A stretch of 64,000 nucleotides of DNA from Nocardioides sp. (GCF_036493135.1 NZ_DASXQG010000051.1:5785-69784); one strand, 5' to 3'; shown: positions 1 through 64,000, counted from the first letter of the stretch. The notes: generated by a model not told the origin, from the letters alone. Numbers and translations are program-made.

Positions 1-1010
1 TCGGTCAGACCGAGGCGCACGTGGACGCAGGTGAGGAAGAGGCGGTAGGGCTCCTCGGCGTTCAGCCGCCGGTAGCGCGGCTCGACCTCGGGAAGTCCGG
101 GCAGCCGCCGATCGAGCCGGTCGAGCAGGTCGTCGGAGACGGCGCCGACCCGGCTGCTCACCGAGAGATCGCGACGTACCCGGTCCACCAGCGTGCGCAG
201 CAGCCGGATGCCGTGCACGGCCTGGAGGGTCAGCACCTCGCGCGTCGTCGCCGGGGTGACGTGAGGGTTCCCGTCGCGGTCGCCACCGACCCAGCTTCCG
301 AAGCGGAGCGGCCGCACGTCGGGCGGGAGGCCGACGCCGATCGTGGCGAGCTGGTCGCGCAGCTCCTCGAGCACGTCCGGCAGCGCCGCCCCCGACAGGC
401 CCTCGAGGTAGTAGACGATGTTGCGCGCCTCGTCGGTGGGGTCGGGCGGCTCGACCCGGATCTCGTCGGTGAGCCAGAGCAGCTCGATGGCCTCCTCGAG
501 ACGGCGGGTACGGCGCGGGGTGTCCGGCTCCTCGAGCAGCGCGGCGACCCGCCGCAGCTTGTCGATCGTCGAACGCCGCGCGACCTCGGTCGGGTGCGCG
601 GTGAACACCGGCCGGACGCCGACCTGGCACAGAATCTCGCCGACCTCTTCCGACGCGATGCCGGCGTCGGCGATGCGAGCGACCGCCTGCTCGATCCAGC
701 CGCCTTCCTCCTCCCGCGCCCGGGTCAGCGCGCGGCCGCGGTGGACCTGCTCGGTGATGTTCGCCAGGTGGAAGTACGCCGTGAACGCCCGCACCAGCCG
801 GGTCACCGTCGCCAGGTCGAAGTCCGGCAGCTCGGCGAGCCGCCCCTCCTTCGCGTGTCCGCGCACCCGCTCGACCAGGTCCAGCAGGTCCTGGCCCTCG
901 GTACGGGCCAGGGTCTCGCCCAGGATCGACGTCACGCGACGGATGTCGCGGCGCAGCGCTCGGTCCGGTGACGGGCTCGGCGTACTCGTCTCCTCGACCA
1001 TGTCTCCCAT
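1..1010 (-). CDS. ppc: Phosphoenolpyruvate carboxylase, N-terminal ~336 codons (gene continues beyond window start)
   Basis: Absent from the ORF track because it runs off the edge. My minus-strand translation from ATG 1008-1010 reads MGDMVEETSTPSPSPDRALRRDIRRVTSILGETLART... It contains the PEPC signatures VFTAHPTE and FGSWVGGDRDGNP. The + ORFs 21..971 and 418..1824 are antisense shadows. Confidence 0.9.
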   Translation of the reverse strand, partial: MGDMVEETSTPSPSPDRALRRDIRRVTSILGETLARTEGQDLLDLVERVRGHAKEGRLAELPDFDLATVTRLVRAFTAYFHLANITEQVHRGRALTRAREEEGGWIEQAVARIADAGIASEEVGEILCQVGVRPVFTAHPTEVARRSTIDKLRRVAALLEEPDTPRRTRRLEEAIELLWLTDEIRVEPPDPTDEARNIVYYLEGLSGAALPDVLEELRDQLATIGVGLPPDVRPLRFGSWVGGDRDGNPHVTPATTREVLTLQAVHGIRLLRTLVDRVRRDLSVSSRVGAVSDDLLDRLDRRLPGLPEVEPRYRRLNAEEPYRLFLTCVHVRLGLT

Positions 1011-1081
1011 CGTCACCGCTGCCCGGCGTCCCGGTGCTGCGGCGTTCACGGACCGAACGTCGCCGGGATACCCCTCCCGGG

Positions 1082-1087
1082 TACAGT
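1082..1087 (+). promoter_or_regulatory. -10-like hexamer TACAGT, 6 nt upstream of csoR ATG (leaderless-type arrangement)
   Basis: TANNNT hexamer, then GGCCCC, then ATG 1094. No Shine-Dalgarno sequence in between. Confidence 0.35.
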
Positions 1088-1093
1088 GGCCCC

Positions 1094-1378
1094 ATGGAGC
1101 ACCCCGGCTACGTCAGCGACAAGGACGACGTGCTGAAGCGACTGCGGCGCATCGAGGGTCAGGCCCGCGGGCTGCAGCGGATGGTCGAGGAGGAGCAGTA
1201 CTGCATCGACATCCTCACGCAGGTCTCGGCGATGACCAAGGCTCTGCAGGCGGTCGCGCTGAACCTCCTCGACGACCACCTCGCGCACTGCGTCCGCGAC
1301 GCGGTCGCCACCGGCGTGGGCGCCGACGAGAAGCTGACCGAGGCTTCCGACGCGATCGCGCGACTCGTCCGCTCCTGA
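1094..1378 (+). CDS. csoR: CsoR-family metal-sensing transcriptional repressor (DUF156)
   Basis: Internal ATG (M43) of ORF 968..1378. Sequence MEHPGYVSDKDDVLKRLRRIEGQARGLQRMVEEEQYCIDILTQ...DDHLAHC shows the x-C-H-C ligand pattern (YC ... HxxxC) of copper-sensing CsoR. Confidence 0.85.
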   Translation: MEHPGYVSDKDDVLKRLRRIEGQARGLQRMVEEEQYCIDILTQVSAMTKALQAVALNLLDDHLAHCVRDAVATGVGADEKLTEASDAIARLVRS

Positions 1379-1498
1379 TCGGGCTGTGGGGAGTCCGAGC
1401 GGCCCGAGGCCCGGTTCGGGGTCGGCTCCGGGACCTGCCCGGTTGGGTGAGGCGCGCGGGACGGGCAGGATGGAGGCTTCAGACACCCAGGAGGTGCC

Positions 1499-1873
1499 AT
1501 GTCCGACCAGCCGCCCGACCAGTCCTCGCACGACCCCTCGGAGAGGCCGCCGCTCCACGAGACGATCCGGGCGAAGATGGAGGAGTACGAGGTCGAACGC
1601 CACCTCACCGAGATCGCGAGCTCGCTGGAGCACGCCGTACGCCAGGGTGTCGCGAAGGCCGGGGAGCTGGCCCACGAGCACAAGGGCGACCTCGAGCGGC
1701 TGTTCGACAAGGCCGCCAGTGCCCTCGACAGCCGTACCGACGGCAAGCACGCGGACACGATCAGCCAGGTGCGCGGATCGTTGGAGCGCGGGGTCGAGAA
1801 GATCGCCGACCAGCGGCCCGGTGACGCGCCCGGCGAGCCGCCGGCCTCCGACGTACCGCCGAGCAACGGGTGA
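1499..1873 (+). CDS. Small acidic protein with MT0933-like ('antitoxin'-annotated) C-terminal motif
   Basis: ORF 1499..1873, with SD CAGGAGG just upstream. The segment DKAASALDSRTDGKHADTISQVRGSLERGVEKIA resembles the KAGD..TGGKY.DKID.. motif of the MT0933-like family. High GC3. Confidence 0.6.
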   Translation: MSDQPPDQSSHDPSERPPLHETIRAKMEEYEVERHLTEIASSLEHAVRQGVAKAGELAHEHKGDLERLFDKAASALDSRTDGKHADTISQVRGSLERGVEKIADQRPGDAPGEPPASDVPPSNG

Positions 1874-1880
1874 CCGCCTC

Positions 1881-2594
1881 GTGTCGCTGAAACGCACCGA
1901 CCCCGACCCTCTCCCGGTGCCGGACCAGCGCGGCGACGACGGGATCGTCGGCCGCCTGGTGCAGGTGCTGCTCGATGCCGGGATCGACGGGCTGGGCCCG
2001 CTCAAGTCGGCGCGCGAGCTGGCCGACGTGGCACGCCTCGAGACGCGCACGACGGAAGGTGCGGTCAAGAAGATCGTGCGCTCGCACGTCGTCAAGGGGG
2101 GCGTCGGAGGGTTCGTGACCAGCGTCGGCGGCTTCGTGACGATGCCGGTCGCGCTGCCGGCGAACGTCATCGAGTTCTACGTCGGCGCCACCCGGATGGT
2201 GGCCGCGATCGCGAACCTCAAGGGGTACGACGTGGACGACCCGCAGGTGCGGACCGCCGTACTGCTGACCCTGGTCGGCTCCGAGGCGGACGACGTGCTG
2301 GCCAAGGCCGGCCTCACCGGCGGGTCCGGCGGCTCCGGCAAGGTGGTCGGACTGGTCGGCCAGCAGCTGCCGCCGGCCGCCCTGCTGATCCTGAACAAGG
2401 CCATCGCCTTCCGCTTGCTCCGCGGCTTCGGCGAGAAGGCGTTCTCGCGCCTCGGCCGGGGGATCCCCCTCGCCGGTGGTGTCCTCGGCGGCGGCATCGA
2501 CGTGTGGATGATGAAGCGGATCGCCGACCACGCGATGGGTGAGTTCCCGCCCGTGGACTCGACTTCAACGGTCGTCCGCCCGGGCGGCTACTAG
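1881..2594 (+). CDS. EcsC family protein
   Basis: In-frame GTG at 1881 within ORF 1386..2594. Reads VSLKRTDP...GIVGRLVQVLLDAGIDGLGPLKSARELA...GGFVTMPVALPANVIEFYVGATRMVAAIANLKGYD, typical of EcsC-like proteins. The upstream part of the ORF is R/S/T-rich shadow. Confidence 0.7.
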   Translation: MSLKRTDPDPLPVPDQRGDDGIVGRLVQVLLDAGIDGLGPLKSARELADVARLETRTTEGAVKKIVRSHVVKGGVGGFVTSVGGFVTMPVALPANVIEFYVGATRMVAAIANLKGYDVDDPQVRTAVLLTLVGSEADDVLAKAGLTGGSGGSGKVVGLVGQQLPPAALLILNKAIAFRLLRGFGEKAFSRLGRGIPLAGGVLGGGIDVWMMKRIADHAMGEFPPVDSTSTVVRPGGY

Positions 2595-2617
2595 AACATC
2601 CGCTCAGGCGGACGACC
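2570..2617. repeat. 48-nt hairpin repeat element, copy 1 (11-bp arms GGTCGTCCGCC / GGCGGACGACC, 26-nt loop with CTAG core)
   Basis: Same arm sequences, arm length and loop length as the two copies at 9493..9540 and 9555..9602. Overlaps the last codons and stop of the EcsC gene. Confidence 0.75.
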
Positions 2618-2627
2618 CGCGGGGCCG

Positions 2628-3467
2628 TCAACCCACGTCCCGCACCGCCTGCGCGACCGCTGCGGCACCGCGACGGCTGAGCACGATCGTGTAGTGGTTG
2701 ACGTCCGGGACGTGGCGGATGTCGAGGTCGGGCCAACGCACGGCGTACTCGTCGACCGTCGGCCGCGGGTAGAGCCCGGGTGGGTCGTCGGCGAAGCCGC
2801 GTGACGCGTGGAGGAAGACCCGTGGCGGCATCGGCTCGTCCAGGGCATCGGCGAACGCCGTCCCCTGGACCATGTCGATCTGGTCTGACTCGACGACGTC
2901 GGCGTCCGCCGACGGGCGGCCCGGCGCCTCGGGGAGGTCGTAGTCGGCGTACTCCTCGGTCTCGGGCGTCCAGTCCCGCGCGAACGCCGGGTGCCCGCGG
3001 AACCAGTCGCGGTAGCCCTCGCGGGTGTACGTCGTCAGCAGCCGCTGCTTGATCGGCCGGAGGCCGGCGAGCGTCGCCTCCTCGTCCGCGGCCGGGAAGG
3101 GGAGGCCACCGTCGACCAGGACCAGGCCGCGGACCAGGTCGGGACGGCGTGCCGCCAGGACGGTCGCGACGAAGCCGCCCATCGAGTGGCCGACCACCAC
3201 GAGTGGGACGCCGCCGGTCGCCTCGACGACAGCGGCACAGTCCTCGGCATGCTGGGCGATCCCGGTCGGTCCCGGAAGCCGGTTGGAGCGACCGCGGCCA
3301 CGGAGGTCGGGTGCGAAGACCGCCTGGTCGAGCGCTCCGGCCAGGAAGGGCCACGACCGCGACGACGAGGTGATGCCGTGGATCGCGAGCACCGGGGCGC
3401 CGGTGCCGGACCACGCCGCGACCCGCAGTGTCCCGCCGGAGACGGGGACGTCGAGCGGGTCAGGCAT
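2628..3467 (-). CDS. Alpha/beta hydrolase
   Basis: ORF 2628..3554 from M30 (MPDPLDVPVSGGTLRVAAW..). Has HG box (LAIHGITSS) and nucleophile elbow GHSMGG. Confidence 0.8.
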   Translation of the reverse strand: MPDPLDVPVSGGTLRVAAWSGTGAPVLAIHGITSSSRSWPFLAGALDQAVFAPDLRGRGRSNRLPGPTGIAQHAEDCAAVVEATGGVPLVVVGHSMGGFVATVLAARRPDLVRGLVLVDGGLPFPAADEEATLAGLRPIKQRLLTTYTREGYRDWFRGHPAFARDWTPETEEYADYDLPEAPGRPSADADVVESDQIDMVQGTAFADALDEPMPPRVFLHASRGFADDPPGLYPRPTVDEYAVRWPDLDIRHVPDVNHYTIVLSRRGAAAVAQAVRDVG

Positions 3468-4515
3468 CGGCCATCGTCCGCTCGATCTCGGCGGCCACGA
3501 CGTCGGGCACCTCGAGCGGGATCCCGTGACCGACCCCGTCGAGAACGACCTCACGCCACCTCCCGCCGTTGCCGGCGTACCGCTCCAGCACGCTGCGCAG
3601 CTGGGTCTCCATCGGCTGCGGCGGCATCGAGTCCGCGCCCGGCCAGCCGGGTACGACGCCGAGCTCGCCGAGGGTGGCCAGGTCGAACATCGACCGGTCC
3701 GAGACCACCTGGTCCGCAGTGGCGCGGAGCCAGGTGATCGGCGGGCCGTCGCGCAGGTCGCCGAACGCGCTCGTGTCGCAGTACTTGCCGGACATCGTGT
3801 TCATCACGCCCCGCGTGCCGGGACCCGTGTTCGGCCAGTGCTCCGACGACAGCGCGTCGCCGGGATAGTGGTCGTCGCCGACGGTGGTGCCGAGCAGCTC
3901 GGACACCAGGAAGTCCTCGTCGACGTTCGGTCGGTTGGCGCCCGGGCCGAAGAACGTCAGCAGGACCTCACGGGGCGCGCTGATCGGGTCGTCGCTGCCG
4001 CCGTCGCGCTCGGCCAGCCGGCGCACGAAGTCGGGAGCGGCGGTGCCGCCGCCGGTGCCGGCCCAGTCGGGCGTGCACGGCTGACCGTCCGCGCCCCGAC
4101 AGCCGCCGAATCCGTACGGCGAGAGCGGTGCCATCAGCGTCACGCTGGCGAGGTCGCGGGGGTGGTCGATCAGGTATTGCTGGAGCACCCCGCCCCCCAT
4201 CGACCAGCCGGCGGCGTGGACGTCGCCGCGGCCGCTGAGACCCAGCGTCTCGAGCAGGTCGTGCACGTCGTCGGACATGTCCCGCAGCCCGCGGGTCGCG
4301 TCGACCGGCTTCGGCTCGGTGCGCCCGAACGACCGGAGGTCCGGCGCGATCACCCGCACGTCCGCCGGCAGCCGCTGCGCGACGTACCTCCAGAAGCCGC
4401 CGGTGGTGATGTTCCCGTGGACGAGGAGGAGCGGTGTGCCGTCTGCCGGTCCACTCGTCCAGACGTACTGACCCAGTCGCGGGGTGTCGACCATCGAGCC
4501 GGCGAAGTCGGTCAT
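3460..4515 (-). CDS. Alpha/beta hydrolase
   Basis: ORF 3460..4515. Has LLLVHGNITTGGFW and GWSMGG nucleophile elbow. Its 3' end overlaps the next hydrolase start by 8 nt. Confidence 0.8.
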   Translation of the reverse strand: MTDFAGSMVDTPRLGQYVWTSGPADGTPLLLVHGNITTGGFWRYVAQRLPADVRVIAPDLRSFGRTEPKPVDATRGLRDMSDDVHDLLETLGLSGRGDVHAAGWSMGGGVLQQYLIDHPRDLASVTLMAPLSPYGFGGCRGADGQPCTPDWAGTGGGTAAPDFVRRLAERDGGSDDPISAPREVLLTFFGPGANRPNVDEDFLVSELLGTTVGDDHYPGDALSSEHWPNTGPGTRGVMNTMSGKYCDTSAFGDLRDGPPITWLRATADQVVSDRSMFDLATLGELGVVPGWPGADSMPPQPMETQLRSVLERYAGNGGRWREVVLDGVGHGIPLEVPDVVAAEIERTMADA

Positions 4516-4608
4516 GGGCTCAGGTCTATCACCGGCCGGCGTACCCGGGACGCGATGTCATGGGAACCCGGTCGACAGCGCGGTCCTTGGTCCGGTGGGG
4601 TGGTGGTC

Positions 4609-5544
4609 ATGACGCGGATGCACGAGGACGAGATCGAGGTCGACGAGGACCTGGTCCGCCGGCTCCTCGCCTCACTCTCACCGGCGTACGACGGACTCTC
4701 GCTGCGCCGCTTCGCGTCCACGGGCTCGACCAACGCCTTGTTCCGGCTCGGCGAGGACCTCCTCGTGCGGGTGCCGCGTCAGCCCGGCGGGACGACGACG
4801 ATCGAGAAGGAGCAGCGCTGGCTCCCGTACGTCGCGCACGTGATCCCGGTCGCGGTTCCCGAGGTCGAGGTCGTCGGCGAGCCGGTAGCGGGCTACTCCG
4901 AGAAGTGGTCCGTCGTCCGGTTCCTCGACGGGGCCGTACCTACCCTGCCCGAGGACGGCGAGCCTCCGCGGCACGACCTCGCCCGCGACCTCGCCGCGGT
5001 CGTGAACGCGCTGGGCGGTCTCGAGGTCCCACCGGAGGCGCTCGCCGATCCGGCGCTCCACTGGTACCGCGGGGACCCGTTGGCGGCCATGGACGACGAC
5101 ATGCGGGTGTACCTGCGGGAGTGCCGCGACCTCCCCGACCTGCGCCTCGACCTGGCCGCCGCCGAGCGGGTGTGGGCCGAGACGTCGGGGATGCCCGAGG
5201 CGGGCCGCGTGGTCGATCCGCGCTGGTACCACGGCGACCTCAACGCCGAGAACCTGCTGGTCCGCGACGGGCGCCTGGTCGCCGTGCTCGACTTCGGCGG
5301 GCTCTCGGTCGGCGACCCGACCAACGACCTCTCGGTGGCCTGGCAGCTGCTGGACCCGGCCGCTCGCGAGACCTTCCGCAGCGCGCTCGGGGTCGACGAC
5401 GTCAGCTGGCGCCTGGCGCGCGGCTGGGCTCTGGTGCTGGCGATGATGGGCCAGCCGTACTACTGGCACACCATGCCCGAGCGGTGCCTGCGCGGTGCCC
5501 ACACGGCGCGGGCCGTGATCGCCGACGCGGCCTCGGGCTCCTAG
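4609..5544 (+). CDS. Aminoglycoside/choline-kinase-type phosphotransferase (APH family)
   Basis: ATG 4609 inside the long shadow ORF 3025..5544. Reads MTRMHEDEIEVDEDLVRRLL.. with Brenner motif HGDLNAENLLV and VLDFGGLSVGDP. Confidence 0.8.
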   Translation: MTRMHEDEIEVDEDLVRRLLASLSPAYDGLSLRRFASTGSTNALFRLGEDLLVRVPRQPGGTTTIEKEQRWLPYVAHVIPVAVPEVEVVGEPVAGYSEKWSVVRFLDGAVPTLPEDGEPPRHDLARDLAAVVNALGGLEVPPEALADPALHWYRGDPLAAMDDDMRVYLRECRDLPDLRLDLAAAERVWAETSGMPEAGRVVDPRWYHGDLNAENLLVRDGRLVAVLDFGGLSVGDPTNDLSVAWQLLDPAARETFRSALGVDDVSWRLARGWALVLAMMGQPYYWHTMPERCLRGAHTARAVIADAASGS

Positions 5545-5763
5545 CGTCTGGCGCGCCATCGCAGCGGGTCCACCGTGGGCGGATGGCGACGGCGCAGGCG
5601 CAGGGCCTCCCGAGGACGCAGTGCACGAGCGGGTCGGGGCGACTGGTCGGTCGTCGACATCCTGCGACATCTGGTCTTCGTCCACGACGCACGGGTCGCC
5701 CACGCCCGGGGCGCTACCCGGTACGCCGGTTCGCGCGCGACCTGGCCGTGGTCTTGGCGCGAC

Positions 5764-6000
5764 TCAGCGGGAGTTGAGCCAGAACAAGGCGGTCAGCAGG
5801 ACGATGAAGACCAGCAGGCAGAGGACGACCCAGCGGTAGACCCCGAACCCGCGGGTCCGCAGCTGCTGCTCCCGTGCGACGTCCCCGACCCGCTTGGCCT
5901 TGAGGATCTGGGCGGCGAGCGCGAACCGGTAGGCGACGTACCCGCCACCCACCAGGATGATCACCACCCGCCAGAGCATGTCCGGAGCATCGCACGTCAC
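5764..6000 (-). CDS. Small integral membrane protein (two predicted TM helices)
   Basis: ORF 5764..6000. MLWRVVIILVGGGYVAYRF...VYRWVVLCLLVFIVLLTALFW. Start is uncertain (GTG 6000 or ATG 5979). Confidence 0.45.
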   Translation of the reverse strand: MTCDAPDMLWRVVIILVGGGYVAYRFALAAQILKAKRVGDVAREQQLRTRGFGVYRWVVLCLLVFIVLLTALFWLNSR

Positions 6001-6035
6001 CTCGCCGGCGATCGCCGGATCGGAGCGCGCTTCCC

Positions 6036-6974
6036 TCAGGGCACCAGCGCGAGCTTGCCGCCGGGGTGCTTGCCCTGCAGCACCTCGGCGGCGGTGAGCG
6101 CTTCCTCGAGCGGGTACGTCGCGGCGACGGGCACCTCCAGCTTGCCCGCGCCGGCCGCCTCGATGAGCTCGGCGCGGACGGAGTCGCGGTACGCCTTGCT
6201 GGCCGGCCTGCCACCCCAGATCCGGTGGTAACCGTCCGCGGCGGCCCGATCGCCGGGCGCCACGATCGACACCATCCGACTGCGGTGGGAAACGAGCGCA
6301 AGGGACACCGCAAGCGCCTCGTCGCTCCCGATGCAGTCCAGAGCCGCGGCCACACCTTCAGGGGCCGCGGTCCGCACGCGCTGCCCGAGCCCGTCGCCGT
6401 GCGCGACCGGCTCGCCGCCGTAGCGACGTACGACGTCGAAGCGGGCCGGACTCGCCGTCCCGACCACCCGCGCGCCTAGCAGCGCGGCCTGCTGGAGCAG
6501 CATCACCCCCACCGCACCCGACGCACCGTGCACGAGGACGGTCTCACCGGACCCCACGCCGGTCACGTGCAGCATCTCGGAGGCGGTGGTGGCGGCCAGC
6601 AGCAGGTTCGCGGCCTGCTCGAAGGAGACGCCCGGCGGCTTGGCGAACACATCCTGCGCGGGGATGGTCAGCTCGGAGGCCCAGCCACCGCGCACCCGGA
6701 ACGCCAGCACCTCGTCACCGACCGCGCCGTATCCGGAGGCCAGCTCGGTGTCCGGACCGATCGCCGTCACCACACCGGCGACCTCGTAGCCCACCGGCCG
6801 AGGGAAGTCGTCGGGGTTGTTGCCCTCGGCGACGTGCTTGGCGTCGGCCGGGTTGAGCCCCGATGCGCGCACCACCACGTTCACCTCGCCGCGCCCGGGA
6901 GCCGGCACGTCGACGTCCACCAGCTCGAACACCTCGAGCCCTCCGGGACGATGGGCGATCCAGTGGCGGGCCAT
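6036..6974 (-). CDS. NADPH:quinone oxidoreductase / zinc-type alcohol dehydrogenase superfamily (MDR)
   Basis: ORF 6036..6974. Contains GEVNVVVRASGLNPADAK and VLVHGASGAVGVMLLQQAALLGARVVGTAS (Rossmann GxxGxxG). Confidence 0.85.
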   Translation of the reverse strand: MARHWIAHRPGGLEVFELVDVDVPAPGRGEVNVVVRASGLNPADAKHVAEGNNPDDFPRPVGYEVAGVVTAIGPDTELASGYGAVGDEVLAFRVRGGWASELTIPAQDVFAKPPGVSFEQAANLLLAATTASEMLHVTGVGSGETVLVHGASGAVGVMLLQQAALLGARVVGTASPARFDVVRRYGGEPVAHGDGLGQRVRTAAPEGVAAALDCIGSDEALAVSLALVSHRSRMVSIVAPGDRAAADGYHRIWGGRPASKAYRDSVRAELIEAAGAGKLEVPVAATYPLEEALTAAEVLQGKHPGGKLALVP

Positions 6975-7010
6975 GGCGGGCCAACGGTCACGCGACCGCG
7001 GCCATTCCCC

Positions 7011-7541
7011 TCAGGGTCGGGGTCGGCCTCCGAGCGGCGCGAGCCGGAGCACGTACGCCGGCGGCGGGTCCTCGCGCGGCACGAACCCGAGGCCGGAGAA
7101 GAGTCGGTGCCAGGCGTCGTTCCCCGGAAGGACCTCGCGCACACGCAGCTCGCTCCACCCAAGGACCCGCGCCCGGTCCACCAGCCGCAGGGTCACGCGT
7201 CGCCCGATGCCCTGGCCGCGGGCACCCGGCGCGACCACGATCGGCAGGGTGTCGGGCGCGAGCGTCACATCGCCCACGGCCTGCCAGGCGTCGCGGATGC
7301 GTCGCTCGATCAGGTAGACCTCGCCCTGCGCCGCCAGGGACTCATACATCGCGGCCACGCGCTCGCGTGTGTACGGCGGGTCCCCCGGCCCATCGACGAG
7401 CGCAACCGTCTCGGGGTCGCGGTACCAGGGCCAGGCCAGGTCGACGTCCGCGTCGCCCGCGAACGCACGCAGGCGCAGCTCGTCATCGACGTCTAGCACG
7501 ACGCCTGGCCCACGGCGCGCTACCGGCTCCGACACCCGCAC
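7011..7541 (-). CDS. GNAT family N-acetyltransferase
   Basis: GTG starts at 7541/7535 inside ORF 7011..7841. Contains the acetyl-CoA motif VVAPGARGQGIGRRV. Confidence 0.7.
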   Translation of the reverse strand: MRVSEPVARRGPGVVLDVDDELRLRAFAGDADVDLAWPWYRDPETVALVDGPGDPPYTRERVAAMYESLAAQGEVYLIERRIRDAWQAVGDVTLAPDTLPIVVAPGARGQGIGRRVTLRLVDRARVLGWSELRVREVLPGNDAWHRLFSGLGFVPREDPPPAYVLRLAPLGGRPRP

Positions 7542-7552
7542 GGCCCTCCCTG

Positions 7553-7723
7553 TCAGCTCGCGAAAAGCTCGTCGAGCATCCGGTCGGCTGCGCCGACACC
7601 GATCGAGAGGTGTCGATGACCCCGCCTGCCGGCCGGGAAGTCCAGCCCTTCGGCGTCGTACGGCGCCACGCCGGCGATCACCAGCGCGCCGCGGACCCGG
7701 TCGGGCAGGGTGATGGTGGACAT
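7553..7723 (-). pseudogene. 56-codon ORF resembling an internal alpha/beta-hydrolase fragment (likely gene remnant)
   Basis: My translation: MSTITLPDRVRGALVIAGVAPYDAEGLDFPAGRRGHRHLSIGVGAADRMLDELFAS. The RVRGALVIAGVAPYDAEGLDF stretch looks like the mid-region of a hydrolase, without N- or C-terminal parts. Confidence 0.3.
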
Positions 7724-7743
7724 GGGTCCTCTTCGGCTCGTGG

Positions 7744-7974
7744 TCAGAAGTCGCGGCGGCCGCGCAGCGAGTCGCCGCGGTCGGCGCGGAGGTGCTCCGC
7801 GAACAGCACGGGCGGTCCGTGACCGGGCTCCACACAGGCAACCCGGGTCTGGAAACGCTCCACCGCGAAGACCGGCTCGGCGCCGAGGCGTTCGGTCCAG
7901 TGCGCGAGGTCGGCGGCCGCGTCGCGGCTCGGGCAGTACACGAAGTCGAGCGGACCGAGTGTCAGGCGGTCCAT
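7744..7974 (-). CDS. Short VOC/glyoxalase-like protein, possibly truncated
   Basis: ORF 7744..7974, MDRLTLGPLDFVYCPSRDAAADLAHWTERLGAEPVFAVE... This looks like the first beta-alpha-beta-beta-beta module only (76 aa versus about 120 expected). Confidence 0.35.
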   Translation of the reverse strand: MDRLTLGPLDFVYCPSRDAAADLAHWTERLGAEPVFAVERFQTRVACVEPGHGPPVLFAEHLRADRGDSLRGRRDF

Positions 7975-7977
7975 CGC

Positions 7978-8361
7978 CTAGGCCGGGCCGTCGACGTTGT
8001 ACGTCGGCTCGCCCGTGCCGCAGCGGACGATCACCGCGCGGCCTGGCTCGTCGGACGGGTTCGATTCGCGATGGATGGCGCCGGCCGGGACGCGCAGGAA
8101 GTCACCGGGTCCGGCCTCGACGACGTCCGAGCCGCCGGGACCCGACTCCATCCGCATCCGTCCGCTCACGACGTAGAGCGTCGTCTCGTACTCGCCGTGG
8201 TGGTGCCAGCCGGACGTGGCGTGCGGCTCGGTGTCGACCGTGCCGGTCCACATCCCGTCGGCGTGCATCGCCACCTGCCGGCTCATGCCAGGCGTCGGGT
8301 CGGATGCGGTCAGCTCGTCGGCCCCGACGAGCGAACAGGGCTGCGCGGGATCTCGGCTCAC
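7978..8361 (-). CDS. Cupin domain protein
   Basis: ORF 7978..8361. Cupin motifs GWHHHGEYETTLYVVSG and GDFLRVPAGAIHRESN. Confidence 0.8.
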   Translation of the reverse strand: MSRDPAQPCSLVGADELTASDPTPGMSRQVAMHADGMWTGTVDTEPHATSGWHHHGEYETTLYVVSGRMRMESGPGGSDVVEAGPGDFLRVPAGAIHRESNPSDEPGRAVIVRCGTGEPTYNVDGPA

Positions 8362-8408
8362 CCGATCAGGCTATGCGTTCGCGAGGATGGTCGTCACCAG
8401 CGCGGTCC

Positions 8409-8414
8409 TACGCT
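8409..8414 (+). promoter_or_regulatory. -10-like hexamer TACGCT, 6 nt upstream of GTG 8421
   Basis: TANNNT-N6-GTG with no SD. Same arrangement as at several other genes in the window. Confidence 0.3.
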
Positions 8415-8420
8415 GGCGGG

Positions 8421-8741
8421 GTGCACGAGGACGCCGACCGGCTGCTCGCCGAACGCGAGGCGCAGCTGGAGTCCGAGCTGGTCGAGCTCACGAAGCCGAC
8501 CGGCGAGGTCGGCACGATCTCGTTCGGCAAGCGGATCGGCGACGGCACCTCGATGGCGGTGGACCGGCTGGCGGCGGTCTCGACGCAGGAGCACCTGCTG
8601 ACCATGCTCGACGAGGTACGACGCGCGCGGCGCTGCGTCGCCGACGGCCGTTACGGGATCTGCGAGGTGTGCGGCGAGCCGATCCCCGAGGGCAGGCTCG
8701 AGGCGCGACCATGGGCCACCCGGTGCGTCGCCCACAGTTGA
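8421..8741 (+). CDS. DksA/TraR family C4-type zinc-finger protein
   Basis: GTG 8421 within shadow ORF 7710..8741. Coiled-coil N-part and CEVCGEPIPEGRLEARPWATRC zinc finger. Confidence 0.8.
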   Translation: MHEDADRLLAEREAQLESELVELTKPTGEVGTISFGKRIGDGTSMAVDRLAAVSTQEHLLTMLDEVRRARRCVADGRYGICEVCGEPIPEGRLEARPWATRCVAHS

Positions 8742-8744
8742 GAC

Positions 8745-9449
8745 TCAGATCCGGGCGGCCGCCTCGAGGATCACCCGCGCGGCGTCGTCGACCCGGCTGA
8801 ACTGCGGCCAGTGGCCGGAGTGGAGGTCGACCCACTCGACGTTGCGAAGCCGGGCGATCTCCTCCGTGCCGGACTCGCCGGCGTCGGTCCACTCCTTGAG
8901 CTGGGCCGCGTCGTACTCCGCGGTGACCATCGTGACCGGCAGGTCGTAGCGGGCGTCCTGCCCGAACGACAGCCCGTCGATGACGGCGTGGAGCGGCGAC
9001 GGCACGGATCCCTCGCGGATGCGACCGCGCAGGTCGTCGTCGAGATCAGCGACCATCTCGTCGTCGAAGAAGTCCCAGGCGGGGAGCGGCACGTCGTCAC
9101 CGTCGACCGGGAACATCGACTCGGACTGCTCGGGGATGCCGGGTTCACTGGCCATGAAGACGACCCCCGCGGTGCGGTCGAGGCGCGCGGCGGCGGCCGC
9201 CCAGGCGAGCACGCCACCCATCGAGTGCCCGACGAGCAGGGCCTTCGCATCGCCGGGCACGTCGTCGATCGCAGAAACCACGGCGTCGACGTGGTGCTGC
9301 CGGGTGACGCGAGATCTGTCGGCGTCGACCGCCTCCATGCCGGGAAGGGTGAGCGCGTGGGTCGTGTGCCCGGCGGCCTCCAGCCGCGGGACGACGTCGT
9401 CCCACGATCGAGCGGTCAGCCACAGGCCCGGGATCAGGATGATGTCCAT
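8745..9449 (-). CDS. Alpha/beta hydrolase
   Basis: ORF 8745..9473, probably from M9 (MDIILIPGLW). Has GHSMGG elbow. Confidence 0.8.
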   Translation of the reverse strand: MDIILIPGLWLTARSWDDVVPRLEAAGHTTHALTLPGMEAVDADRSRVTRQHHVDAVVSAIDDVPGDAKALLVGHSMGGVLAWAAAAARLDRTAGVVFMASEPGIPEQSESMFPVDGDDVPLPAWDFFDDEMVADLDDDLRGRIREGSVPSPLHAVIDGLSFGQDARYDLPVTMVTAEYDAAQLKEWTDAGESGTEEIARLRNVEWVDLHSGHWPQFSRVDDAARVILEAAARI

Positions 9450-9492
9450 GGCGTAGACCGTATGTCGCACCACCGACAGACAGCTCTTCCCC

Positions 9493-9540
9493 GGTCGTCC
9501 GCCCCACTGGACCTTCTAGTGGCCGGTCAGGCGGACGACC
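9493..9540. repeat. 48-nt hairpin repeat element, copy 2
   Basis: GGTCGTCCGCC, 26 nt (..TTCTAGTGGCCGGTCA), GGCGGACGACC. Confidence 0.8.
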
Positions 9541-9554
9541 CAGCGAGCTCCTTC

Positions 9555-9602
9555 GGTCGTCCGCCCGGGTGGAGGTTCTAGTGGCCGGTCAGGCGGACGA
9601 CC
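9555..9602. repeat. 48-nt hairpin repeat element, copy 3 (tandem with copy 2, 62-bp period)
   Basis: Identical arms. The loop shares TTCTAGTGGCCGGTCA with copy 2. The right arm encodes the last 4 codons and stop of the MFS gene 9589..10851. Confidence 0.8.
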
Positions 9603-10851
9603 CGGCGATGGCGGGGGCGCGGGGGAGGTGGCGGACCGACGGGATGGAGACCACGACCAGTGCGGCGGTGATCCCGACGATCGTCATCATCATCAGTGTC
9701 GGGTAGATGCCGACGATCGCAGCCATGCCGCCGACCACCACGTTGCCGAGCGGGATCATCCCGGTGGACGCCAGGTAGTCGTAGCTGGAGACCCGTGACA
9801 ACGAGGTCGGCGGGATGTGCTCGCCCAGCGATGTCTCCCAGAGCGTGAACATCCCGGTCACGCAGATGCCGGTGAGCAACTCGAGCAGCCCGATCCCCCA
9901 CACCGGCAGGTGGCTGCCGATGATCGCCGCCTGGCAGGACGCGCCCACCAGCATCAGGGCCCCGACCCGCAGGGCGTACGCCGGGCGCCACAGCAGGAGC
10001 AGGATGTCACCGAGGATGTTCCCGATCCCGAACAGTGCGGTCACCACCGCCCACGACCGGGCGCCGTCGTAGTGGTCCTGCATCAGCACCGGTCCGACCA
10101 CGAAGATCGCCGGCAGCACGATCGCGTGGTACACCGAGAAGCCGCCGAGGTAACCGACCACCCAGCTCCGCGAGCGGACCTCCTGCCACCCCTCGTGCAA
10201 CGACGAGCGGAACGACGGGGGCGCGGCCTGCTCGTCGTCAACGGCGGCCTGCGCCACGACAGCCGGGCGTAGCGGCAGCAGGAGCAGCACCGAGACCAGG
10301 AACGTCGCGGCGTCGAAGACCAGCGCGGAGCCCGGGCCACCGGCGAAGCCGATCAGCACCCCCGCGATCACCGGACCGGCGACGTTCGCCAGGGAGAAGG
10401 TGAGCCCGCGCAGGGCATTGGCGGGTTGGAGGTTGCCCGGACTGACGGTGGTCGGCAGCAGCCCGCTGAACGCGGGTGCGAAGAACGCGTCGGCGGCGCC
10501 GAAGATCGCGGCGAGTACGACGAGGTGGGTGACCTCGGCGTGCCCGGAGAGCAGCAGGACCGCGGCGACGGTCTGGGTGACCAGCCGGACCGCGTCGGAG
10601 CCGATCAGGATCCGCTTGCGCTCCCACCGGTCCGCCCAGACCCCGGCCGGGACCGCGAGCACCACGAACGGCAGGAACTGCGCGGTCGACGTGATCGCGA
10701 CGTCGCGGACGCCGCCGCCGACCGAGAGGACCGCGAACGGCAGCGCGACACTGGTGACCCGGTCGCCGAGCACGGAGAGCACCTGACTGCCGAACAACAG
10801 CCGGTACTGCGGCTCCTCCCGCAGCACGGTCGGGACGAGTCGACGGGCCAC
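9589..10851 (-). CDS. MFS transporter (12-TM type)
   Basis: ORF 9589..10851. Hydrophobic throughout. N-terminal YRLLFGSQVLSVLGDRVTSVALPFAVL and WADRWERKR loop motif. Confidence 0.85.
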   Translation of the reverse strand: MARRLVPTVLREEPQYRLLFGSQVLSVLGDRVTSVALPFAVLSVGGGVRDVAITSTAQFLPFVVLAVPAGVWADRWERKRILIGSDAVRLVTQTVAAVLLLSGHAEVTHLVVLAAIFGAADAFFAPAFSGLLPTTVSPGNLQPANALRGLTFSLANVAGPVIAGVLIGFAGGPGSALVFDAATFLVSVLLLLPLRPAVVAQAAVDDEQAAPPSFRSSLHEGWQEVRSRSWVVGYLGGFSVYHAIVLPAIFVVGPVLMQDHYDGARSWAVVTALFGIGNILGDILLLLWRPAYALRVGALMLVGASCQAAIIGSHLPVWGIGLLELLTGICVTGMFTLWETSLGEHIPPTSLSRVSSYDYLASTGMIPLGNVVVGGMAAIVGIYPTLMMMTIVGITAALVVVSIPSVRHLPRAPAIAGSSA

Positions 10852-10904
10852 GAGGGGTCAGCATCCCCGACGGTCGCGCCTTTGTCGCGGGTATTCCCGG
10901 ACGG

Positions 10905-11600
10905 TCAGGCGGAGGTCCGCTTGACCTTTCGCATCAGGGCGAGGGCGCCCTCGATGTAGAGGTCGACCCCGAAGGAGTAGTACGCCGGCACGTCGTCGCA
11001 GTTGGTCAGCGGCTCGGCTGCCGCGCGGATGTGCGGGTAGAGGTCGGCGGGGAGGGTCTCGATGTGCGAGCGCTTCTGCGCGAGCAGGTCGTCGCGCTCC
11101 TCCTGGGCCGCCTGGCTCTCGGAACCCGGGAGCTGGGTGACCAGCATCATCGCCGTCTGCAGGCCCATCCGCGCGAGGTCGGCGGCCTGCTCGCGGGAGA
11201 AGCCGGCGTCCTCGAGGAGGGTCAGCGTGAACTCCGTGAGACGGAGTCCCGGCTCGCTGACCAGGATCCGCGGGAAGACCAGGCCGGCCGCGGCGGGGTG
11301 CTGGGAGAGGTGCTCGATCAGGGTCTCCACGACGCCACGCAGCTGGCTCGACCAGGACCCGGTCGCGGGCGGTGGCGTCACGTCGGCGAGCAGGGCGTCG
11401 CCCATGGCGGCCAGGAGCTCTTCCTTGTTCGCGACGTGCCAGTACAGCGCCATCGGCGTCACGCCGAACTCCTGCGCGATACGGCGGATCGTCACCGCGT
11501 CGGGGCCTTCGATGTCCATCACGGTCAGCGCGCGCTCGACGATCGCCGCGCGGCTGAGGTCGGTCCTGGTCGCGGTCGCGATGGCGGTACGGGGGCTCAT
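10905..11600 (-). CDS. TetR/AcrR family transcriptional regulator
   Basis: M47 of ORF 10905..11738. HTH region RAAIVERALTVMDIEGPDAVTIRRIAQEFGVTPMALYWHVANKEELL. Confidence 0.85.
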   Translation of the reverse strand: MSPRTAIATATRTDLSRAAIVERALTVMDIEGPDAVTIRRIAQEFGVTPMALYWHVANKEELLAAMGDALLADVTPPPATGSWSSQLRGVVETLIEHLSQHPAAAGLVFPRILVSEPGLRLTEFTLTLLEDAGFSREQAADLARMGLQTAMMLVTQLPGSESQAAQEERDDLLAQKRSHIETLPADLYPHIRAAAEPLTNCDDVPAYYSFGVDLYIEGALALMRKVKRTSA

Positions 11601-11607
11601 GAGCAGA

Positions 11608-11613
11608 ACTATA
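11608..11613 (-). promoter_or_regulatory. -10-like TATAGT, 7 nt upstream of the TetR ATG (leaderless-type)
   Basis: The minus strand reads TATAGT-TCTGCTC-ATG. Confidence 0.4.
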
Positions 11614-11631
11614 CACGATAAGGGTTGACAA

Positions 11632-11680
11632 CTATACGTCGTACAAGGTTTCCTGTACGCCATACATGTACGACGTATAG
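11632..11680. promoter_or_regulatory. Perfect 14-bp inverted repeat CTATACGTCGTACA-N21-TGTACGACGTATAG; candidate TetR operator
   Basis: Lies in the 88-bp divergent TetR/MFS intergenic region. An extra TGTACG half-site sits in the spacer. The right arm abuts the SD (AGGAG 11679-11683) of the MFS gene. Confidence 0.6.
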
Positions 11681-11688
11681 GAGACGTG

Positions 11689-13113
11689 ATGAACCGCAGC
11701 CGCTGGGCGCTCGTGGCGGTGGCACTGGCCACCTTCATGACCTACCTCGACAACAACATCGTCAACGTGGCGATCCCCGACATCCAGCACGAGCTGGGTC
11801 TCTCGACGGCGGGCATCGAGTGGGTGGTGAGCGGCTACATCCTCACGTTCGCCGGGCTCCTGCTCGCCGGTGGTCGGCTGGCCGACCGCTTCGGGCGGCG
11901 CCGGCTCTTCCTCGTCGGCCTGGCCGTCTTCACGGTGTCCTCGCTCCTCGCAGGGTTCGCAGGCGGACCCGCCACCCTGATCGCGGCCCGCGCCCTGCAG
12001 GGAATCGGTGCCGCGGCCGTCACCCCGACGACGCTGGCCATCATCAGCGCGACGTTCACCGACCCGCGCGAGCGGAACGCGGCGGTCGGCATCTGGGGCG
12101 GAGTGGGCGCACTCGCCCTCGCCGTCGGCCCAGTGCTGGGCGGACTCCTGACCCAGCACGTCTCGTGGGAGTGGATCTTCTGGATCAACGTGCCGATCGG
12201 CATCGCGACCATGGTGCTCGGCGCCTGGGCGATCACGGAGTCGAGCGAGGACGAGGTACGTCGCATGGACGTGGCCGGTCTCGGCCTGTCGACGGTCATG
12301 CTCTTCTCGCTCACCTGGGCCCTGATCGAGGGTCACGGCCGGGGCTGGGACTCCGCCGGCATCCTGAGCGCGTTCGGCGTCGCGGCTGCCTCCGCCCTGG
12401 CGTTCACCATCGTCGAGAGCCGCGTCGAGCAGCCGATGCTCGACGTCAGGCTGTTCCGGCGGATGGAGTTCACCGGCGGCATCATCGCCCTGATGCTGTG
12501 GGCGTTCGGCCTCTTCGGCATCTACTTCTTCACCTCGCTGTACCTCCAGGGCGTGCTCGGCTTCTCGCCGACCAAGGCCGGTGCCGCGTTCGTCCCGATG
12601 GCTCTGCTGATGGCGGGCTCGGCGGTGGTGTCCGACCGGGTCGCCGCGCGGTTCGGTGCGTACCGCTCGACCGGCTTCGGGATGCTGGCGATGGGCCTGG
12701 CGATCGGCTCGGTCTCGCTGTTGGGCAAGGACGCGTCGTTCCTCTCGCTGATGCCGAGCTTCGCGGTGATCGGCCTGGGAGGGGGCATGACGATCCCGCT
12801 GACGGCGACGGTCCTCGGCGTGATGCCGACCAGCCAGGCGGGAGTCGCCTCGGCGGTGTTCAACGCCTCCCGCGAGGTCGCCGGCCTGCTGGGCATCACC
12901 GTGATCGGCGCGGTGCTGACCAGCCGTCAGGGTGCCTCGATCGCCGCTGGACACACGCCGGTCGACGCGTTCCTGACCGGCTACCGGTCCGGACTGCTGC
13001 TCGCCGCCGCCCTGGTCGTCGCCGGTGGAGTCGCGGCGTTCGCGGCCCTGCGCCGGGCGCACCACGCGCCGGAGCAGGAGACCGCGCGCGAGGACCTGGT
13101 CCTCGCCGGCTGA
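11689..13113 (+). CDS. DHA2 (EmrB/QacA-type, 14-TM) MFS drug efflux transporter
   Basis: ORF 11686..13113. The ATG at 11689 is preceded by AGGAG. Contains FMTYLDNNIVNVAIPDIQHELGLS and LADRFGRRRLFLVGL. Confidence 0.9.
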   Translation: MNRSRWALVAVALATFMTYLDNNIVNVAIPDIQHELGLSTAGIEWVVSGYILTFAGLLLAGGRLADRFGRRRLFLVGLAVFTVSSLLAGFAGGPATLIAARALQGIGAAAVTPTTLAIISATFTDPRERNAAVGIWGGVGALALAVGPVLGGLLTQHVSWEWIFWINVPIGIATMVLGAWAITESSEDEVRRMDVAGLGLSTVMLFSLTWALIEGHGRGWDSAGILSAFGVAAASALAFTIVESRVEQPMLDVRLFRRMEFTGGIIALMLWAFGLFGIYFFTSLYLQGVLGFSPTKAGAAFVPMALLMAGSAVVSDRVAARFGAYRSTGFGMLAMGLAIGSVSLLGKDASFLSLMPSFAVIGLGGGMTIPLTATVLGVMPTSQAGVASAVFNASREVAGLLGITVIGAVLTSRQGASIAAGHTPVDAFLTGYRSGLLLAAALVVAGGVAAFAALRRAHHAPEQETAREDLVLAG

Positions 13114-13132
13114 CCGGCCAGGAAGAAGAGAG

Positions 13133-13168
13133 CATCGGGCCCGCCCCCGAGAGGGGACGGACCCGATG
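13133..13168 (+). terminator. GC-rich stem-loop (14/16 bp stem, GAGA loop) after the MFS gene
   Basis: CATCGGGCCCGCCCCC-GAGA-GGGGACGGACCCGATG, 20 nt after stop 13113. The T-tail is weak. Confidence 0.5.
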
Positions 13169-13400
13169 TGATTCGAAGGCTGAGGTCCGGTCTCAACCCC
13201 CCGTACGACGCACCACGGGCCGGGCCAGGAGTGGCCGCCGGCGGCGGACGCGTTGCACCTTCATGCTGCTCCTCCGCGGGCCTCGGCGCATCAGATTTTC
13301 GGGATTCTTTGCCCAGCGCGAGAAATTCCGCGTGGGCCGTGTCGAAAGCTCTTCGTCTCATTCGATGTACGGGTGAACCGACCCTCACCCAGGAGCTCTC

Positions 13401-14924
13401 ATGACCACCGACACCACGAACTCGAGCCGGACCCGCGGCATCCTCGCGCTGGCGGTGCTGGCGCTGCCCACACTGCTGGTCGCCGTCGACATCTCCGTGC
13501 TCGCCGTGGCCCTGCCGACGATGGGCCGCGAGCTGCACGCCAGCGCCACCGAGCTGCTGTGGATGACCGACAGCTACAACTTCATGGTCGCCGGCGCGAT
13601 GCTCACCACCGGCGCGATCGCCGACCGGATCGGCCGCCGTCGGATGATCCTGGTGTGCGCGGCGATCTTCGCGATCGCGTCCGGGATCGGGGCGTTCGCG
13701 ACCACTCCGGAGCTGGTGATCGCCGCCCGCGGCGTGATGGGGCTCGCCGGCTCGGCGATCCTGCCCGCGTCGATGGCGCTGCTCGGCGGCCTGTTCACCG
13801 ACGAGAAGTCCCGGATCCAGGCGATGGGCGCCATGATGACCGTCTTCCTGGGCGGCATGGCGATCGCGCCGTTCGTCGGTGGCCTGCTCCTCGCACACTT
13901 CTGGTGGGGCTCGGTCTTCCTGATGGGCGTACCGGTGATGGCCGTGACCATCGCGGTCGTCCCTCGGCTGATCCCGGAGTCCAAGGCCGACGTGCCCGCG
14001 CCGCTCGACCTCGCCAGCGCCGCGCTGTCGGTCTTCGCCGTCCTGAGCCTGGTCTTCGCCCTCAAGCGCGCCGTGAACAGCGGCTTCGACTCCTCGGTGC
14101 TGGTCGCGCTCGTGGCCGGCGTGGTCCTGGGCACCGTGTTCCTGCGTCGGCAGGCCACACTCGCGCACCCGCTGATGGACCTCGGCCTCCTCGCCCGGCC
14201 CCGCGTCCGCCGTACCCTCGCCGCGCTGTTCCTGACCGCGCTGCTGATGGGCGGCACGTCACTGCTCTTCAACCTGTACCTGCAGGAGGTCCAGGGCCTG
14301 TCGCCGCTCGACGCCGCCTGGTGGATGCTGCCGATGATGGTGTCGATGATCGCCGCCGCCAACCTCGGCCCCTGGCTGAACCGGCGTCTTGCCCAGCGCA
14401 CCGTCGTGGTCTCGATGATGTCGGTGATGACCATCGGGTTCGCCCTGTACGTCGTGGCGCCGGCGAGCGCCGCGGGGCGCCCGGTCGTCGCGACCGGCGC
14501 CAGCCTGGCCACCTTCGGGATCGGCGCCGCCTTCCCGATGCTGATGGACGGCGTGATGAGCTCGGCTCCGCCGGAGCGCGCCGCCTCGAGCGCGTCGCTG
14601 GCCCAGCTGTCCAACGAGCTCGGCATCGCCCTCGGCCTGACCGTCCTCGGCTCGCTCGGCACGGTGGTCTACCGCGCGCGGCTGGGTCTGCCCGGCTCCA
14701 CCGCCGAGCAGAGCGTGATCGACGGCATCCGCGAGGGACAGCACGACCCTGCCCTGCTCGCCTCGGTCAAGACTTCCTTCACCGACGCGTTCCACGTCGC
14801 CGGTCTGGTCGGAGTCGCGGTGATGGGCGTGGTGCTGGTACTGGCTGCCCGGGCCACCCGCGAGACGCCGGCACCGTCGGTCGTCGAGAGTCAGCACACC
14901 GAGCTCGAGGAGCTGGCGGCCTGA
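13401..14924 (+). CDS. DHA2-family MFS transporter (second copy)
   Basis: ORF 13401..14924 with SD AGGAG upstream. Contains LPTLLVAVDISVLAVALPTMGRELHAS and IADRIGRRRMILV. Confidence 0.9.
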   Translation: MTTDTTNSSRTRGILALAVLALPTLLVAVDISVLAVALPTMGRELHASATELLWMTDSYNFMVAGAMLTTGAIADRIGRRRMILVCAAIFAIASGIGAFATTPELVIAARGVMGLAGSAILPASMALLGGLFTDEKSRIQAMGAMMTVFLGGMAIAPFVGGLLLAHFWWGSVFLMGVPVMAVTIAVVPRLIPESKADVPAPLDLASAALSVFAVLSLVFALKRAVNSGFDSSVLVALVAGVVLGTVFLRRQATLAHPLMDLGLLARPRVRRTLAALFLTALLMGGTSLLFNLYLQEVQGLSPLDAAWWMLPMMVSMIAAANLGPWLNRRLAQRTVVVSMMSVMTIGFALYVVAPASAAGRPVVATGASLATFGIGAAFPMLMDGVMSSAPPERAASSASLAQLSNELGIALGLTVLGSLGTVVYRARLGLPGSTAEQSVIDGIREGQHDPALLASVKTSFTDAFHVAGLVGVAVMGVVLVLAARATRETPAPSVVESQHTELEELAA

Positions 14925-14938
14925 GCAGGCCCTCGCGC

Positions 14939-14976
14939 CACCGCACGGTGTCGACCGACGTCGACCCCGTGCGGTG
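14939..14976. terminator. Bidirectional stem-loop between convergent genes (10-bp perfect stem CACCGCACGG/CCGTGCGGTG)
   Basis: The 18-nt loop contains GTCGAC-CGAC-GTCGAC. Located between the MFS stop (14924) and the GlsB stop (14982). Confidence 0.5.
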
Positions 14977-14981
14977 CTGCG

Positions 14982-15311
14982 TCAGTGGGTGCCGGGCTTC
15001 TTCTTCGCGGCGGCCTTGGCCGGGTTGCCGGAGCGGGACGTCGGGGTGCCGGGCCCGGCGTTGCGGCTGCGCATCCACCGCCACACTCCGGTGACGACGA
15101 GGGCGCCCGCGAGCGACCCGATGATGCCGCTGGGGCGGAGGCGGAGTCCGTCGCCGGCGAGCAGGCTGATCAGGAGACCGCCGATGAACGAGCCCACGAG
15201 GCCGGCGACGATCGCCATCGACCAGTCGACGCCACGGCGCTCGCGACCGAGGATCAGCTGCGCCCCGGCACCGACGATCATGCCGAACAGGATGATGCCG
15301 AGGATGAGCAT
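14982..15311 (-). CDS. GlsB/YeaQ/YmgE family stress-response membrane protein
   Basis: ORF 14982..15311. MLILGIILFGMIVGAGAQLILG...IVAGLVGSFIGGLL with a basic C-tail. Confidence 0.8.
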   Translation of the reverse strand: MLILGIILFGMIVGAGAQLILGRERRGVDWSMAIVAGLVGSFIGGLLISLLAGDGLRLRPSGIIGSLAGALVVTGVWRWMRSRNAGPGTPTSRSGNPAKAAAKKKPGTH

Positions 15312-15317
15312 GAGGTG

Positions 15318-15323
15318 ACGCTA
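15318..15323 (-). promoter_or_regulatory. -10-like TAGCGT, 6 nt upstream of the GlsB ATG
   Basis: The minus strand reads TAGCGT-CACCTC-ATG. Confidence 0.3.
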
Positions 15324-15393
15324 GTGCATCGAGGCCCTGGTCAGCGACGACAAGGTGTCGTGGTCGGGGAAGCGATCTCGTGAGCGTCGTCGC

Positions 15394-16323
15394 TCAGGTG
15401 AGGACGGAGCGGCGCGCTGCCGTCTTCGCCACGGCCTCGTCGAGCAGCTCGAGGGCACGGCGTACCTGCGGGGCGTCCGCCGCACCGTCGCGGACGTGGA
15501 CCACGATCCGCCGCCGAGGAGTCGGGTTCACCAGCTCGCGACTGTCGACTCCGGCCATCGACTCCGGTACGGCGAGGGCCGGCAGGATGGTCACGCCGAC
15601 GCCGGCCGCGACGAACGCGAGAGCCGTGTGATGGTCCTCCGAGCGCGCGACGTAGCGCGGCGAGAACCCGGCGGCCCGGCAGGCGTTGCGGATGATCCGG
15701 GTGCAGGTGTTCCCGTGGTAGTCGTTGTCGATCACCGGCTGGCCGGCCAGGGCCCCGAGCGGGACCTGGGTGTCCCACTCGTCGAGGAGCTCGTGGCCAC
15801 GCGGCGCCGCGACCCGGTAGCCCTCCTCGGTCAGCACGTGCCGGCTGTGGCCCGGCCGCTCGACGCCGTCCACATCGGCGTCCTCGGTGGTGATGTCGAG
15901 GTCGCGACGGCCCGCCGCCGGCGACTCGGGGCCCAGCTCGTTGAGGGTCAGGTCCAGGACCAGCTCGGGGAAGTCCCGGCGCAGGCCCTTTGCCACGGCG
16001 GGCAGCCAGAACTGCGCCGCGGAGGAGAACGCGCCGATCGTCAAGCTGCCGGTGCGCCCCTCGCGGAGGTGGTCGACGACACCGCCCAGCCGGTTGAGGC
16101 TGTCCATGAGGTCCTCGCTCTCGGCCGCGAGGACCTTGGCGGTCGCGGTCGGGGTGATCCCGCGCCCCGCCTTCTCGAAGAGCACGAGCCCGGTCTCGCG
16201 CTGCAGGGCCGAGATCTGTTGGCTGACTGCGGACGGGGTGTAGCCGAGGTGGTCGGCCGCTGCCTGCACCGAACCACTCGCCACGACCGCCCTGAACACG
16301 CGGAGACGCTGGACGTCGATCAT
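15394..16323 (-). CDS. LysR family transcriptional regulator
   Basis: M10 of ORF 15394..16350. MIDVQRLRVFRAVVASGSVQAAADHLGYTPSAVSQQISALQRETG. Confidence 0.85.
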   Translation of the reverse strand: MIDVQRLRVFRAVVASGSVQAAADHLGYTPSAVSQQISALQRETGLVLFEKAGRGITPTATAKVLAAESEDLMDSLNRLGGVVDHLREGRTGSLTIGAFSSAAQFWLPAVAKGLRRDFPELVLDLTLNELGPESPAAGRRDLDITTEDADVDGVERPGHSRHVLTEEGYRVAAPRGHELLDEWDTQVPLGALAGQPVIDNDYHGNTCTRIIRNACRAAGFSPRYVARSEDHHTALAFVAAGVGVTILPALAVPESMAGVDSRELVNPTPRRRIVVHVRDGAADAPQVRRALELLDEAVAKTAARRSVLT

Positions 16324-16330
16324 GCTCCTG

Positions 16331-16336
16331 ATCATA
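16331..16336 (-). promoter_or_regulatory. -10-like TATGAT, 7 nt upstream of the LysR ATG
   Basis: The minus strand reads TATGAT-CAGGAGC-ATG. The spacer could alternatively act as an SD. Confidence 0.3.
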
Positions 16337-16378
16337 CAGCACAACTGCATGGTTCGTTAGAAACATTCGCTTGTGCTG
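16337..16378. promoter_or_regulatory. 8-bp inverted repeat CAGCACAA-N26-TTGTGCTG in the LysR / small-ORF divergent region; candidate LysR site
   Basis: Locally AT-richer 83-bp intergenic region. The arms are exact reverse complements. Confidence 0.3.
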
Positions 16379-16406
16379 AACAGTCTGTACCGGGATCATT
16401 GGGTGC

Positions 16407-16550
16407 ATGACCACAACCCAGAAGACCAGCAAGATCCAGCGATTCCGCGCCTTCGCGCGCTACGCGTGGGGCGACCAGGTGGCCGCCAACCGCGCGCTCC
16501 TCCGGACCCAGCCGTACCAGGACTACCTGCTCAACCAGCGCGACCGCTGA
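16407..16550 (+). CDS. Unannotated 47-aa protein divergent from the LysR gene
   Basis: Below the ORF-track size cutoff. My translation: MTTTQKTSKIQRFRAFARYAWGDQVAANRALLRTQPYQDYLLNQRDR. G/C at the third position in 45 of 47 codons. A strong terminator hairpin follows. Confidence 0.5.
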   Translation: MTTTQKTSKIQRFRAFARYAWGDQVAANRALLRTQPYQDYLLNQRDR

Positions 16551-16607
16551 GGTGCCCGCCTCCGACTGTCCGCCTTCGACAACACAGACCACCGCTCCAT
16601 CCACCTA

Positions 16608-16636
16608 GAGCCGGCCGCACCCTCCGCGGCCGGCTC
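16608..16636 (+). terminator. Intrinsic terminator-like hairpin (11-bp perfect stem GAGCCGGCCGC/GCGGCCGGCTC, 7-nt loop)
   Basis: Lies 58 nt after the small-ORF stop and is followed by TCCTGTCGTCC. Confidence 0.6.
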
Positions 16637-16747
16637 TCCTGTCGTCCGGGTCCTCCGGGTGCACGACCAGCACGAGCCTCGCCGATCCCTGGCGGCGACG
16701 CCGGTTCCGGGTGATGCTGGGGGTCCCCCCGAGAAGGTGACCCCCCG

Positions 16748-17923
16748 ATGCCCAGCGTGCTCCTGCCTGCGGCGGTGCTGATCAGCCTTGCCGCCGGCGC
16801 CCTGTCCACTTCTCCGCACTCCACGCACCACAAAGCCAGTACGTCGTCGCCGGTGTCGTCGCCGGTGTCGTCGCCGGTGTCGTCGTCGGTGTCGTCGTCG
16901 GTGTCCTCGTCGGGCGCCCGGGCGACGTCGGGCCGCAACCCGCTCGCCGGTCGCCCGTGGGGCACCTACGAAGGCCCGCAGGAGATGGCGTGGGCGCCCT
17001 ACGTCAACGCGACTGGCAGGCACAAGAAGCTGCTCGGCTACATCGCGCTGGCCCCGAAGGCCAAGTGGTTCGGCGCCTGGATCCCGAACAACCAGATCGC
17101 CCAGCGGGTCCAGGAGTACGTCGCGAACGCACAGGCCGGCGATCCCTCGACGCTCGTGCAGATGACGGTCTTCCGGATGGTGCCGTGGGAGCAGGCCGCC
17201 TGCAGCCGGCTTCCCACCCGGGCCGAGCGCGCGTCGTACAAGACGTGGATCGACCGGTTCGCCGGCGCCGTCGGCAGCGCCCACGCCGCGATCGTGCTAC
17301 AGCCGGACGGGCCGTTCGCACTCTGCGCACCCCACGGCTCGAAGGTGCCGTCGAAGCTGGTCGCGTACGCCGCGAAGGTGCTCTCCGCGCAGCCGCACAC
17401 CAGCGTGTACGTCGAGGCTGGCGCGGCCGACTGGCCGCATGCGGGAGCTCAGGGCGGTGTCCACGCAGCGGTGAGGATCCTGGTGCATGGTGGCATCCGC
17501 CACGCCCACGGCTTCGCCCTGAACAGCACGCACTTCGACTCGACCACCGCCGAGGTCGCACGCGCCGCCGCGATCGCGCGGGCGCTGGCGCGGAAGGGGT
17601 TCCCGGGCCGGACCGCGGTCATCAACACCTCCACCAACGGGCATCCCTATGAGTACGGCGCCTACACCGGCAGGGACCCCGACAACCCGAAGGTCTGCGG
17701 GTCCAGGACCACCCCCGCCTCGAGAACCTGCGCGACGCTCGGCATCCCGCCCACGGCCCACTCCGCCGCCCACCGTTGGGGCCTGTCCGCCGCCACCGAT
17801 CGGCTCGCGAGGAAGTACGTCGACGGCTACCTCTGGATCGGCCGGCCATGGCTGTACCGGCAGAACCAGCCGTTCGTCACCAAGCGCGCACTTCAGCTGG
17901 TCAGGACGACGCCCTGGCGGTGA
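16748..17923 (+). CDS. Secreted GH6-like (glycoside hydrolase family 6 fold) protein with divergent catalytic motifs
   Basis: ORF 16748..17923. Signal-peptide-like N-terminus and an S/P/V linker. GH6-like blocks: NPLAGRPW, IVLQPDG, YVEAGAADW, GFALNSTHF, VINTSTNG, YLWIGRPW. Confidence 0.55.
   Translation: MPSVLLPAAVLISLAAGALSTSPHSTHHKASTSSPVSSPVSSPVSSSVSSSVSSSGARATSGRNPLAGRPWGTYEGPQEMAWAPYVNATGRHKKLLGYIALAPKAKWFGAWIPNNQIAQRVQEYVANAQAGDPSTLVQMTVFRMVPWEQAACSRLPTRAERASYKTWIDRFAGAVGSAHAAIVLQPDGPFALCAPHGSKVPSKLVAYAAKVLSAQPHTSVYVEAGAADWPHAGAQGGVHAAVRILVHGGIRHAHGFALNSTHFDSTTAEVARAAAIARALARKGFPGRTAVINTSTNGHPYEYGAYTGRDPDNPKVCGSRTTPASRTCATLGIPPTAHSAAHRWGLSAATDRLARKYVDGYLWIGRPWLYRQNQPFVTKRALQLVRTTPWR
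16843..16914 (+). repeat. 12-bp tandem repeat (GTCGTCGCCGGT x3, GTCGTCGTCGGT x2, plus one partial unit) encoding (SSPV)3(SSSV)2 linker
   Basis: Read directly from the sequence. It is in frame within the GH6-like gene. Confidence 0.9.
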
Positions 17924-17926
17924 GCG

Positions 17927-18343
17927 TCATCCCTCGGCGCGCTTCGCGACCGTGCGCAGCATCCCGCGGGTGGCCCGGGCATGGCCGGTGCTGAGCATCA
18001 GCAACGTGCGGTAGGCCCAGCCGTGCGGGCCGGGGAACACCGCGTAGGTCAGGGCGCGCAGCCGCGAGGCGTCGCCCTCCGGGTCGACGCGGAAGACCAA
18101 CCGGTACGTCGAGAAGCGATGGCGTCCCGCCAGCACGATCTCGTGGGGTGGAGCCGACTCGACCACCTCGAACCCGCTGCGGGGCACCGTGCCGAGCACT
18201 CGGAACAGGACGCCGTGGGACGAGGTCGTCAGGCCCTCGACGTAGTCGTGGAGCGCCGCCCAGGTGCGCTCGGGCGTGGCCGCGACGGATCGTGCGTGCT
18301 CGTCGACGAAGGGGGGCTCGGGCGGCGTGGTCACCTCGCCCAT
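17927..18343 (-). CDS. SRPBCC (START/polyketide-cyclase-like) family protein
   Basis: ORF 17927..18424, probably from M28 (MGEVTTPPEPPFVDEHARSVAATPERTWAALHDYV..). Confidence 0.5.
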   Translation of the reverse strand: MGEVTTPPEPPFVDEHARSVAATPERTWAALHDYVEGLTTSSHGVLFRVLGTVPRSGFEVVESAPPHEIVLAGRHRFSTYRLVFRVDPEGDASRLRALTYAVFPGPHGWAYRTLLMLSTGHARATRGMLRTVAKRAEG

Positions 18344-18483
18344 CCTCGTCCGCGCGACGGTCGCGGCGGACACCGAGGTTCCTCGGCCGGGCACGGGCTC
18401 GGTGACGGCGGTGAGCGGCTCCACGCGTGGCTGGGAGAGGGGGCCCCGACGCCGCGTCGTACCGACCCACCGACGGCCCGAGC

Positions 18484-18707
18484 GCGTTGGTCTTCGACGA
18501 GGTGATGCAGACCGGCGCGGTGATCGTCGGGCGGCGTACCTTCGAGTTCGCCGGTGGCTGGGACGGCGACCACCACGACGGCGTGCCGATCTTCGTGCTC
18601 ACCCACGCCGCGCCCGACGACCCGCCACCGGGCACGTCGAGCTCGACCTGGTCCGGACTCTGACGACCCCCGACATCGAGAGCCTCGAGCACCGCGTCAC
18701 CCACCTG
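18484..18707 (+). pseudogene. Degenerate RibD_C/dihydrofolate-reductase-family remnant (frameshifted, internally deleted)
   Basis: The frame of ORF 18427..18663 reads ALVFDEVMQTGAVIVGRRTFEFAGGWDGDHHDGVPIFVLTHAAPDDPPPG. A second frame (ORF 18264..18749) continues GHVELDLVRTLTTPDIESLEHRV, which looks like the family C-terminus. No N-terminus is present. Confidence 0.45.
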
Positions 18708-19275
18708 CGCAGTCGGGTGCGCCGCCGTCGGGTCGATACCGGAGGCTGACCGTCCGGGTCGGCTCGGCGTCGTCGCGTCGGAGGTGCACGGGCTCGCCAC
18801 CAGGCGCGTCGTACAACCGGATCCCGTCGCCGAGGAGCACCGGTACGACGTGCAGGTCGAGCTCGTCGACCAGGCCGAGCTGCAACAGCTGCCGGCCGAT
18901 CGTCGGCGAGAAGACCTCGACGTTCTTCCCGCCCGCGGCCTCGAGCGCGATCCCCACCGCTTCCTGGACCGGGCACGACAGGAAGGTGATGTCGGGGGTC
19001 GGCATCGCGTCCTCGGGGTGGTGGGTGAGGACGAAGATCGGCCCCTGCCACGCTCCGCCGTAGGGCCGCGAGTCACCGATCGCACTGTCGAAGCCGGCAC
19101 GTCCCGCGAGGATCGCGCCGGTGGTCTCGACGTACTCCTGGACCAGTCCCGGGCGGTTCGTCGCGCGGGACAAGAAGTCCATCGAGTGTCCGGGTCCGGC
19201 CACGAAGCCGTCCAGACTCATCGCGAAGTGGAGGAGCACCTTGCCGGCGGCCGTCTGGGGCGAGATGTCGGTCAT
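18697..19275 (-). CDS. Dihydrofolate reductase family protein (RibD C-terminal domain)
   Basis: M108 of ORF 18697..19596. MTDISPQTAAGKVLLHFAMSLDGFVAGPG...GPIFVLTHHPED...LVDELDLHVVPVLLGDGIRLY. Confidence 0.8.
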   Translation of the reverse strand: MTDISPQTAAGKVLLHFAMSLDGFVAGPGHSMDFLSRATNRPGLVQEYVETTGAILAGRAGFDSAIGDSRPYGGAWQGPIFVLTHHPEDAMPTPDITFLSCPVQEAVGIALEAAGGKNVEVFSPTIGRQLLQLGLVDELDLHVVPVLLGDGIRLYDAPGGEPVHLRRDDAEPTRTVSLRYRPDGGAPDCAGG

Positions 19276-19289
19276 GGCCCGAGTCTTGC

Positions 19290-19748
19290 TCAGGCGGACC
19301 AGGCGCCCGCCACCTGACGAGTCGCGGCGTTCAGCCGGTTCCACACGTTGATCGAGCTGATCGCGATCAGCAGGGCGGACAGCCCCTGCTCGTCGTAGTG
19401 CCGTGCGGCCTCGTCCCACAGCTCGTCGGACACGGGGTCGCCGCGGTCCGCGAGGCGGGTCAGCGCCTCGGTGAGCTCGAGAGCGACGCGCTCGGCATCG
19501 GTGAAGTACGGCGCGTCGCGCCACGCCGCCACGGCGTACAGCCGCTCGTCGCTCATCCCTTCCTTCTTCAGGCTGGTCGAGTGGAGCTGGACGCACACGC
19601 TACAGCCGTTGATCTGGCTCGCCCGCAGGTTCACCATCTCGATGGTCTCGGTCGGTACCCCGAGCGCCGCACCGGCCCGGCTGTACGCCGTGAGCGCCTT
19701 CAAAGCGGCCGGGACGACGAAGACGGGATGGGGCATCCGTGCTTCCAT
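19290..19748 (-). CDS. Carboxymuconolactone decarboxylase (AhpD-like) family protein
   Basis: ORF 19290..19748. Has LRASQINGCSVCVQLH (CxxC) and AVAAWRDAPYFTDAERVALELTEA. Confidence 0.85.
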   Translation of the reverse strand: MEARMPHPVFVVPAALKALTAYSRAGAALGVPTETIEMVNLRASQINGCSVCVQLHSTSLKKEGMSDERLYAVAAWRDAPYFTDAERVALELTEALTRLADRGDPVSDELWDEAARHYDEQGLSALLIAISSINVWNRLNAATRQVAGAWSA

Positions 19749-19795
19749 GGTGCTTCTCCTGTCATGTCTTTTCTGTTCGGTTCGTCAACTGAGGT

Positions 19796-19822
19796 GACGG
19801 ACCGCGAAGGAGGAACCTGACA
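19796..19822 (-). promoter_or_regulatory. ECF41-type promoter: TGTCAGG-N16-CGTC upstream of the CMD gene
   Basis: The minus strand reads TGTCAGG (19822-19816), then a 16-nt spacer, then CGTC (19799-19796). The reported ECF41 target motif is TGTCACA-N16-CGTC. Confidence 0.6.
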
Positions 19823-19823
19823 G

Positions 19824-20699
19824 ATGCCTACTCAGGAGAAGCTGGCCGAGGACTTCGAGCAGCACCGCGCTCATCTGCACTCGGTCGCCTACCGGATGCT
19901 CGGCTCGATGACCGAGGCGGACGACGCCGTGCAGGAGGGCTGGCTGCGGCTGGCGCGTTCCGACACCCACGACGTGGTCAACTTGCGCGGCTGGCTGACG
20001 ACCGTGGTGAGCCGCGTGTGCCTGGACCTCCTCCGGTCGCGGAAGTCACGACGCGAGGAGCCGCTGGACTTCCACTTCCCCGACCCGGTCGTGACCCGCC
20101 TCGACGCCGACCCCGCGGCGTCCGCCGAGCAGTCCGACGCGGTGACCTTGGCCCTGCTGGTGGTGCTCGACACGCTGAACCCGCGCGAGCGGATGGCGTT
20201 CGTCCTGCACGACATGTTCGGGGTGCCCTTCGACGAGATCGGCGAGATCGTGGGTAGCACCGCGGCCACGGCCACCCAGCTGGCCAGCCGCGCTCGGCGC
20301 CGGGTCCGGTCCACGCCACCCCCCGCCGCGGATCTGGCGACCCAGCGCCGCGTTCTCGACGCGTTCACCTCCGCTGCTCGCGACGGAGACTTCGACGCCC
20401 TGCTCGAAGTACTCGACCCGGACGTCGTCCTGCGTGCGGACGGCGGACTTCGCGGCGAGTCGGGCATCGTGCGTGGCGCGCTCCAGGTCGCGTCTCAGGC
20501 CTCGGCGTTCCGGCGCGCCGGCCACGAGCCGGAGCAGGTCTGGGTGCTCGTCAACGGTGCGGTCGGTCTGGTCTCGCTGCGCAACGGGCGGCCGGTATCC
20601 GTCTTCTGCCCGGTGATCCGAAGCAACCGCATCGTCGAGATCAACATCCTCACCGACCCCGAGCGCATCACCACGCTCGACCTGAGCGACGTGCTCTGA
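19824..20699 (+). CDS. ECF sigma factor, group ECF41 (SigJ-like) with fused SnoaL-like C-terminal regulatory extension
   Basis: ORF 19824..20699 with SD GAAGGAGG. Has sigma2/sigma4 regions plus a ~100-aa extension with ADGG and DPERI (NPDKL-like) motifs. No anti-sigma gene is adjacent. Confidence 0.8.
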   Translation: MPTQEKLAEDFEQHRAHLHSVAYRMLGSMTEADDAVQEGWLRLARSDTHDVVNLRGWLTTVVSRVCLDLLRSRKSRREEPLDFHFPDPVVTRLDADPAASAEQSDAVTLALLVVLDTLNPRERMAFVLHDMFGVPFDEIGEIVGSTAATATQLASRARRRVRSTPPPAADLATQRRVLDAFTSAARDGDFDALLEVLDPDVVLRADGGLRGESGIVRGALQVASQASAFRRAGHEPEQVWVLVNGAVGLVSLRNGRPVSVFCPVIRSNRIVEINILTDPERITTLDLSDVL

Positions 20700-20710
20700 A
20701 CCCGCCTGGC

Positions 20711-21472
20711 TCAGAACGACCCCGGCCGCAACGGCGAGGCCGCGGTCAGACCCCCGTCCACGGTGAAGCACTGACCGGTGGCCCACGCCGCCTCGTCGCC
20801 GGCCAGCCAGGCCACGATGTTCGCGATGTCCGTCGGGCGACCCATCCGGCCGGCGGGGTGCCGGACGATCGCGTCGCGACGAGCCGCGGCGGGATCGCCC
20901 GCGAGGTCGAATCCCTCGTCGGCCATGTCGGTCTCGACCCATCCGGGGAGCACTGCGTTGCAGCGCACCTGCGGACCGTGGTCGATCGCGATCGACCGGG
21001 TCAGTGCGTGGACGAACGCTTTCGAGGCGTTGTACAGCGCACTCGACAGGTCCGCGACGACCCCGGAGATGGAGCCGATGTTCACGATGACCCCGCCGTG
21101 CCCGGTCATCCCCGGCAGGACGGCTCGGGACATGTTGAAGACCCCGCGGCAGTTCACTCCCACCTGCAGGTCCCAGTCGTCGTCGGTCGACTCGGCGACG
21201 GTCTTCGCGACCAGGACACCCGCGTTGTTGACCAGGAGAGAGACGGGTCCGAGCTGTTCGGTGGCCTGCGCGACGAGCCGATCGGCGTCCTCCGGTTTCG
21301 CGACGTCCGCCCGGATCCAGACCACGTCGTCGGGGAGGTACGCCGGCCGGTCGCCGCGCCCGCAGGTGGCCACGCGGGCGCCGTCGGCGGACACCCGCTC
21401 GACCACCGCACGCCCGATCCCCCGGCTGCCGCCGGTCACGACTGCAATGTGTCGGCTCAGGTGTCGGCTCAT
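20711..21472 (-). CDS. SDR family oxidoreductase
   Basis: ORF 20711..21472. Has VVTGGSRGIGRA, NNAG, and YNASKAFVHAL (YxxxK). Confidence 0.85.
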   Translation of the reverse strand: MSRHLSRHIAVVTGGSRGIGRAVVERVSADGARVATCGRGDRPAYLPDDVVWIRADVAKPEDADRLVAQATEQLGPVSLLVNNAGVLVAKTVAESTDDDWDLQVGVNCRGVFNMSRAVLPGMTGHGGVIVNIGSISGVVADLSSALYNASKAFVHALTRSIAIDHGPQVRCNAVLPGWVETDMADEGFDLAGDPAAARRDAIVRHPAGRMGRPTDIANIVAWLAGDEAAWATGQCFTVDGGLTAASPLRPGSF

Positions 21473-22434
21473 GCGTCATGCCTAGCGTCCTGGCCAGGCT
21501 TCTCGCCACCGTGGGTCGCCGCGAGCACGGAGATGAGCATGGCGTCACGCCGAGCCGACAGCTCGGTGAGATCGGATTCGGGCACGACCCGCGAGACCCC
21601 CTCGACCAGCCGGTGGACGGTCGCGTCGTCCAGTCGGGGTGTGCCGAGGTCGTCCCACCAGCGGTGGAAGCTCTCGGCGTACCTCTCACAGAAGGTCGCA
21701 AGGCCGCCCTCGTCGGCGCCGAGGTGGAAGAGCAGGGTCGGGCCCATCACGGCCCAGCGCTGTCCGGGGCCGGAGGCGACCGCGGTGTCGATGTCCGCCA
21801 CCGTTGCGACCCCCTCGTTGACCAGGTGGATCGCCTCGCGCCAGAGAGCCGCCTGCAGTCGATTGGCGACGTGGCCGGGTACCTCTCGCCGGAGCTCGAT
21901 GGTCACCTTGCCCACCGACTCGTAGAAGGCGCGAGCGGCGGCGACCACGCCGGGGGCGGTGCGCTGGTTGCCCATGACCTCGACGAGGGGGATCAGGTGT
22001 GGCGGGTTGAACGGGTGCCCGAGCACCAGTCGGCTCGGGTCCTTCCAGCCGCGCTGCAGCTCGCTCAGGGTGAGCCCGGACGCCGACGAGGCCACGACCG
22101 CGTCGTCAGCCAGCACCGGCTCGATGACGGCGTACAGCTCGTGCTTGAGATCGACCCGCTCCGGGATGCTCTCCTGCACGAACTGCGCGCCCTCGACGGC
22201 GGTGCGGGCGTCTCGGCTCACGACGACGTCGCTGTCGGGCTCTCCCGACCGAGCCAGACCCAGCTGCTGAAGCACCGGCCAGGCGGTCTCGACCGCGGCG
22301 TGGACCCGAGACTCGGTGGCGGGGTCCGGGTCGAAGACGGCGACCGACTTTCCCGCTGCCAGGAACAACGCCGTCCAGCTGCGACCGATCAGACCGCCGC
22401 CCAGGACCGCCACGGCGTCGTCAGGGGGCGACAT
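21469..22434 (-). CDS. 3-hydroxyacyl-CoA dehydrogenase family protein, L-carnitine-dehydrogenase-like
   Basis: M107 of ORF 21469..22752. Contains AVLGGGLIGRSWTALFLAAG, GHPFNPPHLIPLVEV, and REVPGHVANRLQAALWREAIHLV. Has a 4-nt overlap (ATGA) with the SDR start. Confidence 0.75.
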   Translation of the reverse strand: MSPPDDAVAVLGGGLIGRSWTALFLAAGKSVAVFDPDPATESRVHAAVETAWPVLQQLGLARSGEPDSDVVVSRDARTAVEGAQFVQESIPERVDLKHELYAVIEPVLADDAVVASSASGLTLSELQRGWKDPSRLVLGHPFNPPHLIPLVEVMGNQRTAPGVVAAARAFYESVGKVTIELRREVPGHVANRLQAALWREAIHLVNEGVATVADIDTAVASGPGQRWAVMGPTLLFHLGADEGGLATFCERYAESFHRWWDDLGTPRLDDATVHRLVEGVSRVVPESDLTELSARRDAMLISVLAATHGGEKPGQDARHDA

Positions 22435-23590
22435 GCTCGGTCTCCGGCGTGAGGTCGACCAGGTTCCGGTAGGCGTCGATGAGCAGCCCGTGGAAGTGGT
22501 GTACGCCGTGCTCGGACAGACCGGACCCAGCCCGGTCGACCACGATCCGGCCCTGGTCGAACGCCGGCGTGCGCATCCCCCGTTGGACGCTTTCCACGAG
22601 TGCGATGTCCTGCTGCTGGAGGACCTCGTCGACGTAGCGCACCGACTGGGCCTCGACCTCCTCCGGCTCGGCTGTCTCGAAGTAGAAGTCCCACGTCTCG
22701 AGGGTGCGCTCGGGTCCGTCGGGAAGGACCTGGAAGACCATGAAGTTGCCACGACCGGGGTAGCGCAGGAGACAGGTGTTGGGCCACAGCCACCACACGG
22801 CGTGCTGGTTCACGGTTGCCCCGGAGACGTCGTACGCCGCGTTCTGGTGCTTGCCCGCCTCCGCGAAGTGGCTGGACCAGATCCCGTGCGTCCTGACCTC
22901 GTAGGTGTTCATGTCGACCAGGTCGACGAACTCCTTGTGGGCGATGTGGCAGTGGTAGCACTCCAGGAAGTTGTCGATGACGTTCTTCCAGTTGGTGGCC
23001 ACGTCGTACGTCAGCCGCTTGGCGTGGCTGAGCGTGGTGACGTCGGGGGCCCAGAGCGCGATGTCGGCGGCCAGGTCGCCGGCCTGGTCCGCGAGCGCCG
23101 GTGCGTCCGGGTCGAGGTTGACGTAGACGAACCCGCCGAACTCCTCGACCTGCACGCGACGCAGGCAGATGTTCGACTTGTCGAAGGTCTCCATGCGGTC
23201 GGCCCGCCGTGCCGCCTTCAGAGCGCCGGTGAGGTCGTAGGTCCAGGCGTGGTAGGGACAGACGATGTTGCGGGTCGTGCCGGCACCCGACAAGAGCTCG
23301 TGGGCGCGGTGTTGGCAGACGTTGTAGAACGCCCGCAGCTCGCCCTCTCGGTCGCGGACCACCGCGACCGGCATCCCGGCCACGGTCGCCGTGACGTAGC
23401 TGCCCGGCGTACACAGGCGACCGGCGTGACAGATCCACTGCCAGGTGCGGGCGAACACCCCGGTCAGCTCGGCGTCGAGCCACTTCTGCTCGAGGTAGGC
23501 CTGCGATCGCAACGACATCGAGCGTGACGGGTCCGGGTGGAAGCCTGCCGCGACGTCGCGGACGTCGTCCTGGGTGACCGGCATCATCAT
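22421..23590 (-). CDS. Rieske [2Fe-2S] non-heme-iron oxygenase alpha subunit (GbcA/CntA/Stc2-like clade)
   Basis: ORF 22421..23626, whose track start is a TTG. I prefer the ATG triplet at 23582-23590. Has Rieske CQHRAHEL...CPYHAWTY and the mononuclear iron motif NWKNVIDNFLECYHCHIAH. Confidence 0.8.
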   Translation of the reverse strand: MMMPVTQDDVRDVAAGFHPDPSRSMSLRSQAYLEQKWLDAELTGVFARTWQWICHAGRLCTPGSYVTATVAGMPVAVVRDREGELRAFYNVCQHRAHELLSGAGTTRNIVCPYHAWTYDLTGALKAARRADRMETFDKSNICLRRVQVEEFGGFVYVNLDPDAPALADQAGDLAADIALWAPDVTTLSHAKRLTYDVATNWKNVIDNFLECYHCHIAHKEFVDLVDMNTYEVRTHGIWSSHFAEAGKHQNAAYDVSGATVNQHAVWWLWPNTCLLRYPGRGNFMVFQVLPDGPERTLETWDFYFETAEPEEVEAQSVRYVDEVLQQQDIALVESVQRGMRTPAFDQGRIVVDRAGSGLSEHGVHHFHGLLIDAYRNLVDLTPETEHVAP

Positions 23591-23636
23591 GGGCCGAGCG
23601 TAGGCCCCCCTTGGACGTTCGTTCAATGATTTCTTG

Positions 23637-23654
23637 GACGCTCGTACAAACGTC
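23637..23654. promoter_or_regulatory. Imperfect 18-bp palindrome GACGCTCGTACAAACGTC between the TetR stop and the Rieske start; candidate operator
   Basis: 7 of 9 positions are symmetric around a GTAC centre. Confidence 0.3.
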
Positions 23655-23663
23655 GGGTGTGGG

Positions 23664-24245
23664 TCAGGGTCCCAGGGCGATCTCCTCGCACCGGGCGACC
23701 GCGCGTCTCAGGGAGGCACGGTCCAGTCCGAGCAAGGCGGTCAACCACAGTCCGTTCTGGACGACGTCGACGTCGGCGGCGCGCTTGCCGCACTCCGCGC
23801 GGGTCAGCTCGGGGCGCGCGGCCTTGATCAGGTCGGCGAGGCCGGAGCGGTAGCGCTCCTGGGCGGTGGTGTTGATGTGGGCGAAGTCGTCGTGCGCCTG
23901 GGCGAGCGCCCACAGCTGGAGTCGCAGGGCGAGGTACTCGGTGGTGAGGAACTCCGGCTTCGCGACTCGCCTGAGAGCCGTCCGGAGCCGGGCCTGCGGC
24001 GAGGAGCCACGCACGGCGGTCACCAGTGCGATGTCCTGCTCCTCGATCCGACGGAGGGCGGCACGGATGAGAGCGGTCTTGTCCTCGAAGTAGTAGCCGA
24101 CGAGCCCGGGGGCGACCCCGGCCTCCCTGCCCACCGCGCGGATGCTGACTCCGGAGATGCCGTGCTGCGCGAGCAGGCGGAGGACGGCGTCGAGGATCCG
24201 CTCGTCCCGGTCCTTCTGCGGGGCGTTGCTCGACGAGCCGGTCAC
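23664..24245 (-). CDS. TetR family transcriptional regulator
   Basis: ORF 23664..24245. RILDAVLRLLAQHGISGVSIRAVGREAGVAPGLVGYYFEDKTALI. Confidence 0.85.
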   Translation of the reverse strand: MTGSSSNAPQKDRDERILDAVLRLLAQHGISGVSIRAVGREAGVAPGLVGYYFEDKTALIRAALRRIEEQDIALVTAVRGSSPQARLRTALRRVAKPEFLTTEYLALRLQLWALAQAHDDFAHINTTAQERYRSGLADLIKAARPELTRAECGKRAADVDVVQNGLWLTALLGLDRASLRRAVARCEEIALGP

Positions 24246-24269
24246 AGCGGGCAGCCTAAGGCCGGGCCA

Positions 24270-24285
24270 GTCAGCGGGCGCTGAC
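24270..24285. promoter_or_regulatory. Palindrome GTCAGCG-GG-CGCTGAC upstream of the TetR gene
   Basis: 7-bp arms, 25 nt upstream of the TetR start and 54 nt downstream of the dnaB stop. Confidence 0.25.
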
Positions 24286-24338
24286 CAACCGGGGGTCGAG
24301 GCGGACGTCGTACCACCGGCTCAGCAACGGGACCATCA

Positions 24339-27047
24339 TCAGTGGGCCATGTCGACGAAGCGGGAGTAGTGGCCCTGGAAGGCGACGACGATGTCGCGGG
24401 TGGGGCCGTTGCGGTGCTTGGCCACGATCAGGTCGGCCTCGCCGGGGCGGGTCGACTCCTTCTCGTAGACGTCGTCGCGGTGGAGCAGGATGACCATGTC
24501 GGCGTCCTGCTCGAGAGAGTTGTGGGCCGCGAGTCCGTTCACCACGAAGTTGTGGGTCTTCAGCACCGTTGCGTCGTACACCGGCTCCGTCCCCGCGGGC
24601 TCGATCGAGGTGATCGAGTCCCAGAAGACGTCGTTGGTCGCGAGAATGTCGAGCTCGGCGTCGTCCAGGACAGCTGCGACCCGAGCCAGCCGCTCGCGGC
24701 TCGGGGCGTGCTTCGACATCGTGGATCCGTAGAACCGGGTGTCCGTCGCGGCGGCGAGCTGCCGGTGGGTCACCTGCTTCTCGGCCAGGACCTCGCGGAC
24801 CCGGCCCCACACCTCCTGGGGCACTGTGTCCAGGTCGGTGTTCGGGTGGAGGTCGCGCAGCTGCTCGGCGAGTGCGGTCGCCTGCGCGCCGCGTTGCCCA
24901 TGGACGCCGATCTCGTCGCAGAAGCGCAGCTGGTTCTCCACGCCGTCGATGGAGAGGTGCCAGGAGTCGCGGCCGCCGGCCTTCTTGACCCGCTTGATCC
25001 GGGCGAAGATGTTGAAGCGGAGCAACAGCCTCGCAACGTCGTCCACCAGGCGACGACTCGTCGAGGCGTAGTCGATCCGGCCGAGCCGGCGCTCGGCGTC
25101 GTACCCGATCGACCCGTCGGTGGCCCAGAGGTGGCGGAGGAAGAGACCGACCTGTTCCTTGGGAAGCCCGAAGACCCAGTCCGGGACGAACCTCTCGTGA
25201 CTCCGGAGTCCGAACAGCGCGTCCTGGTCCAGCCCCGCCGCGATCGGGTGTCGTCGCCCATGAGTCATTCGGTACGGCGCCGCCAGGCGCTGCGTGGTCA
25301 CGCGGGCCGCGGCACACTCGTCCGGCTCGGCCGTGATCCCGAACCGCCGCCGAGCGGCCTCCGACACGGCCGCGAGGTCGGCCCCGTCGATGCTGGCGCA
25401 GCGGATCGGTTGCCGCTTGACGAAGGAGCCCTCACCGAGCAGGTGAGCGAGCAGCACCACCTCGTCGTCGTCGCGGCGTCGGACGTCGAGCGGAGGCGGC
25501 ACGTGACGCAACGAGCCCAACCGCGCGCCGGGAGCCAGCTCTGACAGCGGCATCCACCCGTCGTAGGTGAGGAACTGGTGGTTGCCCGTCGCGCGGATCC
25601 GGCGACCCGACGACAGCGTCAGCTCGAAGACCGGCTTGACGCCGCTGGGAAAGGCATGCGTGAGCGTGCGGGGCACCAGCTTCAGCCGGTCGTCAAGAGA
25701 CCACACCGGCACCTCGGTCGCACCGGACGCCATCAGCTCACCGAGCGTGATCTCGGCGTTCGTGTCGGCGCGCATCAACCTCGTGTCGGCCGTCAGACAT
25801 CCTGACTCGCGCAGGTCGCTCATCATCGGGCGCTTGTCGCCGCGCTGCTCGGGGCCACGGTTGAGCTGCGAGAGGGCGATGATCGGCACCTCGAGCTCCT
25901 TGGCCAGCAGCTTGATCTGGCGCGAAAACTCCGAGACCTCCAGCTGGCGGCTCTCGACCTTGCGGCCGGACGTCATCAGCTGCATGTAGTCGATGACGAT
26001 GAGCCGCAGCTCGTGGCGCTGCTTGAGCCGGCGGGCCTTGGCCCGGATCTCCATCATCGTCATGTTCGGCGAGTCGTCGATGAACAGCGGAGAGCTGGAG
26101 ATCTCGGCCATCTTGCGGGCGAGCTTCTGCCAGTCGTCGTCGTTCAGCTGGCCGTTGCGGATGTGGTTCAGCGGCACCTTCGCCTCGGCGCTCAGCAGGC
26201 GCATGGTGATCTCGGACTTGGTCATCTCCAGGCTGAAGAAGCACGAGGCCATGTTGTTCTGGATGGACGCCGCGCGGCACAGGTCGAGGGCAAGGGTGGA
26301 CTTGCCCATGGCGGGACGCGCCGCGACGATCACCATCTGGCCGTTGTGCAGGCCGTTGGTGAGGTCGTCGAGGTCGGCGAAGCCGGTGGGCACGCCGTAC
26401 AGCCCCGCGTCGCGATTGCCGATCGCCTCGATCTCGTCGAGGACGCCGTCCAGGATGTCGCTCAGCGGCGCGTAGTCCTCCGACGAGCGCCGGTCGGTGA
26501 CCTGGTAGACCTCCGCCTGTGCCGCGTCGACGACGTCGTCGACGATGCCCTGGCCGGCGTATCCCATCTGCACGATGCGGGTGCCGGCGTCGACCAGCCG
26601 CCGCAGGATGGCCTTCTCACGGACGATCTCGGCGTAGTAGCCGGCGTTCGCCGCGATCGGGACGTTGGCCGACAGCGTGTGGAGGTACGGCGCGCCTCCG
26701 ATGCGGGCGAGCTCACCCCGGCGCTGCAGCTCGTTCGCGACGGTGATCGGGTCGGACGGCTCGCCCCGGCCGTAGAGATCGATGATCGCGTCGAAGATGA
26801 CCTCGTGGACCGGACGATAGAAGTCCGCACCCCGGAGCACCTCGCTGACGTCGGCGATGGAGTCCTTCGACAGCAGCATCGAGCCGAGCACGCTCTGCTC
26901 GGCGGCGTTGTCCTGAGGGGGTGTCCGGTCTCCGGGACGGCTCGGCCGCTCACCCGGCTCGTAGGCCGCGGGGCCGTCGCCCCAGTCGTCGCGTGGTGCC
27001 TCAGGAACGCCCGGGACGTCCCACGGCCCCTGCTCCGTGATGCTCAC
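24339..27047 (-). CDS. dnaB: Replicative DNA helicase DnaB precursor (475-aa extein interrupted by a 427-aa intein)
   Basis: ORF 24339..27302. GTG 27047 is preceded by GGAAGGAG. Has PPQDNAAEQSVLGSMLLSKD, Walker A ARPAMGKST, SQLNRGPEQR, and C-extein SLEQDADMVILLHRDDVY... Confidence 0.95.
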   Translation of the reverse strand: MSITEQGPWDVPGVPEAPRDDWGDGPAAYEPGERPSRPGDRTPPQDNAAEQSVLGSMLLSKDSIADVSEVLRGADFYRPVHEVIFDAIIDLYGRGEPSDPITVANELQRRGELARIGGAPYLHTLSANVPIAANAGYYAEIVREKAILRRLVDAGTRIVQMGYAGQGIVDDVVDAAQAEVYQVTDRRSSEDYAPLSDILDGVLDEIEAIGNRDAGLYGVPTGFADLDDLTNGLHNGQMVIVAARPAMGKSTLALDLCRAASIQNNMASCFFSLEMTKSEITMRLLSAEAKVPLNHIRNGQLNDDDWQKLARKMAEISSSPLFIDDSPNMTMMEIRAKARRLKQRHELRLIVIDYMQLMTSGRKVESRQLEVSEFSRQIKLLAKELEVPIIALSQLNRGPEQRGDKRPMMSDLRESGCLTADTRLMRADTNAEITLGELMASGATEVPVWSLDDRLKLVPRTLTHAFPSGVKPVFELTLSSGRRIRATGNHQFLTYDGWMPLSELAPGARLGSLRHVPPPLDVRRRDDDEVVLLAHLLGEGSFVKRQPIRCASIDGADLAAVSEAARRRFGITAEPDECAAARVTTQRLAAPYRMTHGRRHPIAAGLDQDALFGLRSHERFVPDWVFGLPKEQVGLFLRHLWATDGSIGYDAERRLGRIDYASTSRRLVDDVARLLLRFNIFARIKRVKKAGGRDSWHLSIDGVENQLRFCDEIGVHGQRGAQATALAEQLRDLHPNTDLDTVPQEVWGRVREVLAEKQVTHRQLAAATDTRFYGSTMSKHAPSRERLARVAAVLDDAELDILATNDVFWDSITSIEPAGTEPVYDATVLKTHNFVVNGLAAHNSLEQDADMVILLHRDDVYEKESTRPGEADLIVAKHRNGPTRDIVVAFQGHYSRFVDMAH
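24519..25799 (-). mobile_element. DnaB intein with LAGLIDADG homing-endonuclease domain
   Basis: Junctions are DLRESG|CLTADTRL ... NFVVNGLAAHN|SLEQDAD (Cys1, block B TGNH, terminal HN, +1 Ser). LAGLIDADG-like motifs LLAHLLGEGSF and LFLRHLWATDGSI. 427 codons by my count. Confidence 0.9.
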
Positions 27048-27225
27048 GTAGCAGCTCCTTCCGGGGGCACCGCGGGAGCCCCATGCGCCCGGCGGTTGTG
27101 ACGGGTGTGACGCTAGGGGCGACCACCGACAGCGACGACGTACCGTCCCTGCCGAGGGCCCACCCGTTCCCGCCGACCCGTCGACAGGGGAATCTAGGTG
27201 CCGGGCAGGGCGCGTTGGAAGCACG

Positions 27226-27234
27226 TTGTCCACA
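27226..27234 (+). promoter_or_regulatory. Perfect actinobacterial DnaA box TTGTCCACA
   Basis: Exact 9-mer, about 180 bp upstream of the dnaB start. A degenerate inverted box TGGGGATAA lies 5 nt downstream (27240-27248). Confidence 0.5.
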
Positions 27235-27304
27235 GGGGCTGGGGATAACCGCGGTCCGCACGTGGACGACACGCCCCGGGCTGTGGCCGGGCCGGGGGAC
27301 AACG

Positions 27305-27313
27305 TGTGGACAA
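27305..27313 (-). promoter_or_regulatory. Perfect DnaA box (TGTGGACAA, reverse complement of TTGTCCACA)
   Basis: Exact 9-mer in the opposite orientation, 70 bp from the first box. Confidence 0.5.
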
Positions 27314-27511
27314 GGTCGGAGACTCGCGTCTTGTCACGCTCTTGACCTGCACGTATGTGCTTCCACAGGTGTGCAGGCGGAAAAGTCGCCGAATGACTCG
27401 TTCATCTTTTCGCCATCTGGGATTCGCACGTTGGTTTGTCGACACATTGCCCCACCCCTGGTCTGAACGGGGGATATCCACCGCTCATGCACAGGGGTAA
27501 AGAACCCCGGC

Positions 27512-27517
27512 TAACCT
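27512..27517 (+). promoter_or_regulatory. -10-like TAACCT, 7 nt upstream of GTG 27525
   Basis: TANNNT-N7-GTG with no SD. Confidence 0.3.
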
Positions 27518-27524
27518 GACCGCC

Positions 27525-28061
27525 GTGAGGCCGCTCCAGGCCGTGGCCATGGGCCTGGTAATCGTGCTGCTGGCGGCACCCGTGCACGGCTTCGACCTGC
27601 TCCCCGACCCGTTCGGCTGGGTGTTGGTGCTGGTCGGCCTGGCCCAGCTGCCGCTTCCGCAGCGCGGCGGTCTGCGGGCCCTGGCCACGCTCAGCCTGCT
27701 GGTGTCGGTGGTCGTCTGGTTCCCCGAGGTCCGGGACTCGCTCAACGTCACCGACCTCGCCCTGGCCTGGGCGGCCGGGCTCCCCGAGCTGGCCACGGTC
27801 ATCGTGCTGGCCCACGCGCTCGCCCAGCAGGCCCGGCTGGCGGGCGACCAGCGCGCCCGCGCGTGGCTGCAGACCGCGGTGACGCTGTTCGTCGTGGTGG
27901 TCCTCCTGCCGCCCGTGGTGCTCGGCGGCGGTCTCCACGGACTCGACGACGCGTTGGGGGTCGTCGGCAGCATCACCCTGCTGCTCTTCGTCGTCCTGCT
28001 GTTCCGGTACGCCGCCCGCCCCTGGGCCCAACCCACCGCCCCTAGCGCCGAGCAGCGGTGA
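27525..28061 (+). CDS. Integral membrane protein (position equivalent to the hypothetical gene between rplI and dnaB in mycobacteria)
   Basis: ORF 27525..28061. About 5 hydrophobic helices and high GC3. Confidence 0.7.
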   Translation: MRPLQAVAMGLVIVLLAAPVHGFDLLPDPFGWVLVLVGLAQLPLPQRGGLRALATLSLLVSVVVWFPEVRDSLNVTDLALAWAAGLPELATVIVLAHALAQQARLAGDQRARAWLQTAVTLFVVVVLLPPVVLGGGLHGLDDALGVVGSITLLLFVVLLFRYAARPWAQPTAPSAEQR

Positions 28062-28124
28062 GCCGGAACCGCTTCGGCACCCCACAACGGTCCTGGCTCA
28101 CCGCTCCCGCAACACCCGGACGCA

Positions 28125-28162
28125 CCACGGCCCGCCGGGACCGGGGTCCGGGCGGGCCGTGG
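28125..28162. terminator. Bidirectional hairpin (12-bp perfect stem CCACGGCCCGCC/GGCGGGCCGTGG)
   Basis: Lies between the convergent membrane-protein stop (28061) and the rplI stop (28176). Confidence 0.6.
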
Positions 28163-28175
28163 CGAGGTGGATGGG

Positions 28176-28622
28176 TCAGGCGGGGATGACGTTGAGCGAC
28201 ACCGTCGCCGAGACCTCGTCGTGGAGACGTACCGACACCGAGTGGGCGCCGAGCGTCTTGATCGGGTTGGCCAGCGCGATGGTGCGACGGTCGACGTCCT
28301 CACCGACGACGCCGGCGATGGCGCCCGCGATCTCGGTGGTCGTGACGGCGCCGAACAGGCGACCGGCCGAGCCGGCCTTGACCTTCACGTCGACCGGGGC
28401 GGACTCGAGCTTGCCCTTCAACTGGTCGGCGTGCTCCTGGTCGCGGACGGCGCGCGAGGAACGGGCGGTCTTGATCGACTCCACGGTCTTCTCACCGCCA
28501 CGGGTCCAGCGGATCGCCACGCCACGCGGCAGGAGGTAGTTGCGGCCGTAGCCGTCCTTCACCTCGACCACGTCGCCGGGCTGTCCGAGGCCGGTGACCT
28601 CCTGGGTCAGGATGATCTTCAT
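28176..28622 (-). CDS. rplI: 50S ribosomal protein L9
   Basis: M72 of ORF 28176..28835. [36 protein letters not shown]. Confidence 0.95.
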
Positions 28623-28636
28623 CGTCTCGGCTCCCC

Positions 28637-28873
28637 TCAGCGACCGGTCGAGGTGTACGGCAGCAGCGCGAGCTCGCGGGCGTTCTTCACCGCGATCGCC
28701 ACGTCGCGCTGGTGCTGGACGCAGTTGCCGGTCACCCGACGCGCGCGGATCTTGCCGCGGTCGGAGATGAACTTGCGGAGCAGCGTGGTGTCCTTGTAGT
28801 CGACACCGGTCGCCTTCTCCTTGCAGAACTGGCAAACCTTCTTCTTCGGCTTGCGCATGACTGCCTTGGCCAT
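28637..28873 (-). CDS. rpsR: 30S ribosomal protein S18
   Basis: ORF 28637..28873. [43 protein letters not shown]. Confidence 0.95.
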
Positions 28874-28992
28874 TGTGGTGCTCCCTTTCAGCGAGCCCGG
28901 CCGCTACGAGAGCTGAGCCGGAATGGTGGGCTTGGACTGGTATTCAGTTGTGGGTCCCGCGCGCTCGAAGACTCGATCGACGGGAGTGTGGA

Positions 28993-29541
28993 TCAGAACG
29001 GCGGCTCGTCGGAGCTCACGCCCGGGGTCGCCCAAGGGTCGCTCGCCGGAGCGGCGCCGCCACTCGCGGGCTGCTGCTGGCCCTGCGCCGGCGTCGCCCA
29101 CGGGTCGTTGTCCGAAGGAGCGCCCTGGCCGCCCTGACCGCCCTGCTGGCCGCCGCCGTACGACGAGCCGCCCGACCGCTGCGTCCGCGTCACCTTGGCG
29201 GTGGCGTACTTCAGCGACGGACCGACCTCGTCGACCTGGATCTCGAACACGGTGCGCTTCTCACCCTCACGCGTCTCGTACTGCCGCGAGCGCAGGTTGC
29301 CCTGCACCACGACGCGCATCCCCTTCTGCAGGGACTCCGCGACGTTCTCCGCGGCCTGTCGCCACACCGAGCAGGTCAAGAACAGCGCCTCGCCGTCCTT
29401 CCACTCGTTCGCCTGCTTGTCGAAGGTGCGCGGCGTCGAGGCGATCCGGAAGTTGGCCACCGCGGCCCCCGAGGGCGTGAAGCGGAGCTCGGGGTCGTCG
29501 ACCAGGTTGCCGACCACGGTGATCTGGGTGTCGCCTGCCAT
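28993..29541 (-). CDS. ssb: Single-stranded DNA-binding protein
   Basis: ORF 28993..29541. [28 protein letters not shown], a Gly/Gln-rich tail and C-terminal DEPPF. Confidence 0.95.
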
Positions 29542-29627
29542 GTCAGGTCTCCTCGGGAAGTGCGAGTGCGTTCTGGCTCATGTTCGCCGGTGGCACCGAC
29601 AAGCGCCACCATCGATCCACAGGATGC

Positions 29628-29918
29628 TCAGTGAGCGTCCGGCCGCATCACCTTGGTGCGCAGGATCGACTCGTTGAGGCCGAGCTGGCGGTCGAACTCC
29701 TTGACCGTCGCCGGCTCCGCGGTGAGGTTGATGACCGCGTAGATGCCTTCGGCGTTCTTGCGGATCTCGTAGGCCAGGCGGCGCCGGCCCCAGACCTCGA
29801 CGGTCTCGACGCTGCCGCCGTCCTTGCGGATGACGTTGAGGTATTTGTCGAGCGACGGTTCAACCGTCCGCTCCTCGAGACTCGGGTCGAGGATGACCAT
29901 CACTTCATAGGCACGCAC
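29628..29918 (-). CDS. rpsF: 30S ribosomal protein S6
   Basis: GTG 29918 (V44 of ORF 29628..30047) is preceded by GAGGAGGTGGAG. (V)[18 protein letters not shown]... Confidence 0.9.
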
Positions 29919-30116
29919 AGCGGTCTCCACCTCCTCTGGACTAGAGCGGCCACGGACCATCCGTGGCAGGAGGGCTTTGCGTTCTCGTTCAACACACACG
30001 GCGTACGACGCGGGTCGGCCACCGCCGTGTCCGGACGGGCCGGACAACTGCAGAAGATTAGCAGCGCGACGGGCGCCGACCGAATCGGTCGACGCCCGTC
30101 GTAGGTGCTGAACCGG

Positions 30117-30710
30117 TCAGGCGGGACTGGTCGTGGTCGTCGACTCCCGCATCCGCATCACCGACAGCCCGAGGCCTGCCAGCACCGCGATCACCGCGAG
30201 CCAGTAGCCGAAGCCGTGGCCGGTGTCGCACGTGAGGCCACCGAGGCCGCTGACGCTGTTGCAGTCGCCGCCCGGGAAGATGAAGAGGGCGAGGATCAGG
30301 CACACCAGCGAGAGGCCGAACGACCCGACCGCTGCCTGGTGGACCGCTAACGGCAAACTGATGCCGAAGAGCGCGGCCGCCACCACCCCGGCGCCGGCCA
30401 GGGCAACCCAGACCGCGAACCAGCCGAAAAACCCGTGGTACGCCGACCCTGACGTCGAGGCGGAGATACCGGCGGCGCTCACCGACGCGGTGTAGAACGG
30501 CATGAAGCCGGCCAGGAACGCGATCACACCCGCGGCGATGATGCCCAGGTCGAACTTGTGCGCCCCCTGCAGTGCCGAGGTGGCACCGAGTCCGGACTGC
30601 GATCCACCCGAGGGCTCCGGAGCTGCCGGCGGTGGTGTGGCCGAGCCGTCCGGCGGAGGTGAGCCCTCACCCGAAGGCTCGGACGGGTTCTCCCCGTGTT
30701 GGTCAGTCAT
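30117..30710 (-). CDS. Membrane protein with Pro/Ser-rich cytoplasmic N-terminus
   Basis: M44 of ORF 30117..30839. MTDQHGENPSEPSGEGSPPPDG... followed by about 5 TM segments. Confidence 0.6.
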   Translation of the reverse strand: MTDQHGENPSEPSGEGSPPPDGSATPPPAAPEPSGGSQSGLGATSALQGAHKFDLGIIAAGVIAFLAGFMPFYTASVSAAGISASTSGSAYHGFFGWFAVWVALAGAGVVAAALFGISLPLAVHQAAVGSFGLSLVCLILALFIFPGGDCNSVSGLGGLTCDTGHGFGYWLAVIAVLAGLGLSVMRMRESTTTTSPA

Positions 30711-30893
30711 TGGTGTCCTCATTCTCCCGGTTCCGACTGACGGCGCGCCGATCCGGAGCGCCGGTTCCACAGCACAGGAGGAAGGCCCTCGGGCCGTAGA
30801 TACGGAGCAACCTACGGTGCACTGATGGCCCACCACCACTGCCCCACGCCCTTACTTGGGGCGACGACTGACCGTCCTGGAGCGGGTCCGGGT

Positions 30894-32054
30894 TCAGGGC
30901 GTGAGCGCCGCGCAGTAGCCCGCGATCAGCGCGTCGGCGACGGTCGCGACGTACGCGTCATCGGGGAGGTACGACGCGTCGTGCAGCCCACCGCGTTCGG
31001 CGCCGGTGCCGACGAACACCATCAACCCACGCACCTGCTCGCAGTACGCCGCGAAGTCGTCGGACCCGAACGACCGGAAGGTCGGGTCGACCGCGTGGCC
31101 GAGCTCGCTCAGGATCTCGCCGGCGCGTACGGCGAGCCCGACGTCGTTGGCCAGCACCGGCTCGCCCCGGCCGATCGTCACCGACGCGTGACACCCGTAC
31201 CCGGCCGCCACCGACGTCGCGATCTCCTCGATCGCCCGGTGCGCCGTCTCGCGATCGTCGGACCGCATCGTCCGGACCGTCCCGGAGCAGACCGCCCGCG
31301 ACGGCACGACGTTGTCCGCGGTGCCGGCATGCACCTGGGTGACCATGCACGCGACCCCGGCGGTCGGGTCGATCCTGCGTGCGCCCACCTGCTGCAGCGC
31401 CACGACGACCGCCGACACGGCGAGAACGGAGTCGTCGACGGTGTGCGGATAGCCGGAGTGGCCGCCGCGCCCGCTGACCTCGACCCGGAACGCGTCCATC
31501 GCGGCGTTCACCGGCCCCGGCGTCACCGCGATCACACCGGTGTCGACGCGCGGCTGCACGTGGGCGGCCACCACCGCCTCGATCCCGTCGAGCCCGCCCT
31601 CGTCGACGATGTCCTTCGCCCCGGAGTCGACGCCCTCCTCGCGAGGCTGGAGCACGGCGACCAGCGGACGGGGCAGATCGATCGTTGCGGCCGCACGGAC
31701 CACGGCCGCCAGCCCCGAGAGGTGGACGTCGTGCCCACACGCATGCATCGCGCCGTTCGTCGACGCCCACGGCGCGCCGGTGGTCTCCTCGACCGGCAGG
31801 CCGTCGAGCTCGGCCCGCACCGCGATCGCCAGACCTGTGCTGCCGGGCAGTGGCAACAGCCGCCCGGTCTGTGCCACCACCGAGCCGTCACCGAGGCCGA
31901 TCCAGTCGACCACGGTCTGCGCGGTCGGAGTCTCGTGCCCACCCAGCGCCGGAGAGGCGTGCAGCTCGTGCCGCAGCGCGACGGCGTCCGGGAGCAGGGC
32001 CTGCACGGCGGCCCGCCACCGTGACGCCAGCTCGTCGGTCGCCGGGCCCATCAC
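30894..32054 (-). CDS. M20D-family amidohydrolase (N-acyl-amino-acid/hippurate hydrolase type)
   Basis: ORF 30894..32054. Has LHASPALGGHE, NGAMHACGHDVH, and PREEG..GAKDIV. Confidence 0.8.
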   Translation of the reverse strand: MMGPATDELASRWRAAVQALLPDAVALRHELHASPALGGHETPTAQTVVDWIGLGDGSVVAQTGRLLPLPGSTGLAIAVRAELDGLPVEETTGAPWASTNGAMHACGHDVHLSGLAAVVRAAATIDLPRPLVAVLQPREEGVDSGAKDIVDEGGLDGIEAVVAAHVQPRVDTGVIAVTPGPVNAAMDAFRVEVSGRGGHSGYPHTVDDSVLAVSAVVVALQQVGARRIDPTAGVACMVTQVHAGTADNVVPSRAVCSGTVRTMRSDDRETAHRAIEEIATSVAAGYGCHASVTIGRGEPVLANDVGLAVRAGEILSELGHAVDPTFRSFGSDDFAAYCEQVRGLMVFVGTGAERGGLHDASYLPDDAYVATVADALIAGYCAALTP

Positions 32055-33160
32055 AGGGCGTAGGCCCGCCGTGCGTTCTCGCGGCCGACCAGCGCCGCGA
32101 CGTACGCCGCGTCGTCCGACGTCGCATCGCCCGAGGCCACGAGCTCGCCGAGCACCGTCGACATCGAGCGGCGGAAAAGCAGGGCGCCCAGCCGGTAGAG
32201 CTCCGCCAGTCCGTAGGCGTCGGAGGAGAACAGCAGCTTCCCGAACGGCACGAGCTCGAGGGTCTCACGCAGCACCCCGGTCGACAGAGCCCCCGTGTTG
32301 TGGGTGGTCAGGCCGAGGTCCATGAAGACGTGGTCGAAGACCTGGGCGAGGTACGCCGCCTGCCGGTGGTAGGGCCAGTTGTGCAGCAGCAGCACCGGCA
32401 CCCCGCGCTCCTCGGTGGCGCGCAGGAACGCCGTCAGGCGCAGCGGGTCGCAGTCGAGCAGGTCGAGGTCGCTGTCGCCGTACCCCACGTGGAACTGCAA
32501 CGGCAGCCCGACCTCGATCGCGGTGTGCGCGAGCCAGCTGCTGACCGTCCGGTCGGCCAGGCGGCGGCCGTCGACCCTCGACAAGGCCCGCCGCAGCTCG
32601 TCATCCGACGGCTTGGTGGCCGGCAGCTCGAGCCCGACGCGGTACGCCGCGATGCTCTTCGCCCCGACCGCGCCGGCCTTCCGCGCGGCGCGCAACCGGT
32701 CCTCGACCTCTCCGGGGAAGCTTCGGCTGCCCGTCGCCAGCACCCGCTCGGCGAGCCGCTCGAGCCGGACCACCTCGTATGCCGTACCACCGCACAGCGC
32801 CGCCAGCTCATCCATCGGCGTCAGCCCGTCCGGCCCGAGCCCGGTGTCGATCAGGAGGGTCCCGATGCCCGCGGCCCCCATCAACCGTCGGCTGACCTCG
32901 GCGCCGCCGAGCTCGGTACGCCGGGCCAGGTACGCGTCGGCCGGCACCAACGGCTCCAGGTCGAGCAGCGGCGCGCAATGTCGGCGGATCGCCCAGCCCA
33001 GCGTGGAGTCGAACAACGTGGTCCCGAGCGGCGCCGCGCGGACGGCCTCGTTCATCAGCCCCTCGAACGCGGGACGGTCCAGATCGGCGGTGAGGATGCC
33101 GTGGCAGTGGTGGTCGACCAGGTCGACCAGGTGGGCGGTGAGGTCCGCGGCGTCAGCCAC
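32051..33160 (-). CDS. Metal-dependent TIM-barrel amidohydrolase family protein
   Basis: ORF 32051..33160. N-terminal VDLVDHHCHG (HxH-type) and later LQFHVGYGDSDLD. Has a 4-nt overlap with the M20 gene. Confidence 0.6.
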   Translation of the reverse strand: MADAADLTAHLVDLVDHHCHGILTADLDRPAFEGLMNEAVRAAPLGTTLFDSTLGWAIRRHCAPLLDLEPLVPADAYLARRTELGGAEVSRRLMGAAGIGTLLIDTGLGPDGLTPMDELAALCGGTAYEVVRLERLAERVLATGSRSFPGEVEDRLRAARKAGAVGAKSIAAYRVGLELPATKPSDDELRRALSRVDGRRLADRTVSSWLAHTAIEVGLPLQFHVGYGDSDLDLLDCDPLRLTAFLRATEERGVPVLLLHNWPYHRQAAYLAQVFDHVFMDLGLTTHNTGALSTGVLRETLELVPFGKLLFSSDAYGLAELYRLGALLFRRSMSTVLGELVASGDATSDDAAYVAALVGRENARRAYAL

Positions 33161-34625
33161 CCAGGATCTCCGGCTCGCTCTCCTCGTCCAGCTCCCGCAA
33201 ACCGCTCGACAGGCGCTGCGCGAAGCCGGGCACCAGGAAGGCGACCAGCGCCACCAGCAGGACCCACCCGAACGCGACCACCGGGAACCACTGGGCGGGA
33301 CCGGAGGTCGGGTAGGGGATCACGTTGCGGTAGATCGTGTAGCCGATCACCACCAGTGCCGCTGCGGGGATCACGATCTCCCAGGTCGGCACCTGCGGCA
33401 TCTTCTTGTCGATCCAGATCAGCTTGATGCAGCCGATCGTCGCCAGGACGTAGGCCACCAGGAGGATCAGGGTCCCGATCGTGCCGCTCCACAGGAACGT
33501 GTCGAACGGCTTCGCGTTGAAGAACACCGCGCAGATCAGGCCGATCACCAGGACGACGCCGGTCACCGTCATCGCCGCGACCGCGGGGGTGTCGTTGGTG
33601 CCGGTCCGGCCGAGCGGATGGCCGGGCGAGAAGTCGCGTGAGATCGCGAACAACAGCCGGGAGGCGCCGACGACGCAGGCCAGGCAGCAGGCGAACGCGG
33701 ACACGCAGGCGCCCAGGGTGATCAGGTCACCTACCCAGGAGCCGATGTACGACGTCCCGAGGTCGCCGACGAGCGCGGGTGACGCGATGAAGTTCGCGAC
33801 CCCCTTGTCGTCCGGGCCGAACGCCATCATCTCGATCGCGGTGACGACGGTGAAGTAGACGCCGCCGAAGATCGCGGTCCAGAGGATCGCCCGCGGGATG
33901 TCACGCTGCGGGTCGTTGGTCTCCTCCCCCAGGGTCGACGCGGCCTCGAAGCCCGCGAACGACAGCAGGCCGAAGATGATGCCGAGGAAGAGGTCGGACG
34001 TCGGGGTCCCCGGCGGCACCGAGAAGACCTTCATCGTGAACTCCGCGTCGCCGGGCGCGTTGCCGGCCAGCATCCGCACGAGCACGACCGCCGAGACGAC
34101 CACAATCAGGGCGACGGTGATGCCTTCGGCGCTGAGCAGCACTTCGGCCGCGCGCTTGGCCGGGACGATCGCGAGGAACAGCGCCAGGGCCAGTGCCACG
34201 AACCCGACCAGGAAGCCGGCCCAGTCGGGCTGGTTGTTCCAGACGCCGATGATGTCGAGGAACGACGCGCCGAAGATGCCGGCGGCCGACGAGGTGACCA
34301 GGGCGTAGAAGATGTAGGTGCCCATCAGGCCGAGCCCCGCGATCGCGCCGGCCTGCGGGCCGAGCGTCGAGCCGGCGAACACGTACACCGATCCGGCGTG
34401 CCGGTAGTACTGGCAGAGCCGGACGAAGACGTAGGCGATCAGCAGCACCGCGATCGCGGCCAGGAAGAACGCCAGCGGCGTCGCGCGGCCGACGAGGCCG
34501 GCGGTGCCTTGGGGATTGATGTTCGCGGCCATGCTGGGCGCCATCAGGGCGACCGACAGGCCGACTGCCTGCCAGACCGAGAGTGAGCGGCGAAGCGACG
34601 TACCTTCACGAACCGGTGCGGTCAT
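33153..34625 (-). CDS. APC-family amino acid/amine permease
   Basis: M117 of ORF 33153..34973. The ATG at 34625 is preceded by GAGAGGA. SLSVWQAVGLSVALMAPSMAANINPQG and 12 TM segments. Has an 8-nt overlap with the amidohydrolase gene. Confidence 0.85.
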   Translation of the reverse strand: MTAPVREGTSLRRSLSVWQAVGLSVALMAPSMAANINPQGTAGLVGRATPLAFFLAAIAVLLIAYVFVRLCQYYRHAGSVYVFAGSTLGPQAGAIAGLGLMGTYIFYALVTSSAAGIFGASFLDIIGVWNNQPDWAGFLVGFVALALALFLAIVPAKRAAEVLLSAEGITVALIVVVSAVVLVRMLAGNAPGDAEFTMKVFSVPPGTPTSDLFLGIIFGLLSFAGFEAASTLGEETNDPQRDIPRAILWTAIFGGVYFTVVTAIEMMAFGPDDKGVANFIASPALVGDLGTSYIGSWVGDLITLGACVSAFACCLACVVGASRLLFAISRDFSPGHPLGRTGTNDTPAVAAMTVTGVVLVIGLICAVFFNAKPFDTFLWSGTIGTLILLVAYVLATIGCIKLIWIDKKMPQVPTWEIVIPAAALVVIGYTIYRNVIPYPTSGPAQWFPVVAFGWVLLVALVAFLVPGFAQRLSSGLRELDEESEPEILGG

Positions 34626-34726
34626 CGGGGGATCCTCTCGTCGAGAACTGACCTCCACGGAGTGTGATCCCGGCCCTATCCTTTGTCCATAGGTGTCCAA
34701 TCCGTGTGCGTGTCCCGCCGGAACGC

Positions 34727-36121
34727 ATGGATCCGAAGGGAAGTCGCGTGGACCTCGCCGACCGTGACCGTCGCCTGACCCACGCCGAGGGGCTGGTCCG
34801 GGAGCTCGCCGACCGCGGCGTCGTCGCGGTGGCGACCAGCTTCGTCGACAACTCCGGCATCTCGCGCGTGAAGTCCGTGCCGCTCGACCGGCTGCCGGCG
34901 CTGGCCGCGTGGGGCGTCGGTTTTTCGACCGCCTTCGACTACTTCCGCTTCGACGACTGGGTGGCCGCGCCACCGGGTGGCCGGGCCCCGATCGGCGACC
35001 AGCGGATCCTCCCGGACCTCGACCGTCTGGTCGTCCTCGCCGCCCAGCCGGGCTGGGCGTGGGCGCCCGGCGACCGGTATGCCCAGACCGGCGACCCCTA
35101 CCCGATCGATTCGCGGCTGTTGCTCACCCGCTTGACCGACGGGCTCGCGGACCGGGGGATCCGCGTGCTGTCGGCGATCGAGATCGAGTGGGTGGTGTCG
35201 TACGAGGGCGACGAGTACCTGCCCGCGGTGGCCGGTCCGGCGTACGGCCTGACCCGGCTGGCGAACGCCTCGGACTACGGACGCGACGTGCTCACCGCTC
35301 TCGCCGAGCAGGGCGTGGCGGTCGAGCAGTTCCACCCGGAGTACGCCGCGGGACAGCTCGAGCTGTCGGTGTCGCCGGAGTCCCCGGTGCACGCCGCCGA
35401 CACCTCGGTGCTGGTCCGCCACACGATCCGTGCGGTCGGCGCGCGGCACGGCCTGCGTACGTCGTTCTCGCCGAAGGTGGACGCGGCCGGGGTCGGGAAC
35501 GGTGGCCATGTCCACCTCAGCCTCGGGCGCGACGAGCGGAACCTGATGGCGTCCGGCTCGGGGCCGTTCGGGCTGACCGACGAGGCGACGGCGTTCGCGG
35601 GCGGGATCCTCGAGCACCTGCCGGCGCTGCTCGCGATCGGCGCGCCGTCGGTGGCGTCGTACCTCCGGCTGGTGCCGCAGCACTGGGCCGGCGCCTACGC
35701 GTGCTGGGGCTTGGAGAACCGTGAGGCGGCCCTGCGCATGGTCACCGGCTCGCACGGCAGCGAGGAGTGGGCGGCCAACCTCGAGGTGAAGTGCTTCGAC
35801 CTGCACGCCAACCCGTACCTGATGTTCGCCGGGCTGCTGGCCACCGGAACGGCCGGCCTCGACGGTGGTGCCACGCTGCCCGACCCGGTCGACGTCGACC
35901 CGGCTTCGCTCGACGACGAAGCGCTGGCGGCCCGCGGGATCAGGCGGCTGCCCGACAACATGCGCGAGGCGTTGGACGCGTTCGTCGCGGACGGTGTGCT
36001 GGCCTCGGCGTTCGGTGAGCCGCTGGCGGGTGCGATCCGCGCCGTACGCGAGTCGGAGCTGGAGCTGTTCGACGGGGCGTCGCCCGAGGAGGTCGCGGCG
36101 GCGAGCCGCTGGGCGCACTGA
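34727..36121 (+). CDS. Glutamine synthetase family protein (GlnA-like gamma-glutamyl ligase)
   Basis: ORF 34664..36121. Start is ATG 34727, or GTG 34748 which follows GAAGGGAAG. Has EIEWVVS, QFHPEYAAGQLELS, GNGGHVHLSL, and NREAALRMV. Confidence 0.8.
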   Translation: MDPKGSRVDLADRDRRLTHAEGLVRELADRGVVAVATSFVDNSGISRVKSVPLDRLPALAAWGVGFSTAFDYFRFDDWVAAPPGGRAPIGDQRILPDLDRLVVLAAQPGWAWAPGDRYAQTGDPYPIDSRLLLTRLTDGLADRGIRVLSAIEIEWVVSYEGDEYLPAVAGPAYGLTRLANASDYGRDVLTALAEQGVAVEQFHPEYAAGQLELSVSPESPVHAADTSVLVRHTIRAVGARHGLRTSFSPKVDAAGVGNGGHVHLSLGRDERNLMASGSGPFGLTDEATAFAGGILEHLPALLAIGAPSVASYLRLVPQHWAGAYACWGLENREAALRMVTGSHGSEEWAANLEVKCFDLHANPYLMFAGLLATGTAGLDGGATLPDPVDVDPASLDDEALAARGIRRLPDNMREALDAFVADGVLASAFGEPLAGAIRAVRESELELFDGASPEEVAAASRWAH

Positions 36122-36144
36122 GTCTTCCAGGCGGGTCGGGTGGT

Positions 36145-36228
36145 TGCTCTAGTGGCGCGATCGCGCGGTTATGACAGCCGACCGGCGCAATTCACTGCTC
36201 TAATGGCGCGATCGCGCGGTTATGACAG
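36145..36228. repeat. Two 33-bp direct repeats (TGCTCTARTGGCGCGATCGCGCGGTTATGACAG, 1 mismatch, 51-bp period), each with palindrome GCGCGATCGCGC
   Basis: Read directly: copies at 36145-36177 and 36196-36228. Located between the GS-like stop and a small minus-strand ORF. Confidence 0.9.
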
Positions 36229-36333
36229 TCAGCCCGTCTTCTCGCGATTCAGCGCCACGGCGATGGTCATCACGCCCGCGGCGACGATGCCGACCAGGGT
36301 GAGGGTGAACACGATCAGGACCACGGCGTTCAT
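36229..36333 (-). CDS. Unannotated 34-aa single-TM peptide
   Basis: My translation: MNAVVLIVFTLTLVGIVAAGVMTIAVALNREKTG. All but one codon end in G/C. The listed + ORF 36140..36352 is its shadow. Confidence 0.4.
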   Translation of the reverse strand: MNAVVLIVFTLTLVGIVAAGVMTIAVALNREKTG

Positions 36334-36384
36334 GGGCTCAGCCTGCCACTGACCGGCGGTGAGCGCGCTGTCGGTCCGGCTTCC

Positions 36385-36390
36385 TACGAT
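36385..36390 (+). promoter_or_regulatory. -10-like TACGAT, 7 nt upstream of the nfo ATG 36398
   Basis: TANNNT-GGCAGGC-ATG. Confidence 0.35.
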
Positions 36391-36397
36391 GGCAGGC

Positions 36398-37198
36398 ATG
36401 AGCACCATCCCCCTCGGAGCGCATGTCGAGCAGACCGACCCGATCGCGGAGGCGGAGGCGCGACATGCGCTGCACGTGCAGTTCTTCCTCGGCGACCCGC
36501 AGGGCTACAAGGGCCCCGAGATCCGATACGCCGGCGGCGCGGAGGGGCTGCGGGCCGACGCCGAGGCCGCGGGCGTCGGGCTGTACGTGCACGCGCCGTA
36601 CATCGTCAACGTCGCCACCACGAACAACCGCATCCGCATCCCGTCGCGCAAGCTCCTCCAGCAGCACATGGACGCCGCGGCCGAGATCGGCGCACGCGGG
36701 CTGATCGTCCACGGCGGCCACGTGAACAACGACGACGACCCGGCCGTCGGCTTCGACAACTGGCGCAAGGCGATCGAGGCCACCGACATCAAGATCCCGC
36801 TGCTGATCGAGAACACCGCCGGCGGCGACAACGCCATGGCTCGCTACCTCGACCGGATCAAGGGCGTCTTCGACGCGATCGCCGGCGCGGCATCAGGGTC
36901 GGACGACGTCGGGTTCTGTCTCGACACCTGCCACGCCCACGCCGGCGGCATCCCGTTGGAGTCGGTGGTGGACGAGATCCGCGCGATCACCGGCCGCATC
37001 GACCTGGTGCACTGCAACGACAGCCGCGACGAGTTCGACTCCGGCGCCGATCGGCACGCCAACGTCGGCGCCGGGAAGATCGACCCCGACCTTCTGACGT
37101 CGGTCGTCCGCGACGCGGGTGTGCCGGTGGTTTTCGAGACCCCGGGTGGGGCCGACGAACACGTGGCGGACTTCGAAGCGGTCCGCTCCCGGCTGTGA
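36398..37198 (+). CDS. nfo: Deoxyribonuclease IV (endonuclease IV, AP endonuclease family 2)
   Basis: ORF 36359..37198 from M14. Has LGAHV, LYVHAPYIVNVAT, LIVHGGH, LLIENTAG, CLDTCHAHAGG, and HCNDSRDEFDSGADRHANVG. Confidence 0.85.
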   Translation: MSTIPLGAHVEQTDPIAEAEARHALHVQFFLGDPQGYKGPEIRYAGGAEGLRADAEAAGVGLYVHAPYIVNVATTNNRIRIPSRKLLQQHMDAAAEIGARGLIVHGGHVNNDDDPAVGFDNWRKAIEATDIKIPLLIENTAGGDNAMARYLDRIKGVFDAIAGAASGSDDVGFCLDTCHAHAGGIPLESVVDEIRAITGRIDLVHCNDSRDEFDSGADRHANVGAGKIDPDLLTSVVRDAGVPVVFETPGGADEHVADFEAVRSRL

Positions 37199-37253
37199 AC
37201 GGTGGTGATGTCGGCCAAGTCCGCTGATCGGGCCGACCTCGACCCCTAGAGAT

Positions 37254-39704
37254 TCACCCGAAGCAGATCAGCGGCGCGGGCGGCCCGTCGGGGTCGACCT
37301 CGCTGAGCGCACGCGCCAGCGCGGCCGCGGGCGCATGGCCGGCGGACAGCTCGCGGTGGAGTGACACCAGTACGTCGTGCGCGACCGCGTCGTTGATGGC
37401 CGCGGCCGACGCGATCACGCACCGGGATCCCGCGTGGAGCCACGCCGCGGTCATCCCGATCAGCTCCTCGCCACCGCGCAACGTGGAGCGGCCGACCTCG
37501 CACGCCGACAGCAGGACCACGTCGGGCACCGACGTGAGCTGGTCGATGTCGTAACCGAACCACGGGCCGTCCGCGAGCTCGAACCCGGAGAACAGCGGGT
37601 TCTCCGAGGAGTGCCGCCCGTGAGCCGACACGTGGAGCACGTCGACGGACCCGGCCAGCTCGCTCACCGCCGATGCGGTCGCCTCGGCCCCGTGCAGGAC
37701 GGTCGCGAGCGGCCACGTGGATGCGGCCGCCGAGGTCTCGGCCTCGGCCTGGGCGACGCGTGGACCCGCGACGAACCCCGCGGACGCCGATCGCAGAGCG
37801 ACCGTGTTGCGCGACAGCCACGACGTCGCCGACTGCGCCACGGTGACCGGTCGGCCGCGGTTGCTCGGCAGGACCGACCACGGGACGGCGGCCAGGACAC
37901 CCGAGGGCGTGAGGACCAGCTCTCGATCTCCGATCGCCTCGACCAGCGGCGCGACCAGCACGTCGTCGAGGCGCCCGAGCCGGCTGCGGAGCTCGGACCT
38001 GATCGCATCCGCGAAGGGGCCCGGCAGGTCGGCCGCCGCCATGTCGAGGTCGGGCAGGAGGCCACCGGTGAGGAGGTCCAGAGCGGAGCGCGGTCCGAGA
38101 TCGACGACGGAGGCCGTCGCCGAGGTGACCACCAGCGCGGCGACCTCCCGGTTGGTCACCACGTGCGCGACCAGCGCCCGCTCGGGCCCGAGTCGAGCCT
38201 GGACGTCCGACAGCGTGACGGGATCGTCGTACTCACCGGAGCCACGGTTCTGCCACGCCCGCTCCCGCACCCGCTGCCGGAGCTCGGCCTGGCGCGACGC
38301 GCCGACCCTGGTCTGGTCCTCCGCGGTCGCCAGCGAGCGCAGCTCCTGGAGGTCGGTCTGGGACTGCTCATCGCCCGGCACCCGCACCGGTTGCACCCGG
38401 CTGGCCAGCATCCGCGCCCGCTCCGACCACTCGAAGAGCGCGTCCGGCGATCCCGACGCGACAGCGACCCGGATCCCACGGACGGCGAGGCGGCGACCGT
38501 GCCCGGTCACCATCGTCTGGAGGTCGAGGCTGCCGAACGAGCTCTGCCACTCGTGCAGCTCGGCGAGGCCCTGCCGCAAGTGACGCAAGGCGTCGGCCCG
38601 CCGCCCGGCGCGCTCGGCGAGCGCGGCCCGCACGTCCCGCTCGCGCAGCCGTACGCCGAGCGGGGCGCGCGCCGGGACCCGGATCGCCGCCAGGCGTCGA
38701 CGCGCGTCGTCGAGCTCCCCCCTCCTCATCGACACCAACGCGGCGTCGAGCTCGATGTCGAGCGCCCACCAACGCAGGGCCAGGGCCTCGAGCTCGGTGG
38801 TGAGCGCCTCGGCCCGGCGAACCAGAGACGGACCCGTGCGTCCGAGCCGCACCTCGGCGCCGTGGACCAGGGCCTCGGCCTTGAGCCGGAGCGCCGGAGC
38901 GTCCATCCGAGCGAAGCGGGCCCGGGCAGCGCGAGCCGCCCCCAGCGCACGTGACGGATCGTCGGCCAGCGTCGCCCGGGCGATGATGAGCTCGGCCTCG
39001 CCACGGCGATGTGGCATCCGGTGCTGGCCATAGGTCCGCGCAGCCTCGTCAAGGGCGGCCAGCCCGCGCCGGGTCAGGCCCGCGGCCATCAGCACCTCGG
39101 CCCGGTCCTGGTTGCAGATCGCGGCTCCGACCTGGCTCAGCGGCAGTAGGACCGGCCGTACCGCGTCCATGTGGTGCAGCGCCGAGACCAGGTCCCCGCT
39201 CAGGAGGTCGGCGTACCCGAGGTTGTGCTCGGCCATGGCGGCTTCGAGCTCGTTTCCGCTGGGCTTGAGCAACGCGACCGCTGTGGCGAAGTCCTCGGCC
39301 GCGTGGCGGCCGGCACCGCGCGCTAGGTGGACGTTGCCCCGATTGATGTGCGCCTTCCCGAGCTCGACGGGGTCGGTCAGCATCGCGATGCCGACGCCGA
39401 ACGCGTCCAGCGCCTCGGCGGTCTCGCCCTGCCGCAACAAGATCAGCGCTCGCTGGCTGTGCAGAACCCCCAGCGTTTCGAAGGTGACTCCCGCCATCGC
39501 CAGCGCCTCGTCGCAGACCCGGAGCGCCCCTATGTGGTCGCCGAGCTCGACGGTCAGGAAGGCGCGGCTCGCCTCGATCCTGGCCAGCACGTCAGGCTCG
39601 ACAGCCTCCTCGCGGGCGCGCTCCAACAACCGGCGGGCAGCAGGCAGCCGCCGACCGACGAGGGCCTCCAGGCCCGCTTGATGGAGCTCGTGGGCGCTCC
39701 GCAC
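37254..39704 (-). CDS. TPR-repeat / CHAT-domain (caspase-like clan CD) protease, 816 aa
   Basis: ORF 37254..39704 with a GTG start 4 nt after the S8 stop. The N-terminal ~480 aa consist of TPR-like helical hairpins. The C-terminal CHAT domain has His (VLHVSAHGRH) and Cys (VVLLSACEVG). Confidence 0.8.
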   Translation of the reverse strand: MRSAHELHQAGLEALVGRRLPAARRLLERAREEAVEPDVLARIEASRAFLTVELGDHIGALRVCDEALAMAGVTFETLGVLHSQRALILLRQGETAEALDAFGVGIAMLTDPVELGKAHINRGNVHLARGAGRHAAEDFATAVALLKPSGNELEAAMAEHNLGYADLLSGDLVSALHHMDAVRPVLLPLSQVGAAICNQDRAEVLMAAGLTRRGLAALDEAARTYGQHRMPHRRGEAELIIARATLADDPSRALGAARAARARFARMDAPALRLKAEALVHGAEVRLGRTGPSLVRRAEALTTELEALALRWWALDIELDAALVSMRRGELDDARRRLAAIRVPARAPLGVRLRERDVRAALAERAGRRADALRHLRQGLAELHEWQSSFGSLDLQTMVTGHGRRLAVRGIRVAVASGSPDALFEWSERARMLASRVQPVRVPGDEQSQTDLQELRSLATAEDQTRVGASRQAELRQRVRERAWQNRGSGEYDDPVTLSDVQARLGPERALVAHVVTNREVAALVVTSATASVVDLGPRSALDLLTGGLLPDLDMAAADLPGPFADAIRSELRSRLGRLDDVLVAPLVEAIGDRELVLTPSGVLAAVPWSVLPSNRGRPVTVAQSATSWLSRNTVALRSASAGFVAGPRVAQAEAETSAAASTWPLATVLHGAEATASAVSELAGSVDVLHVSAHGRHSSENPLFSGFELADGPWFGYDIDQLTSVPDVVLLSACEVGRSTLRGGEELIGMTAAWLHAGSRCVIASAAAINDAVAHDVLVSLHRELSAGHAPAAALARALSEVDPDGPPAPLICFG

Positions 39705-39708
39705 CCGC

Positions 39709-41343
39709 CTATTCTGGCCGTTGGATGTCGGTGAGGCGCTCCACCGCCCGCCAACCGCGACGGACAGCCGCCGCCGCGCCCTGCGGTGGGTTCTTGCGGT
39801 TCATCAGGCTCTTGGACATCGCGGCGGCAAGCGCGCCCGCCATCAGGGGTGCCGCGAACGACGTCCCGCTCCACACGCCGAAGCCGCCGCGCTGTTCGCC
39901 GTCGCGTCGACGCCCCGAGCGGAAATCGTCGGGGTCGACGGATTCCCGGAGCCGCCCGTCAACCCAGGTCTTCGCCGTGGGCTGCAGGCCCCCTTGGAAC
40001 GGCGGCATCGTGCTCATCAACGACGCGCCCGGTGCGTAGCTGCGTACCCAGGCGCCCGCGTTGCTGAAGAGCGCGTCCGACGTGTTCGGGTTCAAGGCCC
40101 CCACGGAGACGACCGGCACACGATCACGGTGGCGGTGCACGGGGCCCTTGCGGTTGCTCCATGGCGCGAAGGCGGCGGGGTAGCACGGGCGGTCGGTGGC
40201 GTCGTTGCCGGCCGAAGCGACGACGACGACACCGAGGGCGGCGAGCTCCTCGAGGATCGTCAGCAGGATGGGGTCGAGGAGCTCGTCCGCCTTGTTCTCG
40301 TGGTAGTAGCCCATCGACAGGCTGAGTACGTCGATCGGGTGACCGCCGCGCTGGCCATCGCGCTCGAGACGGACCAGCTCGGTGATCTGCGCCAGCGTGG
40401 TCAGCCACTCCGACTCGACCAGAGGCCGGTCCGCCGGGATGCCGCGCCAGGACAGGATCTGGGCGTCCGGACAGGCCTGGTGGACGAGACCGGCCAGGAA
40501 CGTGCCGTGACCGGCGATCCGGTCGATCGAGCCGTCGAACGGACCGTTCAGGTCGCCGTGGCGCTCGGGGTCCGTTGCCGGATCGGCGTCGCCGATGTGG
40601 TGGCCGTAGAGCTTCACATTGGTCTTGACGACGCCGCCGTCGAACCAGAAGTGCGGGTAGCAGCCGGTGTCGAGCAGTGCGACGACGGGACGGCGTCCGT
40701 TGATCGCGGAGTTGGGGAACCGGGTGGGCTTGGGGCCGGCGTACGCGATCGGCTGGCGGCCGCCGCTGCCGAGGACGCCGTAGCTCAGGAGCCCTGCCGA
40801 CGCCCCCGTGGAACCGTCGGGGTGGGGCACGTCCCACGGATGAGGCACGTCCCACGGTTGCGGCTGGATCCACGCCGACGGGTCGGGCGAGTGCGGCACG
40901 TCCCAGGGATCTGGCGTCAACGGCGTGGTCGACACCACGTGGTCGAGGTCCACACCCCGCATTGCCTTGCGTCCGTGCAGCGCGCGAGCCGTCTGGAGGA
41001 GCACCCACGCATCCGGGATCTGCGTCACCGGAGTGGAAGGCCCAGTGATGCGCACCGTACGTACCCCGAGCGGGAGCTTGCGGGCCTTCGCCGGCTCGGA
41101 CTCCAGCTTGACCCGCCAGTCCAGGCTGTCGGCGGCGGTTGTCAGCAGGTCGACATGTTCTTGGAGCCGGTCCCCCTTGGCGATCATCAGCCGGGTGCCG
41201 ACGTACGCCGTCGGGCTCCCCTTCACCCCGTCGACGACCGGGGCGCGATCGGGGTCGAGGATGCGCGCGTCCGCAGCGTCAAGGTGTGCGCCTCGTGGCA
41301 TCCGGGGCTCGCGTGCCAAGGGGACGTTGCGGGAATCAGGCAT
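39709..41343 (-). CDS. S8 (subtilisin-like) serine peptidase without signal peptide, with ~215-aa unrecognised N-terminal region
   Basis: ORF 39709..41343 with SD GAGGA upstream. Triad D (VVALLDTG), H (IAGHGTFLAG), N (ASAGNDA), S (WSGTSFAAPLMAG). The N-terminus MPDSRNVPLAREPRMPRGAHLD is not hydrophobic. Confidence 0.85.
   Translation of the reverse strand: MPDSRNVPLAREPRMPRGAHLDAADARILDPDRAPVVDGVKGSPTAYVGTRLMIAKGDRLQEHVDLLTTAADSLDWRVKLESEPAKARKLPLGVRTVRITGPSTPVTQIPDAWVLLQTARALHGRKAMRGVDLDHVVSTTPLTPDPWDVPHSPDPSAWIQPQPWDVPHPWDVPHPDGSTGASAGLLSYGVLGSGGRQPIAYAGPKPTRFPNSAINGRRPVVALLDTGCYPHFWFDGGVVKTNVKLYGHHIGDADPATDPERHGDLNGPFDGSIDRIAGHGTFLAGLVHQACPDAQILSWRGIPADRPLVESEWLTTLAQITELVRLERDGQRGGHPIDVLSLSMGYYHENKADELLDPILLTILEELAALGVVVVASAGNDATDRPCYPAAFAPWSNRKGPVHRHRDRVPVVSVGALNPNTSDALFSNAGAWVRSYAPGASLMSTMPPFQGGLQPTAKTWVDGRLRESVDPDDFRSGRRRDGEQRGGFGVWSGTSFAAPLMAGALAAAMSKSLMNRKNPPQGAAAAVRRGWRAVERLTDIQRPE
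40822..40908 (-). repeat. In-frame repeat encoding 3 x PWDVPH (aa 146-174 of the S8 protein), linker between the N-region and the catalytic domain
   Basis: The plus strand carries three copies of GGCACGTCCCA(C/G)GG. The protein reads DPWDVPHSPDPSAWIQPQPWDVPHPWDVPHPDG. Confidence 0.85.
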
Positions 41344-41373
41344 GGTGGGTCCTCGCTGCGTTGCTGGGTGGGG

Positions 41374-41856
41374 TCAGATCTCGAACGCGGGGGTGCCGAA
41401 CGTCTGCTCGTCGGCGAGCTTGAGGGAGACACGGTAGAAGCCGGTGGGCAGGTCGGGGAACTCGAATCGCCCGGTGTCGGCGGCCATCCCCTCGAAGGTG
41501 CGGCCATCGCCGCCGACCTCGTGGATCTGCACCGGACCGCTCGCGGCCGGGACGACCCAGCCGTCGAGCCGCGCGCGGCCCTCCTCCTCGGATACGCCGA
41601 CGCGGACAAGGAGGTCGATGCCTTCGCCGCCGAAGCGCAGCGTGTAGGACCGCGCGCCACCGCGCGTGCCGACCAGCTCGGCGAAGCGCTCGACGACGAG
41701 CAGCATCTGGAGCTCGAGGTCCGGGTCGTGGTCGGCGATGTCGCGGGTCACGGCCACCATCCGCTCGACCATGCCGTCAGGGACGGGGTCGATGGCATCG
41801 GTCGCGCGGCGTACCTCGGCGAAGAGTTGCTCGTCCTGGAGGTGCGGATCGGTCAT
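41374..41856 (-). CDS. 160-aa protein: acidic helical N-half plus CarboxypepD_reg-like beta-sandwich C-half
   Basis: ORF 41374..41856 with a strong SD (CCAGGAGG-N6-ATG). The C-terminus LDGWVVPAASGPVQIHEVGGDGRTFEGMAADTGRFEFPDLPTGFYRVSL fits the carboxypeptidase-regulatory-like pattern. Confidence 0.65.
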   Translation of the reverse strand: MTDPHLQDEQLFAEVRRATDAIDPVPDGMVERMVAVTRDIADHDPDLELQMLLVVERFAELVGTRGGARSYTLRFGGEGIDLLVRVGVSEEEGRARLDGWVVPAASGPVQIHEVGGDGRTFEGMAADTGRFEFPDLPTGFYRVSLKLADEQTFGTPAFEI

Positions 41857-42089
41857 CGGATGCCTCCTGGGGACGTCGCTGGGCGATCAAGATCCTCGCA
41901 GGAGCATGGCGGAGCAGTCCGTCGCCGACAATGCCGACCGATGGGTCGGGCGGGCGCAGGCTGGGTCATCGGTGCGAGGTTCACCGTCGTGCGGTCCTTG
42001 CTGTGGAGCCGGCGGGGCCGGCGGTATCGCGCTGTTGTGCGGCCGTTCAACCCCTAGGAGCGCCGACGTCCTCCCCTGATACACCCCGG

Positions 42090-42095
42090 TAGCCT
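42090..42095 (+). promoter_or_regulatory. -10-like TAGCCT, 7 nt upstream of GTG 42103
   Basis: TANNNT-CGTCGCC-GTG. Confidence 0.3.
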
Positions 42096-42102
42096 CGTCG
42101 CC

Positions 42103-43251
42103 GTGGTCCCCACCGTCCGCCCGATCTCCGCCGACGAGCATCGCGCGTTCATCGCTGCGCAGCCATGGGCGAGCTTCCTGCAGACACCGGCGTGGGCGAC
42201 GGTCAAGTCCGAGTGGCGGGGCGAGTCGCTGGGCTGGTACGACGGCGAGCGGCTGGTCGGCGCGGGACTCGTGCTCTACCGCAAGCTGCCCAGGCTGGCG
42301 CGCTACCTCGCGTACCTCCCGGAGGGTCCCGTGCTCGACTGGGCGAGCGAGGACCTCGGCGACTGGCTGAGCCCGATGACCGAGCACCTGAAGAAGCAGG
42401 GCGCCTTCGGCGTGCGGATGGGCCCGCCGGTGGTCACCCGCCGCTGGAGCGCCGACCAGGTCAAGGCCGGCATCGCCGACGACAGCGTCCGTAGCCTGAC
42501 CGAGGTCGCACCCCTCGTCCGCTCGGCGATCGGGGCCCGCGTCGTCCAGCAGCTCGAGGCGCTCGGCTGGCGACGACAGGTCGCCGAGGGCGGGTTCGCC
42601 GCGGGACAGCCGCAGTACACGTTCGTCATCCCCCTGGTCGACGACGACGGCGCGCGTCGTACCGAGGACGACGTGCTCGCCGGCATGAACCAGCTCTGGC
42701 GGCGCAACATCCGCAAGGCCGACAAGGCCGGTGTCGTGATCTCGACCGGGAGCGCCGAGGACCTGAAGGCGTTCCACGACCTCTACGTGCACACCGCAGA
42801 GCGTGATCACTTCACGCCGCGGCCGCTGACCTACTTCGAGACGATGTACGACGCACTCGTCGCGGAGGACCCGGGCCGGATCACCCTCTGGCTGGCCCAC
42901 CACGAGGGCGACCTCGTCGGGGCCACCCTCGCGGTCCGCGTCGGACGACACGCGTGGTACTCCTATGGCGCCTCCTCGACCGACAAGCGCGAGGTCCGCG
43001 GCTCGAACGCCGTGCAGTGGGCGATGATCCGCGACGCGATCGCCCAGGGCGCCGAGGTCTACGACCTGCGCGGCATCACCGACACCCTCGATGCCGACGA
43101 CCCCCACATCGGGTTGATCCAGTTCAAGACCGGTACCGGCGGCGAGGCCGTCGAGACGGTCGGCGAGTGGGATCTTCCGCTCAACCGCACTCTCTACAAG
43201 GGATTCGCGCTCTACCTGAACCGACGCTCCCTGATCCCGGGCCGCAGATGA
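42103..43251 (+). CDS. FemAB-family peptidoglycan interpeptide-bridge aminoacyltransferase
   Basis: ORF 42103..43251. Has FLQTPAWATVKSEW, NQLWRRNIRKADKAGV, HAWYSYGASSTDKREVRGSNAVQW, and GLIQFKTGTGG. Confidence 0.8.
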   Translation: MVPTVRPISADEHRAFIAAQPWASFLQTPAWATVKSEWRGESLGWYDGERLVGAGLVLYRKLPRLARYLAYLPEGPVLDWASEDLGDWLSPMTEHLKKQGAFGVRMGPPVVTRRWSADQVKAGIADDSVRSLTEVAPLVRSAIGARVVQQLEALGWRRQVAEGGFAAGQPQYTFVIPLVDDDGARRTEDDVLAGMNQLWRRNIRKADKAGVVISTGSAEDLKAFHDLYVHTAERDHFTPRPLTYFETMYDALVAEDPGRITLWLAHHEGDLVGATLAVRVGRHAWYSYGASSTDKREVRGSNAVQWAMIRDAIAQGAEVYDLRGITDTLDADDPHIGLIQFKTGTGGEAVETVGEWDLPLNRTLYKGFALYLNRRSLIPGRR

Positions 43252-44297
43252 GCCTCACCTTCACCGTCGACGGCGACCGCTGGCGACGACACCTCCGCAC
43301 GGTCGCCGACCAGACGCCGGGCCTGGTCCCGGTCGCCAAGGGCAACGGCTACGGCTTCGGCCTCGGCCGGCTGGCCCGCAAGGCCGAGTGGCTCGGCGCC
43401 GACACCCTCGCGGTCGGCACCTACGAGGAGCTGCCCGACGTGGCGCAGCGCTTCGGCGGCGATCTCCTGGTCCTCACCCCGTGGCGCCCGACCGCCTCGC
43501 CGGTCCCGGACGACCTCCCGCGTCGGCGCGTCATCCACACCGTGAGCCGGCTCGCGGACCTGCTCGCGCTCCTCGACCACGACCCCGATGCCCGCGTCGT
43601 GCTCGAGCGGATGACCAGCATGCTCCGGCACGGGATGTCGACCGAGGAGCTGCGCTCGGCTGCTCAGCTCCTCGAGCGACGGCCGGCCACGGTCGAGGGC
43701 GTCGCCTTCCACCTCCCCCTCGCCGCCGGCGCCCACCTCACCGAGGTCGTCGGGCTGGTCAACGACGTGGTCGCCTCCGGACTGTCGACGCGTCGGCTGT
43801 GGGTGAGCCACCTGACCCCGCGCGAGCTCGCGTCGCTGCGCACGTCGTACGCCGACTTCGAGGTGCGGCCGCGGATCGGCACCGACCTCTGGCTCGGCGA
43901 CCGCGGCGCCTTGACGGTCACCGCCACCGTGCTCGATGTCCACGAGGTCGAACGCGGCGACGTGTTCGGCTACCGCGGGCGTACGGCGCCGAAGGCCGGC
44001 CACATCCTGGTCGTCTCCGGAGGCACCGCCCACGGCATCGGCCTCGAGGCGCCCACCGGTGACCACTCGATCCGTGCCCGGGCGGCGACCCTGGCCCGCG
44101 GCGGACTCGACGCGGTCGGCTTCGTGCGGTCTCCGTTCACCGTCGACGGGAAGCAGCGGTTGTTCGCCGAGCCGCCCCACATGCAGGCCTCGATGCTGTT
44201 CCTCCCGCACGGTCCGCGGGTCCCGGCCGTCGGCGACGAGATCGACGTCCGGGTGCGCTACACCGCCACCACCTTCGACGCGGTCGTCATCGCCTGA
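43248..44297 (+). CDS. Alanine-racemase-fold PLP enzyme (racemase-like)
   Basis: ATG 43248 overlaps the FemAB stop (ATGA). PVAKGNGYGFG matches the racemase PLP-lysine motif (vKanaYGhG). The C-terminal beta-domain has GDVFGYRG. Confidence 0.65.
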   Translation: MSLTFTVDGDRWRRHLRTVADQTPGLVPVAKGNGYGFGLGRLARKAEWLGADTLAVGTYEELPDVAQRFGGDLLVLTPWRPTASPVPDDLPRRRVIHTVSRLADLLALLDHDPDARVVLERMTSMLRHGMSTEELRSAAQLLERRPATVEGVAFHLPLAAGAHLTEVVGLVNDVVASGLSTRRLWVSHLTPRELASLRTSYADFEVRPRIGTDLWLGDRGALTVTATVLDVHEVERGDVFGYRGRTAPKAGHILVVSGGTAHGIGLEAPTGDHSIRARAATLARGGLDAVGFVRSPFTVDGKQRLFAEPPHMQASMLFLPHGPRVPAVGDEIDVRVRYTATTFDAVVIA

Positions 44298-44925
44298 CTC
44301 CGCCGCGTCGCGGGAGCCCGGTCCACGGCAGGGTGATCAGCGCCCAGCCGACCAGGATGATCGCCATCTCGGCCACGACGTACACCGGCCACGGGCCGAG
44401 GACGTCGAGCACCGTCGCCTCCGACGGCTTGCCGTTGACGTAGCCGTAGTTGGAGCCGAGCACGGCGTTCAGGCAGAGGACGACCACCAGCCAGACGAAC
44501 GTCCACCCCACCGCCCGCCGGTACGACGACCAGTCCGGACCGTGCCGGAGCGCCAGGCACAGGTAGACGGCGCCCCACACGATCAGCACGTGCTTGCCCC
44601 AGAACACGAAGAAGTTCGGGTCGGGGAACGCCTGGGTCAGGGTCGGCTGCACCAGCGCCTGCACCGACAGGGTCAGGCCCCAGTAGTAGGTCAGCGCCGT
44701 CGCCAGCGGACGTCGGGTGAGCAAGGCCCACGCGACGAAGACCCACGCGATGTCGCAGATCTGCAGCGGCAGCGAGTGATGAACGCGGAACGGGAACAGG
44801 CCGAGCACCGACGAGACCACCCCGAAGACCAGGTTGCCCCAGGCGAGCACGACCGAGACCTGCCGCTCCCGAGGAGTGCCGCGCAGCCGCGGACCGGCCA
44901 CCAGCAGCCCGATCGTCCCGGCCAC
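44287..44925 (-). CDS. Integral membrane protein, YwaF/TIGR02206-like
   Basis: ORF 44287..44925 with a GTG start. See the finding on its start codon. Multi-TM, with LPLQICDIAW and FFVFWGKHVLIVWGAVYL. Confidence 0.65.
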   Translation of the reverse strand: MAGTIGLLVAGPRLRGTPRERQVSVVLAWGNLVFGVVSSVLGLFPFRVHHSLPLQICDIAWVFVAWALLTRRPLATALTYYWGLTLSVQALVQPTLTQAFPDPNFFVFWGKHVLIVWGAVYLCLALRHGPDWSSYRRAVGWTFVWLVVVLCLNAVLGSNYGYVNGKPSEATVLDVLGPWPVYVVAEMAIILVGWALITLPWTGLPRRGGVRR

Positions 44926-44997
44926 GAAGAGCGCGAGGACGACCAGGTGCGACGGCGAGTACGGCGTGAACGTGGCGGGCTCCCTCCCCGGGTGGAC

Positions 44998-46494
44998 CTA
45001 GCCTCCGCCGGGTGCCCGGCCCAGCGTCAACCGCCCCGGCTCGGTCGGTGGCCAGAACGAGTGCCGGGCCCAGGCCGGCCGGCGGGTGCGGACCACGTCG
45101 TACTCCGGCATCAGGATGTCGCGCACCACGATCACGGCGAGGTAGAGCTGTGCGGCCATCCGGATGCCGACCGCGAGCCAGTAGAACCCGGGATCGCCTC
45201 CGCCGCCCGGGTTGAGGTAGGTGCCGAGGTACCACCAGACCGACGCGAAGTAGTAGATCTCACCGGCCTGCCAGATGAGCTGGTCGCGCCAACGCGGCCG
45301 CGCCATCACCGCGAGCGGCAGCAGCCACAGCGCGTACTGGGGTGAGTAGACCTTGTTCACCAGCAGGAAGCCGACCACGACCAGGAAGCCGAGCTGCGCC
45401 AGCCGTGGCGTCTGCGGCGCCCACACGCCGAGCGCCGCCACCCCCACGCACCAGACCCCGAAGATGATCCACGACGCGAGGTTGATCGTGGGCGACGAGA
45501 ACGTCGTGCCGGCCATCTGCTGGAGCACCAGCCATCCCGAACCCAGGTCGGCACCGCGGTGCTTGTTGTAGGTCCAGAAGACGCTCCACTCGTGGTGGCC
45601 CGACAGGTACGCCGGCGCGTTCACCAGCGCCCAGGTGACCGCGCCGGTCCCGGTGGCGACGGCCAGGTCCCGCCATCGGCGCTCCCGCCCCCAGATCACC
45701 AGCAACCCGCCGAGGAGGAACAACGGGTAGAGCTTGAAGGCGGTGCCCAGGCCGATCAGGAGACCGGTGAGACCCGGGCGGTCGCGCGCCTGCGCCCAGA
45801 GCGCACCGGCCACGCAGGCCACGGCCAGGAGATCCCAGTTGATCAGGCCCTCGAACAGCAGGACCGGCGAGAGCGCGAACAGCGCGGCGTCCCATGGTCG
45901 TCGCCGGTTGACGCCGGTGAGCGCCCACGCGGCGAGCAGCGCGCAGATGCCGAACCCGACCGAGCTCACGGCGGTGAAGAGCATGCTCTCGCGGACCACC
46001 TCGTGGTCGGCGTACAGCTGGCCCTGCGACATGGCACCGCGTGCGGCGAGGTCGGGCGAGCCCTTGAGCCAATGCGTCACGTATGCCGTGGCGTAGGCGT
46101 AGTAGGAGATCCCCACCGGGTACTCCATCACGTCGTACCGGTCGCGCACCTGGATGGAGTTCGAGTAGGGCCAGTCCAGCTCGGCGAAGCCGCGCCCGAC
46201 GTACAGATAGGGGAGGTCGGAGTAGCACATCTCCGAGTAGCGGCTCTGGCTGTTGGTCCACTGCGCGTCGTAGCACGGCGCCTTCTGCACCATGCCCAGC
46301 GAGAAGCAGATCGCGGTCAGGACGAGGATGACCCGCACCGGCGTCCACCAGGGATGTCGCCCGACGTGCTCGCCCGCCGGGCCGCCGATGCCGGGGCTCA
46401 GCGCTGCGACGAAGGGGTCGTCGGCCGTCGGCCGGACTGCCGGCCCGCGGTCGCCACCCTCACCCGTCACAAGTCGGTCACCACCAGGGCTCAC
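44998..46494 (-). CDS. GT87/DUF2029-family membrane glycosyltransferase (Rv0051-like)
   Basis: ORF 44998..46494. Polytopic and Trp/Tyr-rich (FKLYPLFLLGG, VYSPQYALWLLPL). Conserved position next to ponA. Confidence 0.7.
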   Translation of the reverse strand: MSPGGDRLVTGEGGDRGPAVRPTADDPFVAALSPGIGGPAGEHVGRHPWWTPVRVILVLTAICFSLGMVQKAPCYDAQWTNSQSRYSEMCYSDLPYLYVGRGFAELDWPYSNSIQVRDRYDVMEYPVGISYYAYATAYVTHWLKGSPDLAARGAMSQGQLYADHEVVRESMLFTAVSSVGFGICALLAAWALTGVNRRRPWDAALFALSPVLLFEGLINWDLLAVACVAGALWAQARDRPGLTGLLIGLGTAFKLYPLFLLGGLLVIWGRERRWRDLAVATGTGAVTWALVNAPAYLSGHHEWSVFWTYNKHRGADLGSGWLVLQQMAGTTFSSPTINLASWIIFGVWCVGVAALGVWAPQTPRLAQLGFLVVVGFLLVNKVYSPQYALWLLPLAVMARPRWRDQLIWQAGEIYYFASVWWYLGTYLNPGGGGDPGFYWLAVGIRMAAQLYLAVIVVRDILMPEYDVVRTRRPAWARHSFWPPTEPGRLTLGRAPGGG

Positions 46495-48748
46495 GCGAGG
46501 ACATGACCACCGGCCGCGCGCTCGCGGGCGTTGTCGTCGGGGTCGTCGAACTCGACGGGCAGTTCACCGGCAGGCATGGCGTACCACTGCTGGTCGGCGC
46601 GGTCGACGTCGGCGCCGACGAGGTCGGGGCCGAGGAGGTCGGCTTGCTGGTCGGCGCGCTCGACGTCGTCGGTGCCGACGAGGTGTGGTGCGTGGTCGGG
46701 GGTGGAGGCGGCGGGGCCGGCTGGTGGTCGGTCTGCTTGGCCGGCACGTTGGCCGCCGGTGGGAACGACTCCACCGGCACACCTACGAGGTCTCGCTCCA
46801 TGACCGCTGCCCAGGTGGCCGTCGGGTAGCCGGCGCCGAAGTAGCCGGCCGCACCGTTGTACGGCGGGAGCCAGTCGTTGAGCGCGTTGTCGCCGTCTCC
46901 GCGGACGTACATCACCGCCGTGGCCATCTGTGGGGTGAATCCGGCGAACCAGGACGACGAGACGTCGCCGTTGTCGTTGGTGGCGGTGCCGGTCTTCCCG
47001 GCGGCCGGGCGGTTGATCGCCTGGGCGTTGGTCCCGGTGCCGTTCAGGACCACCTGCTGCATGGCATAGCTGACGTCGCGGTCGATGTCGGGCCGGATCG
47101 CCTCGGTGGTGTGCGGCTTGTACTGGTAGAGCACCTTGCCGGTGCTGTCGGTGACCTTGTTGATGACGTGGACGTCGGCACGCTGGCCGCCATTGGCGAT
47201 CGTGGCGTAGGTGTTGGCCATGTTGATCGCGCTGATCCGGGCCTTGCCCAACGTGATCAGCGCGTCCGCGTCGAGGTCGCGCGTGGAGTTGGGGATGCCC
47301 GGGTAGTGGGGGTCGGGGTCGCTGGGCGGGATCCCCATCCTGTTGCCCATCGTGAGGATCTTCTGCGGACCGTCCTTCATGCTCGCGGACATGTCGACGA
47401 ACGCGGTGTTGATCGAGTCCTCCATCGCCGTCACGGACGAGACGCTCGAGCCGTAGTTGGTTCCGGTGCCCTCACCCTCGTTGTGGACCTCGAGACCGTC
47501 GGGGAAGGTGTACGGCGAGTTGCCCTCCCAGGTGCTCTTCAGCGAGTACCCGTCGGTGATCGCCGCGGCCAGCGAGACCGGCTTGAACGTCGAGCCGACC
47601 ATGCCGCCGGCCTCGGCCCAGTTGATCTGCGAACGCAGGTAGTTCTGCCCGGCGAAGAAGCCGAGCAGCGCCCCCGTGCCCGGCTGGACGGTCGCCACGG
47701 CGACGTGCAGCTGGCGGTCGCTGATGTCCGGCCGGACCTGCTTGACCCCCGCGAGCGCTGCGTCCATCGCCTTCTTCGTCAGCGTCGTGTAGACCCGCAG
47801 TCCGCCACCGTCGATCTGGTCGTCGGTGAAGTCCAGGTCGTGCAGCTGCTGCCGCACCAGGGACAGCATGTGGCCCCTCTGTCCGGCGTACCTGCTGGAC
47901 TCCTTGAACACCGGGAACTTCGGCAGGTGCTTCTCCGCCTTGGTGGCCTTGGCCTCCGAGATCGTGTGCATCGACCCCATCCCGCCCAGCACGTAGCGGT
48001 AGCGCGCCAGCAGCGCCTCCTTGTTGGACTTGCCGTTCGACGGGTCGTACTGCGACGGGTTGTTCAGGACGCTGGCGAGCACCGCGCTCTGCCGGAGTGA
48101 GAGCTGGTCGGCGTCGACGCCGAAGTACGCCTGGGCCGCAGCCTGGACGCCGTAGGCCCCTCGGCCGAAGTAGATCGTGTTGAGGTAGCCCTCGAGGATC
48201 TTCTGCTTGCTCAGCTGCTTCTGGAGCTTCAGCGACAGGATCGCCTCGTGCACCTTGCGGTCCAGCGACCGCTCCTGGGTCAGGTAGAGGATCTTCACGT
48301 ACTGCTGCGTGATCGTGGACGCGCCCTGGGTCGCACCACCGCGCGCGTCGTTGAACGCCGCCCGGATGATGCCCTTGGGGTCGATGCCGTGGTTAGTCCA
48401 GAACGTCCGGTCCTCGGCGGCCACGACGGCGTTCTGCAGCTGCTTGGGCATGTCGCCGAGCTGGATGATCTGCCGGTTCTGCGTGGCGTACTGACCGATC
48501 GCGGTCTTGCCGTCGCCGTAGTAGACGAACGACGACTGGGTCTGGAAGTCCTTGTTCGGGTCGGGGATCGACGTCGTCTTGTAGAGGTAGACGAAGACGC
48601 CGATCAGCATGAGAGTGCCGGCCAGCGCAACGATCAGGAACCACTTCAGAATCTTCAGCGCGCGCCGCTTGGCGGGGCTCCTGCCGGGGCCGGACGGCTT
48701 CGGCTTGCGCTTGACGGCCGGGCCTTCGGCCCTGCGCTTGGCGGTCAC
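46478..48748 (-). CDS. ponA: Class A penicillin-binding protein (GT51 transglycosylase + transpeptidase), PonA1-like
   Basis: ORF 46478..48748. Has EDRTFWTNHGID, GASTITQQYVK, STFK, and KTGTAT. The C-terminal tail is P/S/T-rich and low-complexity. Confidence 0.9.
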   Translation of the reverse strand: MTAKRRAEGPAVKRKPKPSGPGRSPAKRRALKILKWFLIVALAGTLMLIGVFVYLYKTTSIPDPNKDFQTQSSFVYYGDGKTAIGQYATQNRQIIQLGDMPKQLQNAVVAAEDRTFWTNHGIDPKGIIRAAFNDARGGATQGASTITQQYVKILYLTQERSLDRKVHEAILSLKLQKQLSKQKILEGYLNTIYFGRGAYGVQAAAQAYFGVDADQLSLRQSAVLASVLNNPSQYDPSNGKSNKEALLARYRYVLGGMGSMHTISEAKATKAEKHLPKFPVFKESSRYAGQRGHMLSLVRQQLHDLDFTDDQIDGGGLRVYTTLTKKAMDAALAGVKQVRPDISDRQLHVAVATVQPGTGALLGFFAGQNYLRSQINWAEAGGMVGSTFKPVSLAAAITDGYSLKSTWEGNSPYTFPDGLEVHNEGEGTGTNYGSSVSSVTAMEDSINTAFVDMSASMKDGPQKILTMGNRMGIPPSDPDPHYPGIPNSTRDLDADALITLGKARISAINMANTYATIANGGQRADVHVINKVTDSTGKVLYQYKPHTTEAIRPDIDRDVSYAMQQVVLNGTGTNAQAINRPAAGKTGTATNDNGDVSSSWFAGFTPQMATAVMYVRGDGDNALNDWLPPYNGAAGYFGAGYPTATWAAVMERDLVGVPVESFPPAANVPAKQTDHQPAPPPPPPTTHHTSSAPTTSSAPTSKPTSSAPTSSAPTSTAPTSSGTPCLPVNCPSSSTTPTTTPASARPVVMSSREPWW

Positions 48749-49023
48749 GGATCACTCCACGTGCGTCGGGGAAACAGTGCTCAGCGACGGCGCGGGGCCC
48801 GGGCGGACCCGTGGTCGTGCCACAGCAGCCCCCGCCGTCGGGTCGAGGGTACGGGGCGGGCCCGAAGGGGGCCGAAACGACGCGAGTTTGATCCGCGATA
48901 TATCGTGCTGATACGTTGGCGCGATAGAACGCAGCGACACAACGTTGCGAGGCATAACGCCCACCCCGAGTCCCGAGTCCTCAACGGGGTGGGTCGGCAC
49001 GAGACAGACGGAGGGAGGCGACC

Positions 49024-49644
49024 ATGGCACGCAAGGCGGCATCGCTCGAGCTGGCCGTGCTCGGCCTGCTCCACGAGTCTCCACTGCATGGCTACGAGCT
49101 GCGCAAGCGGCTCAACCTGCTGCTCGGCTGGGGCCGGCTGCTCTCCTACGGCTCGCTGTACCACGCTCTGAAGCGGCTGTTGCGGGCCGGTCTGATCAAC
49201 GAGGTCACCGCGACGACACCGGGCGTCTCGCGTCGCCAGCGGATCGTCTACCAGATCACCGCCGCCGGCCAGCAGTACTTCGGCGAGCAGATCACCGACA
49301 CCGGTCCGGCCGCGTGGGAGGACGACTCCTTCAACATGAGGTTCGCCTTCTTCTCCCGCACCGACACCGAGGTCCGGCTGCGCATTCTCGAGGGGCGCCT
49401 GTCCCGTTTGCAGGAACGGCTCGACCGCGCCCGCCACTCAGGCCGGGGTGGCAGCGGCGACGACCGCTACCTGTCCGAGCTGCGCCGCCACTCCATCGAG
49501 TCCGTCGAGCGCGAGGTCACCTGGCTGACTGACCTCATCAACGCCGAGCGTGCCACCGACCGGTCCCTCGACGGGCCGCCTGGGGCTCCCGCAACAGAGG
49601 ACACCATCACGAGCGCGGCCCCTGCGGCCGACGCGACCACCTGA
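49024..49644 (+). CDS. PadR family transcriptional regulator (Rv0047c-like)
   Basis: ORF 49024..49644 with SD GGAGGGAGG. LAVLGLLHESPLHGYELRKRL...SYGSLYHALKRL. Confidence 0.85.
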   Translation: MARKAASLELAVLGLLHESPLHGYELRKRLNLLLGWGRLLSYGSLYHALKRLLRAGLINEVTATTPGVSRRQRIVYQITAAGQQYFGEQITDTGPAAWEDDSFNMRFAFFSRTDTEVRLRILEGRLSRLQERLDRARHSGRGGSGDDRYLSELRRHSIESVEREVTWLTDLINAERATDRSLDGPPGAPATEDTITSAAPAADATT

Positions 49645-49671
49645 AACACCGCAAGGGAAGGAACAACCCCC

Positions 49672-50757
49672 ATGGGTTCGGTACGAGTAGCAATCGTGGG
49701 CGTCGGCAACTGTGCGACGTCCCTGATCCAGGGCGTCGAGTACTACAAGGACGCCGACCCCGCGGGCAACGTCCCGGGTCTCATGCACGTCATGTTCGGT
49801 GACTACCACGTCCACGACGTCGAGTTCGTCGCCGCGTTCGACGTCGACGCAAAGAAGGTCGGCTTCGACCTTTCCGAGGCGACGCAGGCGTCGGAGAACA
49901 ACACCATCCGCATCTGCGACGTACCGCCGCTGGGGGTGACCGTGCAGCGCGGCCACACCCTCGACGGCCTCGGCAAGTACTACCTCGAGACCATCGAGGA
50001 GTCCGACGCCGAGCCGGTCGACATCGTGGCGAGCCTCAAGGACGCGAAGGCCGACGTGCTCGTCTCCTACCTCCCGGTGGGTTCCGAGGAGGCCGACAAG
50101 TTCTACGCCCAGTGCGCGATCGACGCCGGCGTGGCCTTCGTCAACGCGCTCCCGGTATTCATCGCCTCCGACCCCGAGTGGGCGGCGAAGTTCGAGGCGG
50201 CCGGCGTGCCGATCGTCGGCGACGACATCAAGTCGCAGGTCGGCGCGACCATCACCCACCGTGTCATCGCCAAGCTGTTCGAGGACCGCGGTGTCGCCCT
50301 GGATCGCACCTACCAGCTCAATGTCGGCGGCAACATGGACTTCAAGAACATGCTCGAGCGCGACCGCCTGCAGTCCAAGAAGGTCTCCAAGACCCAGTCG
50401 GTGACCTCGAACCTGCACGGCTCGCTGGGCGGCAAGATCGCCGACCGCAACGTCCACATCGGCCCGTCCGACTACGTGGCGTGGCTCGACGACCGCAAGT
50501 GGGCCTACGTCCGCCTCGAGGGTCGCGCGTTCGGCGACGTCCCGCTGAACATGGAGTACAAGCTCGAGGTCTGGGACTCCCCCAACTCGGCCGGCATCAT
50601 CATCGACGCGATCCGCGCCGCGAAGATCGCCATGGACCGCGGCCAGGGTGGCCCGATCATCTCGGCGTCGTCGTACCTGATGAAGAGCCCGCCGGTGCAG
50701 CTGCCCGACGACGAGGGCCGGGCCCGGGTGGAGGCCTTCATCCGCGGCGAGGAGTGA
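49672..50757 (+). CDS. ino1: myo-Inositol-1-phosphate synthase
   Basis: ORF 49672..50757. Has [32 protein letters not shown], and [21 protein letters not shown]. Confidence 0.95.
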
Positions 50758-50788
50758 CCCGCTCGCCGTACTGACGACTACTCGTTCC

Positions 50789-50833
50789 GAACCGGACCCC
50801 GGTCCCGCCGCTCGGCGGACCGGGGTCCGGTTC
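50789..50833 (+). terminator. Strong intrinsic terminator (17-bp perfect stem GAACCGGACCCCGGTCC/GGACCGGGGTCCGGTTC)
   Basis: Lies 32 nt after the ino1 stop. The loop region can extend the stem. Followed by GTTCTC. Confidence 0.75.
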
Positions 50834-50876
50834 GTTCTCGGCCCGATCGGACCGTGACAGGGGGCGTCGGCACCCC

Positions 50877-50882
50877 TAGATT
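50877..50882 (+). promoter_or_regulatory. -10-like TAGATT, 7 nt upstream of ATG 50890
   Basis: CACCCCTAGATT-N7-ATGAGCGACCCGAC. Duplicated at 51860. Confidence 0.45.
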
Positions 50883-50889
50883 CGCCCGC

Positions 50890-51807
50890 ATGAGCGACCC
50901 GACCGAGCCCCCGCGGCCCGAAGGATCCGACGACGCGCCGTCCCCGCCGCCCCCGAGCGGGTACGACGCACCGGCGCCACCGCCTCCGCCGCCACCATCG
51001 GGTGGCGACCCGTACGGCGGCGCCGGCGGCGCCGCGGGTGGTGGCGGGTACGGCGACGGGGGGTACGGCGCGCCTCCACCGCCCGGCCCCTACGGCCAGC
51101 CTCAGCCGGCGGGGTACAGCCCCACCGAGGCGATCGGCTACGGCTGGCGGAAGTTCACCGCCAGCCCGACGACGCTGCTGGTCCCGATGATCGTGGTCTG
51201 GGTCGTGCTCGTGGTGATCTCGGTCCTGCTCGAGATCCTCGTCTACCGGACCCTGCTGTCCACCCACGACTGCACCCGGGTCGTCGGCGGAGTGTCGGTG
51301 TCGGGGCAGTGCAGCCCGAGCTTCGTCACCCAGCTGTTCGGCGGGGCGCTGATCTCAGCGGTCATCATCGTGGTCTTCAATGTCGCGGCCGCGGGCCTCT
51401 ACAAGGGCGCGACCAACGTCACCGACGGCAAGCCGTTCAGCCTGGGCCAGATGTTCGACGGGTGGGACAAGGGACAGGTCGCGCTGGCAGCCGTGTTGAT
51501 CGCGGTCGCCACCGCGATCGGCTCGTTCCTGTGCTACATCCCGGGCCTGATCGTCGGGTTCCTCACGATGTTCACCATCCTGTTCGTCGTCGACAAGCAG
51601 ATGGGTGCCGTCGACGCGATCAAGGCGAGCGTCAAGCTGGTCACCGACAACCTCGGCAGCACGATCGTGTTCTACCTGCTCGCCGCCGTGGTCATCGTCG
51701 TCGGCGCCTGCCTGTGCCTGGTGGGTCTCCTCGTCGCCGCACCCGTGGTGCTGGTCGGCCTGGCCTACACCTACCGCCGGCTGCAGAACGAACCGGTGGT
51801 CGCCTGA
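50890..51807 (+). CDS. Membrane protein, paralog 1 (Pro/Gly-rich N-terminal extension)
   Basis: M13 of ORF 50854..51807. PPPPSGYDAPAPPPPPPPSGG..., then EAIGYGWRKFTASPTTLLVPMIVV and about 5 TM segments. Ends AYTYRRLQ. Confidence 0.75.
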   Translation: MSDPTEPPRPEGSDDAPSPPPPSGYDAPAPPPPPPPSGGDPYGGAGGAAGGGGYGDGGYGAPPPPGPYGQPQPAGYSPTEAIGYGWRKFTASPTTLLVPMIVVWVVLVVISVLLEILVYRTLLSTHDCTRVVGGVSVSGQCSPSFVTQLFGGALISAVIIVVFNVAAAGLYKGATNVTDGKPFSLGQMFDGWDKGQVALAAVLIAVATAIGSFLCYIPGLIVGFLTMFTILFVVDKQMGAVDAIKASVKLVTDNLGSTIVFYLLAAVVIVVGACLCLVGLLVAAPVVLVGLAYTYRRLQNEPVVA

Positions 51808-51859
51808 CGGACCCAACCCTGGGTCCCTGTGACCAGTGACAGGTGCACACCTGCACCCC

Positions 51860-51865
51860 TAGATT
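51860..51865 (+). promoter_or_regulatory. -10-like TAGATT, 7 nt upstream of ATG 51873
   Basis: Same CACCCCTAGATT-N7-ATGAGCGACCCGAC context as paralog 1. Confidence 0.45.
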
Positions 51866-51872
51866 GCCTGCC

Positions 51873-52619
51873 ATGAGCGACCCGACTGACCCTGCCGCCT
51901 TCGGGGGCCCGGTGGACGGCACGCCGTACCGAGCGACCGAGGCGATCTCCTACGGCTGGCGGAAGTTCAAGGCCGGTCCCAGCACGCTGCTGGTCCCGAT
52001 GATCGTGGTCCTCGTCGTCCTGGTGGTCGTGGGCCTGATCTTCGCGTTCGTGGCCGGAGGCGGGTTCTTCGGGACGAAGTCCTGCGAGACGGGGAACATC
52101 GGCGGCCAGGCCACCGTGGACTGCGGTCAGTCGTTCTGGCGGCAGTTGCTGGGTGCCGGGCTGGGTGCCGGGCTCATCTCGTTGGTCGCGCAGATCATGC
52201 TTGCCGGCATCTACCGCGGAGCCCTGCGGGTCATCGACGGCGAGGGATTCAGTCTGGGTGAGCTGTTCGAGGGCTACAACAAGATGCAGGTGGTCTTCGC
52301 GGCCATCTTCATCGCTCTGGCCACCGCGATCGCCACCGTCCTGTGCTACCTGCCCGGAGTCCTGATCGCCTTCTTCACGTCGTACACCCTGTTCTTCATC
52401 GTCGACCAGCAGCTCGAGGCCGCAGAGGCGATCCAGGCGAGCGTGAAAATGGTCTGGCACAACTTCGGCCACGCCCTGCTGTTCCTCATCCTGGCCGCCA
52501 TCTGCGTCGCGATCGGGTTCATCGTGCTCATCGTCGGCCTGCTCGTCGCCGTGCCGGTGGTGGTGTTCGGGGCCGCCTACACCTATCGGCGCCTGGAGGG
52601 ACTGCCGGTCGGCCCGTGA
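51873..52619 (+). CDS. Membrane protein, paralog 2
   Basis: M11 of ORF 51843..52619. EAISYGWRKFKAGPSTLLVPMIVV..., ends AYTYRRLE. Confidence 0.75.
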   Translation: MSDPTDPAAFGGPVDGTPYRATEAISYGWRKFKAGPSTLLVPMIVVLVVLVVVGLIFAFVAGGGFFGTKSCETGNIGGQATVDCGQSFWRQLLGAGLGAGLISLVAQIMLAGIYRGALRVIDGEGFSLGELFEGYNKMQVVFAAIFIALATAIATVLCYLPGVLIAFFTSYTLFFIVDQQLEAAEAIQASVKMVWHNFGHALLFLILAAICVAIGFIVLIVGLLVAVPVVVFGAAYTYRRLEGLPVGP

Positions 52620-52632
52620 CCGGGCAGGGCGC

Positions 52633-54732
52633 CTAGGAGCGCGCCGCGAGCACGAGGGGCAGCACCTCGGTCGTCCCGGCCTGACGCAGCGCTCTCGCGG
52701 CCAGCGTCAGCGTCCAGCCGGTCACGACCTGGTCGTCGACGAGCAGGACCGGCCCGGGCGGGACGTCGGCCTCGAGCCGGTACCTCCGCGTCACCGCGGC
52801 CACCCGCTGGGCGGAGTTCATCGCTCCCTGACCCGGATGGACGGTCGGGTCGGCGATCGCCCAACGGCCGATGATCGGCTTCGACAGGTGGCGAGACAGC
52901 CCGGCGGCCAGGTCGGCGGTGAGGGTGGGTCGGCCGGCGGACTCCACCACGACGATGCCCTCGACCTGTGGCCGCCAATCGTGGAGAACCTCGAGGACGG
53001 TGTGCACGAGACCCTCGGGCACGCGCTGGTCGGAGACGGGCTCGGCGAAGAGCTCGCGGAGCGCCTGGCCGTGGCCGAGGTCGGTCAGCCGGGCCACGGC
53101 CCGACCGGGCTCCGCCCCCTCGCCGATGCGCCCGCGGAGGTCGAGCCCGAGGTTGGCCAGCGCGGTCGGCCACATCACCCGCGGCTCGACGACCACGCCT
53201 GGACGGGCCAGTCGCGTGCGTGCCTCCTCGACGGCCGGCGCCGAGACGGACGTCGAGAGCTCGAGCCCGCCGCAGGTGTCGCAGCGCCCGCACCGGGTGG
53301 TCTCGGAGACGTCGGGATCGTCGAGCTGGTCGCGCAGGAACCACATGCGGCACCGGTCGGTGTCGAGGTAGTCGAGCATCGCCCGCTGCTCGCGAGCACG
53401 CGCCTCGGCCACCCGCGCGTAACGGTCTACGTCGTACGTCCACTCCTCGCCGGTCGACTCCCAGCCGCCCCGGACCCGGCGTACGGCGCCGTCGACGTCG
53501 AGTACCTTCAGCATCTGCTCGAGGCGGCTCCGGCCGAGGTCGACCAAGGTCTCCAGGGTGGCGGTGCTCGCCACTCCCTCCGCCGCGAGAACGCGCAGCG
53601 TGTGGCGCACCTGGTCCTCGCGGGGGAAGGCGAGCGAGGCGAAGTAGGCCCAGATGTCCTTGTCCTCCTGCTGCGGGAGCAGGACCACCGGGGCGCTGTC
53701 GGTGCCACGTCCGGCGCGACCGACCTGTTGGTAGTAGGCGACCGGAGACTGCGGCGCCCCGAGGTTGACCACGAACCCGAGCGTCGCGTCGAAGCCCATG
53801 CCCAGCGCGCTGGTCGCCACCAGCGCCTTGACCTGACCGGTCGCGAGCCGCTCCTCGAGCCCGAGGCGCTCGGTGGGCTCGGTCTGACCGGAGTACGCCG
53901 CGACGTCGTGGCCGCGAGCGCGGAGGTAGTCGGCCACCTGCTGCGTCGCGGCGACGGTCAGGCAGTAGACGATGCCCGACCCCGGCTGCTCGTCGAGGTG
54001 GTCGGCCAGCCAGGCCAGGCGCTGCTCGGGAGTGGTCATCCGGACGACACCGAGCCGGAGCGACTCACGGTCGAGCGAGCCGCGCAGCACGAGCGCGTCG
54101 CTGGACGCGTCGGCGGTGGCGAGCTGCTCGGCGACGTCGGCGCTGACCCGGGCGTTCGCGGTGGCGGTGGTCGCCAGCACCGGGATGCCGGCGGGCAGGT
54201 CGGCGAGGAGGGTGCGGATGCGGCGGTAGTCGGGCCGGAAGTCGTGTCCCCAGTCGGAGATGCAGTGCGCCTCGTCGACGACCAGCAGGCCGCAGGTCGC
54301 GGCCAGGCGCGGCAGCACCTCGTCGCGGAAGCCGGGGTTGTTGAGCCGCTCCGGGCTGACCAGCAGCACGTCGACCTCACCGGCGTTGACCGCGGTCTGG
54401 ATCTCCTCCCACTGCTCGACGTTCGTGGAGTTGATCGTGACGGCGCGGATGCCGGCCCGCTCGGCGGCGGCGATCTGGTTGCGCATCAATGCCAGCAGCG
54501 GCGAGACGATCACGGTCGGGCCGGCGCCTTGGGCGCGCAGCAGGAGCGTGGCCACGAAGTAGACCGCCGACTTGCCCCAGCCGGTGCGCTGGACCACGAG
54601 GGCGCGACGTCGGTCGACCACGAGCGCCTCGATCGCGGCCCACTGGTCGTCGCGCAGGACGGCGTCCTCGCGCCCGACCAGGGCGCGCAGATGTCGCTCG
54701 GCGTCGGCCCGCACGTCGGTCGTGGTGGTCAT
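52633..54732 (-). CDS. recQ: RecQ-family ATP-dependent DNA helicase with C-terminal phosphoribosyltransferase-like domain
   Basis: ORF 52633..54732. Has TGWGKSAVYF, VVDEAHCISDWGHDFRPDY, and the Zn motif CGRCDTC. The C-terminus has VLLVDDQVVTGWTLTLAARALRQAG (PRTase-type loop). Confidence 0.85.
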   Translation of the reverse strand: MTTTTDVRADAERHLRALVGREDAVLRDDQWAAIEALVVDRRRALVVQRTGWGKSAVYFVATLLLRAQGAGPTVIVSPLLALMRNQIAAAERAGIRAVTINSTNVEQWEEIQTAVNAGEVDVLLVSPERLNNPGFRDEVLPRLAATCGLLVVDEAHCISDWGHDFRPDYRRIRTLLADLPAGIPVLATTATANARVSADVAEQLATADASSDALVLRGSLDRESLRLGVVRMTTPEQRLAWLADHLDEQPGSGIVYCLTVAATQQVADYLRARGHDVAAYSGQTEPTERLGLEERLATGQVKALVATSALGMGFDATLGFVVNLGAPQSPVAYYQQVGRAGRGTDSAPVVLLPQQEDKDIWAYFASLAFPREDQVRHTLRVLAAEGVASTATLETLVDLGRSRLEQMLKVLDVDGAVRRVRGGWESTGEEWTYDVDRYARVAEARAREQRAMLDYLDTDRCRMWFLRDQLDDPDVSETTRCGRCDTCGGLELSTSVSAPAVEEARTRLARPGVVVEPRVMWPTALANLGLDLRGRIGEGAEPGRAVARLTDLGHGQALRELFAEPVSDQRVPEGLVHTVLEVLHDWRPQVEGIVVVESAGRPTLTADLAAGLSRHLSKPIIGRWAIADPTVHPGQGAMNSAQRVAAVTRRYRLEADVPPGPVLLVDDQVVTGWTLTLAARALRQAGTTEVLPLVLAARS

Positions 54733-54806
54733 GTGTCCTGTCTAGCAGCGACCGCCGACCCGGCGGGCGGGCCCTCCACAGGTCGGCGCGGGCTCAGCAT
54801 CCAGGC

Positions 54807-55316
54807 TCAAGCCCGGTACTCCTCGGGCAGCTCGATCCCGAACCGCTCACACAGCAGGGGTACGTCGTGCCGGTCCACGGGTCGCAGCGGATAGCCGGAG
54901 TGCCACCGGATCGACCACGTGGCGTCCTCGCACCGCACCGGCGCACGGGAGATGGCGCCGTGCCCTCCCAGCGCCTCGGCGGGAACGCGCTCGCCGCCCA
55001 CGACGCTGCCGTAGTGCCACGACCCGTCGTCGACCCACTCGTAGAGGTGCAGGTCGATCCGCAGCTCAGCGCCGTCATGGAGCACGAAGTTCCACGGCCG
55101 GTCCCCGGGCCACGGGAACAACCGGTCGACTCCGACTTCCGCGAGTGCCACGAAGAGCGGCTCGACCTCCGCGGCCGAAACCCAGAGGTCGAGGTCCGAA
55201 TGCTCCCGCGTCTGCTCCCCGAGCAGCGCATCGACGGCCCAGCCACCTCCGACGCACGCATCGACCCCGTGCTCGCTCAGCGCGCCCAGCAGCCGCACGG
55301 CGGAGTCCGCGGTCAT
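54807..55316 (-). CDS. ANT(2'')-like nucleotidyltransferase family protein
   Basis: M132 of ORF 54807..55709. VDACVGGGWAVDALLGEQTREHSDLDLWV and APVRCEDATWSIRWHSGYP parallel the LWIGGGWAIDARLG..HDDIDL and RPVRC blocks of ANT(2'')-Ia. Confidence 0.6.
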   Translation of the reverse strand: MTADSAVRLLGALSEHGVDACVGGGWAVDALLGEQTREHSDLDLWVSAAEVEPLFVALAEVGVDRLFPWPGDRPWNFVLHDGAELRIDLHLYEWVDDGSWHYGSVVGGERVPAEALGGHGAISRAPVRCEDATWSIRWHSGYPLRPVDRHDVPLLCERFGIELPEEYRA

Positions 55317-55354
55317 GACGTGCCGCGGTCCGGATCTCGACCTCCCGGGCGTCG

Positions 55355-56812
55355 TCACTCGCGGTCGGCCCACCAGGCGATCAGCGCTGCCTTGGCGTCG
55401 TCGTACGCGTGCGGGCCCTCGTCGAGGCGGAGCTCCAGCAGGAAGCGGTACGCCGCGCCGACGTCGCGGCCCTGCGGGATGTCGAGGATCTCCATGATCT
55501 GCGTGCCGTCGAGGTCGGGCCGGATCGAGGCCAGCTCCTCCTCGGCCGACAACCGCGCGATCCGCGCCTCGAGCTCGTCGTAGGTACGCCGCAGCCGCTC
55601 GGCCTTGCGCTCGTTGCGAGTGGTGCAGTCGGCACGGGTCAGCACGTGCAGCCGCTCGAGCTGGTCCCCGGCGTCGCGGACGTAGCGCCGCACGGCCGAG
55701 TCGGTCCACTGCCCGTCGCCGTACCCGTGGAAGCGCAGGTGCAGCTCGACCAGCTTCGAGACCGCATCGGTGGTCTCGCCGGAGAACTTCAAAGCCTGCA
55801 TCCGCGTGCGGGTGAGCTTCGCACCGACGACGTCGTGGTGGTGGAAGGTCACCGACCCGTCCGCCAGGAAACGGCGCGTGCGCGGCTTGCCCACATCGTG
55901 CATCAGCGCGGCGAAGCGCGAGACGAAGTCCGGTCCTCCGAGGCGGTCCTCGAGGTCGATCGACTGCTCGAGCACCGTGAGCGTGTGCTGGTAGACGTCC
56001 TTGTGCCGATGGTGCTCGTCCTTCTCCAGGATCAGGGCGGGCAGCTCAGGCAGCACGAGCGCGGCCAGCCCGGTGTCGACCAGCAGCGTCAGCCCGAGCC
56101 GTGGGTACGCCGCAAGCACGAGCTTCACCAGCTCCTCGCGGACCCGCTCCGCCGAGATGATCTCGATCCGGCCGGCCATCTCGGTCATCGCCCCGACCAC
56201 CGCCGGGTCGACCTCGAAGCCGAGCTGGGCGGCGAACCGGGCGGCCCGCATCATCCGCAGCGGGTCGTCGGAGAAGGAGTCCTCGGGTCGCCCCGGCGTC
56301 CGCAGCACGCCATGCGCGAGGTCGACCACGCCGCCGTACGGGTCGACGAACTCGCGGGACGGCACCCGTACCGCCATCGCGTTCACGGTGAAGTCGCGAC
56401 GGCCGAGGTCACCGTCGAGGCTGTCGCCGAAGTCGACCGACGGCTTGCGTGAGGCCGCGTCGTACTCCTCCGAGCGGTACGTCGTGATCTCGACCTGGAA
56501 CGGTCCCTTGCGACTCCCGATCGTGCCGAACGCCCGCCCGATGTCCCAGGTGGCGTCGGCCCAACCCGCGAGCAGGAGCTCGATCTGCTCCGGGCGTGCG
56601 GACGTCGTGAAGTCGAGGTCGTTGTGGCGGCGGCCGAGCATCGCATCGCGGACCGGGCCGCCGACCAGGGCCAGCTCGTGCCCGGCCTTGTCGAAGAGTC
56701 CGCCCAGCTCGTCGAGGACCGGTCCGATCCGGTCGAGCTCCGCGGCGACGCTGCGTTGGGCGTCGGCGAGACGAACGCTCCCCCGCGGTCGGCGATCGTC
56801 TGCTTCGGACAC
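55355..56812 (-). CDS. cca: CCA-adding tRNA nucleotidyltransferase (PcnA-type with HD domain)
   Basis: ORF 55355..56812. Has LVGGPVRDAMLGRRHNDLDFTT, RRDFTVNAMA, and HHRHKDVYQHTL. Confidence 0.9.
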   Translation of the reverse strand: MSEADDRRPRGSVRLADAQRSVAAELDRIGPVLDELGGLFDKAGHELALVGGPVRDAMLGRRHNDLDFTTSARPEQIELLLAGWADATWDIGRAFGTIGSRKGPFQVEITTYRSEEYDAASRKPSVDFGDSLDGDLGRRDFTVNAMAVRVPSREFVDPYGGVVDLAHGVLRTPGRPEDSFSDDPLRMMRAARFAAQLGFEVDPAVVGAMTEMAGRIEIISAERVREELVKLVLAAYPRLGLTLLVDTGLAALVLPELPALILEKDEHHRHKDVYQHTLTVLEQSIDLEDRLGGPDFVSRFAALMHDVGKPRTRRFLADGSVTFHHHDVVGAKLTRTRMQALKFSGETTDAVSKLVELHLRFHGYGDGQWTDSAVRRYVRDAGDQLERLHVLTRADCTTRNERKAERLRRTYDELEARIARLSAEEELASIRPDLDGTQIMEILDIPQGRDVGAAYRFLLELRLDEGPHAYDDAKAALIAWWADRE

Positions 56813-56867
56813 GGAGGCACAGCGTAGTGGGGTGCGCGGGGGCCCGGGGCATGCGGACGCGCACCAC

Positions 56868-56873
56868 TAGCAT
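56868..56873 (+). promoter_or_regulatory. -10-like TAGCAT, 6 nt upstream of GTG 56880
   Basis: TANNNT-CGGGGC-GTG. Confidence 0.3.
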
Positions 56874-56879
56874 CGGGGC

Positions 56880-59042
56880 GTGCTCCGCCCGTCCTCGCTG
56901 CCGCATGCCCTGGCAGTGGTGGCGGCAGTGGTGGCGGCGGTGGTGGTCTCCACGGTCCTGGCGGTGCTCGGCGCAGGCCTCGTCGGGCCGACGCCGAGCG
57001 CTCGAGGCGCGTCCGCGCCCACCGATCCGGAGCAACCGCTGGTACCCCGGATCAGGTCGATCAGCCCGGACTACGTGCCCGACACAGGGCCGATCATCAT
57101 CCGCGGAACCCTCACCAACGTGTCGCGCCAGACCTGGACCGCGATCAACGTGCATGGCTTCATGGGCTCGACACCGCTCACCACGACCGCCGAGCTGAAC
57201 GACGCAGCGAGCACCCCGCTCAACGCCGACGTCGGCCACCGGATCACCGTGCCCGGCACCTTCGACAGCATCGCCTCGCTCGCCCCGGGCCAGAGCACCA
57301 CCTTCAAGGTCAAGCTGCCGCAGTCCACGCTGCCGGTGTCGTCACCGGGCGTCTACTGGTTCGGCGTCCACGTGCTCGGCGACAACGGCACGGGCGGCAC
57401 ACGGGTGGCGGTCGGGCGCGATCGGACCTTCCTTCCCTACGTGCCGCAGTCCGCGCTCGCCAACGCCGAGCACGAGGACGCGGCGCTCGTCGTCCCGGTC
57501 CGTGCGGGCGTCGCCCGCGGACCGGACGGCGCCGTCGTCGACCCCGGGCTCTGGGCGCAGAGCCTCCGGTCCGGACCACTTCACAACGCCGTCGCGATCG
57601 GGAAGGCGGCGAGCGAACGGCCGCTGACGTGGCTGGTCGACCCGGCCGTGCCCGACGTCGTACGTCGTCTGGCGGAGGGCAACCCGGCCCGGACACTCAC
57701 CGCTCCCGAGCAGCCCGGCCAGGGCAACGAGTCGCCGAGCGCGTCCCCGACCGCCTCGAGCTCGGCCAGCTCGTCCGGCGCCGCGGAGACGGTCCCGACC
57801 CCCGCGACCGCCCGCGCGGCCAAGCGCTGGCTCCAGCGGTTCCACGCGCTGCTCGGCGCCGACACCGGCGAGATCCTGGGTCTTCCCTACGGCGACCTCG
57901 CCGTCGACAGCGCAGCCGCGTACGACGTGCCACTGCTGCGGGCCGGGTTCAAGCGCACGGGCCACTCCCTCCGCCCGTGGGGGCTGCCGTTGAGCACCGT
58001 CGACGCCCCGCCCGACGGCCGCACTACCGGCGACACGATCTCCCGTCTTCCGCACGACACGACCGTGCTGCTGCCGGACACGGGGGTCCAGGACCAGACG
58101 CACGTGATCAACCGGGTGAACGGGCACCGGGTGATCCTGGCCTCGCCGTCGGCCGCGCAAGGCGGGCCCGGTCCGGTGGACCCGCAGAGCTCGCTGGCGT
58201 TGCGTCAGCGGATCCTGTCCGAGGCCGCCCTCCGGGTCCTCGACGACCAGCAGCCACTCGTGGTGGAGCTGCCGACGGACACGCGGCGGCCGCTGGGTCC
58301 CGGCTTCTTCTCCGGGCTCGACGTCCCGTGGCTTCGGCTGACCACACTCGACGGCGCCACCGCGGGGACCCCGACCCCGCTCGACGCCACCCGCCTGCTG
58401 GAGCCTCCGTCCGACACCCCGCAGTTCGACCCGGACCTCTATCTGACGGCGCAGGACATCCTGGAGAACGGCAGCAAGCTCGAGTCGGTGCTGGCCGAGA
58501 ACGGCGCGCTGGCCAAGGAGCTGTTCGACGAGGTCACCGGCAACGCGTCGTACTCCGCTGAGCGCGAGCCGCTGCTGGCGCTGTACCGGATGCAGGGCAT
58601 CGACCACTGGGTCGGCGCGAACCTCGACGCCATCGACCTGGCCGCGCCGGAGTCGGTCACCCTGGCCGGTACGTCGGGCCGCTTCTCGGCGATCGTCAGC
58701 AACGAGCTCGACGTTCCGGTGACGGTCACGGTCCGGGCCGTCTCCGACCCGCAGCTGACGATCACCGGTGGCGAGGTCGTTCCGCTGGCGCCCCACGGCC
58801 GCACCACGGTGCTGCTCAACGCGACGACCCACCAGCGCGGCGTCCACACCGTGAGGCTCGAGCTCACCACGCCCGACGGTCGCCCGATCGGCGCGGCCGA
58901 CCCGTTCCCCATGCGGGCCGAGCAGGTGAGCCGGCTGATCTGGGTGATCATCGGAGCCGGAGTCGCGCTCCTGTTCGCCACGATCATCGTCCGGCTCGTC
59001 CGACGCGTCGTCCGGGCCCGATCGGGTGGACCCTCCGCGTGA
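56880..59042 (+). CDS. Large exported/membrane-anchored protein conserved upstream of murJ (DUF6049 / Rv3909-like)
   Basis: ORF 56880..59042. N-terminal TM, C-terminal TM (LIWVIIGAGVALLFATIIV), and a GTGA overlap with the murJ start. Confidence 0.7.
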   Translation: MLRPSSLPHALAVVAAVVAAVVVSTVLAVLGAGLVGPTPSARGASAPTDPEQPLVPRIRSISPDYVPDTGPIIIRGTLTNVSRQTWTAINVHGFMGSTPLTTTAELNDAASTPLNADVGHRITVPGTFDSIASLAPGQSTTFKVKLPQSTLPVSSPGVYWFGVHVLGDNGTGGTRVAVGRDRTFLPYVPQSALANAEHEDAALVVPVRAGVARGPDGAVVDPGLWAQSLRSGPLHNAVAIGKAASERPLTWLVDPAVPDVVRRLAEGNPARTLTAPEQPGQGNESPSASPTASSSASSSGAAETVPTPATARAAKRWLQRFHALLGADTGEILGLPYGDLAVDSAAAYDVPLLRAGFKRTGHSLRPWGLPLSTVDAPPDGRTTGDTISRLPHDTTVLLPDTGVQDQTHVINRVNGHRVILASPSAAQGGPGPVDPQSSLALRQRILSEAALRVLDDQQPLVVELPTDTRRPLGPGFFSGLDVPWLRLTTLDGATAGTPTPLDATRLLEPPSDTPQFDPDLYLTAQDILENGSKLESVLAENGALAKELFDEVTGNASYSAEREPLLALYRMQGIDHWVGANLDAIDLAAPESVTLAGTSGRFSAIVSNELDVPVTVTVRAVSDPQLTITGGEVVPLAPHGRTTVLLNATTHQRGVHTVRLELTTPDGRPIGAADPFPMRAEQVSRLIWVIIGAGVALLFATIIVRLVRRVVRARSGGPSA

Positions 59043-60736
59043 GCGACTCCGAAGAGACCCGCGGCATCCTCGCCTCGTCCGCGGTGATGGCCTCGGGCAC
59101 GGTCGTCTCGCGGGCGAGCGGCTACGTCCGCAACGTCCTCCTCGCGGCCGCCATCGGCAACGAGCTGCACGCCGATCTGTTCAACATCGGCAACACGATC
59201 CCGAACATGCTCTTCATCCTCCTGGCGGGCGGTGTGTTCAACGCGGTGCTCGTTCCCCAGCTGGTGCGGGCGCAGAAGAACGACACGGACCGCGGCGAGG
59301 CCTACACCAACCGGGTGATCACGCTCGCCATCCTCTTCCTCGGAGTCGTGACGGTGATCCTGGTGATCGCCGCTCCGCTGCTGATGAGGCTCTACCTCAA
59401 CGACTCGTACAACGACCCGGCGCTGGCCGCACAGCGCGACTCGGCGATCACGTTCGCCCGCTACTGCCTGCCACAGGTCTTCTTCTACGGGATGTTCGTG
59501 CTGCTCGGCCAGGTGCTCAATGCCCGTGGGCGCTTCGGGCCGATGATGTGGGCGCCGATCGCCAACAACGTCATCGGCATCCTGGTGCTGGTGCTCTACC
59601 TGTTCTGGTTCGGGGCGCTCGACGCCGGCGCCGGCTGTACGGCGTTCACCCCGGCGCAGGAGCTGGTCCTCGGCGGGGGGGCGACCCTCGGCATCGTCGC
59701 CCAGGTAGTGATCCTGCTGCCCATCCTGCGCGCTTCCGGCGTCCGCTTCCGGCCGCGCTACGACTTCCGCAGCACCGGTCTCGGGCACACCCTGCGCCTC
59801 GGCATCTGGACCGTGCTCTTCGTCATCGTCAACCAGGTCGCCTACACCGTGGTCGTCCGGCTGGCCTCCGGCGGCACCGCCCGCTCGGTCTGCGAGCACG
59901 TCGGACGCCACCACCAGGAGGCGGCGTCGGATGCCACCGGCTACACCGTGTACGCCGCGGCGTTCCTGTTCGTGATGGTCCCCCACGCGATCATCACCGT
60001 CTCATTGGCCACCGCGATCCTCCCCCGCCTCTCGGCGAAGGCCGACGACGGCGACCTGCCCGGCTTGGCGGGCACCCTCGCCGGCACCCTGCGCACCGCC
60101 CTCGCGGTCGTCATCCCGTTCGCCTTCGCCCTCCCCCTCCTCGCGTACGACGCCTCGAAGGTGCTGTTCGGGTACGGCGCGACCGCGTCCACGTTCGACC
60201 ACTACGTGCCCTCGATGATCCTGTTCGGGCCGGGCATCGTGTTCTTCACCGTGCACTACCTGATGCTGCGGGGCTTCTACGCGCTCGAGCTGAACCGCAC
60301 GGTGTTCTTCATCCAGTGCGCGATCGGTGCCACGAACGTCGTCGTCGCGATCCTGCTGGTGAACGAGGCGACCGCCGCCCAGACGTCACCGGCCCTGGTG
60401 ATCGCCTACGGCGCGTCGTACCTGCTGGGCTCCACGGTCTCCTACGTGATGCTCCGCGGACGACTCGGTGGGCTCCAGACGCCCGCCCTGGTGCGGTTCC
60501 TGGCCCGGATCCTGATCGCCGCCGGGGTCTCGACCGCGTTGGCGGGGGCCGTCGGGCGGGTGCTGCCCGGCCACACCGACGACCTCTCCCATGCCCTGGC
60601 GGCCGTCCGGGTGGTGGTCCTGGGCGGGATCGACCTCGGCCTGTTCGTCGTCCTGGCCCGGCTGATGCGGATCACCGAGGTCACGAGTGTCCTCGAGACT
60701 GTGATGCGCCGGATTCCGGGGGCTCGTGCCTCCTAA
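59039..60736 (+). CDS. murJ: Lipid II flippase MurJ (MviN)
   Basis: ORF 59039..60736. ASGTVVSRASGYVRNVLLAAAIGNELHADLFNIGNTIPNMLFILLAGGVFNAVLVPQLV. Confidence 0.9.
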   Translation: MSDSEETRGILASSAVMASGTVVSRASGYVRNVLLAAAIGNELHADLFNIGNTIPNMLFILLAGGVFNAVLVPQLVRAQKNDTDRGEAYTNRVITLAILFLGVVTVILVIAAPLLMRLYLNDSYNDPALAAQRDSAITFARYCLPQVFFYGMFVLLGQVLNARGRFGPMMWAPIANNVIGILVLVLYLFWFGALDAGAGCTAFTPAQELVLGGGATLGIVAQVVILLPILRASGVRFRPRYDFRSTGLGHTLRLGIWTVLFVIVNQVAYTVVVRLASGGTARSVCEHVGRHHQEAASDATGYTVYAAAFLFVMVPHAIITVSLATAILPRLSAKADDGDLPGLAGTLAGTLRTALAVVIPFAFALPLLAYDASKVLFGYGATASTFDHYVPSMILFGPGIVFFTVHYLMLRGFYALELNRTVFFIQCAIGATNVVVAILLVNEATAAQTSPALVIAYGASYLLGSTVSYVMLRGRLGGLQTPALVRFLARILIAAGVSTALAGAVGRVLPGHTDDLSHALAAVRVVVLGGIDLGLFVVLARLMRITEVTSVLETVMRRIPGARAS

Positions 60737-60737
60737 C

Positions 60738-62639
60738 ATGGGGGAGCGAGCGACGCGAGGGGGATTGGTGCAAGGGCACACCCGGCCCGGCGACGTGCTC
60801 GCCGACCGATACCGACTGACCGACCTGCTCACCGAGAGCGAGGGTGGGCGGTTCTGGCGCGCCTTCGACTCGGTGCTCCAGCGCGACGTCGCGGTCCACA
60901 TCATCGCCTGCGACGACGAGAGGGCTCCAATGCTCCGCGCGGCGGCCCGCACCTCGGCCACCGTGCTCGACCGCCGGATGCTCCGGGTGCTGGACATCGA
61001 CGAGGCGGACGAGCGCTGCTTCGTGGTCAACGAGTGGGGCTCGGGCACCAGCCTCGACATCCTGCTCGCCGACGTCGGCCCGCTCTCCCCCACGGTGGCG
61101 GCGTGGATCATCGCGGAGGTCGCCGACACGCTCGCCCTCGCCCACGACGCCCAGGTCGCCCACGGGCGCCTGGTGCCCGAGAACGTCCTGATCGACACCG
61201 ACGGCGCGGTCAGGCTGATCGGCTTCGCCGTCGACGCCGCCCTGCACGGCCTGCCGGCCGGCCGCATCTCCACCGACATCGCCGACCTGGTCGGGCTCCT
61301 GTACGCCGCGATGACCGGGAAGTGGGCCGGGGTCAGCCGGTCGGCGGTGCACCCTGCCCCGTCATCCCACGGCCACGTGCTGCGACCTCGCCAGGTGCGC
61401 GCGGGCATCCCCCGCACCCTCGACTCCCTGTGCGACCACGTGCTCAACCACGGCGGCGAGACCGAGGTCACCGCGGCGATGCTCGCCGACTCGCTGAGCG
61501 ACTTCCTCGGCCCGTCCGCGGCGGCTGCCGAGGCCTGGCTCGCCCGCATCGAGCACGCCAAGCGTGGCGAAGGGACCGTCGTCCTGCCGCCGCTGCCCGA
61601 TCCGCCTCCGCGGGAGGCCGAGCCTCCGGCCGCCGAGACGGGCGGGGCCCACCAGGGCGAGGTCAGCGACGTACCGGACGGCGCCGAGGCGGCCGATGAG
61701 GCGGCGACCGAGGACGCCCTGGCCACCCAGGCCGGGATGCCGATCTTCCACGAGGACACCGACGAGGTGGAGTGGCTACGCCACCACACCGAGAAGCCGG
61801 CACCGCCTCCGGCCTTCGACCCGCCGCCCGAGCGCCCGCTCTTCGCTCCCGACCCCGAGGACGGCGAGCCGGTACGCCGACCCCGGTCCGCGCCGGTCAC
61901 CCACGGCGCCGGCGGTGGTGGGTTCTGGCCGTGGGAGAGCACCGGCACCGGCGTGGGCACCGGCAGCGGCGTCCTCCCGGCGTACGTCGACGAGGACGAG
62001 GAGGACGGCCGGCCCGCGCCCGGCACCAGCATGCTGCGTCTCGCGGGCATCATCGCGGCCTGCCTGCTGGTCCTGGTGGCCTGCGTGATCGCCTTCAACC
62101 TCGGCCGCGGCAAGACCCCGCTGGGCACCACCAAGGAGGACACCACCCAGGGGCCGAGCAAGTCGCCCAGCTCCTCGGGAACTCCCTCGGCCACGTCCAT
62201 CACCGGCGTCACGGCGCGCGACTTCGACCCACAGAGCGGCAACGGCGAGAACCCCCAGGAGGCCGCGCTCGCCGTCGACGGTGACGCCGGCACCGCGTGG
62301 ACGACGCTGCGCTACATCCAGCAGTTCGGCCCGGCCGGGCTCAAGACCGGGGTGGGGCTCGTCCTCGACCTCGGGGCGAGCCACGATGTGAGCGAGGTCG
62401 ACCTGACCACCGTGGGCTCGCCCACCTCCGTCAGCATCTACGTCTCGCCCACCAACCCGGCCAACCTCGACGGGCTCAAGGTCTCGGGCAGCATCGTCGT
62501 CACCGGTACCAAGGGCACCGTCTCGTTCGACCAGCCGGTCACCGGTCGCTACGTCGTGGTCTGGCTGACCAAGCTCCCGGCGGTGCCCGGCGGAGGCTTC
62601 CAGGGCGGTATCGCCGAAGCGGTGGTCAAGGGTGAATGA
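60738..62639 (+). CDS. Pseudokinase - TM - discoidin/F5_F8-type-C-like extracellular domain protein (equivalent to the C-terminal half of M. tuberculosis MviN)
   Basis: ORF 60726..62639, ATG at 60738. Kinase-like fold with degenerate motifs (VAVHII instead of VAIK, AHGRLVPENVLI instead of HRDxKPxN, GFA instead of DFG). TM LRLAGIIAACLLVLVACVIAF. C-terminus has DGDAGTAWTT...GRYVVVWLT. Confidence 0.8.
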   Translation: MGERATRGGLVQGHTRPGDVLADRYRLTDLLTESEGGRFWRAFDSVLQRDVAVHIIACDDERAPMLRAAARTSATVLDRRMLRVLDIDEADERCFVVNEWGSGTSLDILLADVGPLSPTVAAWIIAEVADTLALAHDAQVAHGRLVPENVLIDTDGAVRLIGFAVDAALHGLPAGRISTDIADLVGLLYAAMTGKWAGVSRSAVHPAPSSHGHVLRPRQVRAGIPRTLDSLCDHVLNHGGETEVTAAMLADSLSDFLGPSAAAAEAWLARIEHAKRGEGTVVLPPLPDPPPREAEPPAAETGGAHQGEVSDVPDGAEAADEAATEDALATQAGMPIFHEDTDEVEWLRHHTEKPAPPPAFDPPPERPLFAPDPEDGEPVRRPRSAPVTHGAGGGGFWPWESTGTGVGTGSGVLPAYVDEDEEDGRPAPGTSMLRLAGIIAACLLVLVACVIAFNLGRGKTPLGTTKEDTTQGPSKSPSSSGTPSATSITGVTARDFDPQSGNGENPQEAALAVDGDAGTAWTTLRYIQQFGPAGLKTGVGLVLDLGASHDVSEVDLTTVGSPTSVSIYVSPTNPANLDGLKVSGSIVVTGTKGTVSFDQPVTGRYVVVWLTKLPAVPGGGFQGGIAEAVVKGE

Positions 62640-63336
62640 CGAGGAGCCCACCGACGCCGAGCTGCTCGCCGCCCACGTCGCCGGCGACCCCGACGCCTTC
62701 GCACGCCTGTTCACCCGCCACCGCGACCGCCTGTGGGCGGTCGCGCTGCGCACCATGGGGAACCCGCACGACGCCGCCGACGGCCTGCAGGACGGGCTGA
62801 TCTCGGCGTACCGCCGCGCGGAGAGCTTCCGCGGCGACGCGGCCGTCACCACGTGGCTGCACCGGGTAGTGGTCAACGCCTGCCTCGACCGGATCCGGGC
62901 CGCGAAGGTACGCCGTACCGAGGCCCTGCCCGACGACCTCGACGAGCCCGGCGGCCGGGGCTCGGTGCGCACGGCCACCGGCGACCGCGAGGACCCCGAG
63001 CAGGCCGCCATCGCCGATGACCGCCGTCGCGCCCTGCTCGCTGCACTCGCGACCCTGCCCGCCGAGCAGCGGGCCGCGCTGGTCCTGGTCGACATGGAGG
63101 GGTACGCCGTCGCCGAGGTGGCGGTGATGCTGGACTGCGCGGAGGGCACCGTGAAGTCTCGCTGCGCGCGCGGGCGCGAACGCCTGGCGAGGTTGCTCCG
63201 TGATCGGTTGGCCGCGACCGGACCGCCAGGTGACCCGGCTCACCCGGAACCGGACGCCGCCGCCACCCGTCCGATCCCTGTTCCCCCGAAACCCACCCCG
63301 ACATCCAGCAACGCCGGCGAAGGAGGTGCCCCGTGA
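62632..63336 (+). CDS. sigM: ECF sigma factor, SigM-like
   Basis: ORF 62632..63336 with a GTG overlapping the upstream stop. Has FARLFTRHRDRLWAVALRTMGNPHDAADGLQDGLISAY, LPAEQRAALVLVDMEGYAVAEVA, and GTVKSRCARGRERL. Conserved position after murJ. Confidence 0.8.
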   Translation: MNDEEPTDAELLAAHVAGDPDAFARLFTRHRDRLWAVALRTMGNPHDAADGLQDGLISAYRRAESFRGDAAVTTWLHRVVVNACLDRIRAAKVRRTEALPDDLDEPGGRGSVRTATGDREDPEQAAIADDRRRALLAALATLPAEQRAALVLVDMEGYAVAEVAVMLDCAEGTVKSRCARGRERLARLLRDRLAATGPPGDPAHPEPDAAATRPIPVPPKPTPTSSNAGEGGAP

Positions 63337-64000
63337 CCGATCGTCCCGACTCTCCCGAGTCCGAGGACTCGGCCGAGATCGCGGAGGTACGCCGCCTGCT
63401 CGCCGACGCCAGGCACGTCGACCCGATGCCGGACGACGTCGCGACCCGGATGGACGCCGTCCTGGCAGGTCTTCGCGACACCGCGGACGCGGCGCCCGCC
63501 GCGAGACCGCACCCGCCCGCCGCCGAGGTGATCCCGATCGCCGCCGACCGCCGGCGTAGGGCCGCCGGGCTGCTGGTCGCCGCCGCGGCCATCGTCGTGG
63601 GCGGCGTGGTGATCGCCCCGCACGTGCATGTGGGCTCGAGCGGCTCCTCGGCCGCCACCGCGGCGGAGGACAACTCCGGGGCCTCCAGCGAGTTCGGTGA
63701 CACCGGCAACTCCAACAAGCAAGCCCTCACGCCCCAGGCCATCCAGGGAGGCAAGGCTCACCTGCGGAACGGTCGGCTGGTCGTCCGACCCCAGCACTTC
63801 TCCGCCGACGCACTCGCCGGGCGCCGCCTCCTCAACGAGACGAGCACCAACATGGCCACCGGTGGCACCTCCTGCCTCGCTGTCCCCCAGAGTGCGTCCA
63901 CGGTGCCTGCGGAGTACCAGCTGGCGCCAGCAGCGCTGGTGTACCGGCACGTGGAGGGCAGCTCCCAGGTCGTCGACCTGTACATCTGCGGCAACCCACG
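63333..64000 (+). CDS. Anti-sigma factor (anti-SigM-like), N-terminal 222 codons; continues beyond window end
   Basis: Not in the ORF track because no stop lies within the window. GTG 63333 overlaps the sigM stop (GTGA), with GAAGGAGG upstream. My translation: VTDRPDSPESEDSAEIAEVRRLLADARHVDPMPDDVATRMDAVLAGL...RRAAGLLVAAAAIVVGGVVIAPH (single TM), followed by an extracytoplasmic part. Confidence 0.7.
   Translation, partial: MTDRPDSPESEDSAEIAEVRRLLADARHVDPMPDDVATRMDAVLAGLRDTADAAPAARPHPPAAEVIPIAADRRRRAAGLLVAAAAIVVGGVVIAPHVHVGSSGSSAATAAEDNSGASSEFGDTGNSNKQALTPQAIQGGKAHLRNGRLVVRPQHFSADALAGRRLLNETSTNMATGGTSCLAVPQSASTVPAEYQLAPAALVYRHVEGSSQVVDLYICGNP

Follow-up and report, generated by a model that had tools for sequence, protein, structure and literature searches.

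Gene organization and genomic setting

Within the window, the whole 64-kb stretch of Nocardioides sp. DNA that was analysed, three ORFs on the minus strand form an operon running from position 41856 to 37254, with genes designated A, B and C. The flanking genes, named via the Pfam labels of syntenic loci, are both on the plus strand:

36359-37198, plus strand, AP_endonuc_2/nfo gene
37254-39704, minus strand, gene C, TPR-CHAT protein of 816 aa, GTG start
39709-41343, minus strand, gene B, putatively cytoplasmic S8 subtilase of 544 aa
41374-41856, minus strand, gene A, acidic protein of 160 aa (30 D+E, 15 K+R)
41863-41868, minus strand, Shine-Dalgarno sequence AGGAGG of gene A, 6 nt before the ATG
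42103-43251, plus strand, FemAB-family gene, GTG start at 42103

Re-derivation of the coordinates confirmed the arrangement that a sequence-only reading of this DNA had described, with intergenic gaps of 30 nt (A-B) and 4 nt (B-C), 246 nt upstream of A, a strong Shine-Dalgarno sequence, and a setting between nfo and femAB on the other strand. The order femAB/operon/nfo is conserved at a chromosomal core-genome position, in genomes that carry the ECF sigma gene described below and in sigma-less genomes alike. The GC content is flat across the locus, and A-B-C loci have housekeeping neighbours in many species (annotated neighbourhoods, 10 loci). The module shows near-universal vertical retention in the Nocardioidaceae; it is absent from the 2.9 M viral contigs searched and effectively absent from the 72,556 plasmids searched. 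No CRISPR array was found in the 64-kb window, and the annotated neighbourhoods contained neither cas nor gasdermin nor STAND genes, as had been remarked for the window. A search with PADLOC-DB v2 gave no match for A and C, and for B only an E-value of 0.012 to a generic subtilase model, in agreement with the earlier statement that no named system matches the locus. A gasdermin or otherwise catalogued anti-phage system was rejected on this result and on the absence of gasdermin or NTPase neighbours.

The same observations weaken the earlier assignment of the operon to a conflict or defence type of system. In an anti-phage or abortive-infection cascade, the TPR-CHAT protein would sense an invader and set loose the subtilase, a broad-specificity executioner to which A would be the antidote or a decoy. 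The presence of two unrelated proteases, one of them zymogen-like, and a fast-evolving, species-specific repeat motif reminiscent of an arms race would suit such a role, a precedent being the SAVED-CHAT protease that activates PCaspase in a sigma-associated system with an abortive outcome (10.1101/2023.06.23.546230). However, the syntenic core-genome position, the flat GC, the lack of PADLOC matches and of defence genes nearby, the absence from viral contigs and plasmids, and a retention unlike that of patchy defence islands all argue against this role, and we consider it improbable.

None of the A, B and C proteins has an N-terminal hydrophobic segment, a Tat motif or a TM-like segment, in line with what had been claimed for B, and all three look cytoplasmic.

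Domain composition of the three proteins

Gene C encodes a sensor-like array followed by a protease domain:

39105-39704, minus strand, TPR repeats (aa 1 to ~200), followed by a further helical region to ~aa 560
37296-37979, minus strand, CHAT domain (aa 576-803, Pfam E 4e-28)
37620-37622 and 37500-37502, minus strand, dyad residues H695 and C735

The CHAT assignment is readily made (99 bits against PF12770, cutoff 24). The His/Cys dyad, reported before as intact, is invariant in 75 C orthologs, and H695/C735 align with the catalytic H862/C907 of DdvA (residue numbers from PMC11506125). A CHAT-only profile matches 8rot (DdvA, a 991-aa CHAT protein) with an E-value of 1.8e-4, making it the closest solved relative of C, and similarity to Csx29 is not significant (E ~1.5). 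Single-sequence Pfam matches to TPRs are below threshold, and the repeats are detected at the profile level: the C family profile matches consensus-TPR, TOM70, OGT and KLC structures with E-values of 9e-26 to 1e-7 over residues 1 to ~200. The ~480 aa of TPR-like hairpins proposed earlier are therefore retained for the first ~200 residues, with residues 200-560 forming a further helical region. The protein starts directly with the TPRs and has no signal peptide or TM-like segment (max KD19 1.49).

Gene B comprises an N-terminal domain, a linker with repeats and a subtilase core:

40936-41208, minus strand, I9-like N-domain (aa 46-136)
40750-40926, minus strand, disordered linker (aa 140-198)
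40822-40908, minus strand, hexapeptide region PWDVPH-(17 aa)-PWDVPH-PWDVPH, 3 units
39733-40698, minus strand, S8 core (aa 216-537)
40669-40671, 40507-40509, 40204-40206 and 39859-39861, minus strand, D225, H279, N380 (oxyanion) and S495

B is identified as a subtilase by its match to Peptidase_S8 (PF00082; E 4e-18, residues 216-511, 66.1 bits, cutoff 21.8). D225, H279, N380 and S495 are invariant in 81 B orthologs, bearing out the complete S8 triad and oxyanion Asn seen previously, and both proteases of the operon look catalytically competent. The N-terminal region had been described as unrecognisable. The AF2 model of B (pLDDT 78.6, pTM 0.84) instead predicts a conserved domain with the b-a-b-b-a-b topology of I9 propeptides (E46-55, H60-73, E77-80, E94-100, H112-123, E131-136; pLDDT 88-98), followed by the disordered repeat linker, and Pfam I9 gives no match in B. 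In Foldseek searches, subtilisins were matched at E ~1e-9, the pro-forms pro-Tk-subtilisin (2e1p) and PCSK9 were aligned over 500-576 columns, and the ISP structure 7y6m was among the best fold matches (E 5.5e-9). On the basis of this model, B looks like a zymogen with an I9-like prodomain. An assignment as a mycosin (TIGR03921) was rejected: the score of 46.6 bits falls far short of the cutoff (278.75), B lacks a signal peptide and a TM segment, and no ESX genes are nearby.

The three PWDVPH units of the window, counted as such before, differ solely at synonymous sites. Perfect peptide arrays are present in 77 of 81 B orthologs, with a period of 6 in 75 and with 2-11 copies (median 3, many arrays having just 2-3), and synonymous DNA differences between identical peptide units occur in 72/77 arrays. 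The unit varies by species, with the consensus P-[FYVWL]-[HED]-x-[SPG]-[HN], which lacks a conserved basic or acidic residue of the type after which many caspase-like proteases cut; in distant B proteins the units are longer and retain PW[DE][ST]xG as their core.

Kex2-type S8 proteases release alpha-factor-like repeats, and PatA/PatG act on cyanobactin precursors; subtilisins have a P1 specificity for a hydrophobic or aromatic residue. B might thus be regarded as a self-processing precursor that releases identical, species-specific hexapeptides as a signal or cofactor. The maintenance of peptide identity despite synonymous drift, a unit that differs between species, and a hydrophobic or aromatic residue in each unit that would suit the P1 site are compatible with this, but so low a copy number in many arrays, an operon without exporter or modifying enzyme, and the cytoplasmic appearance of all parts make peptide release quite unlikely. 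The P-aromatic core is, moreover, equally like the uncleavable LIPY/F plug of intracellular subtilisins (PMC6220982).

Gene A encodes a member of a family of 382 clusters (50% identity), nearly all of 145-180 aa:

41701-41847, minus strand, N-terminal helices (aa 4-52), followed by a linker
41395-41652, minus strand, 8-strand Ig-like beta-sandwich (aa 69-154)
41377-41394, minus strand, invariant C-terminal tail TPAFEI-COOH

The AF2 model (pLDDT 87) predicts three helices in the ~50 N-terminal residues and a generic Ig-like beta-sandwich. Residues conserved in the family are D23-P24-x-P26, R96-x-DGW100, G129-R-F131 and the T155-P-x-F-E-[IL] end. No Pfam or NCBIfam family was found above threshold. 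A had been called CarboxypepD_reg-like, and this holds as a remote similarity, since 69 of 112 family members give weak matches to PF13620 (best E 1.4e-5); the window copy misses the gathering threshold (12.8 bits, cutoff 32.3; E 0.16), and membership of CarboxypepD_reg was rejected. Neither anti-sigma families and structures (ASD class I/II, ZAS) nor IPI and other inhibitor families, the latter compared by sequence and fold, gave a match for A, and as the protein has no Cys it is not a ZAS.

Association with an ECF sigma factor and its loss in the window

Linkage was counted in 80 related loci whose upstream sequence was long enough. B has C beside it in 80/80 and A in 79/80, so that the genes are conserved neighbours; the locus types are sigma-A-B-C (65), A-B-C (14) and B-C (1). 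The conserved order of this actinobacterial module is ECF sigma, A, S8 protease and TPR-CHAT, with a small extra gene, D, after C in one sub-lineage. The sigma gene encodes a genuine ECF factor (TIGR02937, 56-58 bits, cutoff 42.9). In the relatives its stop overlaps the start of A by 1-4 nt, with gaps of 7-30 nt between A and B and 4-8 nt between B and C. Permuted orders keep the same parts, as in B-sigma-A (Amycolatopsis) and B-A-C (metagenomic contigs), and sigma stays adjacent to A in permuted loci. The 64-kb window contains no cognate sigma (tblastn best E 0.058) and hence lacks the sigma/regulator adjacency of the 65/80 relatives. Two features were identified upstream of A:

42056-42082, minus strand, promoter-like motif GTATCAG-N-GCTCCT (-35 GTATCA, 16-nt spacer, -10 CTCCT)
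41853-41984, minus strand, mini-ORF VNLAPMTQ...CSCE...GGIR-stop, 43 codons, in the 226-nt leader

The motif lies ~25 nt from the divergent femAB GTG (42103) and is the sole match in the 64-kb window, with 0.03 expected; the predicted TSS is ~7 nt downstream of it, at roughly 42047-42050. It is found at the operon start in 75/85 loci, upstream of sigma in 60/66 sigma-containing loci and upstream of A in 15/19 sigma-less ones, with conserved boxes and spacing and a variable spacer sequence. Among the strict matches in 1.2 Mb, 58/99 are at an operon start and ~30 more directly after C, ahead of gene D; a second promoter copy precedes D in 22 loci. The boxes, the fixed spacing and the position upstream of the operon, which characterize an autoregulatory ECF-type promoter, are present in the window as well, suggesting that GTATCA-N16-CTCCT may be recognized by the sigma of the module. 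In many relatives the geometry of the motif relative to the sigma GTG (-35 to -30 and -13 to -9) would fit a leaderless sigma mRNA.

The TGA of the mini-ORF overlaps the ATG of A (ATGA). Nine sigma-less loci keep its frame, its V[DN]LAP start and its GGIR-stop end at lengths of 39, 43, 46 or 55 codons, and the ATGA junction and the GGI(R)-stop end resemble the sigma/A junction of sigma-containing relatives. Judged from these sequence features, the mini-ORF is probably left over from a deletion of sigma in situ.

The operon had been taken for a self-contained module. As 65/80 loci start with an ECF sigma gene that overlaps A, with a conserved ECF-type promoter ahead, the three-gene form of the window is a derived, sigma-deleted version, and the window copy is a derivative of the sigma module rather than a member. 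In its clade sigma and D were deleted in situ, and the promoter, the mini-ORF and A-B-C have been kept under purifying selection. Mean identities of A, B and C are 72, 63 and 72% in the sigma-less clade versus 65, 66 and 64% in sigma-containing pairs at equal C divergence, and the value for A indicates that this protein is still constrained after sigma loss. That the triad is a functionless, decaying remnant is suggested by the loss of both sigma and the sigma-dependent D, but the ORFs are intact, the catalytic residues invariant and the promoter boxes preserved while the spacer varies, and the sigma-less form occurs in at least 13 species-level genomes in which B has diverged to 48-86% identity and A averages 72%; we regard decay as highly improbable.

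The conservation within A bears on its main partner. In the sigma-less clade the tail is conserved at 97%, the beta-domain at 75% and the N-terminal helices at 63%, and the lower value for the helices fits a partial relaxation; in sigma-containing pairs, helices (41%) and beta-domain (40%) are similar. A is kept in at least three sigma-less contexts (the clade of the window, L080 and L091/Qxw8RMmW) and may thus partner mainly with a protease instead of sigma. A could then be chiefly a protease inhibitor or substrate (as PCi is to PCaspase, or the Ig-fold protein IPI to Isp1), with A-B-C as a self-sufficient unit of regulated proteolysis and sigma as a separate output or itself a substrate of the cascade. 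Besides the persistence of A-B-C without sigma and the strong conservation of tail and beta-sandwich, such a role finds parallels in small Ig-fold or CI-2-like inhibitors of cytoplasmic proteases (PMC3901451; PCi, 10.1101/2023.06.23.546230) and in the direct cleavage of the Haliangium sigma by the second protease (10.1101/2023.06.23.546230). Sigma and A, however, are translationally coupled and strictly adjacent, even in permuted loci, which is a hallmark of sigma/anti-sigma pairs; also against this role are the lack of another anti-sigma candidate within the operon and the lack of any match of A to inhibitor families. We therefore hold this role to be unlikely, though less so than the defence cascade, and treat A as a candidate sigma-binding, anti-sigma-like adaptor and protease substrate.

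Comparison with known systems and proposed mechanism

In Myxococcus xanthus, the TPR-CHAT anti-sigma factor DdvA is paired with the ECF sigma DdvS, and proteolytic release of sigma has been proposed; DdvA is one transmembrane polypeptide in which a TM helix lies between a zinc anti-sigma domain in the cytoplasm and a TPR-CHAT part in the periplasm (PMC11506125). As in our module, a TPR-CHAT protein is tied genetically to an ECF sigma, with the His/Cys dyad in register with that of C. In contrast, C is a soluble cytoplasmic TPR-CHAT protein of its own that lacks a zinc motif and any TM segment; the candidate anti-sigma role falls to another, small protein, A, and the S8 enzyme comes as an obligatory second protease. 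C as a DdvA-type anti-sigma factor was rejected, as its TPRs begin right at the N-terminus and neither a TM-like segment nor a signal peptide is present.

In the type III-E Craspase, Csx29 (TPR-CHAT) cleaves Csx30, an inhibitor of CASP-sigma (PMC10028731). Like C in the proposed switch, Csx29 is a cytoplasmic TPR-CHAT protein whose target restrains a sigma factor, and motifs bound by sigma within the locus lead to positive autoregulation (PMC10028731), whereas our module contains an S8 protease and no Cas7-11/gRAMP, CRISPR array, Csx30 or Csx31. The activator of C cannot be a crRNA complex; the absence of an array from the window, the housekeeping neighbours in 10 loci and the Csx29 match at E ~1.5 led us to reject this assignment.

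The type III-B system of Haliangium ochraceum comprises a SAVED-CHAT to PCaspase cascade with PCc-sigma and PCi (10.1101/2023.06.23.546230), and resembles our module, as proposed here, in its sensor-fused CHAT, its cleavage-activated second protease, its sigma and its small partner protein. Its sensor is a cA3-binding SAVED domain where C has TPRs, its second protease is a caspase-like C14 enzyme where B is an S8 subtilase with an I9-like prodomain, and it is CRISPR/CBASS-linked and acts through abortive infection, whereas the A-B-C module is core-genomic without defence context. With a TPR N-terminus in C and an S8 second protease, A-B-C was not accepted as a SAVED-CHAT/PCaspase cascade.

A further soluble sensor-protease acting with a soluble anti-sigma and an ECF sigma is found in CalpL-CalpT-CalpS, in which a cA4-activated SAVED-Lon protease cleaves the anti-sigma factor and frees sigma. 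Protease class and sensor differ from those of our module, and that system is CRISPR-linked with a single protease.

B also invites comparison with the intracellular subtilisins (ISPs), signal-less cytoplasmic S8 proteases kept inactive by an N-terminal Pro-aromatic motif that plugs the active site; they have no I9 domain, and their pro-peptide of ~18 residues carries a single [LVI]-[IFLV]-P-[YFH] motif (PMC6220982). A small Ig-like protein, IPI, has been reported to inhibit Isp1 (PMC3901451). B is likewise a signal-less S8 protease and A likewise small with an Ig-like fold, but neither the sequence nor the fold of A matches IPI, and B has a full I9-like domain and 2-11 tandem P-aromatic hexapeptides. 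B was excluded as an ISP by its ~215-aa N-region, which contains a folded domain and in which the Pro of the tandem units follows polar residues (motif definition from PMC6220982). Precedents thus exist both for CHAT proteases acting on sigma regulators (PMC10028731) and for cascades from CHAT to a second protease (10.1101/2023.06.23.546230).

We put a probability of roughly one half on the reading of A-B-C as the sigma-less form of a cytoplasmic switch in which CHAT/S8 proteolysis governs an ECF sigma by way of A. In this switch, A would grip sigma with its N-terminal helices and present its beta-sandwich and invariant TPxFE[IL]-COOH tail to the proteases. C would be a sensor-protease with its TPR array coupled to the CHAT dyad, and B an intracellular subtilase kept inactive by the I9-like prodomain, tethered by the tandem hexapeptide array. 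A signal would activate the CHAT domain, and a cut in the repeat linker of B and/or in A would free the S8 core, after which degradation of A would set sigma free. Free sigma would then drive transcription of its own operon from GTATCA-N16-CTCCT, giving positive feedback, and also D where present. The reading draws on the gene linkage and sigma association, the promoter motif, the cytoplasmic look of all proteins, the zymogen-like B, the alignment of the dyad of C with that of DdvA, the precedents cited above and the constraint on A after sigma loss. Speaking against it are the lack of similarity of A to any known anti-sigma domain, its retention in sigma-less contexts with somewhat less conserved helices, a repeat consensus without a conserved acidic or basic residue for a caspase-like cut, and the absence of a cognate sigma from the window. 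We infer the binding of sigma by A, which protein cleaves which, the nature of the signal and a sigma acting in trans. Since sigma and D are lost and the promoter, the mini-ORF and A-B-C are kept, the triad of the window may respond to a sigma with this specificity that is encoded in another part of the genome, or have a sigma-independent output.

Of the sensor/zymogen/substrate module envisaged in the sequence-only reading, the co-inheritance of the parts, the two apparently competent and cytoplasmic proteases and the zymogen-like B are retained, but not the defence function or the self-containment. The module is most likely a switch in gene regulation and not an anti-phage weapon. As no description of an A-B-C module was found in the accessible literature, it appears to be previously undescribed, and would represent a new variant among the protease-controlled sigma modules.

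Organization of the operon and its three proteins

The three open reading frames were found on the minus strand with exactly the coordinates and lengths proposed in the sequence-only reading of the locus.

42056-42082, minus strand: promoter-like motif, the sole copy in the window (0.03 expected by chance)
41853-41984, minus strand: mini-ORF of 43 codons, within the leader between the motif and A, its TGA overlapping the ATG of A (ATGA)
41374-41856, minus strand: A, small partner protein, 160 aa
39709-41343, minus strand: B, S8 subtilase, 544 aa
40822-40908, minus strand: region of B with three PWDVPH units, identical as peptides
37254-39704, minus strand: C, TPR-CHAT protease, 816 aa, GTG start

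The reported spacing (30 nt between A and B, 4 nt between B and C), the 246-nt upstream region and the AGGAGG Shine-Dalgarno sequence, located 6 nt 5' of the ATG of A, are all present, and the GC content is flat over the locus. Pfam searches confirmed the predicted catalytic domains of B (Peptidase_S8, E 4e-18) and C (CHAT, E 4e-28). No N-terminal hydrophobic segment, Tat motif or TM-like stretch was found in A, B or C, in line with the earlier claim that B lacks a secretion signal; the sole hydrophobic peak of B is the buried VVVVASAGND strand.

The alignment of B orthologs comprises a conserved N-domain, a hypervariable repeat linker and a conserved SYGxPGSGGRQP segment, followed by the S8 core. 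In the AlphaFold2 model of B (pLDDT 78.6, pTM 0.84) the N-domain adopts a beta-alpha-beta-beta-alpha-beta arrangement, the topology of subtilase I9 propeptides, and residues 140–198 are disordered. Foldseek retrieved subtilisins at E values of about 1e-9, and the pro-forms pro-Tk-subtilisin and PCSK9 align along 500–576 columns. A mycosin identity was rejected, as the score is far under the model cutoff.

Residues D225, H279, N380 and S495 of B, as well as H695 and C735 of C, are invariant among about 75–81 orthologs. The TPR matches of C in Pfam are sub-threshold; with the family profile, roughly the N-terminal 200 residues give strong matches to TPR structures (E 9e-26). A CHAT-only profile of C matches the 991-aa CHAT protein DdvA, the TPR-CHAT anti-sigma factor of M. 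xanthus (8rot, E 1.8e-4), and H695 and C735 fall on H862 and C907, the named catalytic dyad of DdvA (PMC11506125), which places the CHAT dyad of the sequence-only reading at catalytic positions. The alignment to Csx29 entries has this register too but is not significant (E about 1.5), and a PDB sequence search with full-length C gave no specific relatives. In three long-read MAGs (L008 8544-11086, L042 8523-11101, L072 8490-11006) C is split across two or three frames, reflecting either assembly indel errors or real pseudogenization of the CHAT protease.

Protein A matches no Pfam or NCBIfam family above threshold. Its description as CarboxypepD_reg-like stands at the level of the family, where 69 of 112 relatives match PF13620 weakly (best E 1.4e-5), and not for the window copy by itself (E 0.16); the resemblance, as judged from these profile matches, is remote. 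The AlphaFold2 model (pLDDT 87) predicts three N-terminal helices (residues 4–52), a flexible linker and an eight-strand beta-sandwich (69–154), for which Foldseek returned only generic Ig/FN3-like folds (best E 7.6e-3); a PDB sequence search with the A profile identified no specific relatives. An exhaustive search yielded 382 clusters at 50% identity, almost all of 145–180 aa; the motifs DPxP, RxDGW and GRF are conserved, and the chain ends in an invariant TPxFE[IL]. In public databases these proteins are annotated as "hypothetical" or "carboxypeptidase-like regulatory domain" proteins. The match of one family member to the anti-sigma factor CnrY (E 0.044) was taken as noise. A is a new protein family and one of the distinctive features of the module.

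Hexapeptide arrays in the subtilase

In 77 of 81 B orthologs the prodomain-like N-domain is followed, ahead of the catalytic core, by a perfect tandem peptide array, with a period of 6 in 75 of these 77 and from 2 to 11 or more copies. The unit is species-specific, with the consensus P-[FYVWL]-[HED]-x-[SPG]-[HN]; examples are NPYATG (11–13 copies, L064) and PFHMGN (10 copies, L077). Distant B proteins keep a PW[DE][ST]xG core in units of 9–10 residues. In 72 of the 77 arrays, units that are identical as peptides differ synonymously in their DNA, as in L064, where 11 copies comprise 10 distinct DNA units. The three PWDVPH units of the window vary at ccc/ccg, ccg/cct/ccc and cac/cat. TRF found nothing over the repeat region of the window, because adjacent copies are too few; these repeats were analyzed by hand and script.

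Identical peptides, synonymous drift and species-specific units show, at the level of sequence comparison, selection on the peptide itself and apparent lineage-specific co-evolution. The arrays thereby offer a rare, clean case of selected repeat identity within a protein together with divergence between species, and their role is open to direct probing through unit swaps or changes in copy number. The Pro-aromatic core of the units is reminiscent of the LIPY/F plug by which intracellular subtilisins are inhibited (motif [LVI]-[IFLV]-P-[YFH]; PMC6220982), which provides a lead. That B serves as a peptide precursor is, in our assessment, quite improbable.

Association with an ECF sigma factor and its loss

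Related loci were collected with B as anchor, one genome per species, since no stretch of the A family was conserved enough for this purpose. The scan contained at least 573 S8 relatives, of which the best 80 loci were examined. The femAB/A-B-C/nfo arrangement also surrounds close relatives of A, and in distant relatives of B a fourth gene, encoding an ECF sigma factor (56–58 bits against TIGR02937, cutoff 42.9), lies directly 5' of the A homolog. The order sigma-A-B-C is found in 65 of the 80 loci whose upstream sequence is long enough, A-B-C in 14 and B-C in one. The three genes are conserved neighbors: C accompanies B in all 80 loci, and 79 contain A-B-C. The sigma stop overlaps the start of A by 1–4 nt, and gaps are 7–30 nt between A and B and 4–8 nt between B and C. 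The exceptional locus, L068 of Leekyejoonella antrihumi (6899-11072), is the only one with B and C but no detectable upstream A or sigma; a promoter-like GTATCA motif persists at 6753.

Distant members of the A family occur as sigma-A-B-C in Microbacteriaceae, as B-sigma-A in Amycolatopsis and as B-A-C on metagenomic contigs; the permuted orders imply that the parts stay together and that sigma stays beside A. In the Pseudonocardiaceae the permuted locus (L087 4801-7489, Amycolatopsis) reads B-sigma-A, possibly followed by C. The B-A-C loci L091 (5284-10096) and contig Qxw8RMmW carry no sigma gene, one of them having a 34-aa ORF at its expected place, which indicates that sigma was lost independently there. 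Within Nocardioides, B of L008 (7001-8635) is 83% identical to the B of the window and has the same PWDVPH unit; A of this locus (6425-6970) groups with those of L012 and L066 (MEDTVMDDD...). The A and B trees conflict, which suggests that Nocardioides lineages have recombined within the operon.

The position between femAB and nfo is common to 23 loci with and 12 without the sigma gene, and the flanking genes are housekeeping genes. Viral contigs lack the module and plasmids effectively lack it as well, no CRISPR-like array was found within the 64-kb window, and the PADLOC models contained nothing usable for A-B-C. The last result agrees with the earlier statement that the module could not be assigned to a named system; together with the housekeeping flanks and the near-absence from mobile contexts, it makes the defence-type function first proposed for the operon unlikely.

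In 75 of 85 loci the first gene is preceded by a motif of two blocks, (T)GTATCA(G)-N15-17-(G)CTC[CT]T, with conserved boxes and spacing and a variable spacer sequence. In many loci with sigma the boxes lie at -35 to -30 and -13 to -9 relative to the sigma GTG, a position that implies a leaderless, probably autoregulated sigma mRNA. Divergent copies on the opposite strand occur 75–160 nt 5' of sigma in L006 (~6794, minus), L022 (~5813, minus), L026 (~5776, minus), L062 (~5677, minus) and L075 (~5636, minus). In the first three they face a femAB-family gene, a hint that the sigma regulon of some species may include femAB.

In the window the motif lies 226 nt 5' of A. The intervening mini-ORF is preceded by AAGGAC, and its frame and ends are kept in nine sigma-less genomes although lengths change. 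Its end, GGIR*, resembles the C-termini of the sigma proteins, and we read the mini-ORF as a probable scar of an in-situ sigma deletion; alternatively or additionally, it could be translated, as a uORF coupled to A. No cognate sigma gene was found anywhere in the 64-kb window. The ECF sigma factor at 19824-20699 (plus strand) was rejected as a trans-acting candidate, being of a different type (291 aa, long C-terminal extension, 28% identity to the module sigma, E 0.26). It adjoins a divergent AhpD/carboxymuconolactone-decarboxylase-like protein with a CxxC motif (19290-19748, minus strand), and we take the two to resemble a classical ECF41-type pair, unrelated to the sigma of the module.

The motif recurs directly 3' of C in about 30 loci with sigma, 5' of gene D. 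This conserved, often leaderless gene of about 100 aa is present in 22 loci (L006, L018-L022, L026, L027, L031, L033, L037, L039-L041, L044, L045, L047, L055, L059, L081, L084, L086); in L021, for example, it lies at 10983-11310, just 3' of C and behind a second GTATCA-N16-CTCCT. Searches of Pfam, NCBIfam and the PDB gave no match for D; by eye we would guess it to be chagasin-like. Neither the window nor any other sigma-less locus contains D, so that the lineage of the window appears to have lost sigma plus a sigma-dependent gene.

Judged by their sequences, A, B and C are intact and apparently constrained despite these losses. Mean identities of A, B and C are 72, 63 and 72% within the sigma-less clade, against 65, 66 and 64% for sigma-containing pairs at equal C divergence. 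The N-terminal helices of A are 63% conserved versus 75% for the beta-domain in the sigma-less clade, and 41% versus 40% in genomes with sigma. That the operon is a decaying remnant is highly improbable.

A candidate proteolytic switch

In the best-supported reading (probability about 0.5), the module is a cytoplasmic proteolytic switch on the ECF sigma factor. A would hold sigma and the TPR-CHAT protease C would sense a signal; cleavage of the B linker and/or of A would relieve the S8 core of its prodomain. With A then degraded, sigma would transcribe from its own promoter and from that of gene D. The role of A is the main uncertainty. No anti-sigma domain is detectable in A, and in at least three contexts A is retained where sigma has been lost; on these two grounds we also consider A as an inhibitor or substrate of the proteases, a rather unlikely alternative.

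Returning to the sigma switch, a more specific and tentative proposal is that the TPR-CHAT protease and the subtilase zymogen form a new class of cytoplasmic signalling device, a two-step switch on a new soluble type of anti-sigma factor, the A family. The hexapeptides of B might then act as a "fuse", self-encoded and species-specific: a pseudo-substrate or cleavage array in multiple copies, held identical by selection within each protein and co-evolving with the partner protease. In sigma-less lineages, including that of the window, the triad may have been rewired to a sigma-independent output.

Precedents for the proposed switch are DdvA-DdvS (PMC11506125), Csx29, which cleaves the sigma inhibitor Csx30 (PMC10028731), and the SAVED-CHAT cascade, in which a second protease is activated that acts on sigma and a small inhibitor (10.1101/2023.06.23.546230). 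We place the module with those sigma/anti-sigma modules that are under protease control and employ a CHAT protease. It is set apart by an obligatory, zymogen-like S8 protease, by the new A family, by a hexapeptide array under selection and by naturally occurring derivatives that lack sigma, including the window. In a full-text literature search we found no account of a sigma/A/S8/TPR-CHAT module, and neither CHAT nor S8 is mentioned in the main text of the ECF reclassification paper.

As the third major pillar of signal transduction in bacteria, ECF sigma factors are known to be activated by membrane RIP cascades, partner switching, phosphorylation or C-terminal extensions. To our knowledge, two-protease cytoplasmic activation of a sigma factor has so far come only from CRISPR-linked defence loci. 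If the proposed switch is true, these mechanisms would be joined by one that runs entirely in the cytoplasm, by way of a caspase-like CHAT protease and an unrelated subtilase zymogen, and that is also at work in ordinary chromosomal regulation in several actinobacterial families. The natural sigma-less and D-less variants, the window among them, represent ready-made genetic dissections of the module.
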